A stretch of 64,000 nucleotides of DNA, taken from positions 14,762,816 through 14,826,815 of the forward strand of contig OZ316895.1 in assembly GCA_973895155.1 (NCBI GenBank), read 5' to 3'. Below the pieces are notes generated by a model. That model was not told the DNA's origin. It did not search any database and saw only the letters and a program-made list of their open reading frames with translations. The position numbers and the translations under genes were made by a program. The number at the start of each line of letters is the position of its first letter. Position 1 is the first letter of the stretch. Of this stretch, positions 1-64,000 are shown in pieces. The stretch is from Marsupella aquatica (Eukaryota > Plantae > Marchantiophyta).

Positions 1-1137
1 CATTGCCCTCAGTATCCTGATATACTCCAAGTTTCTGGCGCACGGATTCCGCACGAGATAAATGGTGGTGAGTGAATCCTTGACACCTTGTAATGCCGTC
101 TCCAGCTCATCCAGTGACGAAATGTTGTTATCATTTAGCCATAAATCTTCCAACTTGGTCAAATTCCCGATATCTTGGATGGCGTCCAGCTTATTCGAGG
201 ATAAATCTAAGATTCGGAGCTTGGTAAGAGTTGAAAGACCTTCCATTACTGAGATAAAGTTGTTACTCAAATAGAGCTCTTCGAGCAGAACGCATTCCTG
301 GAAGCCCAGCATGGAAGTGAGACGGTTGTTTTGTAGGCTAATCCTTGTCAAACTGGTGAGGCCACACATATCCACTGTCTTGATCCGATTCTTGCCCAGC
401 CAAAGTTCCTTCAACTGGGTCAGGTTCTGGATGCCGCTCAACTCCTTGACTCTGTTAGCACCTAGCTCCAGGACCTGCAACTCTTTCAAGTGGTCAACCT
501 CAACGATCTCCACGACACCATTGTTGGACAAGTAAAGCTCCTTCAATTGCTCATTGACCTGAGAAATGCCCGTCAAAGAACTGATCTTGTTGAAGGAGAC
601 ATCCAGCACTGCGAGACAAGAAAATACCTCAAGTTTTGGTACCTTCGTAAGTCTATTGTCACGTAACACCAGTTCCTGTAGGCCAAAAAGTGCTGGCCAT
701 CTCGTCAAGGATTCCACTGCTTCATCCTCAAACAGGTTTTGTCGGAGGCTCAGCTTCTTGAGAAGCGTCATTTGCCCTATCCTCTCATCCACCTTGGTCA
801 GTCGGTTAGCGGTCAAATCCAGTTCTATGAGGGACCCAGACAATTCAACATCCTTTAAATCGTGGAGCTGTGCACTGGTGAGGTCCAGAACCCCGTCCTC
901 CTCTACGGCCCACGACAGTACAGATGAGGCTGTAACGCGAGTAGACCGATTTTCTCCTCCTACCACTGACTCCCTTGCAGGGGGCAATTCTTCCACCTGT
1001 TGAGTAGTTCCACAAGGCTCCGCGGAAACCACCAATAAATCTCCTCTGCTGTTGCCATTCTGTCCTACAGAAACGGGTGTTACAGCATCTATACGACTTG
1101 GTTCGGATTGCACGGGGTCTTTGCCCTCTGGCACCAT
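1..1137 (-). CDS. SDS22: SDS22-like protein phosphatase 1 regulatory subunit (LRR protein); 3' end lies beyond the window
   Basis: My translation of the minus frame from ATG 1137 is open to base 1; it is absent from the ORF track because it has no stop in the window. It contains tandem SDS22-type LRRs: LDLTSAQLHDL, LDLTANRLTKV, LELGANRVKEL, LKELWLGKNRIK, LEELYLSNNFIS, LEDLWLNDNNIS, followed by the LRR cap IYLVRNPC. Confidence 0.85.
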   Translation of the reverse strand, partial: MVPEGKDPVQSEPSRIDAVTPVSVGQNGNSRGDLLVVSAEPCGTTQQVEELPPARESVVGGENRSTRVTASSVLSWAVEEDGVLDLTSAQLHDLKDVELSGSLIELDLTANRLTKVDERIGQMTLLKKLSLRQNLFEDEAVESLTRWPALFGLQELVLRDNRLTKVPKLEVFSCLAVLDVSFNKISSLTGISQVNEQLKELYLSNNGVVEIVEVDHLKELQVLELGANRVKELSGIQNLTQLKELWLGKNRIKTVDMCGLTSLTRISLQNNRLTSMLGFQECVLLEELYLSNNFISVMEGLSTLTKLRILDLSSNKLDAIQDIGNLTKLEDLWLNDNNISSLDELETALQGVKDSLTTIYLVRNPCARNLEYIRILRAM

Positions 1138-1731
1138 TTTCAAAGGAGGGGGGTGGGAACTTTGTACTTGGGAAGCCGGCCGAAATGATAATTCTACTAG
1201 CCAAGAAGACAACTCCACAGCAAACTACGGCCTTCCAAAAAACCCTAAAACTCGAACATCCTCTACTAGGTTGAAGTCACTTCCGGCGAAGCTCCAGTTG
1301 CAAAACCCTGAGCTCAAATCTCGTCCTATTGCCGACCCAGGACCAAAGACCTTCCCGAATGGCACAACTCAAGTCACAAGAAAATTGCCCAGTTCCAACA
1401 TGCCGCTAACTCCAACCCGTGGAATCTTAAAACCGTGCCCCTGGAGTCACCTTGAATGGACCGGTTCTGAAACAAGCTCGAGGAGGAAATTTCCCAATTT
1501 CCAATCATTCTCTTGGTAAAACCCCCCAGAACGTCCAAGTACAGCTATCTCCCATCAAACTGATTCCCACTAGACAGATCGGCAACAAATTCTTGGATAC
1601 CTGCCTTCATTTCTGACCTAACCTCACCACTCTTTTCTCAACCTCTCTCTTGGTCCTCCCCAATTCGGTGGAGGTGCTTCTTAGTGTGCACTCAACAGCT
1701 ACAACAGAGTCGTCAACTTCGCAAGCAATCG

Positions 1732-1761
1732 TCTCCTCTCCTCTCCTCTCCTCTCCTCTCC
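1732..1761. repeat. (CTCTC)n microsatellite upstream of the SDS22-like gene
   Basis: Seen directly. Confidence 0.9.
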
Positions 1762-2235
1762 AGTCCTCAAAACAATTCGGTTGAGGTGTAAGCAAAGAGC
1801 AGCTACTACAGAGTCCTCGGGGCAAGCAAGGAGAAAGAATTACAGTGATGGAAAGGTGAATGCCATGACCTCGATTGTCACGAAGTCCTTGGCTGTCTCG
1901 TTTGCTTTCTTGCACACTCTCCCTCGTGAAGCTCCAAATTCAATGGCGTCTGTAAATTCCATTCCCTTCCACCAGCTTGGTCGCCTTCCCATTCCACCCT
2001 GCTATGACATGTGGAACGCCCTAACAAAACCCACCATGGCCCACCTCGCATCCCCTCTCTTCGTCTGCTATGCTTTTGGGGATTATTTATTACCACTATA
2101 TAACTACTGCAAAGAACAAAATGCGCTTTTGAGGATTATTTATTTGCATCATATAACTACTGCAAAGAACAAAACGCGCTTTCGGGGTTGTTTACTAGGT
2201 TCCTTTCATGAGCACCTTCACCTATATTTAGGGTT

Positions 2236-2302
2236 TATAAATATATATTATATATATATGTAAATGTAAATATATTTGTAAATATATATTTGTAAATATA
2301 TA
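2236..2302. repeat. AT-rich low-complexity tract
   Basis: Seen directly (tatatatatgtaaatgtaaatatatttgtaaat...). Confidence 0.85.
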
Positions 2303-2562
2303 TGCCAAAGAACAAGCAGCGCAAAACAGGGACACAAGATCCCCAAGGCAAAAGACGCAATAAAAAGGGACAATGTAAGGGAAAACCCAGGAATTCCAAC
2401 AAGTAAAAAAGCCTGAGAGTCCCACACTAGCCTGAGAGTCCCACACTATGGCAAAGGAACTAAAGCCATACTCAGGTGTAAATTGAAAAGCCTCAAGAGA
2501 TTCACAACAGGTGCACATTCATTGGTAGGGCAATGGAAACATAACCCTGAATTATGTCAATA

Positions 2563-2940
2563 CACTAGTAGAAAAGACCCCTAATTCTGCCCACTATTAG
2601 GACTATGGTATAACTATTGTATGACTCAATCTTCCTTTAGTCATTCTTATGACACCGGGTTATAAGTTTTGTGACTCAACCCACTAAGTAATTAGAATGA
2701 CTTAGGCTTTAGTCATATGCAACAACTCATCTAGTTCTAATCTATGACAACCCTTATGACACCGGGTTATAAGTTTTGTGACTCAACCCACTAAGTAATT
2801 AGAATGACTTAGGCTTTAGTCATATGCAACAACTCATCTAGTTCTAATCTATGACAACCAAAACTATGGCAGCTCTTGTAAATAATGATTGAATTGGTTA
2901 TATGAAAGGACTCTTAAAGTCATAATTTTGAACAAACTGC
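2563..2940 (+). mobile_element. CACTA (En/Spm) element terminus with subterminal repeats
   Basis: Starts CACTAGTAGAAA, followed by dense ATGAC/GTCAT motifs. The same 12-bp terminus occurs at 56916. The opposite end was not found. Confidence 0.6.
2646..2859. repeat. Exact 107-bp tandem duplication inside the CACTA subterminal region
   Basis: 2646-2752 matches 2753-2859 (cttatgacaccgggttataag...tatgacaacc). Confidence 0.95.
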
Positions 2941-3557
2941 TTTTAAAAAAATGAAAAGATAATGACATCAAGAAAATTGACAATTATATATGCCATATCT
3001 CTGCAGCTGTTTGTCGTTCCGGTCATACTGCTGTTTGTTCCATTACGATCCCTTGCCCTTGAGGACCCAAAACTGAACAAGAAACAAAGTGGCTATCACC
3101 ACAAGATTTACACTTGCTTCTGAATTGACTGTGCAGACTGTGCAACCATGTCTAATAATTTTGCTACATTCACACTTATGAAAATAACAAAGAATTCAGA
3201 TTAGACAAGATAAGAATATGTGTGTTTGAGTCCTGTTGCCCACTTATCGGAATGTCTCTTTGGTATAGCAAACTGCAGATCCAAGAGGAGTTATTCAAAC
3301 CTACTGAGTGAGCACTTCTATTCTACTACGGTGACTTTAGTTTGTTGACATACACTCAGACAGGACTCTCTGATTGTATTTAGTCAGGGGTCGGGTTCAC
3401 ACTCGATCAGTTCAATAACCTCGATCAACGCACTCATGCCAGGAAGGAAAAGTCTACGGTCGGACGATGGCTGATCAAATATACATATATATACTTTAGA
3501 GATCAAATGAAAGCATGGATTAGAGGTGGCAGCTACATTATGTCACACCATTCTAGA

Positions 3558-5220
3558 TGTTGTTGTAGTATATAGTGCTAGTTGAGTATGTACGTTTTGT
3601 ATGTGTGCTATTGGAGCCAATAGGGTTCCATTAGGTTTGTGTGAGAGGGTAGTTCTCTCTTGTGAGGCATTGAAAGGTTATCTTTCAATGTTGAACCTTG
3701 GAGAGAGAGGAGCTCGAGTGTGGCTATGGTGGTTGTGAGCTCCGCTTGTACAACGTGGATTCCTTGAGTAGTGCAAGGTGCGTTGGCTTGACATACGTGT
3801 GTGATCGGATCGGTGCAGGATCGATGGGGTATTGTTGACCGGGATCGTTGTGCCGATTGTTGTGAAGATTATTGTGGGTTTTGGACATGTGTGGAAATGA
3901 ATTCCACTTGTATTCCATTCTCTTGTGTTTGTGATGCTGCATTGTGGATATGTTTGGATGTGTGTGACAAGCGATGTATGTTGTGGCGATGTGTATGCAC
4001 ACAAAAATTACCTTGATCAGCTCGGGAATCAACTGCTGGACTCGCTCTAAACCAGTCAATCTCCAATGGAATTCATGAATGGACAATAATGTCCTTCAAA
4101 GTAGTCCAAGCGTAATAGCAGTGCCTCCTCTTGAAGGTGCAGGAGGTAGATAGCAGTGCAGCCTCCTTTGTGTGGGGCACAAACTTCTCCTTTGCTTAGT
4201 AGAAGGTTTGTATGCCTCTGTGAAGCTCAATTATACTGCACACATGCAACCACTAGGAATAGCTCTGTCGGGTCAAGTTCACACAAGTACATCAACCTCA
4301 ACGCATGCAATCAAGCCAGGGCGGAAAGGAACACTACTATAGAATGATTAAACAAGCTCAGTAGAATTAATAGGAGGCTACCTGGATCGGTGCAGGTCAG
4401 GTCGGAGGACCTCTCGATTGCGCAGCTCCCTTTGAGCACACTCAGTAAGATCGGACCTCACAGTGAGTGCGTAGGAGATCTGACGTTGACTGAAAGCTGG
4501 GGGTTGCACACAGATCCTTAACTGCAGGTCCAATGTCCCAACCCGTAGCTAGATTAAGTTAAGCTAGGATCTGAGCTAGCTTGCGGCTCCAACCTCACAC
4601 CTCGATCCCAGTTTGCAGCTTCACTATTGATTGAAGCGATAAGCTCCCACTTCTCGGCTTGGTCCCTATCCTTAGCTCCACAAATGAAGGCATGTACGTC
4701 CATGGTGCACACAAGTAACACTTCAAATAAACAAACAAAGCTCTATTATACTCTCTTGTCTTCAATGAAATTGAAAGTGTCCTAACTACCTTGAAACCCA
4801 CTTCATTCAGAATTCTCCATTTAATCTTTGTCATCTCAACTCCGTATTCAAACCTATTTCAATATGCAGCTCTTCATGGCTCCACCTTGTTGGATAACAT
4901 CAACTAAGGGGTCCTCTTCATGCTTGCATCCTCACACTACTAACAAAACAAGTTGATATATTTTCATGACCCAACATCTTGCTCTTATTTCCTCTAGATC
5001 CTTACTTGAAGCTCTTGCAATTTGAATCCTATTAATATATTGATACTAAGTAGAGTACCAGTATGACTTCCAGTAAACCTCAAAAAATCCTCTATGAACA
5101 ACCAATAGTTGATGATTGCCTTGGCCCCTTGCTTGGCCTTAGTCTACAAGTTGAGTTTTGAAGGAGCTATCAAGAGAGTATCAGCAAGGTGTTGCCAGTG
5201 AGGGCTGTGCCAACTGACTG
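3558..5220. mobile_element. Probable decayed LTR-retrotransposon fragment
   Basis: LTR-like composition at 3558-4600 and weak pol-like remnants on the minus strand (e.g. QHLADTL near 5180). No intact domain and no TSD. Confidence 0.25.
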
Positions 5221-6059
5221 TAGGTGTGGTGATACTATTTGTGTTTCTGTTACAAGACAGTACACAGAGTCAAGCACCACGTATGGTACTAGTGTTGTCC
5301 ACTAACTTTGATAATTGGTTTGTTGGCATGACAATTTACCACCCCCCGTACCACCCACAACTAAATACTGTACTCAACGTACACAATGGGCGAGAAAGCA
5401 ATTGGTTTTCTTGCATCTCTGGTGCCTACCTTAGTCATGCCCCCTCTGGTCTCCTCACTTGACACTTGACTCTTGCTCTTTCCTTTCAACTTTGCTAACT
5501 CCATTCTAATTTAATGCTCAATTACTGATTCATATTAATAAAGAAGTTTTTAAATTACTGTGGTCCATAGGAGTCCCAAGGTCAACCATAGTTCTAAGAA
5601 AAATGGAAGCAGGAGAATAATACTCAAAATGATGCGCCCAGGCATGGACATGCCACCATGCATACTGCATGGACTGAGACACCTTGTACACCACTCATTG
5701 ACAACCCTTCTCTTTCCCAAAATGTTTTCAACAGCAAAGTTTGACCTTGAACCCTTGATGTCCAACTGAATTGGCTTTTTTGGGGGTTCTTGAAAAGAGT
5801 ATTGGAAAATCATCTTTAGTTTTCATGAATGATTGAGAGAGTTAAGAATTTCTAAAGACTACTCCATCACTTCGTCCACACTCTGATTTTCATGAATAGT
5901 TGAGAGAGTTTTCAACTTCTAAAGATTACTCCTTTCACTCAGTATCCACACAGCTTTTCCCAAAAAAATTGAGCAGCTCACTGTGACATCAGTATATCCC
6001 TTTATGTCCAATACACTCTGATTTGTGGGGGTTCATTAGAACTGCTTGGAAAGATTGTT

Positions 6060-6218
6060 GAGGGATTTTCTTGGTGGGACCCCAAATGGAAATGTTTTAC
6101 TTGATAAGACCCCTGAGTGATTCAGACCGTTGATTTACCTTGAATAGACGTACCCAAACTTTCAAGGGTCCTATCAAGTAAAATATTTTCATTTGGGGTC
6201 CCACCAAGCAAATCTCTC
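6060..6218. mobile_element. Mutator-like MITE (159 bp, fold-back)
   Basis: ~57-bp imperfect inverted arms (GAGGGATTTTCTTGGTGGGACCCCAAATG... / ...CATTTGGGGTCCCACCAAGCAAATCTCTC). Perfect 10-bp TSD AAAGATTGTT at 6050-6059 and 6219-6228. Confidence 0.85.
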
Positions 6219-6965
6219 AAAGATTGTTCCACTGAAACTAATATGATCAGACTACCTGTTCTTTGAACATGAATAGCAAGGAGGACAATAAAAATGTCAC
6301 CAAAATATACTCCTTATTCAAATTTTTTGATCGTTAATGAAATGATAAAAAAGCCATTATAAATGTCACGATTTTAATAAGCATATATAACATACCATAC
6401 TCTTTTCTATGCACATCCCTCTTTCTATGCACATATTAACGGTGGCACCATAAAACTCATTTTTTTTAGTATAAATAGCAATCATTACAAAAAAACATGC
6501 ACACTTATCATTTGACATACATCATAGTCATGAGTTTTCTCATCCACATGATGAGCCACATTCACATGATGTTACCGTCTAGAGGTTTCACTCTAGAAGC
6601 CTAGGCCCCAACTCTAACTTGGAGTTGGCTCTATATAAATAAGATTTCATTGAGGATTGAGAAACCTACAAACTTCCAATCTAGTTCCAAATATGATTGT
6701 CTCATTTTCTTGCCACCTTTTGCTCAATGGTGTTATATGTGCTATATGAACAATAAAAGAGGGGGTGCCACCTGTCATCAGGGTCATGGGAGTCCATCTT
6801 AGTTGCAGAAGTATCTAAAAACATTTTGGCAAACATGGAGGTCAGTCGATCTGGGCTTCATTTTCATAACATGTTGGCCTTATTAAGAAGATATCGGAGC
6901 ATTTTGGCAAAAACATGGAGGTCCCTGTGGGCTTCAATTTCAGTGAATTGAAAAAATAATCAATG

Positions 6966-6974
6966 TTTGGCGCC
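6966..6974 (+). promoter_or_regulatory. Candidate E2F site upstream of Pol lambda
   Basis: TTTGGCGCC matches the E2F consensus TTTSSCGS and lies ~620 bp before the predicted ATG. Confidence 0.4.
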
Positions 6975-7013
6975 GACAGTGATGGCACTATGGTTTATTC
7001 AAATCCACCACGC

Positions 7014-7392
7014 CAGGATCTCGAGAAATACTACAGCACCATTAATGAGCTTCCCAAACTCCCACTCCTGAAGAAGGCTACAGAACCTATGGATGTTTCG
7101 CTCTAACCCACGTCGCTACTCTCCAAATCACAACTGTCAGACTTTACTGTTACGAAAAGGGAGTGTCTTAGGTGTCCAGACAGAGGAGAGTCTTGAGTCT
7201 TGACAACCTGAGCTTGAGGCACTCTTCTTCTACTCCTTCGGAACTATATTGAAATCCTCCGCTCCAGGATCTCTGTTCGATCAAATACTACAGAAGAATT
7301 TAGTGAGCTTGACAAACTCCCAGTCCTGAAGAGGGCTGCCAAACCGGTGGGGTTTCTGCTCTAGCCCGCATTGCTCCTCTCCAAATCATCAC
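7014..7392. repeat. Diverged ~120-bp direct duplication upstream of Pol lambda
   Basis: ~7014-7135 resembles ~7265-7392 (ccaggatctc...aaatactacag...caaactccca.tcctgaaga.ggct...ctctccaaatca). Confidence 0.8.
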
Positions 7393-7587
7393 TTCAGTTC
7401 AGTTCAGTTCATAAGCAGAACGAATTCGAGCTTTTCAAAGTATGGTTTGCTACAGAGTTCTGGGGCTTTGGTAATACTATCAATTGTTTGTGGTTTGAGA
7501 ACATTAGATTTTGGTTTGTTGTCATGCAGAGAAGTCTTCGTGGAGAAAACAAGCTGCTGTCGTCAGGAACGCTCTAGACAGTATGCT

Positions 7588-10500
7588 ATGGGTGCAGCGG
7601 AGGCTGGTATTGAGTCGATGTTCAAGGGGGTGGTCGCTGTATTTGAGGAGAAAGGCGTTCAATCCCGGCGTCTTCAGGTCCTCTCTCTCACATGATGAAT
7701 CAAGACACAAAGAACTAAAAAGTACCGCCAAAATTGATTTCGACAATTTCCGATCGCCATCATGAGTAATCGATAGAAGAAAAGACTTGTCTTGACAGCT
7801 AATAATGACGACTATTCAAGAACGCATATTCGCAAATGGAAGTGGTTGTTGGAAGATATGGGTTTATCACAAGGTATGGGATCAAGGGTTTATCTCAACG
7901 AGTAACAATTCATGAAATACAGTTGCGATGACTATGGAGACCATTGAATGGCTTCCGTTGCTGCGATTTTCATGAATTTGAAGGATGAATTGAAGGACAT
8001 ATGGGATGCAGGGTTTATCTCAATGAGTAACAATTCATGAAATACAGTTGTCGATGACTGTTGAGACCAAGGAATGGCTTCCGTTGCTTCGATTTCCATG
8101 AATTTGAAGGATGAATTGGAGAATTTGTGATGCTGGGTTTTGGACTGAAAACATGGTCTACATTTTTGTTGAAACTGGAGATCTTGCTCTGTCAGAAGTG
8201 TGCTTTTATCTCGTGGCTTGTTTCTTAAAGTCTTTGCTGGACATGGACAACACCCTACACCATGCTCACAAAGCAGCTCACACATGGTTGTGCATGGGCG
8301 TAAACCTTGGGCGTATGGTAGCCTTCAACAAGTCAGACCAGTGGTAACGAGAGCTGGCTTGTTTCCTTCCTTCCTGAACCGTTTAGCGTGGTTACGAGGG
8401 GTTTTGCATTTAGGTGTGGAAGCAGAAGCTCCAAGAAAGATGTGGAGAGATCCGCCAGCATATAAAGAAAGGCGCTGTCACTCATATCTTTGCCATTAAC
8501 ACGAAGTTTCTTGAGGATCGCGTGGGCCGGCGCAATCTGAGAAAGCTTGGAAAGGTACAATCTCAACGTCCTGTTGCTGCAATTTACTGTACTCACTATC
8601 AAAGGCAGAGAGATTTATTTTTTGATGCCCTTGTCTCTCGGCTCTGAAGGGCTTGATTCTTAACCCCTAGAAAAAATATAATCTTAGTTGTTGCTACCTA
8701 CTTTTGTCTTCCTATATCTTATGTATCCTGTGCGACTATTTGAGCAAGCTTCAGGTTGTGCCGCTCAAGTACGAATGGCTGGAGGATTGTCTCAAGACTG
8801 GACATGCTTTACCGACCGACCCATACTTACTGGTTCACGAGTCAAGGACCCAAAATTTGGATGAATCTGTGCCCAGTTCGGCGTTCGTTCACAATGACCT
8901 CGGGAGCTCAGACCCTAGCTCACTGGAATTGCCGCAAGGGGCCGAGGCTCGAAAAAGACAAGCAGAGTCTGAATCAGATGAAGCTTCAGAAAAGCATCGG
9001 AAGGTTGATGAAGACTGGATGAGTGTTATTCACAAGGGAGCTAAGGCAGGAGTATTAGGAAGCAAGAGAACAAACACTGGTCATGGAGATGGAACGATTA
9101 GTCCTGACAGTGAATCTGTCGATCTAACAGCTCAAGAACCGAGTCAGGTAATACTCAAGGCTAGTCCTAGCGTAGGCCATAAAACGAATCATGTCAAATT
9201 TGTTGTCCTATCAAATAGTCCGTATCTCATGTCCCTGTTGTTACTGGCGGACAAGGAAGCAAAACATTTCATCTATCTCTTGAGCTTTGTCCCAAGTAAA
9301 TATAAACAAGTTTTAAAGTCAGTCTCTATTTTGAGAATCCTGTTTGTGCTCTCTAAGAAGCTCTGTTTTTGTGGCAATGTGAAAACCTCTTCTTGTAGTA
9401 TGTAGACTGTACTTGTTCCTCCAGTAGTCCATTATATCAGGTGTTATAAGAAATTTGCAAAATGCCTGGAAGATGCATGCCTACGAAGCCCATAACAAGC
9501 GATCGGATTGGCTGCGGACACTTGTGAGAGCAGAAAATAGGTCTGATCTCCACAGTGTGATTTAATTGGTAATGAGACCACTGCAAGAAGGGATTCACAA
9601 GTCACAAAATAATTGCATAGGAGTCCAAGATGATACCTTTGGATAGAAGTTGCGGACTTTTAGCTTTACATTCTCTTCACGTTTGATGTGTACTGAAACT
9701 TTCACTGAGAATAGGTTTGGTATGGTATTCGTTGTGCAGGCTGAAATGATTTATTGTCCCCCCAACTTAAACAAGAACATCACAGACATATTTGACGAAC
9801 TCAGGACTATTTATGGCGATGGTATGCGGTCAACTTTGTGCATACTATCATGAGTTAGTCTGAGCTTCCAGCGCCATTATTTGTGTCAGTCTTATCTCTC
9901 GAGTGCTTCAACAAGCGCCCTCAGTTCGTGAAGCAAAACCTATGACGAATTTGGCCTCACAGGAAGACATAACTGGGCTTTACAACTGTACACAGTACAG
10001 CAAACTGTGCAGGACTTTCACTACGGTTAGGAGATGGTTTGGCCAGGAGAGTGTCCTAGTAGGATCTCGACTTCTTGATTCAGATTCTTACGACCTCTTG
10101 TCCAGTAGAGTTTTTTTTATATCTGTCCACGTGATTATGCTTTCAGCTGTAAAGAAGTTTATGCAGCTTGGATCAAGTAAGGTATGGTCTTTCGGTTTCT
10201 CTTATAAGTAGAGTAGACTGATAAGTCATTCAAAGCCTTCGCTTTTTTGAAGTCTCAGGATCCCTGTGTCAACTGAGAATGCAAAATTCAGTCCCTTCAA
10301 ATTCTATAGAAGGGATGGTTGATGGGTTTTATCATAGATCTATCATAATCCTTTGCAATGTTCTGCGATATCTGAAACTTCTGCTTTATTTGACATGAAA
10401 CAGCCATAGGGGATGACAGAAGGTCCTTCAGTTATCACAAGGCCAATTCAGTGCTGGAAAAATTCCCTCGCAAAATTACCAGTGTGGATGATGTGAAGAA

Positions 10501-13416
10501 ACTGCCAGCCATTGGGAAGTCCTTACAAGAAAACGTATGTCCTCCCCTTCTCTGTTGGTCTACGTGTTTGCCCATTTTTGTAAATCGGCGAATTTAGACC
10601 ATGTTTGTTCAGCGAGAGCAAATGCGATTGTAGCCGATTGAAAGTCGGATGATACCTCGTCTATGTTGATCATAGCAACCATGTGGAAATGTTCTTTCAG
10701 CAGTTCTCTGTTGACGGAAAATGTTGGCGTTTTCTCTTCATCTAACGCAGATTGGCGAGATTTTGACCACAGGGACCCTGGCCAAACTAGAGCACTTGAA
10801 GAAAGATGAAAAGGTGCTCTCCATCTTGTGACGTGGCTCCTGTACTCCTCTTCTCCTGAATTTCGTGCTCTTGGTAATTCTGTTCATCAAGGCTTCAAAT
10901 GTTCCAGTAGTATTTGAGCTTCTTTAACAAGGCAGAGTCTAGCATGTTCCCGAATTTACCAATAAACTGTGGCCAATTTGTTTCCAGTTGAAATTTGGGC
11001 TGCGATTGACTCATTCTTCAACAGGTAAAAGCTATAATTGAGCTTTCTAAAGTATGGGGCATTGGTCCTACTACTGCACGGAAGCTCTATGCAAAGGGAC
11101 ACAGAACTTTGAATGATCTAAGGAGTGAAGAGTCACTCACATCAGCCCAAACGATTGGACTTAAATTTCATAATGACATCATCCAGAAGATACCTAGGCA
11201 TGAGGTGAGTCAAAGAAAGAAAAGTTTGGCAAGTTTTCAACCCTCGAGCACGCTACTGGCCTTTTCTTAGAGATTTTCAAGCGGACAGTTTTTTGCCAAT
11301 ATTTGGATGAACTGTGCTTGTGTGCAAGCATTTAATAGGCATTTTTGTTTCACCTGCTAGGCTCAAGAGATGGAGATTATAGTCCGGAAGGTGGCAGAAA
11401 GTGTAGACAAGAATGTGAGTATTTTATCCTAAGTTGATCTCTGGCCATGAGCCACTGGCACCTTTGACCAGAAGTCTCTTGATCACTTTTGATCTCTTAT
11501 GGGCTTTTGTGCGGTTCTTGCTAAACCTTATTATTTGGGGAAGATGAGCTCACAAATTCGTATTCCAGTCATATAACGGTGACAATTGTAAGGTCTTGTC
11601 TTTTCAGTAAGGGTGAATTTCTAGGGCTTCAAAACTGCAGATCCTGGTACTTTCAACTGTAGAACAGTGTCATTTGTAAGATCATCCCTTTCCAATGAGG
11701 GCAGACTTTTAGGATTTTCATTATCTGTCAAACTGCTCTCATGTATCCGATCAGCAACTGGCCTAGAATGTGGAAGTTTTTTTATCCTTCCATGTATATC
11801 TCCATGCTGTAGGTGATACTTGTCTGCGGGGGATCCTATAGGCGGGGGAAAGCTTTCGTGGGAGACATGGACATGATCTTGACACATCCTGATGGGGAAA
11901 GGTAAGGTCTACCAGTTGTCATCATTTGCAAGATTGGCAGAATAATGAACTGGCGTACTGGTTGTAAGTTTTATTTTCGTGTTAGGATTTTTTAGTGTAT
12001 GCTGGCATATAGGTGAGGTTTGCTTGCACGAAACTTGGGAAATGTTGTTATCTTAGAAACGAACATGATAAATGGTGACTGATCTTTGGCACGGGGATGA
12101 TTTATCAGTCATGTCGGATTTCTTCGCAAGCTTCTGCCAAAGCTGAAAGAAATTGATATGTTAACTGAAGATTTGCGGGTTAATACCGAACACGATCCCC
12201 GAGTAATGCTCCAAACTTCATCTTGTGCTCTAGAGTTGTCCCTCAACATTTAGTTACCTTAGAAAATGTTGTATTTGGGAGGCTAGAAATTGCAAAGTAT
12301 GGTGATATTATTCCTTTTTTGGAGAATCAAGCTAAAAGTTGAATCACTTAGCAACAAGTGTGATTGGATCAATGCTGACAGGAAGCATTACAAGCTGTAG
12401 ACACCTACTTTGGCCTATGTAAGTACCCTGGGCGTGAGCGACGGCACCGAATTGATTTTAAGGTAGAGGAACATGGACAGACCAATCTTGAGATGAGATG
12501 ATTTGATAGCTTAGCAGTACTAAACCCATGCACTTTCAACCTGGTCGTGATGCTCATATTCTTTGAAGGTCTTTAAGTGTGTGCATGATGTACTACAATA
12601 TTTCTAACTGCAGATTATTTAGTGATGGGTTGTAGGGTGTTTTCTGATTAACTGGGGATCTCTGTATGCCGCCGTTTGTCTAATGTTCTCTATTCAGTCA
12701 TCTCATTACTGTTGAAAGTGCAAACAAATAATTTGGTTCAACTGTGCTGGCCTCTTGTTGGAATGGTTGGCAGGTTTACCCGTATTGGAAATATCCATTT
12801 GGACTAATTGCTTGGACAGGCAATGATGTTCTCAACCGAAGGCATGTCATCACCATTGCACAGGAAATCTAGAAAAGTCGATTATTTCACTCATATTAAT
12901 AACGCAGCCCTCTTACCTTCTAGCATTTCTTAGAACTAAACTCACTTTTTCTTTTCTCAGGTTGAGAATTCTAGCAAGTGCAAAAGGGTACAAGCTGGAC
13001 GACCATGGATGCTTTCCTGTACTGAAGGACGCAGATGGCGAAAGTGTACTTTCTCGCATTCCCTTCTCTGTCAAATGTCACTCTTTTACACAATAGACTT
13101 TGCTCCACTGTTATTAAGGGTCAGTGATCATCCAAAAATTACCTTGATAGAATCAGAAAGTTTGATGTTCCCAGTCAATCAGTAATTTCTTCCAAATGGT
13201 AGTTTTACAGAGGCTGATATCGTCGGAATTGATAACCATGGACGGATGTGCATTCATCTGCTAATTTGCAATTTTGCAATGTTCTAACGACATAGACCTT
13301 ATTTTGTATGTGATCAGGTCGCAAACCGAGGCTTCAGTGTACCATGCAAAACAGAGCGGGAGGTCTTCGACTTTCTCGGGTTTCCATGGCTAGACCCACA
13401 CGAGAGGAATTTATGA
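7588..13416 (+). CDS. POLL: DNA polymerase lambda (family X, N-terminal BRCT), about 14 coding exons
   Basis: Spliced exons give GVQSRRLQ|VWKQKL (BRCT), [32 protein letters not shown] (HhH), [13 protein letters not shown] (catalytic D-x-D), [23 protein letters not shown] and [12 protein letters not shown] (TGA ends 13416). The start codon is less certain. Confidence 0.95.
7876..8118. repeat. ~124-bp tandem duplication in a Pol lambda intron
   Basis: Two copies of atgggat..agggtttatctcaa.gagtaacaattcatgaaatacagttg...gaatttgaaggatgaattg. Confidence 0.9.
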
Positions 13417-14078
13417 TCTGTAATGTCCACCTATTATCCTCACGTCAAATACTTTTGAAATCTTCTTTGTAGAGAAAAGCATTTCCCCTTGACAGCAGGG
13501 AGTCTTAAGTCTGTAGGTATGTACAGTGAAGCTAGATAATAGAATTGCAGTAGCCGGAAGTATGCAGTGTCATTTTCCGGCTTAGTATTCTATACTTGGG
13601 ATTTCCTCTGGCCCTGGGCAAGATTTTCGTCCATGCAACATTTAAAACACAAAAAATTAGGAAAAGAGAACCGAGGTAGGGAATGCGGGTTGTTTTTCGT
13701 GGACGAAGAAACTAGAATAATCTTCTTTCTTTTTTGGCGAGGTAACAATATAACTTCTCAACATTATAAATTGCCTGCCTAACTTTGGCCCAACATCGTA
13801 GGTGACTTTTTAACTTGCCAGCAGTCTGCGGAATTTGTGTTGGATCTTTCGAGTTGTAGGACTGTGGTAACTACGCACAGGTAAATCGTATCGTTGTTTT
13901 GGGGGGTATATGTGGAGCAGTTGGCCAATACTTTTTGCATTCATTCATCTGTCTAGAATAGAACCTGCCTTCTCGCTATCGAACTAGCAAGTAAAAAGAA
14001 TCAATCTGCGGAACTAGTAACGTTATGGGTGAAGATCACTGTAATGGTCAGCTAACAAATCTTTGAGCAGGACAACAT

Positions 14079-14338
14079 GGTATGATCAGGTTCACGCAGA
14101 AAATAATGATTAGAATTTCAGTTCCCAGTGACAATGTTATGTTGCATTTAAGAAAGCTAGAGAAAAATCTATGATGCATGTTTCTCGAATATTTCAAGCA
14201 TTATGATGTAAATACACCGACTTATAAGTGTATATTTTTCTAAAAGCTAAGCAATGAAACCCAGAAAAAAATGTTTGGTCTCGTGCTATAATTTGGAATC
14301 ACAAGAAAAGCCTAAATCCCTGTGAACCTGATCATACC
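14079..14338. mobile_element. 260-bp MITE-like element with 17-bp TIRs
   Basis: GGTATGATCAGGTTCAC (14079-14095) and its exact reverse complement (14322-14338) enclose an AT-rich interior. No clean TSD. Confidence 0.6.
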
Positions 14339-14399
14339 TACAGAATTGGAAGTCCTGACAGCCATATCACAACTACTACATGGCTCGGACTTAGAACTC

Positions 14400-15470
14400 T
14401 GCTCCAGGAAAGTATCTTGTCCAGTCAACCGTGAGTTGAATCTGGACTGTATCTTCTCAAAGATCAATTTTTTTGGCACACATCTCTGACGGGCAACGAG
14501 GTCCCAATAGGAAGTCTTCCCAAAGACAAAACGCCCAAATTTCCTTATGGAATGATATAAACTTTCTCAATGCTCCCAAATGGCCTGCCCAGCCAAATCC
14601 ATCTCGCACACATTAATTGCTTTGATCATCAACCAGATCATCCTGCATTTGTTCCTCACCGTGAACCTACTGTTCAATGAGATGTTGAGACACTTTTGTG
14701 ACAATCTTTGGGATTCCTATGTCCAAATTGGGAGGATGCTAATCGAAAGAATGTCTCTCATTGAACAGAGGCCAATGGCATCTAGTAACAAAGTGGTTGA
14801 TTGATTACAGCTGCTGTATTGTCTCTCGTAAATGAGAGTGAACTTTGGCATCATAGACCTTATGACTGCAAAATTGCATATTTCTGGTCACACTCATGGA
14901 CACCAGACGCAGAAATTCGTCTATGGCAACTTTTGAGTACAGTAAAGGTCCATTCAAGAGAGCAACAAGCCTGGATGGAATTTATATCCCAAACCTTTTG
15001 CTCCAATAGGATTCATAAGCTTACATGGGATCTACTCGTGTACGATCAAGAGTCCTATCAGGACAAAAGCTTAACTTTGATGACATCTGTCTAAAGTATA
15101 AAAAATATAACTTTCACATAAAAAGCATTTTGGTATCCCATTTGAGTTCAGAGGTGTGAATGGAGATCCCATCCGATCTTATGACTCCCATTGAAGAAGC
15201 TGCAAAACCATATTTCTGTGTGTGCTAATGCAAGCCACTCCAATCCTCCAGTAAGGGTTGGTATCATGTGCACTCATTGCTGTCATGCTTTATTTGATCC
15301 TGTTCATGCAGTCTCTTACACTCCAATGACCATGATCAAGTTTGATCAAAATTAGACCTCCACCCGGATATAGCATGTGCCATTAATGGCTGAACGCATG
15401 GGACTTGGGAACACAAGACGGTTTTGTACTTTTGTGAACTGAACCAGCCCGAATTTCCAGGTTTCCAGTA
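14400..15470 (-). pseudogene. Heavily decayed LINE-like remnant
   Basis: Only weak minus-strand remnants such as VHMIPTLTGGL, resembling the post-RT W..(x)..GGLG motif. Many stops. Confidence 0.25.
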
Positions 15471-16191
15471 CACAAGACAAGAAACTCCATGAACCGAGAT
15501 GTGGTTAAGGTCCACATGAAGTACAGATTTCAATCTTACAATAAAAGTGCAAACTAAAGCCTACTCTTAAGGGCATAGGTCTAGAGTGAAGCCTCTAGAC
15601 AATAACCCCCAATAGAAACAAAACTCATAACAAGGTTCAATAAGATCAAAATTTTAAATAAGGATGACTCATAACAAGGTTCAATAAGATCAAAATTGTA
15701 AATGAGGATGAACAAAAGTGACATTGACTCTATATAAAGACAAAACCAAAATGAGGATGGACAAACAACTAGGATGGGGCAAAGACTGACCAAAATAGCA
15801 CATAAATTTTGTTGTGCGAGATTTTTTTTCATATCTATCTACCTTCAAGGAATGGGTCATCGGGCTAGTATAGAAAATAAACAACTCGACCAGAAATGGC
15901 CAAGGCCATATGGGGGAAAATATGCAAAAGCTTTACAACAGTCTTTCCTTGGTAAGTGTGCATAGGTTGTATCAGAAAACAGGATTAGAAATCATGCATG
16001 TAAGATGGATTCTACTTTTATATAGTAAGTGAGCATAGGTGGTTTCAAAAACAGGATCAGATATCATGTGTTATAAAATGGATTATACTTTTATATGTAT
16101 GGCTCAATTTCACATTTGGTACAAGTGAAGATGGTTGAGTAGATTGCTTGTGGATGGAGAGAGTTATTCAAGAAGTGCGTTTGATACTTAA

Positions 16192-16966
16192 ACCGCCACT
16201 GTCCATATAAATACCGCATGCGCCAAGACCCGGGCAGTTCATTTTCTCCTCAGGTGCCCAAGGAGGGCTCCGCAATACGTGTTGGGTTAGTGAGTAAGCC
16301 AAAAAGTTTTTCGCTCATTCATTTCGTCAGGTAGGTGTGTGAGTGTGTTCATGTGCAGGAAAGCTGCTATGCTGCCATAGCCATGGCGGTTCCTCGGTCA
16401 GCTGGGCTCGAGAATCTGCTGCCTTTTCCCTGTCCTATACCTATGGATTTCATTGCCTACAAGAAATCTGTAGTCGGGGACATCTTTCATTCGTTCATTA
16501 GATGGTCCGTTTTAGAATTAGGAGGTCCTTTTTGGAATTGGGAGCCTTGCCAAGAGGAAGCCTTGCCAAGGGAACAAATGCTGATCACGAATGCTGCGTC
16601 GTTGCTGTGGAATCGCTCAGGCACGCTACGTTGATAAAACCTGGCTCTGTTGAGCTGTATTGCTATTGCTCTCGCTATTGCTAAGCAGCACCAAGGAGGA
16701 CATTTCTCAACTTGGCTTGTGAGACACTCGCGTTGCTGTGGACACTGGCGGGGACACAGCTGTGCACACTGGTGGAGTACACTTGCTAAACTAGGCTTCT
16801 CAAACAATCGGTTCCTCCGTAAAACAAGTAAGGGCAGCCGGACAGGTGTAAGGCTGACCGGGCCAAAAAGTGACCTGCCCCAAATGTCGAGAATGTAGGG
16901 GAGATGGAGTTTCGCCTAAATTAGGAAACCTGGTGGATCCAGGTTTGTCCGATGGACAGTGGCGGT
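16192..16966. mobile_element. Non-autonomous TIR transposon (775 bp) flanked by TTAA
   Basis: TTAA|ACCGCCACTGTCCAT (16188-16206) ... ATGGACAGTGGCGGT|TTAA (16952-16970): perfect 15-bp TIRs. Confidence 0.85.
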
Positions 16967-17664
16967 TTAAACTAGTGAGTTCCGTAATTGAGTTTCTAAG
17001 AATAAACTACCTTAGTACTTGATAATTAAAGGGGTTAGTGTAGGGTAACCCATTGATTTCCCTGAAATCATCATAACATGCTCATCTTGAAACATAGGTA
17101 ATTCTTTTGATTTTGTATCAAAGATTCCAGTCTGAATTTATTTGTAGCAAGGTAAGAATATACAAAAACTTAGGAATATTTTAAAACTAAAAGTACCGTG
17201 GCAGTATTATAATTTTGGACACCTTTAATGGAATGTAATTAAAAACTATTAAAATGTTTTGACCAATCCAAACCCCAAAACCTGTGTCTACAGTAAAGAG
17301 TCTCAAAGTTATGGGTTATGGACACAAAAAATAATTAACTATTCATAGTCCATAACTTCATCCCCATAAACATTGTACACAACATTGTGAAAAAATTATG
17401 ATCATTTCTTTATTACCAAATGCCATATCCGTAAACTTGAACTTTAGAGACTCCCTAATAATTTAATACTTCGGAATCACCGGACCGTATAGCCCTACAG
17501 TACGTTACGCACAGTGGCGGGCCCCGCCACGGAGATGGCGTACTCTGTATCGGCGACTGAATCTTCGTCCTCCCGTGGACAAAGCGCCGACGGAGGAACT
17601 TCGGGATTCACCCGACGACGGCCGATCTACGAAAGCGCTGACGGTGCTCAGCTCACCGTCGCTC

Positions 17665-18050
17665 GGGACGGGTCGGGACGGGTCGGGACGGGACGGGACG
17701 GGACGGGAGCTGCTGGACGGGGTGTAGAGAATCTCACTACTGTACGAGAGAGAGCTCACGGTGCGCATTAGCGTCTGCCACGCTCTCCTCTTCTCGTTGC
17801 CGAACTCGGGAACTCGGGAACTCGGGAAGCGGAGGAGGACGAGAGCATACATGAGCACGGCGAGGTGTAAAACGCAGGAGCTGACGACGAAATAGCAATC
17901 GAACGAAAGAAAGAAAGAGGGGATTGAAAGGGATGAAGGGCCCCACTGCTTCGCCGATTGCTGCACTGCGTTTTCCCCTCTGCGTGACCCTTTAGCGTGG
18001 TTGGAAAGCGAGAGAGAGAGAGAGAGCGAGATAGAGAAAGAGAGAGAGAG
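17665..18050. repeat. (GGGAC/GGGTC)n, (CTCGGGAA)3 and (GA)n simple repeats in the LPEAT2 upstream/leader region
   Basis: Seen directly at ~17665-17708, ~17803-17828 and ~18009-18050. Confidence 0.85.
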
Positions 18051-18834
18051 CAGGGTGGCGGGCGGGGTGGATCCGTGTTACTCCGTGGATGGTTGGAGAG
18101 TGCGGGATGAGCGGAAAAGGAAAGCAAACAAAAACGAATGCGCTGCTATCACGGAGGAGGTGGCAGCAGACGAGAGGAGAGGGAGGAAGTTCAAAGATAC
18201 GACGAGCGGGAGGTAACCGCTGTCGTGATGACTGGATGGATGGAGTAAGGTTCAGGGGAGTCGCAATTGAGCTCTTCTGCTGTGGCGTCTGATAGAGGAA
18301 GCTGAGGCGATTGAGATCAGATTGGATGAGACTATGAGGCTCGGAATTAGATGGAGTGAGTCTCTTTATGTGGTTGAGAGTTTCCGAAACAGAGGTAATA
18401 TGGATTCGAGACGAGAGGAAACTTTAGGCTAGGAATAGATATGGATGTTGTTTTGAAAGCTTTCCTGGAACGTTCCTTTCGAAGAAGAGGCGACGGAGGA
18501 CGAGGTGGACGAGGCTGATTGCGTCCGATACGCTCCAGTATACACAAATTTTGGCGCAGCCGTACGACGAGACGAGTGCAGTCGAAGGGACGAGTGAAAT
18601 CGAAGGGACACTGACGATTTCATGGGGGTGAAGGAGAAGAGGTTGGGAAGCGCCTGAGCTGAGGAGAATTTCAAGAAGGTACCGTTGTAGGGTCGAAGTG
18701 TTGAGTTTTGGTAAGGAGGAAGTTTTGAAGGTGGATATGAAGGTGAGGAGGAGATTGAGGGGCGCTTGCTTTTAAGTCGAGGTGAAGATTGCGTACGAGA
18801 AAGCGTGTGGAGGGAAGGGAGACGCAGGCAGAGG

Positions 18835-21800
18835 ATGAAACGGGAGGATGATTCAGAACCACCGGGGGTGGTGGGATCCCTGGGACAACCTCCAACTCTA
18901 GATCTCGACTGTCCATTCAATCCGTTTAAGAACGACAGCTTGCCGTGGGCATGGCTGGAGGTGCTGAAAACAATCTTTTTGGTCCCAATCTGTGTGCTGA
19001 GAGTCTGTCTTTGGATCTCGTGCATGATCCTCGGATATCTGTGCACCAAGCTGGCCCTGATCGGAGCCCAGAACGTGCTCACGAAGCCCTTTCCTGCTTG
19101 GCGACGACCGTTCCTGTTCCCCGTCCGATTCCTAGCCCGAGTGGTCCTCTTCGCTTGCGGTTTCCACTGGATTAGCATCAAGGGAAAGCCCGCCTCCCGG
19201 GATCAGGCTCCTATAATTATCAGCAACCATGTCACATTCGTGGATCCCGTGTTCATTTTCTTCCGGCACCTGCCAGTGATCGTTACGGCGCATGAGAATT
19301 TGTTCATGCCCATTGCCGGATCGATCATGAAGGCAATGCAGGTCATTTCAGTGAATAGAGTCTCTCCGGAGTCCCGGCGGAATGCGTCTGGCGAAATCAA
19401 GAGGAGGGCGATGTGCAATGACTGGAGCCACGTGATGATCTTTCCCGAGGCTACCACGACGAATGGCAAGGCTCTTGTAACTTTTAAAGCTGGCGCTTTC
19501 ACTCCAGGCTATGCTGTGCAGCCCATGGTGATTCGGTACCCGCATGTGCATGTGGACCCCTCCTGGGTCGCTGAGGGACCTCCCGTCTACACGCTCCTGC
19601 TTCGTCTCATGACTCAATTTCATAATTACATGGAGGTCAGTTGAATCTCTCTGTGCTTCTTCCTTCCTCGCATTTGTGTGTCTGAGACGTCTGTCTTCTC
19701 TCTTTTCGAGGTCCTCCGTCCCATACCAGGTCTCCAACGGGCAGCACTAGAAAGTGATAATCGAATTACGCGCCGGCCGTCTGTGTGGTATTCGGGACCT
19801 TCTCAGTCATCCCTAAAACTATATTTGTTCAAGAGTTGCCTCATTTTGCGGGAAAGCATTAGAATGAGTGAGTGTGTGAATGAATAAATTAACTTTTGAG
19901 TCCACAATCTCCCAGGCACGCGTCTGGGGACGAATGCTATCTATGCAAGAGAGATGTCGCTAATGGCTCCGTGGCTCCGCACTAAAGAGGATCAAGCGAG
20001 AGGGCGGAATTGTTTCAGAGAAGCCCAACCGGCAGTAATTGGACCGCGCATCCCGTATCACATTAGGACGCGAATTCCGGTGATAATACGGGTCTCAGCC
20101 TGAGGAGCTATTAGAACCAGAAATATAGTTGGCTGTCAATGACTACCTTCTTTAATAAACTCCCCTGACAGTAATTGTCATGAGGTAGATGCAATCTTCG
20201 ATGAAAATTTGAATCTCTCATATCCTGCTTGCTTCATGTGAGACATGTGAGACATGTGAGATGATGAAACAATTAGGGGATATTTAGGAATTAGGTCCAG
20301 GCATCAACAATAACTGTGGGACAGGGGACTGAAGTGAGATTTGGGATAATTCTTCAAGTCCAGCTTGGCATAGGGAACGGCAGTTTCATGAAGGTGAATG
20401 ATTTGGCATTTGAAGGACGCGAAGTATTCCGAAAAACAGTAGATGAATGAAATCATCTTAGGGCAGCGAGATAGAAAGAATGCACGTAATGTTTGGAGGG
20501 CCCTAAACGCATAAACTTAAGATATCACAAATGCGCAGGTGGCCAGCCTCAAGGAATACATTGGTGAAAAAGCGGCGACCGATGCACAAATATTCCAGTC
20601 AAGAATTTGAAGTCTTTCTAATTATGGATATAAAAGCGTTGACAGGATGCTCTGCGGAATCGTGACGGACTTAGGTGTTGTGTTAATGTCTGAGCCTGGA
20701 GAGGATACATAATGTCGAAAATAGTGAACAAGGAACGGTTGACATCATGAATTACACCTGTGGTGCAGTGTGAGATTTAGGATATTAGGCTAGGACGAGT
20801 TCTAGCTAAGGCTTTTGTATACCCGAGCGGAAGTAGTTCTTGTAATATGGCTGGCTGGTTAGTTAGAGTGTCTGAGCGATTGGGGATGGCTTTCTAGCAC
20901 CCACTGTCCGTTATCATGTAGTTGCTGTCTGCCAGCCGTTTGGTCCACTTAACTTCGAGGACCTCCGCGTTGGAGTTGGTTGTACCACTTTACGACCCAA
21001 GCGTGCCTTTCTTTGTTACTGAATGAGGGCTCTCAAATGCCCGTTTGTCGGGTTGAGGGCTCTTATGTACTGCCTCGGTGGTAGCAGTCGCAGCCTACGG
21101 GGCCGGACGACACATTTGTTGGGATCTGGCTAAAGTCAATTACAAACAATATCTGCACTTGCTTTATTGCATCACGTTATCAACGTCAGCTGCAGGTCAC
21201 GTTCCCTCAGCTCTCTTTAAAAAAGCTTGCATTGAAGAGTTGCTATGGAAAACGGTGTTGACGTCTACCTTTGCGTTGTTTCCAGGTTGAATATTTACCA
21301 ATCATTCAGCCCAGCTTTCAGGAGCAAAAGAATCCAAGACTTTTTGCCGAGAGGGTACGCCTGACAATGGCTAAGGCTCTCAACGTGATGGTGACTGAAC
21401 ATGGCTATGAGGATGCTGCTCTGGCAATGGAAGCTGTGAAAAGAAATGTTAATAGTGGAGTTGCCATATTGGAATTCACCAAATTTGAGAGAATGTTCCG
21501 ATTAAATAACAAGGACACGAAGCATTTTTTCAGAAAGTTTGCCTCCTTGGGGATGGATACCAGGTACGCAATTTAGCAGCAGAGTGGCAGGGCTTGATCT
21601 TATCAAGTAGGATTCACAAGTACAGTGTGTGTACTGGGCAAGTCATGATGTGCTGAAGCTTACTGTGTGTAGCGGTTCTATGGACGTTGTAGTTAGCAGA
21701 GTCCTGCTTTGAAGTCATCTCGCCATCTTCGAACTTATTGATAGATCAGACTATATTTGGTAGGCTTCCGTTTGTTTCATTTTAAGGATCAAAACCGATG

Positions 21801-23094
21801 AGATCTTGGACAGAGGTCGACCTATGGCATTTCTTAATGTGTCAAGACTGGCTAGGTGTTGATCTTTCGTGTTGCAGGCAGTTGTAAATCAATGGCTTAT
21901 GATTGTTCGTGTGTTTTACATGAACAGGGGTATCGTCAGTTATGAAAATTATTTGAAAGCCACCTCACTGCCTGACTGTGAGATACCCCGGAAGCTCTTT
22001 CAAGTCTTCGACCGTGATGGACGTGGATATTTCAACTTCAAGCAGGTAATTTGCTTTTGCCAGATATCAGCACGTTCGCCTGTATGGATGGTATGTCCTC
22101 ATGTTAATTTGAAAAAACTTTCGAACTGGGCCCATTCGTGGTAATCCTTCTGGACAACTTCCTTGAGCTTTGATGACGCCAATCCTGTATGCTTGGATTT
22201 GCGTTTTGCTTACCCTATACGTGTTGATGTGGTGTGCAGTATACACTGGGTCTGGCCTTTGTACTAAAACATCCGGAGTTCCATGAGGCTCAAGAAGGAA
22301 TTTTCAAGGGTTGTGATGCGGACCGGGATGGGTCTGTACAACTTGATGAGTTAGGCTACAGTTTGAGAGAAATCGTTCCCTCTATTGCGAACGAGCAGGT
22401 ACTACCTATCTGTCTATCGCCTCCAAGATGCTTTGATAGCTACATGTTTGCCAGGGTTCAATCTGCCATTCATGGCAAGTACTTGGAGCCTGCTTCAGGA
22501 TGGTTTTGGTTTATGGCTGTTTCATTTCTTGATTAATTCTTTCTTTAAGTACCATACGTGTGTTTGCCTAATCAATAAATCAAAAACTGTTTAACATTAC
22601 AATTACATTCCATTTACCTTTGAGGTCTCTCCTCCGAATCACCGGTGATTGCTTTCCTGGTGCCCTCATCAAGCCTCATGTTTACGCAAGGATCTACGAA
22701 CTGGTTCTTGGGTTGATAGAATGAACCTGGTGATGACCTAGTGATAATCATATCAAACAAATAGTAGGAGCAATGAAAAACGATGTCCCTTGCACTAATG
22801 GACCGCAATAGAAGATTGTTATGATATCCGGATGCAGGACTGCACTCTGGCCCTCTGATGTCAAGTCAATGTCTTAGAACGATGTTCATGATTGTGCAGA
22901 TCTTGGAGATTTTTGGAGAAATCGATTCCAAAAAGGAAGGTGCCGTGAGTAAGGCAGATTTTCTTACTTTCTTGGAGGCGAATCCCGAGTTTGTGGCCCT
23001 TTTTTTGATTGCCAAGCCAGGGCTCATTTCAGGCAGCTACAAGGATGAAAAATGGAAGTTGTCGGACTGCAATGGAGCTGGAAAGGACTCGTAG
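18835..23094 (+). CDS. LPEAT2: Lysophospholipid acyltransferase with C-terminal EF-hands (LPEAT2/LPCAT type), 5 exons
   Basis: Exons ~18835-19635, 21286-21563, 21928-22045, 22240-22398, 22900-23094. PlsC motifs SNHVTFVD (HX4D), IFPEATTTNG and GAF.PG..VQP. EF-hand loops DRDGRGYF, DADRDGSVQLDE and DSKKEGAVSKADF. GT-AG junctions. Confidence 0.92.
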
Positions 23095-25974
23095 AAGGCA
23101 TTCTGGATGCCTTCTAGTGCAGAGTCGCATCCTCCTATGTTCCCTTTTAATAGCGGGTTGGCTGTGTTTTTTGTACTTGTCTACATTGCAAAGAATGTGT
23201 ATAAATCATAGAGCACTTTGTGTACCATGTAAAATATTTGGGCAACCTCCCTGTGTCCTTGTAAATTGTTACTCAACCAACTAAAGTAAAGAAAAAGCTC
23301 AAGTCAGCTCAATCTTCTACTCGCCTGAGTAGAGTATTAAGCCACTGTTTAGTACAATCTGCTCAAAATCTAACAACGTTAGCTAGTATGGTGACCCTTC
23401 AGTCCAAACCAATGTAGATTTGACTTTCTATTACTTTTGATGGCAACCAGCATTTCTCAAGGCCTGCCTTCTTCTAGCAAAGGTTTGTCACCCATTTGGA
23501 GTTGTGTGACTGGACAGGATTCTTATGAGATAGGCTTTCCAGTTTACCCACGTCGAACTGTTTGACCCAGTCACAAGACAAATCAGATAGCCATTCAGTC
23601 CGTATTCTTTCTCATCGCACATTTCACACCCCCTCAAATGTCAATTTCTGTTTTGTATGCAAGGTACATCACTCCGAAGTTTACATGCTTTCTTTTCAGT
23701 TTGCAAGACTTCACTTCTTTTAATACCACATTTAAAACATTCACACATTCCTCTTTCAACATCATTTTACCCGTGGACCTATTTGGAAGACTATAATCAC
23801 TTATTAAATCTGCATTGTCCACAGGCTTCCCTGGAAGTTTGCAAAAACTTTACTTCCCTAAACTCCTCATTTCAACATTCCCATTCCGTTATCACTATCA
23901 TTTTGCCTGCGAGCTCCTGAGTTGAGATCACGTTGAGATCACTCTGGAGTTTGCATTGTGGTTACTATTTGACCCGATGGAGTTGTAGGGCTTCCCGCCT
24001 TTCTTACAATGGTAGGAGCTTGAGCACCTTGGCTAAATGAGATTGTGTAGAAAGGCTAACACTTCCAAGTCCTTTAGAGCAAGATATTTTGTTCAAGTCT
24101 CTCTCTGCCACAAGTAGGCACGATCCTGGATATCTGGCTTTTTATTTGCATTTCGGTCAAATATTGGTAAAGTAGAACGGAATGCTTATCAATTTGATAG
24201 GGTGAATATTGTACGGCACAAGAGAGCTAACCTTATACATTATTGTTATTACTTTGTGATCTAGACAATTGTCATCAACTATGCATTTGAGTTAGATGAC
24301 ACCAGACATGCTATTTAATCATGTTTGGAAGAGATAGTGCCAATGGCAAATGGTACGCCAAGTGAGGAAGGAAAATCTGTCAGTCCTCATGTGATGTATC
24401 AATACACCATTAGATTTCTGGTAGACAAGGAGAACCATTGGATCTTGTGAATGCATTTTGGGGACCCTTGAACAGATCAACTTTTGCTGATGTGACGGAA
24501 AATTTACTAAAATTCCTTTTGTATCACTCACAAGGATACTTTGAAAAAAGGGTTTGGCAAATAGTGGCCAAGAAACGAATGCCTGCATGACACGTTTCTT
24601 CATTGTACCATTTTCCAAGACTTATCTACCAAGTTTTAACAAATGCAAGTTGGTCTTAACACACCCGGTGTTTCAGCATGCTAATAAACAGGTGAACTAA
24701 TTATAGACCACCAGAACCCCGATACCCATTTTCAAATGTTGCTGTACGCTCAAATAGTATAATTTCATTGTATTAATATTTGGTCTTACTTTTAGGTCTC
24801 AAATGCTAGTATGTTAAACATTGTGGCTTATCCTAGGATCAACTTCCAAATTCAGAGAATCAATGTTATGGAGTGCTCCTTAGTAATAAGTCTCCATGAC
24901 ATCAGATAGATCCTCTTGCTCTAACTTTATGTAAACATATATATTTCCCGGGATATTTCCTCGGTTGGCATGGATATATATTTCCTATCACATATCACAA
25001 ACCTAAAAGTGGATTCATTTGTCCCCCTCCAATTTCCCTTAGAAACACCCAGCCTATGTTTATTGTTCCTGATTTTTCCTTGAAATAAATCCACCAAGCA
25101 GCAGACACTAATTTCACTATTTCAAATCTTTCAATGCCAGAGAATACTCAGCAATTGAAGCCTGCATGGACCAGTCCTCCACATTTGTCAAAAAGTCTTG
25201 ATACATTTTTCCACAGAGGAGCCTGAATGCCCATTCTTTGAATGACAAATGACAAAAATCAGCATGCATCATCATCTTGACATACAATACAATACATCCC
25301 ATCCTCTCCATCTTCATCTTCATACATTTGGTGGGACCCTAGAATTACAGTCTGGAGGCTTCCTTTTAGAAGCCAGTTGTAGCTTCTCTTTGCAAATTAG
25401 TAGTAATATTTGCAAGACTTGTCTGAAAGAATATTTATGCAATTGACCACTGATTCGCAAGGCTTGTGTAAACAGATGTAAACAGATTTGCAAGACTTGA
25501 CTACGCAGCTCACATGTTTGTGTGACTGGAGAAGGTCTATGGAGAAGTATGCGTCTGCCACACAAATGGCAGCCATCCGGTCCGATGAGCATCATGCACA
25601 TTTGTTTGTACAGCAGCAGCAGCTTGTTCCGACTCCAGAGTAGTGAGCGCAGGTATGGCGTCCTTCCATTTGCTACAATTCTGTATTGTGCAAACAATTT
25701 CTGGCTATGGAGCCCTGTACAATCAATCAGCGGACAAGGCTGGTAAAGTTCAGAACGGCATTTTTTTTACGAATTTGGGTGGTAGCCACTGTGGTGATAG
25801 CCCAATCATTCCCAGTGACAGCCCGGTAGTTTAATTTCTTATACAGTAAAGTCACAGACGGCAGGGGATATAATGCCCCAAAATAAGAGAGCCTAAGCTC
25901 TAGTTTTGAGAGGCTATTATTGCCCATCATTCTGAGGAAACAGGACCTTATTACATGTTACCTGAGAGATTTGA

Positions 25975-26100
25975 ATTATAATTTTTAAAAAAATTAAGGG
26001 GAAATCCGTGGCCACTGAAAGGGAGGCAACGAAAACCAGTTACAACCTGTGAACTACCTATGAATCACCACTCAAGTGAACTACCACAGAACCATGCCTG
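25975..26100 (-). mobile_element. Diverged second copy of the tRNA-like SINE
   Basis: The reverse complement reads ggcatggttctgtggtagttcacttgagt..gtgattcatagg...ccctttc...gatttcccctt, matching the copy at 29103 onward. Confidence 0.6.
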
Positions 26101-26329
26101 CTTCAACAATTTTAATTTTTTTCATTTAGCACAATTGACAATATTGACGCATATTACTCTACAATCCAATACCACAAGGGAGGCCAATTTGTCAATGATA
26201 CATCAGTGTTTTACATCTAAATTCTTATATTTTTTGATTATTTGCAAGTTTGAAAAATCCAATCGAGAGAGAGAGCAGGCAACTGATGGATATTTTTGTG
26301 GCCAGGAAGTGTGCAAGGCTCATGCTCAA

Positions 26330-27280
26330 TCATGAGCTTCAAAATTATTCTTTGCGCTGAATATTTCTTCTCGATGTAGTAAAGTAGACAAGAATCGTCT
26401 TAATCCTTTGCATTGAATATGTTTTCTAGCTTTACTAATTAAAGCCTGAAGTAAAGTAGATGAGAATCTTGCTAAAGAAGTGATCCAGATCTTGACCGAG
26501 GCAATGCATGATGCTCCTAGAATAATATCCTGAAAATTAGAAAGGGAAAAATCACGAAGGGCATTCAGTAAAGAGGACTGGCTACTAGAGAGACTGGAGG
26601 GAACCATCCCTGAGGCAAACTCTCTCCCTACCCAAGGTTAGTTTTTGGCAAAGCAAGAATTTTTGTCGAGAAGGGACAAGTGGCAATTCAAACATTATCC
26701 ATGGAAGAAAACTAGGCAGGTTTGAAATGGGCAGCGTAAGAAGTACAAGTGGGTGAAGGCACGGGCACCAGACCATATACATAAACCACGCTGCAAAAAA
26801 CAAAAGACGCCTAGACGAGAAACATAATCCCACAGAGTTGGTCAGAAAATGTGCACGAAAATGTGAAGTAATCCTTCCGAGGGGTCTCTAAACCTTACAT
26901 AAGTCTAGCCTTCAGTGACCCAGTTAATAATAAAGAAATTCAAGTATTGGTTGTTTTCGATGAATGGAACCCCAGTAATAGGAACCATATTTAGAAAAAG
27001 CATAGTAGATCCCCTCAATGTAGCCACGGCAGGAGGAATTTAATTCAAGACAGGGCAGGGAGGTATTGGATTCCCCATTTCCCCAAACTTGCATGCAATG
27101 TACATGAGGAGGCGGTGGCCCAGCTACGAAATGTCAGGGGGAGGAGAGTGACAGTTTTATGTTCAGGACCTGTGGAAGAGAATGGCAACTTCATGCCCTG
27201 ATGTATCCGGAAGGAGGGGTGACAAGAAATTTATGAACATCAAGCTATTAGAATCAAACTAAAACTAGAAATGTTGTGAT
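26330..27280 (-). pseudogene. Decayed LINE ORF2 C-terminal remnant
   Basis: Minus-strand fragments SWATASSCTLHASLGKWGIQYL and FQDIILG..KIWITSL resemble L1-clade post-RT regions. Fragmentary. Confidence 0.3.
26894..27004 (+). repeat. ~110-bp dispersed repeat, second copy at 54945-55057
   Basis: cttacataagt..agccttcag.gac.cagttaataataaa.aaatt.aagtattggttgtttt.ga..aatggaaccc(c)agtaataggaaccatatttagaaaaagcata occurs at both loci in the same orientation. Confidence 0.9.
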
Positions 27281-29093
27281 CCATGGGGCGGTCAATTTTC
27301 AATATTTTTGAGGTAAGATGTTGGAGGAAATTTGCCAATAAGAAAAGCGCTGGTTCAGAGTTGAGAGACCTCAGAGAACTGCTCAGTCTAGCTCTTTACC
27401 GGTCTGGCTGCTTCGTCCAGTCCAGACAGTGGAGTGCAGGTCCCAACACTGTCTCATCCAAGTCTGAATGTCTGATACTCGAGGAATCTAGCCACGATCA
27501 AGTTGTGTGACAACGGACACAAGCCCCAAAGTAGTGTCTAGACCCATTCCCAATTCCTCCTACTGTATCGTTCTCACAGAACGCTACTTCCCATTGTTGA
27601 GTTTTTGCCTGACTTATGTTTTTCTTTGCTTGTTTTGTGGGGCAGACTTGTTGATTGCGTGATGATGCAAAAGACCGACAGACTGCCTCTGTCACATGTG
27701 GTACAACAATAGAAATGACGTTTCTCCTGAGGTCATTCTTGCAAGGTCTGCCTTCACACATCAGATTATTGGGTCTTTCGCTCTCTTCCTTCCCCCCCTT
27801 TTATTGGGTCTTTGGCCTTTGGGATACTCTTTCCAGGCTAAGTGTTTCTGTTATTTGGCAGGGATAACACGGTCCTGTACTTATACCTTTAAACGTTCAT
27901 CACTTTGACAGGATCTTTCCATTGTACAATGTTCACGTTTTGAAGGGGTTCTGAAGGTGTTGCACTGGTTTTTGAAATCCTTTGGTCATATCCTAAGGGC
28001 TATCCAAGTATCAATTGTATATGATACGGTGAAACACGGTGAAACACAGCTCCTCCTCGTACCTAGCCTCTATTGCCTATGTCTACTCATGGTATATGGT
28101 AAGCATAGTCTAAATATGGTACCAAAGCAAATTAGTGTAGATACCAAAATTTGCTGCTGCAGGTAGGTGTATGGTATCAGTCTAGGGAATGGGTTATGAA
28201 AGGTAAATTTGAATCACCAATCATAGTATAGATTTTGTTTTGCATGAAACCCAAGCAAGGGAGTTGAAGTTTGTTTCAAAATATTTAGTAAATTATTTGT
28301 TCTGTCCAAAGTGAGTAGATTAGGAGGGGCAATCTAGTGACTTAAGAAACACAATGATTTCAGATTCGAATTATCATTTGTTCAGAATTACAATGACATC
28401 CAGTGTAGTAATTATATCCACAAAAGAGACATCACAGCTGCATGGTCCACAGTCCACAGCAGGTTACTGTAGCTACTCTCGCGCATATGTGCGGGTCCCA
28501 TTGGTCAAGACTGAACATCCATTGCAGATTCCCGTTGTAGAGGAGGCGAGGGAGTCGATAGAGCCGTTGCAAGTATATTTTATTTGCCCTACAGGAAGGA
28601 GTCAATGAGCTAGTTATTCTTTTGCTGACCATATGGCAGCTATCATGCTGATCTCAGAAATGTCTTTCGTCTCATTTTGCGTTCTCAATAATTGTATTGC
28701 ACTTTTAGTCTATTTTTTATTACTACTTCACTTGATGTCAATAAGAGCGTCAGCAGTGGCACCTTATCGACATCACCTGTCAAGTGTGGAACTGCGCTTT
28801 GCGAGCTAGAGGATGAAGGTCGACACTTCAACCGTGGTTCTCATTTTCCTTTGGCCCATTCTTTCTTGTGAATTGTGAAGCTACAAATTGAGGGAAATTG
28901 GCTCCAATTTGGGAGATGGTGATGTTTTTCGACCAAAGCAAACTCAAAGGCCAGTTCTTGTTCTAAAGATAATTTTAGACCAGAAATCTTTTGAAATGTA
29001 CAAATCTCTAGAATACTATACTTGTAGACACCATCCTTGAAAGACCCCCAAGAACCCTTTTCATTTCTTTACTATCAAAATTTAATCCCAAAA

Positions 29094-29260
29094 ACCTAGA
29101 GAGGCATGGCTGTGTGGTAGTTCACTTGAGTACTTAGTGATTCATAGGTCTTGGATTCAAAAGTTGCTTAGTGATTCATAGGTCTTGGATTCAAAAGTTG
29201 TGACTGATTGATCCCTTTCTGTGGGGTTTCACAGATTGCCCCTTTTAAAATAAAAATAAA
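29094..29260 (+). mobile_element. tRNA-derived SINE with TSD
   Basis: A-box-like TGGCTGTGTGG, B-box-like GGATTCAAA, A-rich tail (AAAAT)n, and a 10-bp direct repeat AATCCCAAAA at 29084-29093 and 29261-29270. Internal 34-bp tandem duplication at 29133-29200. Confidence 0.7.
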
Positions 29261-30935
29261 AATCCCAAAAGAAGGAAAAGAAACATGGGACCCCCATGTC
29301 TTGTAACCAAGCCACCCTAATAATAGGAGTTTCAGGAGATCTGGCGATGGATATCCAACATGACCTTTACAACAATATGAGTTTCTACAATGAGATCATG
29401 TTTACATCAATATCTTTTGTGCAATAACATTTATTGCACAATGATCTTTTTTTTCGAAACTCATTGGTATTTAGCTAGTGAGAGATATAAAAAAACAGGT
29501 ATGACAAAATATATGTCCGCCACATTTGGTATACTTCGTGGACTATCAGGTTTGCACATGGCCTTCACAAAAGCTTAATTTTTCCACCTTTCAGAAAGCA
29601 AGCAGCGCAAATGTACTAAAGAATTTCTCTAAATTTCAGCATTTATTTTGAAAAACAATGTAAATACTGATAATTAAGTGTTTCACATCAAAATCGTAAG
29701 AATATATCTAGATCATTCATTGTGTATTTTTTCCGAGCTCAACAAGTGTACCTACAATTTTCTCTCATGGACTCAAACTTTCAATAATTATTTATTTATT
29801 GTGCAAACTTGGGGTTGTCACAAGGTAGAGGCAGGTGCATGTAAGCAAAGCCTATACCAACGAGGCACGATATGGTTGATATACAGCATTATTTAACACC
29901 TGCCAGGCCTTACCTTTACATTAGTATAACGCCCAATACAGGTCGAAACCCGTACAAATTTACTGTCACAGGTCATTACGGAGATTGAGCTTTGAATGCT
30001 TTTGCAACGCCCCACTTTGCCCACGTACAAATCTTTCTCCCACCCCGGTTCCACGGTTAATAGTGGATCATAGTCGACGGTGGAAACTTCTCGTCCACCT
30101 TCGATTGCAGTATTGCACTGCCCCGATTAATTTATGACGGAAGTGAGGACCTCGTTGAATCGAATTCACTTTTGGCTATGCTGACTTGGAGGTGGGTTGA
30201 CCCCGTGGGTCGACATTTCCACAGTCCTGACCACTACATATGAAGCACGTTCCAACTCAGCCTCCGGACCCACTAGTAACAACAGGACTTGACTGGACCC
30301 TACGCTCTGCGGCTGATCTCAAGAAAGCGAGAAAATGCTCCTGTAGAAGAAAATGTGACTAGCCGTCGCTTAAAGCATGGTACGTGGTAATCATCTGAAA
30401 AGCAGTCTCTACTGTCACTGAGAGACTTGCAGGCTGAGCTGCAACGGTCTATCTGCAGATGTGGCTATCCAAATTTGCGGGCCGAGGCTTCTGTTTCATC
30501 CACTGTAGCCACTTCGTCCGAATCTGAAATAGTTATGCCGATGGGTGAAGAGTTGAAAGACCTCATGACTTGCCATTTGACCGGGGCACGGCGCCACCCG
30601 GGTATCCCGTTTTACGCCACAGTGGCGTCGATTGTTCGCGCATGCCAGCCCCAGGACCATGCGCGTTAGTGATGGTCCTCTGAGACTAGCGCACGTTTTC
30701 TTTGAAGAGGTGCTCTCGTCAGTGTTTAGTATTTAAAAACTAGTGCATAGGCTGTAGGGTCGGAGTTATTAAATCTTAAAAATCTCACGAACAGTCAGAT
30801 CAACTACCTACTTTATGTACCCATCCTTTCGTACTGTCAACTGTTTATGACTGTAGAACCCTTCAAGCATTCCATCCACGGTGCTTGGGGCAGTCTATAA
30901 GGATGTAGCATTCTTCATAAGTTTACATCGTTGGA

Positions 30936-31130
30936 GGACTGGGTGAGGACTGGGTAAGGACTGGGTGAAAGAGGACTGGGTGAGGGAGGACGTTTTCATT
31001 CTGTTTTGGAGCTGAAGGGGAGGACGGATCATGTCTACCTAGACAGGCGGAGTTGGGTGAGGGAGGACGTTTTGATTCTGTTTTGGAGTTGAAAGGGGAG
31101 GGCGGATCATGTCTACCAAGACAGGCAGGA
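30936..31130. repeat. Tandem repeats just upstream of the laccase
   Basis: About four GGACTGGGT(G/A)A units, then two ~77-bp units (gggtgagggaggacgtttt...ggatcatgtctacc.agacaggc). Confidence 0.9.
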
Positions 31131-31300
31131 TTCAAAGTCTATGATCTTGTCAAATTTTCTGTCCACTGAAGCCAGTCAGACTGAAAGAGATATACATCTG
31201 ATTTTCATGTCACTCACTAGTCGTCAGTGGCTCTAGTAGTGCTGATTAGTGTTTTGTGTAGTTATCTGAGTTGAGAGCATCGAGTGTGAGAATCGAGAAG

Positions 31301-34300
31301 ATGAGGACTCTCTCGGCAGCAATGAGGGGCGTACTCTTGCGATTCGGGCTTCTCCTTGTTTTGGCAAGCTTTACCTGCACGGCCCAGACTGATCCATTTA
31401 ATATGCCTCCGTCCAATCCTTATGCATTGCCTCCAACGTCCGGTAATGTCAGATATTATCATTTCAACGTTAGTTCCTTTCCCCGACTGTCTTCCCACTC
31501 AAGTCCGCTGCTGAAAATTATTTGTTGAATAGATGTATATGAAAGGTAGCCTGAGTTCATCGTTCTTCAGATTTACGACACTACCAAGCTATTTTGCATC
31601 GAAATCAGTCCCCAGCTTACCAACTGTTGTGCATTCGTTAATTGGCCTGGCTTACAATTTGAGTATGGTTCAGCTACTTTGATTTGAACCCAAAAGGATA
31701 GTTCACCGACCCAGCTTCACCTGTTTGATTACATTTTGCCATACCATCATAGCAGAATGTACTTGATTACCTCTTAATCCAGCAATATCTGCTGGTGAAA
31801 CAGTGTAACATTAGCACTTATAGTTACTAACATCGTCAATCGACACTCACTCCAGCCTGTAAAATAAATCAATTGCTCTTGGTTGCCATGCAAGATATGA
31901 TGAGAGAGCTTCGAAAGATGAGTCCCACACACTGCAAAAAATGGACACCGCTGACTCCCTCTCGTTTGTGCTGTCTCATGAGCTCAGATACAAGTCGTCA
32001 ATCATTCCGTGAACTGCCAAACGAAACCAATCATCACTGTGAATGGGATGTTCCCCGGACCAATCATTTACGCCAATGAGGGAGACCGCATTATAGTCAA
32101 TGTGACTAACAGTTCCCCCGCTAATATGACGATTCATTTCCATGGGACGAGGTGAGTGAAAATTTCCATATTCTCTATAATGACTCTACGCCTGCTGCTC
32201 TATAGGAATGACCTACAGTAGATGCTGGATCCACAAGGTTCATGCAGGTAATTTAGTTTGTTTCTCGATGTGCATAATCGCAGGCAAATTCACTCGTGTT
32301 GGATGGACGGAGTGGCCTACATCACAATGTGCCCTATAGCACCTGGGGACTACTTCACTCACGACTTCATGATTCCCCAACAGCGGGGAACATTGCTGTG
32401 GCATGCGCATATCAACTGGCAGCGCGCAACATCCCACGGAGCATTCATAACGTACCCGGCACAACCATATCCGTTCCCACATCCTTACCTCGAAGTTCCG
32501 TTGGTCCTGGGTAAGATACTTTCCGGCCAGTGCATCCTGCTTGGCTGCAAGTTTGTTTCGCCGAGCTAGGGCCCTACTAGATTTTTAATTGAAATTGGAT
32601 CTGCTATAATTGCTCTTCGTACGGACTTTCTGTCGTAAAAATTCGAATTGCAAGCATGGCTTCAGACGTAAGCTTGCTCGAAATTGCTCTCTTCAGATAG
32701 TAAGCAATGAAAAAAGTTTCGACATTCTGATGTAGAGAAATATTGTATCATTCTCTAGAATCCTAAGGAGCACTATCAGAAAATCAAGGTCCACGAAGGG
32801 AGATGACAGATGCAAGGGAATCTGAAGGAATTGAATGGAATACGCGCTTGAGTACTTCGTACTTGTTAGAAAGATCCAACTTCGATGGAGTAGATCGAGA
32901 CTTCTTAAGATTCGTCTCGACACATCAACTCTGTTGCTGTCCAGTTAGTTCAATGTGATTATTAACTCATATCCACTCTGTTAAAAAATTAGAAGGGTTG
33001 ACAGTCTTGGTTTGGATTGACCTGATTCACGTACAGCGGAGTGGTGGTACAACGACGTTGAACAAATTGAAACCGATGGGCTCAACAGTGGATCTCCTTT
33101 CCCGAATTCGGACGCTATGACTATCAATGGCCACCCAGGGCCAACATACAACTGCAGCGCCAGTGAAGGTAAACTCTCCTGCAATCGTCAATTGATCATG
33201 GACAGTACCTGAGTGTACAAGCATTTATCTACAGGCCATTTGAATGGTTGAATTAATCAAGGATTAGTGCTTGAAGAGTGGTGAAGAAAAGTGTCGGTTT
33301 ACGGGGGAGAGCCGGGGGGAGAGCCCTCAAGTCTCTCCGAGCTCATCAATCCAACTGTCCAGAAGGCAATTACTAACTGTGCAGAAACTTTTCTGGCATG
33401 CCACTCCTTTCGCTCCAGGATTTACAACTATTAATGCTGTCCGGGGAAAAACCTACCTTCTTCGGCTCGTAAACGCTGCGCTGAACACGCACCTGTTTTT
33501 CTCTGTCGCGAATCACACCATGACGGTGGTGGAGGCTGACGGCGCGTACGTGTATCCCTTCGAAACCTCGGTCGTTTTTCTGTCTCCTGGGCAAACCACC
33601 AACGTGCTCATCACAGCGGACAAGGATGGAGGCAGCTACTACATTTCTATCCAGGGCTACGGAAGAGACAACATCCCAGTCGTGAGACCCACAGCTCTCT
33701 TCAAATATAAGAGACCTTCACCGCTCTCCGACTTCCCATTTGCTCCCATTCTTCCGCTGAACACCGACACTGGAGTCGCGACCTCGTTTGGTAACAGCTT
33801 GAGGACATTGTACCCCGGACGAGTCCCAAAAACCGTGAACCGCAACCTCTTGATGACTGTGGGATTGACGGAAAGGCTGTGTGATAATACGACGCTTCCC
33901 ATTGCCACTAATTGCTCCGCTTTTCTGAAGGGATATCGATACCAAGGAGCAATCAACAACGTTACTTTCGAAGTGCCGCAAATTGCCATTCTGCAAGCCA
34001 GCTACAACAACATTTCTGGAGTTTTCACGGAAGATTTCCCTGACATGCCTCCAGTTAAATTCGATTACACTTCGGCGTTCAGCCCACCTCCTGCTCTCCG
34101 GATTTCGAATTACGCCACGAGAATTCTTTCGATCAATTTCAATGACACTGTGCAGATTGTCCTTCAGGATACAATGATCCTGGGATTTGAAGACCATCCC
34201 TTCCATTTGCACGGTCACAACTTCTACATTTTGGGGCAAGGGTTTGGAAATTTCAACGAAACCATCGACACAGCCGGTTTGAATCTGTATGATCCTCCCT

Positions 34301-34894
34301 TGAGGAATACGGTGTCCGTTCCTGCGCAAGGATGGGCAGTGATTCGCATCAAGGCCAACAACCCTGGTTAGATTTTTCTCCCCTTTGGTTTTTGCAGGTG
34401 TTGTTTTCTTTCTATAAAAGCTTAATGTTCAAGACTGAATGACAAATTAGCTTGTGTGTTTCTATTTTTTTAATGTAGAGGGCGACATCATTCATCATCT
34501 TTGAGCTAGAAACCTTACCGCACAACATTCTGCTAGAGTAGTGGTATCGAGGACTTCATGCATATAATGATAGCCAGGATACTCCGCTCGGCCCCCAGGC
34601 ATACATCGATTGCAGCGCTTTCGAGGCTTGCTATCCTAGCAGAATGATGACACCAGTTAGACAGCCTATAATGACTAGGACGAGGTTTTGATTGCGATTA
34701 CTGGAGTTGAACAATGTAGCTGACGGAACATTTTCTGTGGGTGTGTTGATGAACTTACTTTAGGTGTATGGCTCTTCCACTGCCACCTTGATAAGCATAC
34801 ATCTTGGGGAATGGAGACGGTGTTACATGTGCAGAATGGCATCGGCGCAAACAATTCATACAATCCTCCGCCCAGTCGTTTGATGCCCTGTTAA
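31301..34894 (+). CDS. LAC: Laccase (multicopper oxidase, secreted), 6 exons
   Basis: Signal-peptide-like MRTLSAAMRGVLLRFGLLLVLA; VNGMFPGP..ANEGD; copper motifs HFHG, WHAH, HPFHLHGH and HCHLDKHTSWGM; ends PSRLMPC* (TAA 34894). Exons ~31301-31468, 31989-32151, 32285-32510, 33037-33168, 33419-34366, 34764-34894. Confidence 0.95.
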
Positions 34895-36449
34895 AAATGT
34901 AAATCACATTTCTTGCCCAGCCTCTTTCGTGTGTCCAGACTGCATCAAGCATACGGTGTTACTTGGCCATGGGAGCATCCATTAAATCTCAATTACATCT
35001 ACTCGAGTCAACAGATCGAGAAGATTGCGAAGGTTGTAAGTTAGTCAGCTCGGGCATTTTGTTTCTAGTACATAAGTTCCTTCTGTCCAATTAGATCAGG
35101 TACCATTCTACATTCATGATTGTGATACCTGCGATCCGTGCGCAGATTGCATCCGAAGTAAAGCCGGTTACATTGTTTCTACCTGTTGAATTTTTCTTGT
35201 GAGAAGACTCGATACCAACATCGTTACGATAAGTTCGTGACTAGCTGTCACGACTTCAAGTTCTCTACGTAGTTGAAACATACTACTGGGGCATCGAGTG
35301 AGGAGTCACCGATTTTAGGATACCGCGTGAGTAGAGTATTCTGTAAATTATTGTTTACCGATTCCGGATACTTTTCATTCGGAGAGCTTACCTTCTGACG
35401 GTATGGGCATCGCGGGTATCGATTCAAAGGCCAAGACTTTTTCCAATCGAACCATTTTCTAATATGGAAGTGACTTTTAACGACTGATCGACGCTGTGAA
35501 TTAAGCAAGAGTTAGATAACTTCTGCGACGTCTGAATGGTGAGTTTCTTCATGACATTGTGTCCCTTAAATCGAATAAATTGTCGTCCTAGATTGTGCTC
35601 TCACCATCTGTGATTGGAAATTCCCATAACATCTTTGGTGTCTCGATCTACTATTATCTTCAAACTTCCAATCGTTGACCCGATGGGTCCTCTGTTACAC
35701 TATGACACATATTGTAGATTAATGAAAAATACCTTCCCTTCTGCTTCCGTACCCGTAGTATTCACGGCATCACTTCATGGGTCTCTGGTAACTGCACATC
35801 AAAATATAACATATACTATTTATGACATCCCTCCATACCATGATAAACCTCATCATTTTCTTTAAATCAATGAGTGCACACCTATTACCATGTGATTAAC
35901 GGCAGGGAACTTCATGTAGCCGTAGAGGTTCTTTTCCATGGAGAAGCCTGCGGCAGAGTGTAAATGTCGTGCAGGGTTTCCACTGTCTGAGAGCGCTTCC
36001 ACCCCATGAATGGACTCGACAACGATGGAAAATGTACCATTGCAGTCGCTTAGATCAGCCCACGAGATCCACTGACCAAAAACCGGAAACAGCATCATGC
36101 GGGCCAGCGAGATACGCTGTACTGGTAATAAAAGCTCCTGAAACAGCTTCATGCAATATGGGCAACCGAGATACACTGTACTGGCATAATGATTATGTCA
36201 TCCTGGATAGGTGACGGTCAGTTACGTACGACAGGATAATCGTGTGAAGCACTAGAAATTAGCAAGTTTGCAAGACATGATGCAAACATGCGCGCAGCTC
36301 ATTTGAAAAGAAAGCGTCGCACTATCGCGCATCATGTAGAGTGCCTTACAAGATTACGTTATATGAACACGATACAACAGTACGCAACGGAGCACGTGAT
36401 CGGATCAATCGAGCTTGTCAGCCACAGCACTTTTGTACGTACCCGACAA

Positions 36450-36830
36450 GAGAAAGTGCAGCTCCGGATCGAGGCAAGACTACTGTACGAAAACGATATT
36501 AGAACAAATGGACCTGCGTCATGGGCTGGGCTATAGCCTCCGGACTACGAACACAAGTAACGGTCCGCACATACTTTGCTGGCTTCCCTTTTGTCACACA
36601 GCATGAAAGGGTTTTTGGACCCACCATTGACGACTGTAGTGGGAGGGAGGCGCTCGAGAAGGCTGAACTGGAAAGCTTACTTGAAGCCATTGACTGTCGT
36701 GGGAAAAGGATTCTCACGAGATTGGAGTGCGCATCATCTGCATGAAGTCGATGGACCTTAACATTAAAGTCGAGCTTTCTTTCTTTCACTGCCCTGCACT
36801 GTACATGGAGTCCCCGTTTCGTAGCATAAG
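36450..36830 (+). pseudogene. Possible RNase H-like (RVT_3 type) remnant
   Basis: Frame-broken order VQLRIEA..., GWAIA, AELESLLEAI, FTALHCTWSPR resembles the plant non-LTR RNase H layout. Confidence 0.35.
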
Positions 36831-37021
36831 TCCAGTCAGGCAGTCCATCCATCATTCAAGGACTGGAATTCTGAAGTGAAAGCTCGGATGTAAACAAAGT
36901 GGAAGCTCGAATGGACACAGGAGCTTTGGAGTGCACGATACTCCCAGAATCTTATAATGTTGTGACATGGAAGTATAAGAGATTATATAAAGGGTAACCA
37001 AGGAACCCAACTCCTCAATCA

Positions 37022-37206
37022 AATGAGAACTGGTATATTGTCAGAACAATGGTGAATCGAATATCCCGGCAGTACTTTACTTTAACACTTTACACACTGG
37101 ACTGAATGTGGAGATTGAATGAGAACTGGCTTATTCTCAGAAATGTGAATCGAATATCCCGGCAGAGCTTTCTTTCAACAATTTACACACTGGACTGAAT
37201 GTGGAG
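37022..37206. repeat. ~95-bp tandem duplication in the CMT 3' region
   Basis: Two copies of aatgagaactgg...gaatcgaatatcccggcag...tttacacactggactgaatgtggaga. Confidence 0.9.
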
Positions 37207-37331
37207 AATCTCTTCACGAGATCTCTAATAATACAACAGCGGAAAATTAATTCTCCCTGCCACAATTATCTAAATCGAAGTCTAAATGTCTATAACGTTT
37301 AATGTGAGGCTACCCAATGCACATTACCTCC

Positions 37332-40300
37332 TTATTGCTCGACTTCATTAGCGTCTGATTCCGAGCTTTTTAGGAGGCTCATGGGAAAGTTCTTCGGAAG
37401 TTGGATCAAAGCCTTACTTCCAGTCGGTACTTCTTCTCTTGCTTTGTCACTACCTTTTAGGCTTTGTCCCAATCCAAAACCCAATGCCCTTGCTACAGGG
37501 ACAGCAACTGCATTTCCCACCTGGATATATCTGCAACATGTGATGGTTCCGGAAGAACGCTGTGTAAGGATCAAAAATTCACAATACCACACGGAAACCA
37601 AAAAGACATGGCCTGTAGGTTTCGCGAAACGCCAACTACCGGGAAAACCTCTACATGAACGCAGGTCTTAGCACAGGTATTCCAAAAAAGAACTGACAAG
37701 AGGATTTTTTATAACGACCGTATTTTCAGCAAACTAAAGGCCTGAAAGAAATTTGACTGACCGTTCTTTCACCGGCCCAAATAGCTTGTAAAAGTCAGGA
37801 AAGCCTTGCAGACGTGCATTCTCTCGGATTGACAGTACTCGGTCCTGATTTGGATGTAAAATGCACTGCATTCCACGAAGGAAACAGCATTAGCGAAAAC
37901 GACGTCCCTATGCTGTAAGAGACTAATCCAAAGCGTAACACGAAAGATCACTCGAGAACATCACAAAATTTAGGAGTGGAACTGACCTGGTTGTGGGGTT
38001 CTGCCCTCGTGACAACAGTAGATACAGTTTCATCCCACCAAAGACGGCCAAATGGCCTGCATGGAGAAGATGATCAATCCGTAAGGATCGGATGTGCATA
38101 AAAACATTTATTAGGTTATGAACGACTCATGAGCTTTATCTTGGGAGGTGGTTCGGGAAGCTTACTTCAAAGATTTTCCTTTCACAAACGAGATAGCATA
38201 ATCAGGCACCTGTAGACCAAAGAAGTCCAGACATGTCTTAGAAGATTGTCTCGCAAAATACTGGATGGTGATTACCAAGATATCAAAAGTTGTTACATTA
38301 CTGCTATCTGCTACTTGAACCCACTGCCCAAACGATGTCCGATGCGTTCATGAGAGTCGTACCAAAGGCTTTCCAGAGGCAAGCATCAGCCGATTTTTCC
38401 TTTCGACATCAACCGTTCCATCAGGTAAAACTATAATTCCACCGAGATCCCTAAAATTGGCTCCCTGTAAATAGAACAAACAAAGAAAACGAGTTTTAGA
38501 TGCTGCCACGACTCTAAGACAATGCGTGCAACCATAGATGAAAACACGGCAATGGACTACCTTTCGCTGGGGTATTTTGCAGGTTCTTTGATAATCGTCG
38601 GTGTTCAGCTCAAGACAACGATGATCATACAGGAAAGGTTTTGAGGTTTTCCCTGTCGGTTTTGATTTCCAATCATGCACTGCAGAAACAGCATATCAGA
38701 AGTTACTTCCACCTGCTCCAGAATTATTGGTTCGGGCAAAGGGTAAATTCACGAGCTAACTTAATAGAAATGCTAACAAAATATGAACAAGACAAGCACG
38801 CGTCTCGACCTTAATTCTTAGACGCAAATTGAATACTCACCATGTTTGGGAAGGCGAATCAAACTTTGAAATGGTGTCTTTGGACCTGTATCGTAATTCA
38901 TTTCATCGTTTTTGTCCGAATTGGAAATCTGTTGCATTAAGAATGGTTAGGCTTGGATTCCCTCTACAAATAAATTCAAACATGTCGAAAGTACTCTTAG
39001 AAACGTCAAAGGATAGGCTAGAACAGAGAAGGGTCCAATAGCACTAAAATACCATACGGTCAAGGAATGCCAACATCACAGTACCAGTTAGACTGCAGGA
39101 TCGCAGACGTCGTCTTACCGGACAAGAAAGTTCGCATACCTTAGGTAGATCAGAAATAGCATCCGAAAGAAGCAGTGCGACGTCGAGTGTAGGCGTCTCT
39201 GACTCGTCATATGCGACCACATTTTTCTGCAGAATCAGGAAATTGTATACTCAATACTTGGGCAATGACTTCGGCAAACTGTCAGTGTCGTATACCGTTC
39301 GCTGCATCTGTTACATGCCTTCAACTTATTTAGTTACTACTGCTTTATGACTTGCATCGTGCAGCTGGAGAAAAAAGTCAGGTAGCCTCACCTCCCAATT
39401 TTGAGGAGCATGGCCACGCATCACAACAGAGTGCGTTGGGAGAGGGAATGGTGGCAGCCTCTGCAAAAATAAAACCAAAAGCAGTGGAGGCCATGTCACC
39501 GAGAAGCCATAGAGGTAATGAAAAATGCTCCTTCATCCCAGATGTAGCTCAAATGTCAAGTTCAACGGGGACTCGACTTCGCAAAGGATAGTGATCAAGG
39601 GACAAGGGGCGTACCTCACCTGGGGCCGCTCCCCAGAGGAAGACACGCATACGGAACTGAGGGAGGCCATAACAACCAGCCACAAGCAGACCCAGCTTCG
39701 CCTGCATAGAGTAAATTTGATTATTATTGACTTGAACCGACCTCAAGTTGTCGTCTGCATGGAACTGTCCTATGAATCATAGGTCCCTTGCACGTTCGGG
39801 CCAAACAATAAAAGGCAAGAAAGAAGCTTAAGTTTAAGAACATACTTGATAGTGCATTTGTACTAGCCGACTCAAGGCGTATCTACCGAGAATTCCGTCG
39901 GCGAATTTCAAGATGTCGACAACGTTCTCCATCAAGACAAATCTTGGCTTTAGAAACTCCACGATGTCCATGTACACAATAATCTGTTTGTTGCGGATAC
40001 ACTGAAGAGGCTCCAATTTGTTGCGGAAGCGGTTGAATCCGCTTGCACCTTGACAGGGGGGGCCCCCACAAATTACGTCACAGTCACCCTGCTCGGAAGG
40101 AAGCAAAATAGTCAGCGGCTTTGAGTAATTCATTCAGATGCAATTCTAAAGAAGTACCAGAAGTTTCAGAAGCAGCAAAGTGTAAATAAGAGAAATCCAC
40201 ATGCCAAACCCGCTGCTTTTTGTCCCACAAGGATTACGGTTCAATTTTTGCCCATCAAATCGACACTCTACTTTACATTGGCTCCAACCAGTAGTAAGAC

Positions 40301-43300
40301 AGTGCTCACTTCCAGAGTATTTGTTGGTGAGTAGAAATCCAATACGAGTCCAGAACAGAGATGCTGACTGCGCATGCATAGCGATTTCAAGGAGATCTCT
40401 AGTAATGGATTGCCTGACATTGACCAATGAAGGTTGTGCCTCTAGTGCATGAATTGGGGTAGAAAGGTTCGTACGGGAAGAGGCAAAATCCTTAGTTCTT
40501 TTCCTTTCGAAACGAATTCCCTTATACGTCGCGGAGAGTCTCTGTATGACACACATGCGAGGGCGTCAGACGTGAAAGGAAGCAATACACAACATTTGCT
40601 TCTAATGACCGCATTGCCCGCGGGAAACAGCTGCGGAAAGGTCCTTACGCGAGATTAGAGGCGGGTTCCCATGTGTCATCGGATGGACCATAACCTTTCC
40701 ATCTCACCTGTAAACCAATTCGACCCGTCAGGAAGATATTGACTACAGAACCGGTAAACTCTCAATGCGGCAAACGAAGATTTGCACAGCATCTGAAAGA
40801 CATATACAGATTCAATGGGACGAGCTAACGCACCTTGTACTCAATACCCACAGCAGAGGTGTTCTGCCTTTCGACATAGGCCATTGACTTCGCATTATGC
40901 AACTTCAACTCCAGCTTCGACGCATTTGCGAATCGGATGCCGAGGATTTTCTCAACTTCGTACTGATCGTTGCCTAGCGACCCACCATCATGATCACTCT
41001 CACTCTCACTTTCATCGTCATCTTCGTCACTGCTATACTTTTGGCACAATTTGTGCCATTCTCTAATCAATGCCAAAAAGTCCTCAGCTGACTCGTTGCG
41101 AACCTGGAACGAATTGTTTGATCCATGAAAAATCAGTACTGCTGTAGGTAGTCTTCGGAAAATCAATGCATTCCAATGAGTCCAACTGTCAGAACACAGA
41201 ACATGGCGCGCTCAGATCGTTACATCCCGGGAGATTATGATCTTATCACGGCTTAAATTCGAAGCAAGAATCATACCGCACACGGAAAGTTGTTGGTAAA
41301 GTTCATGAAATTCTTTAGAGAACAGGAATGAATAGTATCGCATACAAAACAGAAGTAGGATTTTATGACATCGAGAAAGACAGAAGGTAGTGAAGAGGTA
41401 AATAGTCACAAGGAGTTCAATCTGCTCATATTGTTCCGTAATGATGAAAGGTGGCAATCTCGTAAGATTTAAACAGAAGGTACTTCAGAAAGATCTACCT
41501 CATAAGAAATCAACAGAAGGATATAGATAACGTTAACAACGGACATGAAGTACAATGCACCTCAGTCTCGGGGTGATTGTGCTTCAGACTGGTACACGCA
41601 TACTCGTTGAGATCCACCGCCCACCTCTGCCCACCACATACAATGTTAACTGTTATTTCTTGTCCTTCAAATTTAGAATAAAGAGAACTGCACTCCAGCA
41701 GGAATACCGACGTGCATTACGTAGCTAAAACTGAACAGAAAACTCGATTCAGCGTGATACAGATTACGCTGCGAAATTGAGGGATGAACAAACTGTCATA
41801 CTGTCTCCAAGAGGAAATGGACAGAAAGCATGAACAGGCGCGCTTACCGACACGAGACTTGCACCAGTCAATTGGGCTCCCATGGATAGTCCTGTGGACA
41901 TCGCTCCACAGCCGCTGTACAGATCAAGTAAAGACAGCTCCGGACCACGTTCAGGAGATTTTGGAATTTCAGGGCTTATCTTGACACGCCCTGCGCTTTT
42001 CCCCTTCTTTCTTGCACTGCTGGGCTTAGAACCGGCTTTGGCAGAGGTAGTCTCCTCGCTGCTCTCTACGGTGGACATCTCACCGCTGGTGTCTGCCACA
42101 ACATCTTTGGTTGACAGCGGCAGATAACATTAATTTGCTGACACCTGACCATCCTCACAATAACGCCTACCTGAACAGAGAGGAACGTCATGCAGTAAAT
42201 CGAGACAGAGATGATGAACTGACCCAGAGTAGTGCTAGCTTGACCACAAACCAGGATAGACATCTTATCAACGTCATCGATCTGAACAGAAAGTGTAATG
42301 TTGCTGTCATGCCCCAAACCTTGGCGACATTGTCCTCACCTTCAGGCAGCTCATAGAAAGTCGAGTACGCAGGGTCATAGCCCATATCATAGTAGAAGTC
42401 GCACCGAGGGACAATCCACTTCGTCATCTTGAATCTCGGCTGAAAATGCAAATAGTCGAGTGCAGCCCATACATCACTTCAGAGTCCAGAACAACCGTCA
42501 TAAAATATCGAGAAAAGACTGAGCAGGAAAACTAAATCAAAACCATTACAGCAGTCCTCGTTTAAGGCAGTCGGACGACGACTGATCTTTCACTCACCGG
42601 AACTGGTACTCGGATCACCTTTTTCTTTTCGACTACACATTCCAACAGATTGTCGTCCGAATCCTTCGAGAGAAAAACCCGCTGGTGATCATGAACCAAT
42701 CCATCTGACCCGAGAGCCTACATTCAGAGAATGTCTTGCTCCGTTACAATACGACTATAGTCATCTTGAAGACAGAAGAGTCCGCTAAACAGCGGGATTT
42801 ATAGTCTGCAACTTTCTCGTCTGAGACAAGACTTATCGAAGACATTGAAAGATAACATACACCATGGAAAGACTCAAATGCGACTCTGGAATGTTTCCCT
42901 GTATCTAGTATACCGGGAGAGGCTTGTCTGTAAGAAGATAAGCATACTACCAATCACATTCAATTTCGCAGAGTTTGGGTTGATGTTTAAGGTATAAGAT
43001 TTTAACCATTAATGTGGCAAAGAGACAGGAATCCTTGGGACAAGACCAGAAGCAGTAGCAGTAGCAGTAGCAATTCAGAAGTGACTAGCAATTCAGAAGT
43101 GACAACACTGAGATAGCATCGACACCTGAGTCAAATGCAAATAATGATCTTGCGAAAGTGCCGGGCTATCCGTACCGTATCCTCGGCTCGAAAGAACCAC
43201 TGGACTCTGACCCACTTGCTATGGTCAGTGAGCTCAAAAAGCTCGAGTATCCTCCCCAAGTAATCGGATCCACCATCACTCTACACAGTTGTTAAAGAGA

Positions 43301-44874
43301 AGACAATTGCCCCCAAGGTGCACGGCGTTAGACCGCAAGCATGTCAGCTATATCATAATGTCAAAAACTGTCAAGTTCAACCAAACTCCGAATGCCGGTT
43401 AAATCACGGCTCCAACGGTGAGATTGCGTACTATTGGTACACACATTCTGCGAACGGAGTTGTTGCAATATGAACTGAAGACAAATTGATACGTACATTT
43501 ACGTGCACACATTCACCAAGTTCGTATGTTTGGTGGTCCACTTCAGCACGTGAGTAATGAGCGAGACATTCAGGCTCATCAACGTCACTGCGTACAGAAG
43601 TAAGGTGCATATCTCTCAAAGCTGCATTCGTAGTACTAGGCAGTTCTGACAACCCCTTTCCGGGAAAATCCTCAAAATGCAAGATCGAACATAGTACAAT
43701 TGGACCTCAATTATTCTCTTCTAAAGACCCTGGACCGGCGTATTGCTTCCAGAATGCATTGAAATAACAGAGGGCTGAGAATGCACTAAACTCAGAAATA
43801 TGCACCGAGTTGCAATGCCAATTTTCAGTTCCAAGGTTAACATGCATAGACATTTCAAATGGCCTCTATCGCTAAGGTTGGTACGTTCTGGATAACAAAA
43901 AAATAAGCAGACGCAGTCACTACTTTCTCATCGAAAATCGCACTACGAAGATAGAGGATGGGCAGGCACGTAGAACAAAACTTACTCATTGGAATTCTTC
44001 CTTTTGTGTAGAGTATCACCATTCAAAGTAGCCTGCTTTCAGAGAATCAAAGAACATACTTCAGGATGAGCCTTACCAATTTTGTCAACGAACAACACTA
44101 AGGAGGCCAAGAGAACCTACCAATGATATTACCTGACAGCAGAAGACGTGCAAAAGAGCAAAAGGCAATTACTGGAAGCTTTCTTCTAGCTAGAGCACGA
44201 AGTCATATGAAACCTGAATTAGCAAAACTAACAAGGGACGAAAAGCAAAACTGGAGTACAATCCGGAAAGTATGAGTTTACATGAGGTACCAGATAAGTA
44301 TATTAATTTTCTAAATTTGATTTATGGTCCATTGAAGAATTGGCAAACGAGCAAGAGTGAGCTCGAAAAGGTGAAAAAACCACCGCAATTCCCAAATTCT
44401 CTCCGTGAACTTAGAGTATCGATCAGAGCAGAGGAAGAATACCTTCGTGTTTGACTTCTTTGGATAGCGGTGAGGCCATCGGCGGATGGCTTCAGCTCTA
44501 GAGAATGGCTTTCCTAGTAAGCGGCAAGTCAAGGTGACGCGAGCATTTTTCGAGGGTGACGATGAAGGCTCCTTGTACGGAACCAAAGCACCCTTTCTGT
44601 TCCCCGCTTTCTCTCTTCTGCCAGAGCCTTCTTTCTCATGCTCATCACATTCTTCAAACGATCCTTCTTCCGCAGAGTTCTCGGAGACCACCTCCGAATC
44701 AGTTCTATCCGGTATAACATTCCTCAACGACTTGCCTCTGTAAGCAGAGGCCTTCTCCCGAACAACTTTCGGCTTCTTACTTGATCGAGAATTATTATTA
44801 GCGGAGGGAGAGTCCGACTTATCGTCGCTAGCTTCGACGGAGGACGATAGAGCTCTCTTCGATCTCGTTCCCAT
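37332..44874 (-). CDS. CMT: Chromomethylase (BAH, chromodomain and C5 DNA methyltransferase), multi-exon
   Basis: BAH region ([27 protein letters not shown]), motif [16 protein letters not shown], chromodomain YEVEKILG...[16 protein letters not shown], motif [13 protein letters not shown], motif VI MENVVD, motif [25 protein letters not shown] and motif [15 protein letters not shown] at 37332. An alternative in-frame ATG lies at 44886. Confidence 0.96.
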
Positions 44875-45117
44875 TATGGAGCACATAAAACTGCCCCCGA
44901 AAACGAGTAAGCCCCGCACGCCCTGTGAGAGCGAAAATACCGAGAGTAGCTCTGACCAGCATGTGTCACAATGTCACGCTGCCACACTGGCTGAACGCTG
45001 ACAAGAGACCAAAAGACGAGAATGGGACCAACCACCCTTTAGCAATGGAGCAACCATAAACCGAAGCAGCTCTAAAAAATTGCCCTCCGAAGGTCAATGT
45101 TCAAAACTGAGCTCGAC

Positions 45118-45288
45118 TATCGGATGGAAAGCTCCATTGAACAGCAACGAAAGACAATGTCTTCTGGTCTCTTGCCTGTTACAAGGTCACACGCCGCATT
45201 CCCGAGCGTCTATCAGATGGAAGGCTCCATAGAACACTGTCTTTTTGTCTCTTGCCTGTCACAATGTCACACGCCGCATTCCCGAGCG
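45118..45288. repeat. Diverged ~80-bp duplication in the CMT 5' region
   Basis: Two copies of tatc.gatggaa.gctccat.gaaca...tctcttgcctgt.acaa.gtcacacgccgcattcccgagcg. Confidence 0.85.
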
Positions 45289-45786
45289 AAGCGAGGGCCC
45301 TCGCTCACAAAATTGCTGTCTATCCGTCCGCAGAAAGAAATCGCACGGGACAGGGGAAGAAACCGGTCGAGATTCGTAAATTTTCCAAGCTGCTTGTTAG
45401 AGCACATGACACCCAAAACAGACTGTCTCTGACCGACACTACCCGCTAAGATTGCTCCGCGGAGCTTTCAACCAAATGCGTCAATCTGACCTCGTTAGGA
45501 ACGAATTGACGAATCAATCCAGCGCTCAAGCGGCTCAAACGAGAGAAGGAGATCGAGAGGTGAAGCTCATGCAGCACCAACAACACAACATCAGTGAAGC
45601 TGCTTCAACTCCGATTGCGCCCGCGCTGCATTTCTTGCTTCTGCTGCTGCTCCCCGTCGCAGCCTTCCTCTGTGGCCATGTGGCCAGACCTCTCTCGGAC
45701 CTCTCGCCGCTCTCGTTGCCCGCCCGCCCGCGCGCCTCCGGATGCTGCGCGACGCAGTGGGAATCGCGCGAGCGGGGAGCTCCACA

Positions 45787-45838
45787 GGGCCCAATTCGAT
45801 TCAAAACCAAACCATTTTCCCGCCTTGGAAAGGCCCAC
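45787..45838 (-). promoter_or_regulatory. Candidate CMT proximal promoter: E2F site, CHR-like TTTGAA and two site II motifs
   Basis: TTTCCCGCC at 45816-45824. On the minus strand GGCGGGAAAA is followed by TTTTGAAT (45799-45806). TGGGCC motifs lie at ~45789-45793 and ~45832-45837. Confidence 0.55.
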
Positions 45839-46163
45839 CCCACTACCGAGAACGTCGCCAGCTGATGAGCCCGATTCCATACAGGACAGTCATCGCAAAA
45901 CCAAAATTAAATAGTGGTGCTCGTGAGATTACAATCTACGATTGTGGTGCATTGCTGTACACTGCCCGCCCCAACATCCGTGCGTGTAATCAGTAACGCC
46001 TTCCAGGACGAATGACATTGTGTGCTGTAACGCCCCACACACCTAGGGCTTCAGCCCAAGTTTTTCGGGGCCATTACTGTCCTTTGTGATAGGGAGCTAA
46101 TCAGCTAATAAATAGCTAATAATGTATAGAGTAATGGTACTCCCATGGATCATTAGAGCAATA

Positions 46164-47860
46164 GAGCATCTCCAGGGGTTTGGAGTTAGCTCGCCGTTGT
46201 CCCCATCGTATAACGGAGAGTATGGCGGTTGCCAAAATAGCAAGTGCCAAGACCTTTGTGCGATTCCCAACGGTGACCCCCAATTCTGATCTCCACACTC
46301 TGACCACACGTATGAACTAGGCCCCATGCGTAATATGATGTTCAACGTGCAATAGAGAAGCCCGTCTGCGAGAGAGAAGTCAAGGCGGGAGTTGAAGTCC
46401 TGCTGAAGAACCAGATGCGCCAGCATACACATGTTGCAGCAGGCGCATCAATTTTTTGTGTTTTGTGTTGCATGTGTGCCTTAATATCAATGCAAGCTCA
46501 TTGAAGCGACCTTCAATCAGCTTGTGTGATTTGAATCGGAATAAAATTCAGTTTGACCACGAGTGTATTATATCTGTTCAATGGAGCAACTGTAAAGATG
46601 GTTGGCGGATCTTGATGAAGAATTCAAAGAGGAGGAGGCCGAATGGGATGAGGAACAAAGATTTTGGGAGTTGATGATGCTCAGTGGACCCCTTGCTGCT
46701 ACAAATTTGGCCAGGCACACCAGAAAAAGAAAGCACGGAGGGTCTAGGCCAGGCAGGAGTGAGAATGTGGAAAGGCGTAGAGAAAATGGGGCAGAAGACC
46801 TCTAGAATGATTATTTTTTGCTAGTCCAACCTATGACGAGTTGACATTTCAGAGGAGATTCAGAATGAGTAGCAGTTTGTTTAGCAAAATTCTTGTTGAT
46901 GTGTGTGCACATGACACTTACTTTTGCCTAAAGGTTGATGCTGCAGGGAAAGTAGGCTTGTCTCCACATCAAAAGTTGACTGCAGCATTGAGGCAATTAG
47001 CTTATGGAACTGGGGCGGATGGTTTGGACGAGTATTCTAGAATTGGTGAAAGCACAACATTGGAGTCTCTATATCGCTTTATGAAAGCCATCAGAGAGTT
47101 GTATGAGAGTCACTATTTGAGGAAGCCAATTGTTGGAGATTTCAGAATCACCTTCAAATTAATGTAGATAGAGGTTTTCCAGGTATGTTTGGCTCATTGG
47201 ATTGCATGCACTAGGCATGGAAGAATTGCCCTGTTGCTTGGCAAGGCCAATACACTAGCAAGGACAAGAATAAGTCCATCATCATGGAAGCCATTGATCA
47301 AGAATTGTGGATTTGGCATGTCTTTTTTGGACTGGCTGGGGAAACAAAGATCTCAACGTCCTTGACAGCTCACCACTTCTAAATGAATGGTTGTGTAATG
47401 ATTCAGCCAATGTCAGTTTCCATGTGAATGGTACAGAGTACAAACGAGCTTATCTTTTGGTTGATGGAATTCATCCTGAGTGGTCTATGTTCATATCCAC
47501 TGTGCACATGCCACAATCTGAGGAGTTGAAGCATTTTGCAAGGTGCCAAGAAGCAACAATGAAGGAGGTGGGGAGGGCTTTTGGCGTACTCCAAGCTAGA
47601 TTTGAGATAGTGAAGAGGCCTATACGGTCTTGGTATGAAAAACATTGTTAACATTTTGCTTGCATGTGTCATCCTTCACAATATGATTATTGAGGAAGAA
47701 ATGGATGATAATTTCCCTCCATATGTAAATGTTGGTGCTGCAAGAGTTAACAGAGTAAATCTGCCGTGGTTGGAGTTCCTTGCTCCAACAGCTGAAATTC
47801 ACAACAAGGCCAACCATTTTCGTCTAAGAAATGACATTGTTGACTACCTTTGGAGTTGAA
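46164..47860 (+). mobile_element. PIF/Harbinger transposon, left part
   Basis: Tourist/Harbinger-type terminus GAGCATCTCCA at 46164, followed by a transposase pseudogene. The right TIR was not found. Confidence 0.7.
46581..47859 (+). pseudogene. PIF/Harbinger (HARBI1/ALP1-like) DDE transposase pseudogene
   Basis: FQRRFRMSSSLF, DAAGKVGLSPHQKLTAALRQLAYG, GFPGMFGSLDCMH*AWKNCPVAWQGQY, DLNVLDSSPL, YLLVDGIHPEW, EVGRAFGVLQARF and ACVILHNMIIE, with TGG>TAG stops and frameshifts. Confidence 0.92.
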
Positions 47861-49178
47861 GAGGGTCTGGCCTTTCTGACCATTGATAGTCAAGTGAGTG
47901 TTCGAGTACCAAACTTGCAACTTGCGAGAAAAGTTTTGGTTTCTCAAATTTTAAGTACATTAAGAGCTGGTAGAAGACTTGTTTGAGTTGTTTGAGTTAC
48001 AGCAGTATTTCTTTGATTATGATCACCTCGTCAGAACACTTGGTCTTGTTTTCTGAAATTATGTTTTATTTTGAGACTGTGTTGCCTGGAAAGAACATGG
48101 CGGTGTAGTCGGGTCAAATAATGGAGGAGGGGAAGAAAGAAACCTTATTTTTGAGTTGAAGATGCTTGGTGGTGGTTTGTGTTTTAGAAGAGGTTTAAGT
48201 TGAAGAAGATACTGCAGTAAGACAAAAGAGGAATGAACAAATTTTGGCTACTTTAATTGTGGTGCGTCCCATGGCTCCCTAAACCCAAGAAACCCCCCAG
48301 CTCAAGCCGATTCCCGCAGGTTTCGTGCTTGGCGAGGCCGTTTCCGCGGCTTAGCGGCATGGGACGCTGCTAACCTTCTACTACTACTATTAACATTTTA
48401 CACACATATACTGGAAAGATCCTTCATCGGGTCATGAGATACGTAGCCGGCCTAATATAGGCCTTCCCCTGTCTTCCCCTGTCTTCCCCTCTGTCTTGTT
48501 AGGTATGTTTGGATTCCGCCGCCGGAATGATCCCCAATAGGCTTGGTTAAGCCGCTAAGACCTCTCTCAGCTCGACACATCCACCTCTCACTCCCCTGCT
48601 TACTTTCCTTCCTTCTGTTGATGTGGGCACTCTTCACACAAGTTAATGCGACACACAAATAGCAAAATAACTCATTCTGACTGAGTCATACCATGCACTT
48701 GCCATACAAACAGTACATCTCATACACAAGTTCTGCGAACTAAGCCGTGAGGCCAACTCTATTCAGCTCTTAGGCATGAGGAAACATGAATATACACAAG
48801 GGTCACTGTATGACTAACCGAGAGCTTCTCGTACTACTTGATCCCAGCCCGGCTGGTGCAAACTAAAAACTTGCTAAAGAAGAGGCCCTGAGCTCCCCGC
48901 TGCCCAGGTACTTATCCTGGTAGTGGATCCGCCATTCTTTGCATCGTAAACCTAATCTACCTGACAGTAATCTACTTGCCCGAATCTACCTATGTACAGC
49001 AAGGCAGGAGCACAAGTGTTGCTCCTACCAGTGGGACCGCAATCCCACTAAGCTAAGTGTCAGGGCCGCTCCTGGTTCTGATCCTAATCCTAAACGTGGA
49101 GATCCGCGCCCGCCCTGCCCACTCACGCCTCCTCCCTCCACGTCCGCCCTCCCTAAAAGGAACGGCGCCCTTGCACCG

Positions 49179-51170
49179 TCACGACACCGGTGGTGGATCC
49201 TTAATGGACGCCCCCAACGCTTCCTCCTCAGCCACTGCCGTAGGTTCATTCTCTGATAGATTACCTGCCCTTGACTGAGTCAACTCTCCATCGGCCTGAC
49301 TGGGTCCACCTTCGGCTTCAGCCTCGACACCGGCCTCGGCAATACCCACGGCTTCGGCCTCAGCCACTCCCACGGCTTCGGCTTCAGCCACTCCCTCGGC
49401 TTCGGCCTCCCCTTCCCCTAGGGTAGTTGGATCCTTAGCCGTGACCCTGTCTGGGGTCGGTGCTGGGTCTACCTCCTTGATCACCACGGCCTGTGAAGTC
49501 GTATTACTCCTTGACCCTGAAGGTTTCCGCTTCTTCTTCGTTGGTGGCTCGGCAGCTGGTCCCTTCCCCTTCCCACTTACTTCCGGCACTGGTGCAGGTG
49601 GCGCGGCTTGTCCTTCGACAATTACCACCCCTGGTAACTGGTTTGTCCCAACGGGAGATGGACCTGCTGCAGCTAAGCATTTAAATACTGCGGCTTGTTT
49701 CTTCAGCCGCTCTGTTTGGTTGTCGGCCCGCCGCTGTAGGTTCTCCATCTTCCTCGTGATTTCCTCCAACTCCTCTTGGGTTTCATCCAGGTCCTTACGT
49801 GCCCCCTCCAGCTCGTTTTTGGCCTCCTCCTGCTCCCTGTGGGCTTCCTCCAATTCCTTCTTCAAGGTAGCCCTCTCCTCCCGGGTTGCTCTTAGCTCCT
49901 TGTCGAGCTCTGCAATGATGACAGACTCCATCTGGTTCATCTTGGCGTAAGTCTGTTCGAGCATCTCGTCCTTCTCCCTTAGGTCGGCCTTGAAGTTGGC
50001 CGTCAGGGACGCAAGCTCCTGCTGCAGCGCCATAATCCCTTGATAGGATTTCCCTAACTCGACCTCCTGCTGCTCAAGGGCTCCGCGGATTTTCTCGAGC
50101 TCCCCTTTCAACGCCCATTCCTTTCTTTGGGTCTCCGCCATGGCCCGGCTGTTGGCTGTTATGTGGGCCTCCTCTGTATTCTTCAGCTCTTGCTTCCACT
50201 TCTCCCTCTCTTTGATCGTGTCGGCCAACTCTCCCTGCGTCTGAGTTAGTTTATCATTGATATTCTGATTATCAGCATGCGCGGTGTCCAACTGCCCCTG
50301 CATGATGTTCAGCTCATGTCGTTTAATCCGCAGTTCATCTTGGGCTTTCTTGGCCGCCCTTAGATCTTCAATCTCGGCTTCCATCCTCCTAAGCCGCCGA
50401 ATGACCTCGTCCTTCTTGCTTCTCTCTAAAGCCACCGCTTCTTCTAATTGGTGCTTCTCCAACTGCTCCCTATGGAAAAAGGGTCCTATCTCCAACTCCT
50501 CTCCAAAGATGCCGAGCGCAAGTTCCCCACACATCTCACCATACTCCATGGCTCTATTCTTAGCGTAGGTGGAGTAAGTAGAAGTGATCGGCATCGCCCA
50601 TCGTGGCCTCTGCTCCCAAGCCGTCCTGCGGATCTCTTCAATCGTGGCTAGAGGTTTGCTTCCTTTTTCGGCTAGCCGCCTGATGCCCTCCGACCAATCT
50701 CCTCCTGGTAAATCCTTTTCCTTAGCCAGGGCGGCCTCTTCCTCCTGCTTGATTCGCTCCTGAAATTCCTGCACCGTCTGTTTTATGCCGTCGAAGCTCG
50801 GGGGAGCAACATCTGGTGGGGGAGACTCAGGGCTACTCTGCTGGTTGGGGTCCCCTCGCACTACCCTTGGAAGTGTGGGGACAAACCGGCCACAGGTCCT
50901 TACTCCTGGAACGTGATGGTCCGACCCATAGCCGGAATTATCATGGCTGCAGTCCTCCATTGCCTCCTCTACCTCTTGGACGTCCGGCTTCTCCCTCTCC
51001 TCTTCGTCGGTAGGAGCTTCAGGCAATTCTGCCTCAGATTCGGAGCTTGAGGTTCCCACGTACATTCGAACACCTGGCTTGGATTCCGGCCTGATTCTCT
51101 CCTTGTCTCTAGCAAAGGGGTTTTCTCTTGTGAGCCGGTGTAGGCCTACCTCTGTAGTAGTGTCCTGCAT
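49179..51170 (-). CDS. Element ORF-B: long coiled-coil protein with NLS-like PPTKKKRK; in frame with ORF-A
   Basis: 663-aa open frame with an acidic N-terminus, a long E/K/Q/L-rich heptad region and EAEAVG repeats. Confidence 0.7.
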   Translation of the reverse strand: MQDTTTEVGLHRLTRENPFARDKERIRPESKPGVRMYVGTSSSESEAELPEAPTDEEEREKPDVQEVEEAMEDCSHDNSGYGSDHHVPGVRTCGRFVPTLPRVVRGDPNQQSSPESPPPDVAPPSFDGIKQTVQEFQERIKQEEEAALAKEKDLPGGDWSEGIRRLAEKGSKPLATIEEIRRTAWEQRPRWAMPITSTYSTYAKNRAMEYGEMCGELALGIFGEELEIGPFFHREQLEKHQLEEAVALERSKKDEVIRRLRRMEAEIEDLRAAKKAQDELRIKRHELNIMQGQLDTAHADNQNINDKLTQTQGELADTIKEREKWKQELKNTEEAHITANSRAMAETQRKEWALKGELEKIRGALEQQEVELGKSYQGIMALQQELASLTANFKADLREKDEMLEQTYAKMNQMESVIIAELDKELRATREERATLKKELEEAHREQEEAKNELEGARKDLDETQEELEEITRKMENLQRRADNQTERLKKQAAVFKCLAAAGPSPVGTNQLPGVVIVEGQAAPPAPVPEVSGKGKGPAAEPPTKKKRKPSGSRSNTTSQAVVIKEVDPAPTPDRVTAKDPTTLGEGEAEAEGVAEAEAVGVAEAEAVGIAEAGVEAEAEGGPSQADGELTQSRAGNLSENEPTAVAEEEALGASIKDPPPVS

Positions 51171-51200
51171 TGTTGCCGTTGCCGTTGTTGTTGCCGATGC

Positions 51201-52802
51201 CTATTTCTTTTCTTTCTCCAGTAGTTTCAGCAGACTCTGCATGCCTGGTTGCTGCATCGGCAAGTCTTCCTTCCTGGGCCTAAACACCTGCTCGATCGTA
51301 GGACTAACAGGTGGTTGAGGCTTCTCAGCCAACGGCCTCGGCATTGGAGCTTCCTCGGGTGCCCTTACCTGCAGGGGAAGTACCGGGGCAAAAGTCTGAC
51401 CTCTGGCATACCGGCACAAGAGCGGCATGTGATAGCCAAGCCGCGACACGCTCCCCATGCCGATTACCTGCTGCTCCTCCTTTAAGATCTTCTTCAATTG
51501 GTTGAGGAGGTACCCGTTGTAGTCCCGGCTTGGGTCTGGCCTTTCTGCCAGATAGACCTGTGCCTTGCCGATCTCTGCCCTCGGCAAGTTACAATGCATG
51601 GTCACCCGCAAGAAGTCGATCATCTCTCCTATGTGCGGGTTGGTGCAGGTGTTCCGGAAGAAGCCATTCTTCGTTGATGGCCCGGGGAACGACCGGAACT
51701 CCTTGTCAGGCAAGGTCTTCCTGGTATCAACTTTGGTCTTATTGCCTATCGGCAAGCCAAACACTTCGGCAATTACCTTGGGAGTAAGATAGAAATCCTT
51801 CCCATATATCCTCGTGCAATTGGTCTCGGGTTCCCATGACCCCACGAATTCTAATAGGTCTGACTCCGGTACCTCCGGCTTCAGCCATGGTAATCTTACA
51901 AAGGCCTCCAAGCCGGATCCGGCCATGAAGCCTTGGTACTTCTTGGTCTGCATGGCCGTAAAACATGCATCCTCCTCCCGTGCAAAATGTAGTTGCACCT
52001 CCACCGGTAGGGTTGCCGCCCAGCCCTTCCAGGTGTCATCCCTGGTTGGAATGGCCTTGATGGGATCGACCTCCTCCTCTTCGGCTTCTCCCTGCCTCCT
52101 GCTCTGCTGCTCGGCTGGCTTCTTTGGTGCCGCCGACCTCGTTCTTTTTGCCGGGGTGGCTTCATCGTTGACGGCTCCCTTCCTCTTCATCTCTGCTGTC
52201 GTGGAGGTTTCTCCTAGCACCGTTGCCTGGGTCCACCTTTCCGTGCTACCCTTTAATTCCCAGTGTATGTCGTTGCAGTTCTTGATGGCCTCTCGGATGC
52301 CGACGACGCTGTCTTTGCAAAACAGAAGATCGTCGAGTTGATTGGAAGTAGGCGTCCACAGGAACTCGTCCTTGATGAGTTCACCTCCTAAGAAAGCCGT
52401 CTTCTGCAGCTCCCACAATCGAGCGAGCTCCAGCCGTTCTCGAGCTGCCCTTTCTGATTCCTCGTCCTCGTAAGTCTTGATGTACTCAGTTGCCCGTTCG
52501 AATAGGCATCCCCAGAAATGTGCCGCTTGATTGACGTTGCTCATACCCTCCTTAGGTTGATCGTCGGTATCTACTCTCTCCCCGAGTGCTTGCCTAAGCA
52601 GCTGACAGTAGTTGGCCTCCCGTAGTCGTCTGCCTAGTTCGTGCTCGCAAATGAGCCACCATCTCCTGCAAGCGCTCCTTACCCCTCTCCTCTGCCGGTC
52701 CTTCTTCCCGTTGATCCTTCCTAGCCGCCGACGCTTAACGCGCCCTAACCCTAATCGGGTTTTCACCCTTAGCCTTACCTCCGGCCTCGGCCCGGGTTCC
52801 AT
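51201..52802 (-). CDS. Element ORF-A: basic N-terminus and PMD/Transposase_32-like domain
   Basis: Open frame of 533 aa from ATG 52802. GLEAFVRLPW...EFVGSWEPETNCTRIYGKDFYLTPKVIAEVFGLPIG resembles the plant mobile domain core (W.PET..F....E.TITLEDV..LLGLPI.G). Confidence 0.65.
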   Translation of the reverse strand: MEPGPRPEVRLRVKTRLGLGRVKRRRLGRINGKKDRQRRGVRSACRRWWLICEHELGRRLREANYCQLLRQALGERVDTDDQPKEGMSNVNQAAHFWGCLFERATEYIKTYEDEESERAARERLELARLWELQKTAFLGGELIKDEFLWTPTSNQLDDLLFCKDSVVGIREAIKNCNDIHWELKGSTERWTQATVLGETSTTAEMKRKGAVNDEATPAKRTRSAAPKKPAEQQSRRQGEAEEEEVDPIKAIPTRDDTWKGWAATLPVEVQLHFAREEDACFTAMQTKKYQGFMAGSGLEAFVRLPWLKPEVPESDLLEFVGSWEPETNCTRIYGKDFYLTPKVIAEVFGLPIGNKTKVDTRKTLPDKEFRSFPGPSTKNGFFRNTCTNPHIGEMIDFLRVTMHCNLPRAEIGKAQVYLAERPDPSRDYNGYLLNQLKKILKEEQQVIGMGSVSRLGYHMPLLCRYARGQTFAPVLPLQVRAPEEAPMPRPLAEKPQPPVSPTIEQVFRPRKEDLPMQQPGMQSLLKLLEKEKK

Positions 52803-55311
52803 GGTTGCCCCTAATTGTTTATATTTTCCTTGTTTTGTCACTATACTAAGGTGTTCCTAGGGTGCCTTCCTACTTTACCCACTTAACCGGCCGAGTGATT
52901 CTTGTCTAGGCATCACATTAATGCTTTTGTGGCGTGTTTTTCCTGTTTCAACATGTGGCAGACTGGAAGGATTCAAAATTCATAAGGACATGGTAGTTGA
53001 TTGTTAAAGAGAGAGGAGGTTAGAGGGAAGTTTGGAAACTCGGGGAAGGGCAATGAGGATTTTTTTGTGAAGGATCGACCAAGAGAGCTCCAAGGAGCAG
53101 AGGGCGATGATAGTGGGAGGAGACTTCAGACATAATGGATGGAAAGACCTGGAGGTTCCTAGTGGTTGGAAAAAGCTTGATGGGGATTTGAGAAAAAAGG
53201 ATCACGAGTTCGTCATTGTATCATTGGAGGAGATCTGAGGAGAAAAAAAGTGTTTGGGGGCAGAGAGGATTGGAGCGCTAAGGAGGATTGGATCAAGTGC
53301 TGGAAAATGGAGGAGTGATGGTGCTTGGCAGAGAGAGGTCAAGTGCTTGGCAAAGAGAGGTTGAGTGCTTCAAAGGAGAAAAACAATTGTTAATGAAAGG
53401 ACTGGGGAGGCCATGGGGACGCTGCGTGGCTGTTTGAGTGCGAGGAGGGAGACAGAGTTCTTTGTGCTGTTGTTGAGAGTGTGATGGAGGCGTTTGGAAG
53501 AAAAGTAGTAAAAATGCAATGGATGAGGACTGATTGCAAGGAAAAAAAGGCAAAGGCGGATTTTGAATGCTCATGTTTTATTCAGATTTGAGGTGCTATG
53601 GAGTTGATTTTCTTCATGAGAAAGAGCAAGAAGAGGGAAAACGACAAGCGATGAATGCAAAAAAATCTTTGGCTGAACAAGAAGAAAACAGAATTGCGCT
53701 ACAAGGAGTGTAGAGAATTTTTGGGAAGTAGATCATGTGTTAAGGAGCAGAGCTAGGGTGATCAGGACTTTGTGGAATTTTTTCACAGGAGAAAGGTGAG
53801 GGAAACTACATTCCAGAAGATGGAGGAGGATTAATGACTTCTCCATTGAATTGATTGAATTTACCTTGGAACTGGGTAAGAGTAGAGATCGAGTGATCAA
53901 GTCTCAGTAGTAAAGAACGAATGCTTTTAAGTGTGTATGGAGTGTTGCGTTGCACTGTGCTGCATTGTGTTGAAATGAGAATGTGGAGAGTTTTCTTTTG
54001 TGTGAAACAAGAGTGACCAGAGAGCAAGAGAACATAAGCTATTGAGATAACAGAAAGAAGAGTTGAATGTGCTACAAATGTGAAGACTGGGAGGTTTATG
54101 GACAAGAGGCAAACAGAAGAATGAATGGGATAAGAAGAGTTGAATCAAACAGATAAATGTCCGTTGCACTGTAGGGAGCAAACAAAATGTTTTTTTAAAG
54201 ATTTTGGAATGAGCTCGCGAATTGAGGCCTTTGATAGAGAGTTTGCATACTAACACTATTGACTCTGGAGTTATTCAACTCGAGAAGAGAGGTGAATGAA
54301 AACAAGCATTGTTCATGTTTTATAGTTTCGACTAAGGGATAGAAAGTAGAGTTAAAACATGGAGCTCTGTTTTGGAGAAAGGATGGATGGTGAAGGTGAA
54401 ATTGGACGAAGGTTTTTTCTGTTATGGGATTGGAGGATCGAGAAGAGGAGGAAGGAAGGGCCAGCAGAGGAAGAGGCTCGGGAAGAGAAAAAGAGAAGTG
54501 ACGTGAAAAGGGAAGCTTGCCACCGACTGAAGTTTTGCAGCGATTGTCAAGGAAAGACAATAGACAACTAGAACCTGACCTAAAGACCTGACCTGACCTG
54601 ACCTGAGTGATCCGAGACCCTAGCTGAAGAATGGACGACAAAAGAGTGCCTATTTGAGTTGACTTCAAAAAATGTTGTAAACCTGAAAAAACCCGAAAAG
54701 GTTATATGTATAAAGAGTGTTTAAAAGTTTAAACGTATCAAGTTGATTTTTGTTTGTGAATGAAATACTTAGCCTTTCAAAATTGATTTATTTCTGAGTG
54801 ATGAGAGGTCCATAGGGCTGAAAGCAAACAAATGTTAATAATACAAAACAAAGAGTCGAATTAGTTAAGAGCATGTGTGATGTTGAACTTTAAAGAAAGC
54901 ATGAAGATAAGAAAAATTTAGAGCTTGGTTAGAGGTTGTTTGCTCTTACATAAGTATATAGCCTTCAGAGACTCAGTTAATAATAAATAAATTAAAGTAT
55001 TGGTTGTTTTTGACAAATGGAACCCAGTAATAGGAACCATATTTAGAAAAAAGCATATTGGGACATATCACATGAAAAATGTTAGAAACTACGAGTGAAA
55101 TAATAAGTTTTTTAATTGAGAAGAGTTAAGGAGTCCCTAGAATTCTTTCCGAAACCTATGTTTCACACCACTCTTAAATGGTCCTTGGAAAGCAGAGGTG
55201 AGTGGAATAGCGCAGGCCGATGAGTGACACCGCAGAATGATTGAAGGAGCAATTACGTAGGTTGAAGAACAGTGGAGCTCTAAAGAGTCAGATATTCTTT
55301 ACGTCAATAAC

Positions 55312-56915
55312 TTGAGTGTTGGTGACAATGTGGAAGTAGATAGCATTGACATGTCCACTGTTTTTGATGAGGTATCTAGAGACAGTGTTGCTATTAACCG
55401 TTGTGACACTCTGGTCAACAGTAATCTTGATGTCATTTCTGCTAGTAAGACATTAGACGGAAGGGCAACTGCGGTCAGTATGCAAAGGCTACGAGCACTC
55501 CCCGACCCTGGCTTAGTAGATGCAGGGAAGGGGCAAGAGAGACTGCCATTGGAGAACAATGACAGGTGGGCCTTGAAACGCGCTAATGATTTGAGGAGAG
55601 GGTTAGGTTGGGACATGTCAATAGCACTAGGAGACCTGTCATTGAGGCAACTTGACGAGTTATTGAGTGTACTAATTAATCAGTTTTTGAGAGTTGTTAA
55701 GGTGGATGAGACCCTTTACCCCTCATCTACGCTTATGAATATGTGTAATGGCTTCAACCATATTATTAGAAGGGCTAGTGACATCAGGCCTTTGAACAAA
55801 GAGACAATCTGGTTGACCGTGACTTCAACATAAACTCGCATCCAACATTTGCAAAAATGCATGGTCATCACAGCTGCAATCAAGAAAAGTGCAAAGGAAG
55901 GGGTGAATAAGAAAAGATTGAAAGTAAGTGTCACTCACTTGGTCCATGAGCCTTTCTTGAGATCATTTTGTTTGTGTACAATGAAGTGCAAATCTATGTA
56001 ATCTGTATAAGCAGGATAGTACTACGGATTCTCTACCTATATGTTTACAATACCAGAGCGCTTGTTGGCATTAGGCAGTAGTTATTGAGAAATGAAAGTT
56101 ATGACCCTTTTTGTTACATGTTACAATCAGAAATATTGACTGAGGAACATGAGAGCAGTTTTGGCTTATATCGATCATCAGGTCACGTCAAGCCATGGAT
56201 GCCAAAAGCATTTGGCATTTGTTTTTCTTGCGAGACTTGGTATCCGTGGCAAAATGGAACTATGGAACTTGCACAAAGACAACATCACTGTATGCATGGA
56301 CAAGTTAGGGAGGGCGTACGTCAAGTGAGTTCTCAATCCATGATGTATTCACTTTGATAAGTTGTAGCTTGTTGGAGTTTCTTTAAATTGTAGTTTCTTT
56401 CTTTATTTGCTTGGTGTTTTTGTGGCAGATTTGAGGAGTGGTTGAGTAAAAACAACAATTACACTAGGGATTGCTACAGATAGCAGTTAAGAAATGTTTT
56501 CCATAGTTTCAAAGAAGATTTTGTGATGACTGTGAAATAGTGTAAGCACAATTTTCCATCTATTGAGAAGGCAAAAAAACCAGATTTGTTTATGCAAACT
56601 ATAACTAACCCTGCTCGCATTGTGTGGTACAATAAGATTCAGAAAGTTGGGAAGGGTGTTGGAGGAGGTTGGCTGAAGAATATGGCCTTACTGGTTGGAC
56701 AGCCCCCTGAAATTTTCACTAATCGGAGTGGGAGGGCAACATTGGTGACATGCATGGCTGCCAAGGGAGTCCCTAACAAGGTAGGAATGGCCATTACTGG
56801 TCATCGGAGTACTAGAGGTTACAAGAGGTATGACCAAACTCAAACACTGAAAATGGAGGATGTTGCATTAGTATCTGCAAATCTGAAGTTAGCTTATGAA
56901 ATAAGCACTCGCTCA
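55312..56915 (+). pseudogene. Crypton-like (DUF3504-type) tyrosine recombinase pseudogene with two spliceosomal introns
   Basis: Across frames: NDRWALK...LDELLS..FLRVVKVDETLYPSSTL, ILTEEHE, LGIRGKMELWNL (catalytic R), FEEWLSKNN (K), WYNK..KVGK and FTNRSGRATLVT...GVP....ITGHRS..GYKRY. GT-AG introns at ~55924-56130 and ~56325-56428. Confidence 0.8.
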
Positions 56916-57250
56916 CACTAGTAGAAACCGGGGCATTTTGTGACCAGACCACTTGTGACTGGGGTGACCACGCAAGTGCAACCTTTGAACATCAGTCTTA
57001 TTTTTGAGACCCCACAAGACTTGATAGTCATTAGTAGTCATGTATATGACTACTTAAGACAATTGAACTTTTTAAAAATCTTGCTCTATTGAATGAGTCA
57101 TTCAGGTCTGACTACATAGTCATACTTAGTCAACATAAGACAATGGCCAATAGTAAGCCAAGTCCAATTTAGTCAACAAAATTGACTTGTCCATTCATTT
57201 TCATTGTGGCCATTGAACACTTTTTAAAATAATGTAGTGCCATATGCCTG
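56916..57250 (+). mobile_element. CACTA element terminus inserted at the 3' end of the recombinase frame
   Basis: CACTAGTAGAAA at 56916 supplies the TAG that ends the YR frame. GTCA/TGAC-rich subterminal repeats follow. The other end was not seen. Confidence 0.65.
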
Positions 57251-59402
57251 GTTAAAGGATATTTACCCGATCCCATACACATTCTGAGCCATGGGATTAT
57301 GCTTTACATAGCCATTGACTGAACTATATGCAAGGGGCATAAGGGTTTGCTAGGGAGGCTTTTTTTGGGTTTTGTGTTACATGAAGTGCAGTTTAGGCCT
57401 AGCTAACTCATCCACATGCATGTAACCCTTCCTGCCAGAGTTTAGGGGGGGTTGTAGCAAGACACCTAAAGGGGGTTTTAGGGGGGTTTTACCAAGACAC
57501 CTAAAGGGGGTTTAGGGGGGTTATATGACATGGGTGTGGGGGTTATATCGATCTCAAGGGGGAGGGGGTTAATCGGGGGACACGCACCATTGGATGGAGT
57601 TGATCGCCACCATCAGGTGAAACTTTTCCGTTCTCGCGTCCCGTTTAGTCGCACGTCCCGTTTAGTCACACATGTCTGAGCTTCGTTCGATCGGGAGATG
57701 GGAGAAGGTGCAGACACCAAGGCGGAAGTGCATCCTTGCGGCTGGCTAGGGTGCGCATTTCCTTCACTTTCCCTCATAAAACTACGAGCTCATTGTGGTG
57801 GTGTGGGTCCCGTATGTAACTTCTCCCATTGCCAACCTTCCATCACTGCGTGCTGGACACATTTGAGTCCTTGGGCTGCAAGTAGAGCGCATTCACAGTT
57901 GTGCCAAGGGAGGTGATCACTACTGCTGCGGAAGGAGGGAGTTAGTCGGGAGTTTTGCTACTACTGCGGAAGGCACTGCACAAGCTTTACTAATGCGGGA
58001 CCTGTGTGGGAGGCGTAAAGACTTAGGGTGAAGTCTAGTGCAACTATCCTTCTCTTCCAAGCGTATTGTGAGCTCGAACAACGTCGCGGGATTCCTGAGG
58101 TGAAGAGTGCAAGCTGCGACCAGTCTCAGGAGCAGCTCCTCAATCATCCCGGGCATTGGAGCTTAGTGAACTGTAAGTGCGTGCATACCCTTCCAGCTGC
58201 GTCTTTGACTAAGGAGCTCATCAATCTTCTTGGGCATTGGAGTTGAAGTGTCACTTGCCTATCCAACGATTAATATGTGCAAACCGTACTTTTCTTCGCT
58301 CAAACCGTTGGTATCGTATTACGGGGTCGTGGAGGGACGCTATTTGGAGGATTTCCACACCTAAGGATGAGTATGTTTGATTCCGCTCCCGGAAGTGTAC
58401 TTTTTGATCAAGTCTACCGACTGGTCTCTCCGTTTTTGATCAAGTCCAAGGGACTGGTCCTACCATCTACAACTCATGCCCACCGGGTGAGTGCTGTCAC
58501 CACCCCCTCTCATGGGCAAGCATACAAACGTTTACAATAATGTTTGAACACTAGTGACAAGGCAAATGTTTCCACAATGAAACCGACCACATGCACTAGG
58601 GGAGGAAAACAAACAACACAAGCAACAACAAGTGACACACAAAATATTGGAACCTCAAGCCAAATCCATATCTCTTGGTGTTTCCCGTAACACATGCAAG
58701 GGCAACCTGGCCTCCTGCCGTCTGCCCAACTCCTGCCTCCCGGGGACAAGTGCTACGTTCTCCACCTCACTACTCTGGCTTGAATTTCTCCTAATCGGTG
58801 CGCTACAAAAGCTACTCAACAACATCAAAGCACTACGTTGAGTTCCCCCCCCCCTCACTACTTCGGGGCTCTCCCCTTAAATACCGAAAAAACCACACCA
58901 AAGCACCCCTCATGGGGTCACAACGATGGCGGCTACCCTAGCGGCGCCGCTAAAACCCTGCACTAAGAAATCCCTAAACTAAAAAGGCATGCGGCACACA
59001 CATGCTGCTAAAACCCTAAACCCTAAACAAGGGGCCGACGGTGCCTTCGACGGCGCCCCAATTGTACTCCGTGAACCCTGAAATTGCAAGGCACCCCACA
59101 ATGGCTGAAACTAGGTGCCCTATCAACTGTACTTTTGAGCTCATCCTTGGATAGCCCTTCTCCTCCTGATCCCGAATCACTCAGCCGCACTCGCAACGGA
59201 CATCGGACGCCTGAGTTATGGTCGTTTCCGTATCGCGAAAACACAATTTCGTCGGGCCATAACTTGCTCATCCTGGCTCCGTTTGAGGAGCGCCGCCTCT
59301 TGTTGGAATCAGCTCCGTGAGCTCTTTCCAACAAGCCCGTGAGTGACCCCTCACAAAAAAGTTGGAAATCCAGAGGCCGTACAACCACATCCGTACGACT
59401 AT

Positions 59403-61257
59403 CTACTCCTCCTCTTCTTCACTCTCGGTGCCCTGGCTTGTGCCCCGTGAGTGGGCCTCCTCTTCATCACTCACGGGAGTGAGTGCCACCTCACTTTTCT
59501 TCTTCTTTACCGGGGTACTCTTCGTGTTGCCGCTCCCTTGCTTCCTCAAAGTGGCCAAGGCCTGCCACGCCTTGATGTACCCCTCACCAATGGTGTCCTT
59601 CCATAGGGTAGCCTCTTCTCCGGACCGCAACTCCAACGGTAGAACTTGCCCTGTGGCCATGGGAGTCCCGGGGGTGACAGACCTGGGTGGCATCCCCGTA
59701 CTGACCTGAGCCTCCCGTAACGATTTCCGTACCTCCCGGAGCTTATTCTCCAAGCCCTTGCTCTTCTCCTGACTCTTCTTGGCTCCATCCAACAAGGGTC
59801 CATACTTCCCACTAACCTCCTTCACCACCATCTCAATAGCCTAGGAGATCAAATCCGGGGAAAGTGTGGAGCTAGGTGTGCTGGGGTTCTTCCGTTTCCC
59901 CCAGGCTCAAGGCCTCACTCCTCTTTGCTCGTGTCTCAAAGGCGGCCACCTGACTCCGTAGTGCTCCCACCTGGTTTCTCCACTCCACCACTTCTCCAGA
60001 ATTCTACTTCTCTTTGGCCAATGCTTGTCTCAACGCTCCCACCTCTTCTGCTTCCTTGGCCTTGGTGGACAAGGCTCCCTTCAAGTTGGAGATCTCTACG
60101 TGAGCTGCTTGGAGAAGCTTAACCTTCTCATGAATGGTCCCCTCCTTGGCCTTGATCACCTCCTTCAGAGACAGGGTACTCTGCTCTAACGTCTCTACTC
60201 TGGCTGAGGCGTGCTTGAGAGAATCTCTCAATGCATGGATTAGCTTGAGTCCCTCATGGACTCCCTCTCTGAAATCCCGTAGCTCTGCCAGGTAAACATC
60301 CGGAATGTTGTAGACCAGGGGCTTTTTCGGATCTCCTACGAGTGATTCAAGCCACTCCAACGTGTAGTCCTCATCCTGGTTTTCTTCTTCTCTATCTTCA
60401 TCCCCACCAGCCGACGATGATTCCTCCGTGAGCTTCCCTATAACAGTAGTGGCAATACTCCGGATCTCCATGGTGAGAGATGATCCCGTGTCTTCCTGTC
60501 CTGGGGAACCAATCAACCCTTCTGCCCTGGCCAATACAAATGACCCCATCAAATGTATAGCCCCACCTGGTTTCACACTCCCGGGATCAGCGGCCAACAG
60601 CTTCTTCAACCCGTAGTACCACCATCCGTACACATGGGCTGGGTGGTTCTTGATGTCCATAGCTACCACGAAATGCTCTTCACTCACCACCTCGGATTGC
60701 ACGTTGCCAAGGACCCGTTGATGAACCTTGGCCAGGAATCCCTTATCCTCAACATCCTTGATAGCGGAAAGAGGGATGGCAATGGTGGAGGTGGGATTAA
60801 TCACCCAAGTGGCCACCATCTTCAACGTGAGTTCTCCCCTAATGTGCCGAGGTGTGAATGAGAATTTCTGATTCCCCAAAAACAACAGCCTAGCCAACTC
60901 CACATGGGGCACTACACGTTTGAGACATTCAAAGTAGATTCCCTCCGTTCGTAACTCCATCCCGGCCTCAATGTCCCAGCTCTTCCCCGGAGGGATGGTA
61001 ATCTCCACCTTCATGAATTCTGTAACCCCGGTGGCTTGGAAAATATTCCGACAATCCTCCATCACTTTGGCGGAGGTCTTGGGATAAATTCGACGAAAAA
61101 TCCTCCTACCCACCGGTGTGGAACCTGCTGCCAATCCCGTGCTCATCGTAGCTTCTCTCTCTTCTCTCTCCCTTGCAATCAAAGTCTCCACGTAGTCACG
61201 GTAAGCAGCCTTGTATCTCCGAATGCGTGCCACACTAAACTCCGATTGATCTAGCAT
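59403..61257 (-). pseudogene. Decayed element ORF (417-aa intact part at 60004-61257, continuing through frameshifts to 59403)
   Basis: After ...ALAKEK the coiled coil continues in other frames (ILEKVVEWRNQVGALRSQV; LIS*AIEMVVKEVSGK...PVKKKK). Confidence 0.6.
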
Positions 61258-61639
61258 TCATGCATCCTGAAATCAAATTCTCAATCACCAAATCCCGTCA
61301 CCCGTAGCAATGTCAATTCCCTGGCCCGAAACAGCCCCCGTAGCCCGATTAATTTATTTCTCTCAATCCCCTCTGTCGTCACTCCATGTTGCTGTCGTTA
61401 ATGCCCGGACAGTCCCCGCAATCCCCCATGAGTGAGCCTTGAGAAGAATTGGAGAGAAAGCTCAAATAATTGTAACATAAGGAGAAAGCTTTCGGCAATA
61501 AGGGAGAGAAACTCGAGTTTGCTTTCGGCAAGAGAAGGGTCGTGTGAAAAGGAGAAAAGAGGGGAGAGAAAAAAACAATGAAAACCCCCCCGGGAGCAGC
61601 TTTTCGCCTTGCGCCCCGGAGCCCTCCTTTGTCCCGACT

Positions 61640-61985
61640 CGCGGGAGTCCCCCTTCCTCGCAGCTCGCGCCTCGCACCTCGCGCCTCGCACCTCGCCCCT
61701 CACAGCTCGCAGCTCGCGGCTCGCGGCTCACTCGCGGATGCTTCCCCTTCCTCGCACGGCAGCTCGCGCCTCGCAGCTCGCGGCTCGTGGCCCGCAGCTC
61801 GCCCCTCACAGCTCACGGCTCGCGGCTCACTCGCGGACGCTTCCCCTTCCTCGCGCGGCAGCTCGCAGCAGCTCGCGGCTCACTCGCGGACGCTTCCCCT
61901 TCCTCGCACGGTAGCTCGCGGACCTCCTTAGGAGGGATTTATTTTAAAACCCCCCCATACTCCTCACTCGTGGCAGCTCGCAGCA
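61640..61985. repeat. GC-rich tandem repeat array
   Basis: Repeated cttccccttcctcgc.cggcagctcgc and ggctcactcgcgga units built from CTCGC motifs. Confidence 0.9.
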
Positions 61986-62689
61986 GCTCCTTGCAATCGG
62001 ATGTTGAATGTGAAGACAAGTCTGATTGTTGACACTGTACTGAATGCTAAGCCTCCTCTAAATCAATTCTGAGACGGGACTGAATGTTGAGATTGATGTT
62101 AGGTTTGCCTGTGGTCGGAACACTCTGCGAAACATTTCAATATATATGCATCCGAGTTCCCAATAAGTAATAACAGCCATCGTTGTCTAAAGTGGGCCTC
62201 TGGTAGTATTGTGCATCGGGGGCACTCAATAGGAAACTCATAGTTGCTTTTACCAACAACAGAAGCTGCATTTTTGAAGAAATTCCATGGACTTCATTGC
62301 TTGCGCAGTTTGTGACATAAAATGTCCAATTAGATGTCGGAATGAAGACATGATCTCTAACTGTCTTGCACTGTATGTCCTTTGAACTGCATTCTTAGAT
62401 AGCCCAAATAGTGGAATTCCAAGTGGGACAGTTCACAATCCACAGAGTTGAACCCATTCTGAAATAGAATATAATTCTGAAATAAAATATTTTCATTCAG
62501 AGAGTCATAAAGTCAAAACTAGTTCATTTTAACTTTGGCCACTGTCTAGCATGAAAGTCTGTAATGCATATACATATTCGATACCTTCATGTTTGTTTCA
62601 TGCATACATTCTTGGCAGTGACTGATGTATTCAACCTGGAATGTAATATTTTGGCTTCGATTGGCTCCTCTATTTTGCTAGCTTCTCAA

Positions 62690-63210
62690 TGTCTGCTCAT
62701 AACATTTTTTGAGAACATAGGTATAGACAGAACAGAGTAATTGGGAATTCAGATCATATTGTTGTATGCTTTGTTGGGGATCCTCTTGTGTATGTGCAGG
62801 CATACACATTCTACCTGAGGGCAGTATGCCTGTACACCTCAAGTAGAACCAAGTACGATCTGTCGCTTGATATAATTCCACTACACTTCTATATTAATGT
62901 TGCCTAAGTGCTTTATTGTTTTTTTTTGGTTGAAATGATGTTACTTGCATTTCATAGTCAATCTTAGTTGGTTGGCTTGGTACTCATTTGCTTCACTCCC
63001 TGGGGCTAGTGAATTTGTTTGCTGTCACTGAGTTTCTTGCGTAAGAACTACATGTTGTTTATTTTCTCGATCCATGCTCTGTTTTGCTCTCTTTCCTCTG
63101 TTTTGCTGGCTTCTTCATGTCTGCTCATAACATTTTTCAGATTGTGTAGTTATGGATAGAACATAGTAATTGGGATCATACTGTCTTCTGCTCTGTTGGG
63201 GATCCTCTTT
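62690..63210. repeat. Diverged ~100-bp direct duplication in TE-like DNA
   Basis: 62690-62790 resembles 63118-63210 (tgtctgctcataacattttt...agtaattggga...tgttggggatcctctt). Both encode EDPQQS..QYD..KCYEQT on the minus strand. Confidence 0.8.
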
Positions 63211-64000
63211 GAATATATACTTGGTCACATGTATTGAGCTTGGAGGCAGTTTTTTCATTCCCATCTTCATTTTGTCAAGTGACCTTTCTGCCACCCGCCT
63301 CTTTTTTAGGAAGCTCCTTATTGTGTACACAATCTGTACTTTGGTTATGAAGTTTGACTGAGTGCTGCGGGCCACTTCCTGTGCCGACCTGTGCTGTAAT
63401 TTGCTTTGTTTTGCATCCACTGTTTAGTTTCCTTCTATTTTATCGACGAGTTTCATGCATATCATGTTTATAAGAGCTTTTGTGCTGATGCACAATATAG
63501 TTGTGCCAACTGAATGCCAGTCTGCCTACACTCCTACTCAGTCACTCTTGCAAGCAGTGAACTACCTCTCTGTTGCTCACTACAGGCAGAGACTTTCAGT
63601 GTTTCTGGATATTGTACGTAGTTTGCAACATTGTTGATTAGGAGTGTTTCATGCTAAGTTTATACTATGACCTCTAGTTGGAATCAAGGGAATGACACAG
63701 TGAGTGGGAACTGATAAGTTCAGGTTGGTTGTTGTTGGTGAGGCAAGTACAGCTCCTGCTCACCTTGCTGATCAAAGGACGTCAGAGGACGTGAACACAA
63801 GACATCTGAACAAAAGCAACAGTTATGGTGAGCACCCGCAATGCTGAACATGTGCGGCTTGCACGCAAGGCAGAGAGGTTGTGCCTTGAGTATGTGAGAC
63901 TTGGGATCCTTCCTGCCCAGTCTGCATGGTACTTTGAGTACCCTATTGTTGCCAGGAATAACTACAGTCGGCCTGTACCTGCTTCTCTACCCTTCCCAAC

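Follow-up and report, generated by a model that had tools for sequence, protein, structure and literature searches.

A 4,660-bp repeated unit with one long frame

The window analysed here is a 64-kb stretch of DNA, and it contains a repeated unit of 4,660 bp (48258..52917). The unit reads TGTGGTGC from 48258 and GCATCACA up to 52917, giving TG...CA termini, and is bordered by TTAAT on both sides (48253..48257 and 52918..52922). The termini and the perfect duplication described in the first-pass annotation are thus in place. The terminal letters are inverted at 7 of 8 places, with a TIR of at most 8-10 letters. The GC content is 0.52-0.55 in the unit versus 0.42 in the flanks. Comparison of the unit with the rest of the window revealed no self-match and no second copy (E<1e-4), in agreement with the earlier statement that internal direct repeats are missing. 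RT, protease, gag knuckle and convincing integrase motifs were not detected in the six frames, and Pfam assigned no family above cut-off to either half of the long frame. This matches the earlier view of a unit devoid of mobility genes, with no RT, gag, convincing integrase or DDE. One loose H-H-C-C pattern was seen in the non-coding tail, where it is interrupted by a stop. The terminal pattern taken alone is little proof of insertion, because 26 such pairs occur in the window, the unit's own pair counted, when a 5-bp repeat, TG...CA, 7/8 inverted letters and a spacing of 0.3-15 kb are required. The real support comes from contig depth.

A single long frame runs on the minus strand (49179..52802; 1,207 codons from the first ATG). 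It occupies 77.8% of the unit, and its ATG at 52802 lies 115 nt inside the end, as first annotated (~78%, 115 bp). One in-frame stop interrupts it at 51201-51203. The contigs of four of four runs have another letter at this codon, indicating that the stop is private to the copy in the window, which as a full-length gene is probably dead owing to it. Judged from the alignment, the likely start is the ATG at 52544 (Met87), giving 1,121 codons, because all matches to relatives start at residue 91 or beyond and the first residue of P0008 falls within one position of Met87. A candidate gene promoter is the TATAAA at 52818..52823 (minus strand), the sole one in the unit, which stands 95 nt inside the 5' end of what we read below as an LTR. 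On the other side of the frame lies a non-coding tail of 921 bp (48258..49178, minus strand), which would contain the 3' end of the gene and the R-U5 of the LTR. Two short repeats are found in the tail, a 15-mer in 2.7 copies and a 10-mer in 2.8 copies (48463-48490, minus strand). The latter stands just before a TATA-like CTATATT (48454-48460, minus strand), about 200 nt from the LTR 3' end. K-mer and motif analysis of the tail showed no enrichment over 300 resamples, and no VANC-like motif array is evident.

Other features share the window. A second GC-rich unit at about 58500-62040 (minus strand) carries tandem repeats at 61637-61920 and a 417-codon ORF (60004-61257) with a coiled coil at its end. 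A search for TSD-bounded ends yielded nothing convincing, and the ORF gave no alignment to the core profile described below (probability 0.7%); the unit may hold a further extra ORF, either LTR-borne or internal. The broken frames at 55261-56921 (plus strand) have no Pfam match; by eye they resemble a Crypton- or DIRS-type tyrosine recombinase. The piece at 44311-44973 (minus strand), about 3.3 kb from the repeated unit and likewise free of Pfam matches, resembles by eye the first exon of a chromomethylase gene.

Relatives of the protein and variation in the frame

A HMMER search of 1.84 billion proteins returned 23 matches to the protein; we discarded one of them as spurious, the bacterial repeat protein P0019. 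Four of the 10 relatives looked up are unnamed Calypogeia fissa proteins. Relatives thus occur in leafy liverworts, and the host of the unit is likely one too. A word-indexed protein search recovered two Calypogeia proteins at near lengths and nothing among longer proteins, which is weak evidence against a fusion to gag-pol. In the P0018 cluster, the C. fissa relatives CAM6101869/70 and CAM6101879/80 have neighbouring accessions on one contig and could be two nearby copies.

Among the 40 difference rows listed of 485, 21 fall in the frame. With the stop site excluded, segregating variants are synonymous in 6 of 8 cases and variants private to the copy in 4 of 12 (p 0.02 versus one third; Fisher p 0.17 between classes). 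The pattern in this small sample fits selection acting in the lineages that replicate, with drift once a copy has inserted. All five indels inside the unit, among 12 listed of 32 rows, are located in the non-coding tail.

The protein core is predicted to fold like VANC21

The protein starts with a conserved domain to which no family was assigned (residues 87-206; 52185..52544, minus strand) and which shares 35-38% identity with P0005, P0008, and P0013; an ESM Atlas search with residues 40-200 gave no usable match. It is followed by a globular core (51378..52064, minus strand) with a predicted VANC21 (PMD/MAIN-like) fold and, as read from the sequence, by a long E/K/L-rich predicted coiled coil with approximate limits (49700..50500, minus strand), for which Pfam coiled-coil matches stayed below threshold. 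A basic KKKRK cluster and then an acidic repeat tail lie downstream of the coiled coil. No transmembrane stretch was detected, the top 19-residue hydropathy being 0.98.

The core was aligned (A1) without P0005, P0006, P0008, P0013, and P0022 and with P0029 and P0030 added. Its predicted fold is that of VANC21: in a search of 48,161 solved chains, the only structure with this fold was VANC21 bound to DNA. Searching the PDB by sequence with the protein gave no match, nor did a viral fold search (best E 0.078). ESM scores of 0.89-0.91 were obtained to the ATHILA, Transposase_32, and PMD families, with Athila-type 3' ORF families as the nearest neighbours. By sequence, neither the query nor its relatives match these three Pfam families, and DUF1985 and DUF287 are lacking in the query and 19 relatives. 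According to the available part of PMC13547354, a structural relationship links VANC to MAIN, and models present VANC, like the Athila domain, as a coiled-coil multimer.

Dispersed copies end at the same bases

The unit or part of it is present in 15 of the 17 listed public runs, and at least half of its words occur in six of these, under four organism labels. We placed the contigs of four runs on 47000-54200 and of four runs on 52840-53000, five different runs overall (X1, X2, X3, X5, and X6). At the right end, the summed depth dropped from 141,470 at 52912-52917 to 175 at 52924-52929 in X2, and from 22,797 to 32 in X5. At the left end, it rose from 213 to 734,131 in X2 and from 0 to 386,919 in X1. 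The steps thus span about three orders of magnitude in X1, X2, and X5 across the two ends, and depth falls to zero in X3 and X6. They coincide with the unit ends in four of four runs for both placed intervals, the right-end step falling at 52917/52918 in 6-bp bins. Summed contig depth is not copy number; the family is nevertheless clearly abundant in organisms A and B.

The flanks of other copies vary. Loose ends preceding 48258 are heterogeneous (agreement of 0.36 over 41 contigs in X2 and of 0.55 over four in X3), and three of the four contigs listed with loose letters at the right end, all in X3, have unrelated flanks. Joints at 49112->48258, 50854->48258, and 52917->49481 place unit ends inside other copies at the same bases; many short joints with sides of 20-27 letters were put aside as likely chance. 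Depth steps, mixed loose ends and nested joints together reveal dispersed copies terminating at the same bases. A family variant lacking 48533-49115 (583 bp of the tail) was also observed, as a joint in X2 and as the same loose end in X3, and it narrows the possible location of the essential signals of the LTR. The copy in the window differs from at least a quarter of the depth at 197-250 places across 7.2 kb, and its private changes look unselected; the earlier description of a fairly recent insertion is therefore only partly right.

Beyond these runs, metagenome contigs gave 0 exact matches to the left end of the unit, and a scan of them with the alignment of the relatives gave 185 pattern matches, 0 of them confirmed. 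Nine viral contig matches to a 17-mer were attributed to chance, as BLASTN found 0 of 9 similar to the unit.

An empty site contains a single TTAAT equivalent

The first-pass annotation had pointed to an empty site with one copy of the 5 bp as a check on the insertion, and a paralogue in X5 provides it. This paralogue matches the window from 52923 onward, and its 30 letters before that point fit the left flank of the window at 18 of 30 places, ungapped and with TTAAT counted once. Shifted by five, the same comparison gives 4 of 30 (by eye; binomial about 6e-4 for the in-register match). A second paralogue, seen in X2 and X5, has the same join with a small length difference. The TTAAT duplication is a true TSD with a single equivalent at the empty site. 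X5 also contains the identical insertion junction with zero differences and is not independent for this insertion.

The DNA flanking the unit is a low-copy repeat. The interrupted repeat (47900-48252 and 52923-54700) is strongly G/A-rich on the plus strand and has paralogues in X2 and X5. It had been taken for a decayed LINE, a view that gained no support from Pfam, which detected no LINE family (0 of 9) and no other family in nine flank frames read through stops. The only flank with a named family lies left of the insertion, where a degenerate PIF/Harbinger transposase (46600-47860, plus strand; PF04827, E 1e-32) is repeated in the examined runs.

Flanks of other copies give the unit the polarity of an LTR

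One X6 contig continues past 52917 as ATCCCCCTT, which is AAGGGGGAT on the minus strand and abuts the TG. AAGGGGGAT is a polypurine tract (PPT) directly 5' of TG, found in one of the four listed contigs with a loose right end; PPT-like runs occupy 94 of 127,960 window positions. On the other side, starting 4 nt past CA, the consensus loose ends of X2 and X3, runs with two organism labels, share 12 of 14 letters (about 4e-4). This shared flank beyond 48258 sits at the PBS position and therefore gives the same polarity as the PPT. As a hint, it resembles the tRNA-Asn-type PBS of Tat elements, from which it departs at 3-4 of 14 letters; it was matched to no tRNA. A literature search with this PBS motif gave only unrelated primers in the 20 papers listed of 103, and a search of the window for a self-priming partner of the shared flank gave 11 matches versus 11.3 expected. 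The long frame is in sense with the PPT/PBS polarity, on the minus strand.

From its ends, the depth steps, the varied flanks, the PPT and the shared flank, we read 48258..52917 as a solo LTR in minus sense, with its 5' end at 52917 and its 3' end at 48258. Recombination between two LTRs that removes the internal region is an established route to a solo LTR, and the unit was very probably left by such an event. Of the two options raised in the first-pass annotation, a solo LTR with a large gene inside it is supported by the PPT before TG and the shared flank at the PBS position. Among non-chromovirus gypsy elements, LTRs can reach about 5 kb and TSDs of 5 bp occur (PMC6317226, as far as its available text goes), and Ty3/gypsy is the most likely assignment on the basis of the ESM neighbours and the LTR size. 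Overall, we consider it probable that the unit is a solo LTR of a Ty3/gypsy element carrying a gene of ~1,120 codons, whose product has a predicted VANC21-fold core and a DNA-binding, anti-silencing role.

Alternative readings

The other option of the first-pass annotation, an LTR-less unit of a new class mobilised in trans by an integrase, is very improbable, also with a Ginger-type transposase in the integrase's place. Points in its favour are the stand-alone state of the copy, with TG...CA and a TSD, the large number of dispersed copies sharing these ends, and a window in which no internal region is seen. It is opposed by the PPT seen in one copy and the shared flank at the PBS position, one at either end in LTR polarity, and by the absence of a TIR beyond 8-10 letters, unlike GingerRoot. 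A reading in which chance produced the ends and an ordinary Athila/Tat element contributed the segment as an internal fragment has a next to negligible probability. The terminal pattern does recur in the window, with its 26 occurrences, and the protein does resemble internal extra ORFs; unless the contigs are misplaced, the depth drop at the exact base in four runs, the differing flanks and the empty site with a single TTAAT equivalent refute this reading.

The remaining alternatives accept the solo LTR. The gene could sit in a very long R and not in U3, the genomic RNA starting at the TATAAA near 52820 and the ORF being its first cistron, which we regard as unlikely. The position of this sole TATAAA, 95 nt inside the 5' end, favours it, as do the sense 5' PMD-CC ORFs reported for Ogre-type elements (PMC4408406, in part); the first cistron would be like the Ogre 5' extra ORF but upstream of the PBS. 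Such an R would, however, require strong-stop DNA of about 4.5 kb. A second, TATA-like box stands in the position normal for an LTR promoter, about 200 nt short of the 3' end, and the nearest ESM neighbours belong to Athila-type 3' ORF families. A more serious possibility, to which we give somewhat less than an even chance, is that the protein is not anti-silencing and acts as a structural coiled-coil partner of the particle or as a PMD/MAIN-like chromatin adaptor, in which case it would steer integration or transcription. According to the available portion of PMC4408406, extra ORFs with PMD and coiled coil are common in Tat/Ogre elements and have no known function; MAIN shares the fold and acts in silencing (PMC13547354, likewise in part); and no VANC-like motif array stands out in the unit. 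Against this, the one solved structure with the fold among the 48,161 chains is a DNA-bound VANC21. The basic clusters and the lack of a transmembrane stretch argue for a nuclear role and against an env-like one.

A proposed mechanism

We return to the gene-bearing solo LTR. A full element would have inserted at TTAAT through its integrase, and unequal recombination between its LTRs would have removed the internal region. With slightly better than even probability, the gene entered the LTR through the use of a PPT located upstream of an Athila-like 3' extra ORF, and ORF and promoter would then have been copied to both ends. In the simplest reading, a giant U3 holds the ORF and its promoter, and an ordinary R-U5 lies in the tail. 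It is somewhat likely that each LTR, solo or not, is complete in itself, comprising promoter, ORF, and 3' end. The product may be a nuclear protein that forms multimers by way of its coiled coil and reduces methylation at short motifs of its own family, to which it binds, a model we hold at just under an even chance. For the anti-silencing step versus another chromatin role, the chances are about even, because MAIN uses the fold for silencing and no clear target array was found.

The unit is an unusual architecture of a known element type, not a new element class. Solo-LTR formation is the host's usual way to disarm LTR elements. It is conceivable, though rather doubtful, that a liverwort gypsy lineage moved a VANC-type gene with its promoter wholly into the LTR, that solo LTRs multiply counter-defence genes de-repressing the family in trans, and that Athila/PMD extra ORFs of plants are generally VANC-like anti-silencers. 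What the extra ORFs do in plant retrotransposons is left open in what is available of PMC7264820 and PMC4408406. The VANC21 fold match offers a testable answer and would put VANC-like factors in a lineage far older than dicots, to which the available part of PMC13547354 confines VANC. The usual assumptions are that LTRs of plants do not code and that a solo LTR is a dead end; a gene-bearing LTR breaks both. Annotation would mistake its copies for host genes; several of the relatives are unnamed Calypogeia proteins.

Comparison with known systems

Protein genes in or across U3, copied to both ends, are known from MMTV sag and lentiviral nef. Likened to the ORF of the unit by description only, these belong to animal retroviruses, are unrelated and encode much shorter proteins. 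A whole gene inside a plant LTR was undescribed in the literature we searched by title and opening abstract; REXdb supplements and Steinbauerova 2011 may list cases. Ginger and GingerRoot DNA transposons have long TIRs, TSDs of 4 or 6 bp and a DDE transposase, GingerRoot itself having TIRs of 100-150 bp and 6-bp TSDs (PMC6839031, in part), whereas the unit has a TIR of at most about 10 letters, a 5-bp TSD and no DDE.

VANC21 is encoded by VANDAL21, a Mutator-like DNA transposon (PDB 9LNJ/9LNK; PMC5735166), and shares 8% identity with the protein described here. Unlike VANC21, the protein has no DUF1985/DUF287, sits in a retrotransposon and not in a MULE, and has no clear tandem target array. 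No transposase and no long TIR of a VANDAL/MULE context were found at the unit, which shows a 5-bp TSD and a PPT instead. The PMD-coiled-coil ORFs of Tat lineages III-V (PMC4408406) are alike in placing a PMD-like fold before a coiled coil. As far as the available text of that paper goes, they are internal and come from seed plants, and moss and lineage I-II elements have no extra ORF; the ORF of the unit is in a likely liverwort and inside the LTR.

Extra ORFs are known in OTA elements (PMC6317226), where the accessible parts of PMC7264820, PMC11728184, and PMC4408406 place them internally, either ahead of gag on its 5' side or in the stretch from pol to the 3' LTR. The available part of PMC12844716 does not decide whether methylation is modulated by Athila ORFs. 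Athila/OTA elements (PF03078, PF20167, PF10536) are like the unit in their 5-bp TSD, very long LTR and accessory ORF with globular and coiled-coil parts. In contrast to them, the whole ORF of the unit lies between the PPT and the PBS-side end, inside the LTR, and is therefore present twice in a full element and retained when only a solo LTR is left.

Follow-up and report, generated by a model that had tools for sequence, protein, structure and literature searches.

A decayed tyrosine-recombinase (YR) gene is confirmed on the plus strand in the region 55312-56915 of the window, by which we mean the whole stretch of 64,000 nucleotides of Marsupella aquatica DNA that was analysed. In the three forward frames of 55000-57100 the catalytic motifs GIRG, SKNN, TNRSGRAT, TGHRS and KRY, which a sequence-only reading of this DNA had listed, are all found in order. 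P0099, a protein of 711 amino acids from Calypogeia fissa, aligns to 55291-56900 as three collinear plus-strand blocks with 43-54% identity (E 3e-43 and 9e-58), namely residues 117-344 at 55291-55950 (43%), residues 345-401 at 56152-56325 (47%) and residues 401-559 at 56427-56900 (54%). The gaps between these blocks are two predicted introns, and the locus is laid out as follows.

54412..55236, plus strand: candidate left end and 5' non-coding part, about 0.8 kb (contig loose ends and a rise in depth; exact boundary inferred)
55237..55923, plus strand: exon 1, acidic N-terminal region and core-binding (helical DNA-binding) domain (homology to P0099 and P0102)
55924..56130, plus strand: predicted intron 1 (GTAAGT donor, decayed or ambiguous acceptor, gap in protein homology)
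56130..56324, plus strand: exon 2, start of the catalytic domain with Arg-I, and a frameshift near 56153 (homology to P0099)
56245, plus strand: codon of Arg-I (GIRG)
56325..56428, plus strand: predicted intron 2 (GTGAGT..CAG, phase 2, T-rich)
56429..56915, plus strand: exon 3, with Lys-beta, Arg at the His-II place, Arg-II, His-III and Tyr, truncated at its 3' side (homology to P0099)
56448, plus strand: codon of Lys-beta (SKNN)
56724, plus strand: codon of Arg in the usual His-II place (TNRSGRAT)
56733, plus strand: codon of Arg-II (TNRSGRAT)
56802, plus strand: codon of His-III (TGHRS)
56829, plus strand: codon of Tyr (KRY)
56916..57950, no strand assigned: separate repeat starting CACTAGTAGAAA, which interrupts the gene (contig loose ends; far end not found)

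The core-binding-like region that had been proposed upstream of the motifs is borne out by exon 1, which besides its alignment to P0099 matches P0102 with 49% identity over 168 amino acids (E 2e-55). Its start codon is uncertain: shortly downstream of an ATG at 55237 there is a stop, possibly a premature one, at 55258, and the homology of the gene begins at least as far upstream as 55291, somewhat before the 55312 that had been given as its start. The two GT-AG introns proposed earlier fared differently. Removal of intron 2 joins the exons in frame, and the claim stands there. For intron 1 the donor is most likely 55924 (GTAAGT), with a weaker donor possible at 55928, and splicing to the 3' end near 56126-56130 does not restore the frame cleanly; of the relatives called as open reading frames (ORFs), P0101 ends and P0100 begins at this place. 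Four other ORF-called relatives (P0003, P0006, P0014 and P0105) begin just before the residue at which intron 2 lies and four (P0011, P0013, P0016 and P0018) continue through the site, so intron 2 appears to be common to part of the family.

When the last exon is read through its two stops, a HMMER search of 1.84 billion proteins returns 93 hits at E<=0.001 (best 1.5e-41), 17 of them at 1e-10 and four at 1e-30. Other searches gave little: none of five window pieces matches a Pfam family at a meaningful E-value, the last exon or last ORF has a weak match to a PHROG integrase (E 0.0028), none of 123 candidates from a word-index search with the last ORF was retained, neither the last ORF nor profile A5 found a hit in sequence searches of the PDB, and there is no Rfam match in 53000-58500.

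The window copy is dead, as its frameshifts, stops, CpG loss and the insertion at 56916 attest. The frameshifts noticed in the sequence-only reading number three, at about 55800 and 55858 in exon 1 and 56153 in exon 2, to which in-frame premature stops at 56481 and 56538 in exon 3 can now be added. The observed/expected ratio of CpG is 0.21-0.67 in the exons (0.21 in exon 3) against 0.83 and 0.89 in two host exons. The inserted repeat is presumably CACTA/EnSpm-like, a label that we take from its terminal motif. Position 56915, previously taken as the end of the gene, is where this other repeat cuts it: similarity to P0099 stops at about 56900 although P0099 runs on for about 150 residues, no part of that C-terminal tail is found elsewhere in the window, and the insertion would have taken the last 150 or so codons from view. 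The repeat is regarded as a separate unit because assembled contigs of two sequencing runs, six each in X3 and X4, begin at this position and differ in their flanks (agreement 0.46-0.47); no inverted end matching it is found in the window (at most four mismatches in 18 bases). In three of four runs a contig joint, 47187-56916, links the 56916 end to Harbinger-type sequence. A second YR copy near 47000, which this joint had suggested, was rejected, the region at 46400-47850 on the plus strand being a broken PIF/Harbinger-type transposase (Pfam Plant_tran, E 3e-32) that is moderately repeated in the runs.

The four runs, from two studies, contain 76-98% of the words of the stretch; no conclusions are drawn from runs X5 and X6 (share 0.06; 5 and 14 pieces) or from X7, which is thin over the element. 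Contigs of the four runs cover the locus with zero or one difference and cross both of its flanks (in X1, for instance, 52873-54847 and 56168-56969), so the locus is not an assembly chimera. The window also carries plant-type genes, namely a laccase, an acyltransferase, an LRR protein and a methyltransferase piece, and the best solved relatives of the laccase and the methyltransferase piece are maize laccase and the chromomethylase ZMET2. That the DNA is from a land plant is well supported, and its nearest relatives suggest a bryophyte; the earlier concern that the contig might be non-plant or chimeric is not borne out. The methyltransferase piece (40828-42129, minus strand) consists of exons of a chromomethylase-like DNA methyltransferase with a chromodomain-like stretch and motif I (best PDB matches E 2.5e-5), and adjoins the transposon cluster.

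The outline of the element on its 5' side comes from the same contigs. Many diverged contigs pile on 54412-56915 (80% likeness), three contigs, all of run X4, have loose ends before 54412 with unlike flanks (agreement 0.61), and the summed depth, which serves to place repeated parts and not as a copy number, rises in the bin 54349-54505. Between 54412 and 55236 the longest stop-free stretch is 52 codons on the plus and 96 on the minus strand. In both X3 and X4 a single contig runs directly from 54689 into 56497, an internally deleted copy that lacks 54690-56496 (1807 bases); this junction ties the upstream DNA to exon 3. What emerges is a dispersed multi-copy family with a non-autonomous deletion derivative, the deletion form occurring in two of four runs and further, near-identical copies in a fern. 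The candidate left end at 54412 has no inverted repeat partner in 44000-64000, and neither an empty site nor a circle junction of the element is among the joints listed for the runs. A TATGG found 11 bases inward from the candidate end is similar to the terminus of CryptonS (PMC3212892), but it is off the boundary and may be chance. A simple pattern scan of all six frames of the window finds no reverse transcriptase (RT) or RNase H motif, in keeping with the sequence-only reading, and with the left end inferred at 54412 there would be no room for a reverse transcriptase upstream of the gene.

Several other repeats share this part of the window. A 114-base piece of the 5' region of the element (54945-55057) recurs at 26894-27004, 28 kb away, with 89% identity; X3 and X4 contigs skip 54909-55025, and the piece around 54945-55057 may be a small insert of its own. 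A very high-copy element at 48253-52917, with a summed depth thousands of times the single-copy level, has two long minus-strand ORFs (551 and 673 amino acids) without a clear Pfam family, in which no transposase or RT was recognised; an X7 contig that joins 48252 to 52918 represents its empty-site form. A second high-copy element at 58000-61600 has a 417 amino acid minus-strand ORF without a Pfam match, and GC-rich tandem repeats lie at 61646-61920.

The kind of recombinase can be judged from P0099, itself a gene model that lacks one residue seen in relatives and may not be fully intact. Its AlphaFold model has a mean pLDDT of 62.9, mostly above 80 in residues 212-575, with a long acidic N-terminal extension and a low-confidence C-terminal one. 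In Foldseek both domains match Cre (best E 3.6e-6), and in VIA Cre is again first (Z 18.3, rmsd 4.2, 299 residues aligned), followed by XerA, an integron integrase and XerH. In the ESM Atlas the three best clusters for P0099 have DUF3504 in 49-74% of their members (score 0.98 by features), the best structural match is a DUF3504 cluster (TM 0.80 over 338 residues), and an ALOG/integrase cluster of DIRS-like retroposons comes seventh, close behind at 0.97; P0009 gives the same picture. The PF12012 (DUF3504) search proposed from the sequence-only reading came out negative, neither P0099 nor any window piece matching that family. Among relatives with Lys or Arg in place of the usual His-II (hereafter K/R-type), the best DUF3504 matches, 27.4 bits for P0055 and 24 bits for P0013, lie below the curated cut-off of 29.7, so standard Pfam-based annotation misses these proteins. 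Profile comparison by hhalign of 11 K/R-type with 12 His-type proteins gives a probability of 99.6 (E 1.7e-23), and ten of the 12 His-type profile proteins match DUF3504 at E<0.001. Collectively the Atlas clusters, hhalign and the sub-threshold Pfam scores of relatives support a recombinase of DUF3504 type, as predicted from sequence and modelled structure. The GCR1_C domain, a mark of CryptonF, is absent from all 68 proteins scanned with Pfam (P0099 included), and DUF3435, that of the Starship captain, is found in no K/R-type protein and at E 0.014-0.017 in two His-type ones.

These rankings bear on the possibility that the gene is the YR of a DIRS- or Ngaro-like retrotransposon whose gag and RT parts have been lost or lie outside the fragment, which we consider very improbable. 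Spliceosomal introns fit a DNA element. The ALOG/integrase cluster does score 0.96-0.97 in the Atlas, but the DUF3504 clusters rank above it, the ALOG structure matches the N-terminal domain only (Z 6.1), and no conserved Zn-ribbon insert can be seen in the alignment; the idea of an ALOG donor was also set aside as unsupported. Plant ALOG domains are described as derived from DIRS-like elements (PMC3537659) and the 3' part of the present element is not visible, but the element of that paper has gag and RT/RNase H before its YR, whereas here the candidate left end and the gene are separated by about 0.8 kb of non-coding DNA.

The replacement of His by Arg at 56724, already recorded in the sequence-only reading, stands, and its meaning changes in the light of the relatives. 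The 84 of 93 hits that cover the His-II column (nine do not) have Lys in 51 cases, His in 19, Arg in nine and another residue in five, giving Lys or Arg in 60 of 84, and the Arg of the window copy is common to its Calypogeia relatives. Among the 65 non-His hits the remaining catalytic residues are retained, counting the hits that cover each position: Arg-I in 10 of 12, Lys-beta in 22 of 22, Arg-II in 56 of 65, His-III in 57 of 57 and Tyr in 51 of 54. A maximum-likelihood tree of 46 of the 60 aligned rows, with four integrases and ten long or gappy rows left out, places 35 non-His rows on one side of a branch with support 100/98 and the window protein in a group of nine with two Calypogeia proteins (100/100). 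The K/R branch was retained with a support of 90, unstarred, when four prokaryote-type integrases were added, and a first quick tree of all 60 rows had its root inside the K/R rows, with a long-branch warning; all of these trees include the motif column, and their references are unlabelled His-type hits and the four prokaryote-type integrases, with no named CryptonA, F, I or S, DIRS or Ngaro element. Because Lys or Arg stands in 60 of 84 hits and the non-His rows form one branch, the change from His to Arg is a feature of the lineage, in which Lys is usual, and not a sign of decay. Type IB topoisomerases have Lys at the His-II place and His at the next (PMC2747268), and by analogy the enzyme probably still worked with Lys or Arg there. 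The strict R-H-R-Y tetrad occurs neither in the window copy nor in its lineage, and for that reason the element is filed as a CryptonA-related variant and not as CryptonA proper. Two divergent non-His recombinases, P0088 and P0065, with Thr and Lys at His-II respectively, lie on ENA contigs of 279 kb and 101 kb, whose hosts could show the reach of the lineage beyond land plants.

The replacement of His-II throughout the lineage could instead be taken as lost catalysis, the locus then being a pseudogene of a domesticated host gene family, a plant counterpart of ZMYM, QRICH1 or KCTD1 that binds DNA and does not transpose. We rate this as slightly less probable again than a retrotransposon origin. 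Introns common to relatives would suit it, and DUF3504 genes have been domesticated several times in animals (PMC3212892), but the domesticated proteins lack most catalytic positions (PMC3212892), whereas the other five are kept here; the copies are many, dispersed, near-identical in the fern and often damaged, an internally deleted derivative exists, and the locus sits amid transposon debris. Nor is the gene a single-copy host gene or, on its 5' side, part of an RT-linked arrangement, the two outcomes that the sequence-only reading had named as telling against a Crypton.

As for where Crypton-type elements of this kind occur, the 30 hits that were looked up include six organism-named K/R-type proteins, two from Calypogeia fissa, three from Adiantum capillus-veneris and one from A. 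nelumboides. Three further K/R-type proteins of Calypogeia lie outside those 30, and every organism-named K/R-type protein, the six and the three, is from a liverwort or a fern. The only named chlorophyte hit, P0080 of Gonium pectorale, is His-type and distant and joins the His rows on a long branch. The three A. capillus-veneris gene models are 95-97% identical outside gaps and lie on chromosome-sized records of 161, 159 and 150 Mb. Five Calypogeia models lie on records of five different lengths. In the 46-row tree Calypogeia has at least two deep subfamilies, and two Calypogeia models share about 89% identity when gaps are set aside, with two conserved segments skipped in one of them. The copies in the fern and in Calypogeia have, on sequence, the pattern of a dispersed, recently copied and decaying element. 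One A. capillus-veneris gene model, P0052, joins PPR repeats to the recombinase, probably through insertion in or beside a PPR gene and not through fusion. Searches further afield, with P0105 in metagenome contigs (none of 97 stretches confirmed), with P0099 in viral contigs (none of three) and with alignment A5, brought no genomic loci of plant relatives, which does not imply absence. The 60 loci found with A5 reach E 3e-6 at best, and of the 18 translated 16 are prokaryote-type integrases and two an unrelated frame.

Foreign DNA is the least probable of the alternatives, be it contamination from a fungus, an animal or an alga, or a horizontal transfer of recent date, as might have come from mycorrhizal Glomeromycota with their Glomhoppers. 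The closest relatives to have been characterised are DUF3504 elements of animals and fungi (PMC13465315), but contigs of two studies cover the locus with zero or one difference across both flanks, the neighbours are plant-type genes, the organism-named K/R-type proteins are all from liverworts or ferns and the K/R rows form one branch apart from the His rows. An ancient transfer into early land plants would still be allowed; presence in liverworts and ferns with several deep subfamilies favours, on sequence comparison, an old residence in land plants.

The locus is best explained as a broken YR gene, predicted to have two introns, that was probably the sole gene of a DNA transposon of Crypton type whose lineage occurs in liverworts and ferns, and we put the probability of this at about 0.85. 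The earlier proposal of a Crypton/DUF3504-type relic in a land plant is thus upheld by collinearity with P0099, the Cre-like fold of the model, the Atlas clusters and hhalign. From sequence and models we read the lineage as CryptonA-related DNA transposons of non-seed plants with a putative topoisomerase-IB-like active site. The whole protein, of about 700 amino acids in the nearest relative, would bind the element ends through its helical core-binding domain and cleave single strands in turn by way of a 3'-phosphotyrosine link; strand exchange in the manner of Cre would then release the element and insert it at a short target in another place. This scheme is deduced from the protein fold and from the Crypton model in the literature, in which a short terminal motif recombines with a like target (PMC3212892), and movement of a Crypton has been observed for CryptonF-1_cRei in Chlamydomonas (PMC9977147). 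A wider reading, to which we would give a little less than even odds, is that the elements are an ancient Crypton-type clade of non-seed land plants in its own right, one that would date back to the ancestor shared by liverworts and ferns, would have an active site like that of topoisomerase IB, with Lys/Arg for His-II, and would have been mobile recently in Adiantum and Calypogeia. They would then be the first class of YR transposons in land plants, and might be a native source both of site-specific recombinases and of chromosome rearrangements.

The literature gives some measure of what such a lineage would add. Cryptons come from fungi, animals and stramenopiles only in the list of Kojima and Jurka (PMC3212892), and DUF3504 is placed in Opisthokonta by the Glomhopper paper (PMC13465315), in the supplement of which six plant names gave no match. 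The available text of a 2022 review of land-plant transposons does not mention Crypton and excludes DIRS from land plants (PMC9033089). A 2015 compilation has Crypton in one of 80 land-plant data sets, by column count that of Coffea canephora, with no description in the portion available (PMC4438587), and a review of plant genomes mentions Crypton, in general terms, as a subclass (PMC11630846). The accessible parts of PMC10288648, PMC12130899, PMC8371274 and two preprints hold nothing further on plant Cryptons. No paper describing a Crypton from a bryophyte or a fern came up in the literature search; plant entries may exist in Repbase, in Dfam, in subscription journals or in preprint supplements. 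With a lineage of YR transposons in liverworts and ferns, the plant inventory would gain a transposition mechanism. The window copy itself is only a truncated fossil, and the lineage-wide use of Lys or Arg for His-II is a direct biochemical question, which the seemingly whole copies of Calypogeia and Adiantum make testable.

Compared with known systems, the element is set apart from the DIRS, Ngaro and ALOG-type elements in having no gag or RT/RNase H upstream of its YR, given the candidate left end, and from the domesticated DUF3504 genes (ZMYM, QRICH1, KCTD1 and KIAA1958) in being broken and multi-copy with five of six catalytic positions canonical. With Cre it has the two-domain fold in common, at about 12-16% sequence identity. 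Its resemblance to topoisomerase IB lies in the pentad R-K-K/R-R-H plus Tyr (PMC2747268), a likeness in sequence that does not extend to the topoisomerase N-terminal domains. CryptonF-1_cRei of Chlamydomonas reinhardtii is likewise a Crypton of the green lineage and has a short terminal motif that recombines with a like target (PMC9977147), but its host is a chlorophyte alga and it belongs to the CryptonF group, in which GCR1_C occurs (PMC3212892). The Glomhoppers, a CryptonA subfamily of Glomeromycota, share the DUF3504-type YR, copies with and without introns and ill-defined ends; compared by their published description, they differ in being fungal and in keeping the catalytic His and Tyr (PMC13465315). 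Ends in the Crypton superfamily have no terminal inverted repeats and either direct repeats of 4-6 bp or none. The element differs from the CryptonA elements of animals (Kojima and Jurka 2011, PMC3212892) in its land-plant host, in Lys/Arg for His-II, in a branch separate from the His-type rows, in scores below the Pfam DUF3504 cut-off and in its long acidic N-terminal and low-confidence C-terminal extensions. It resembles them in a YR gene with a core-binding and a catalytic domain, in a DUF3504-type sequence pattern and predicted structure without GCR1_C, and in having deletion derivatives.
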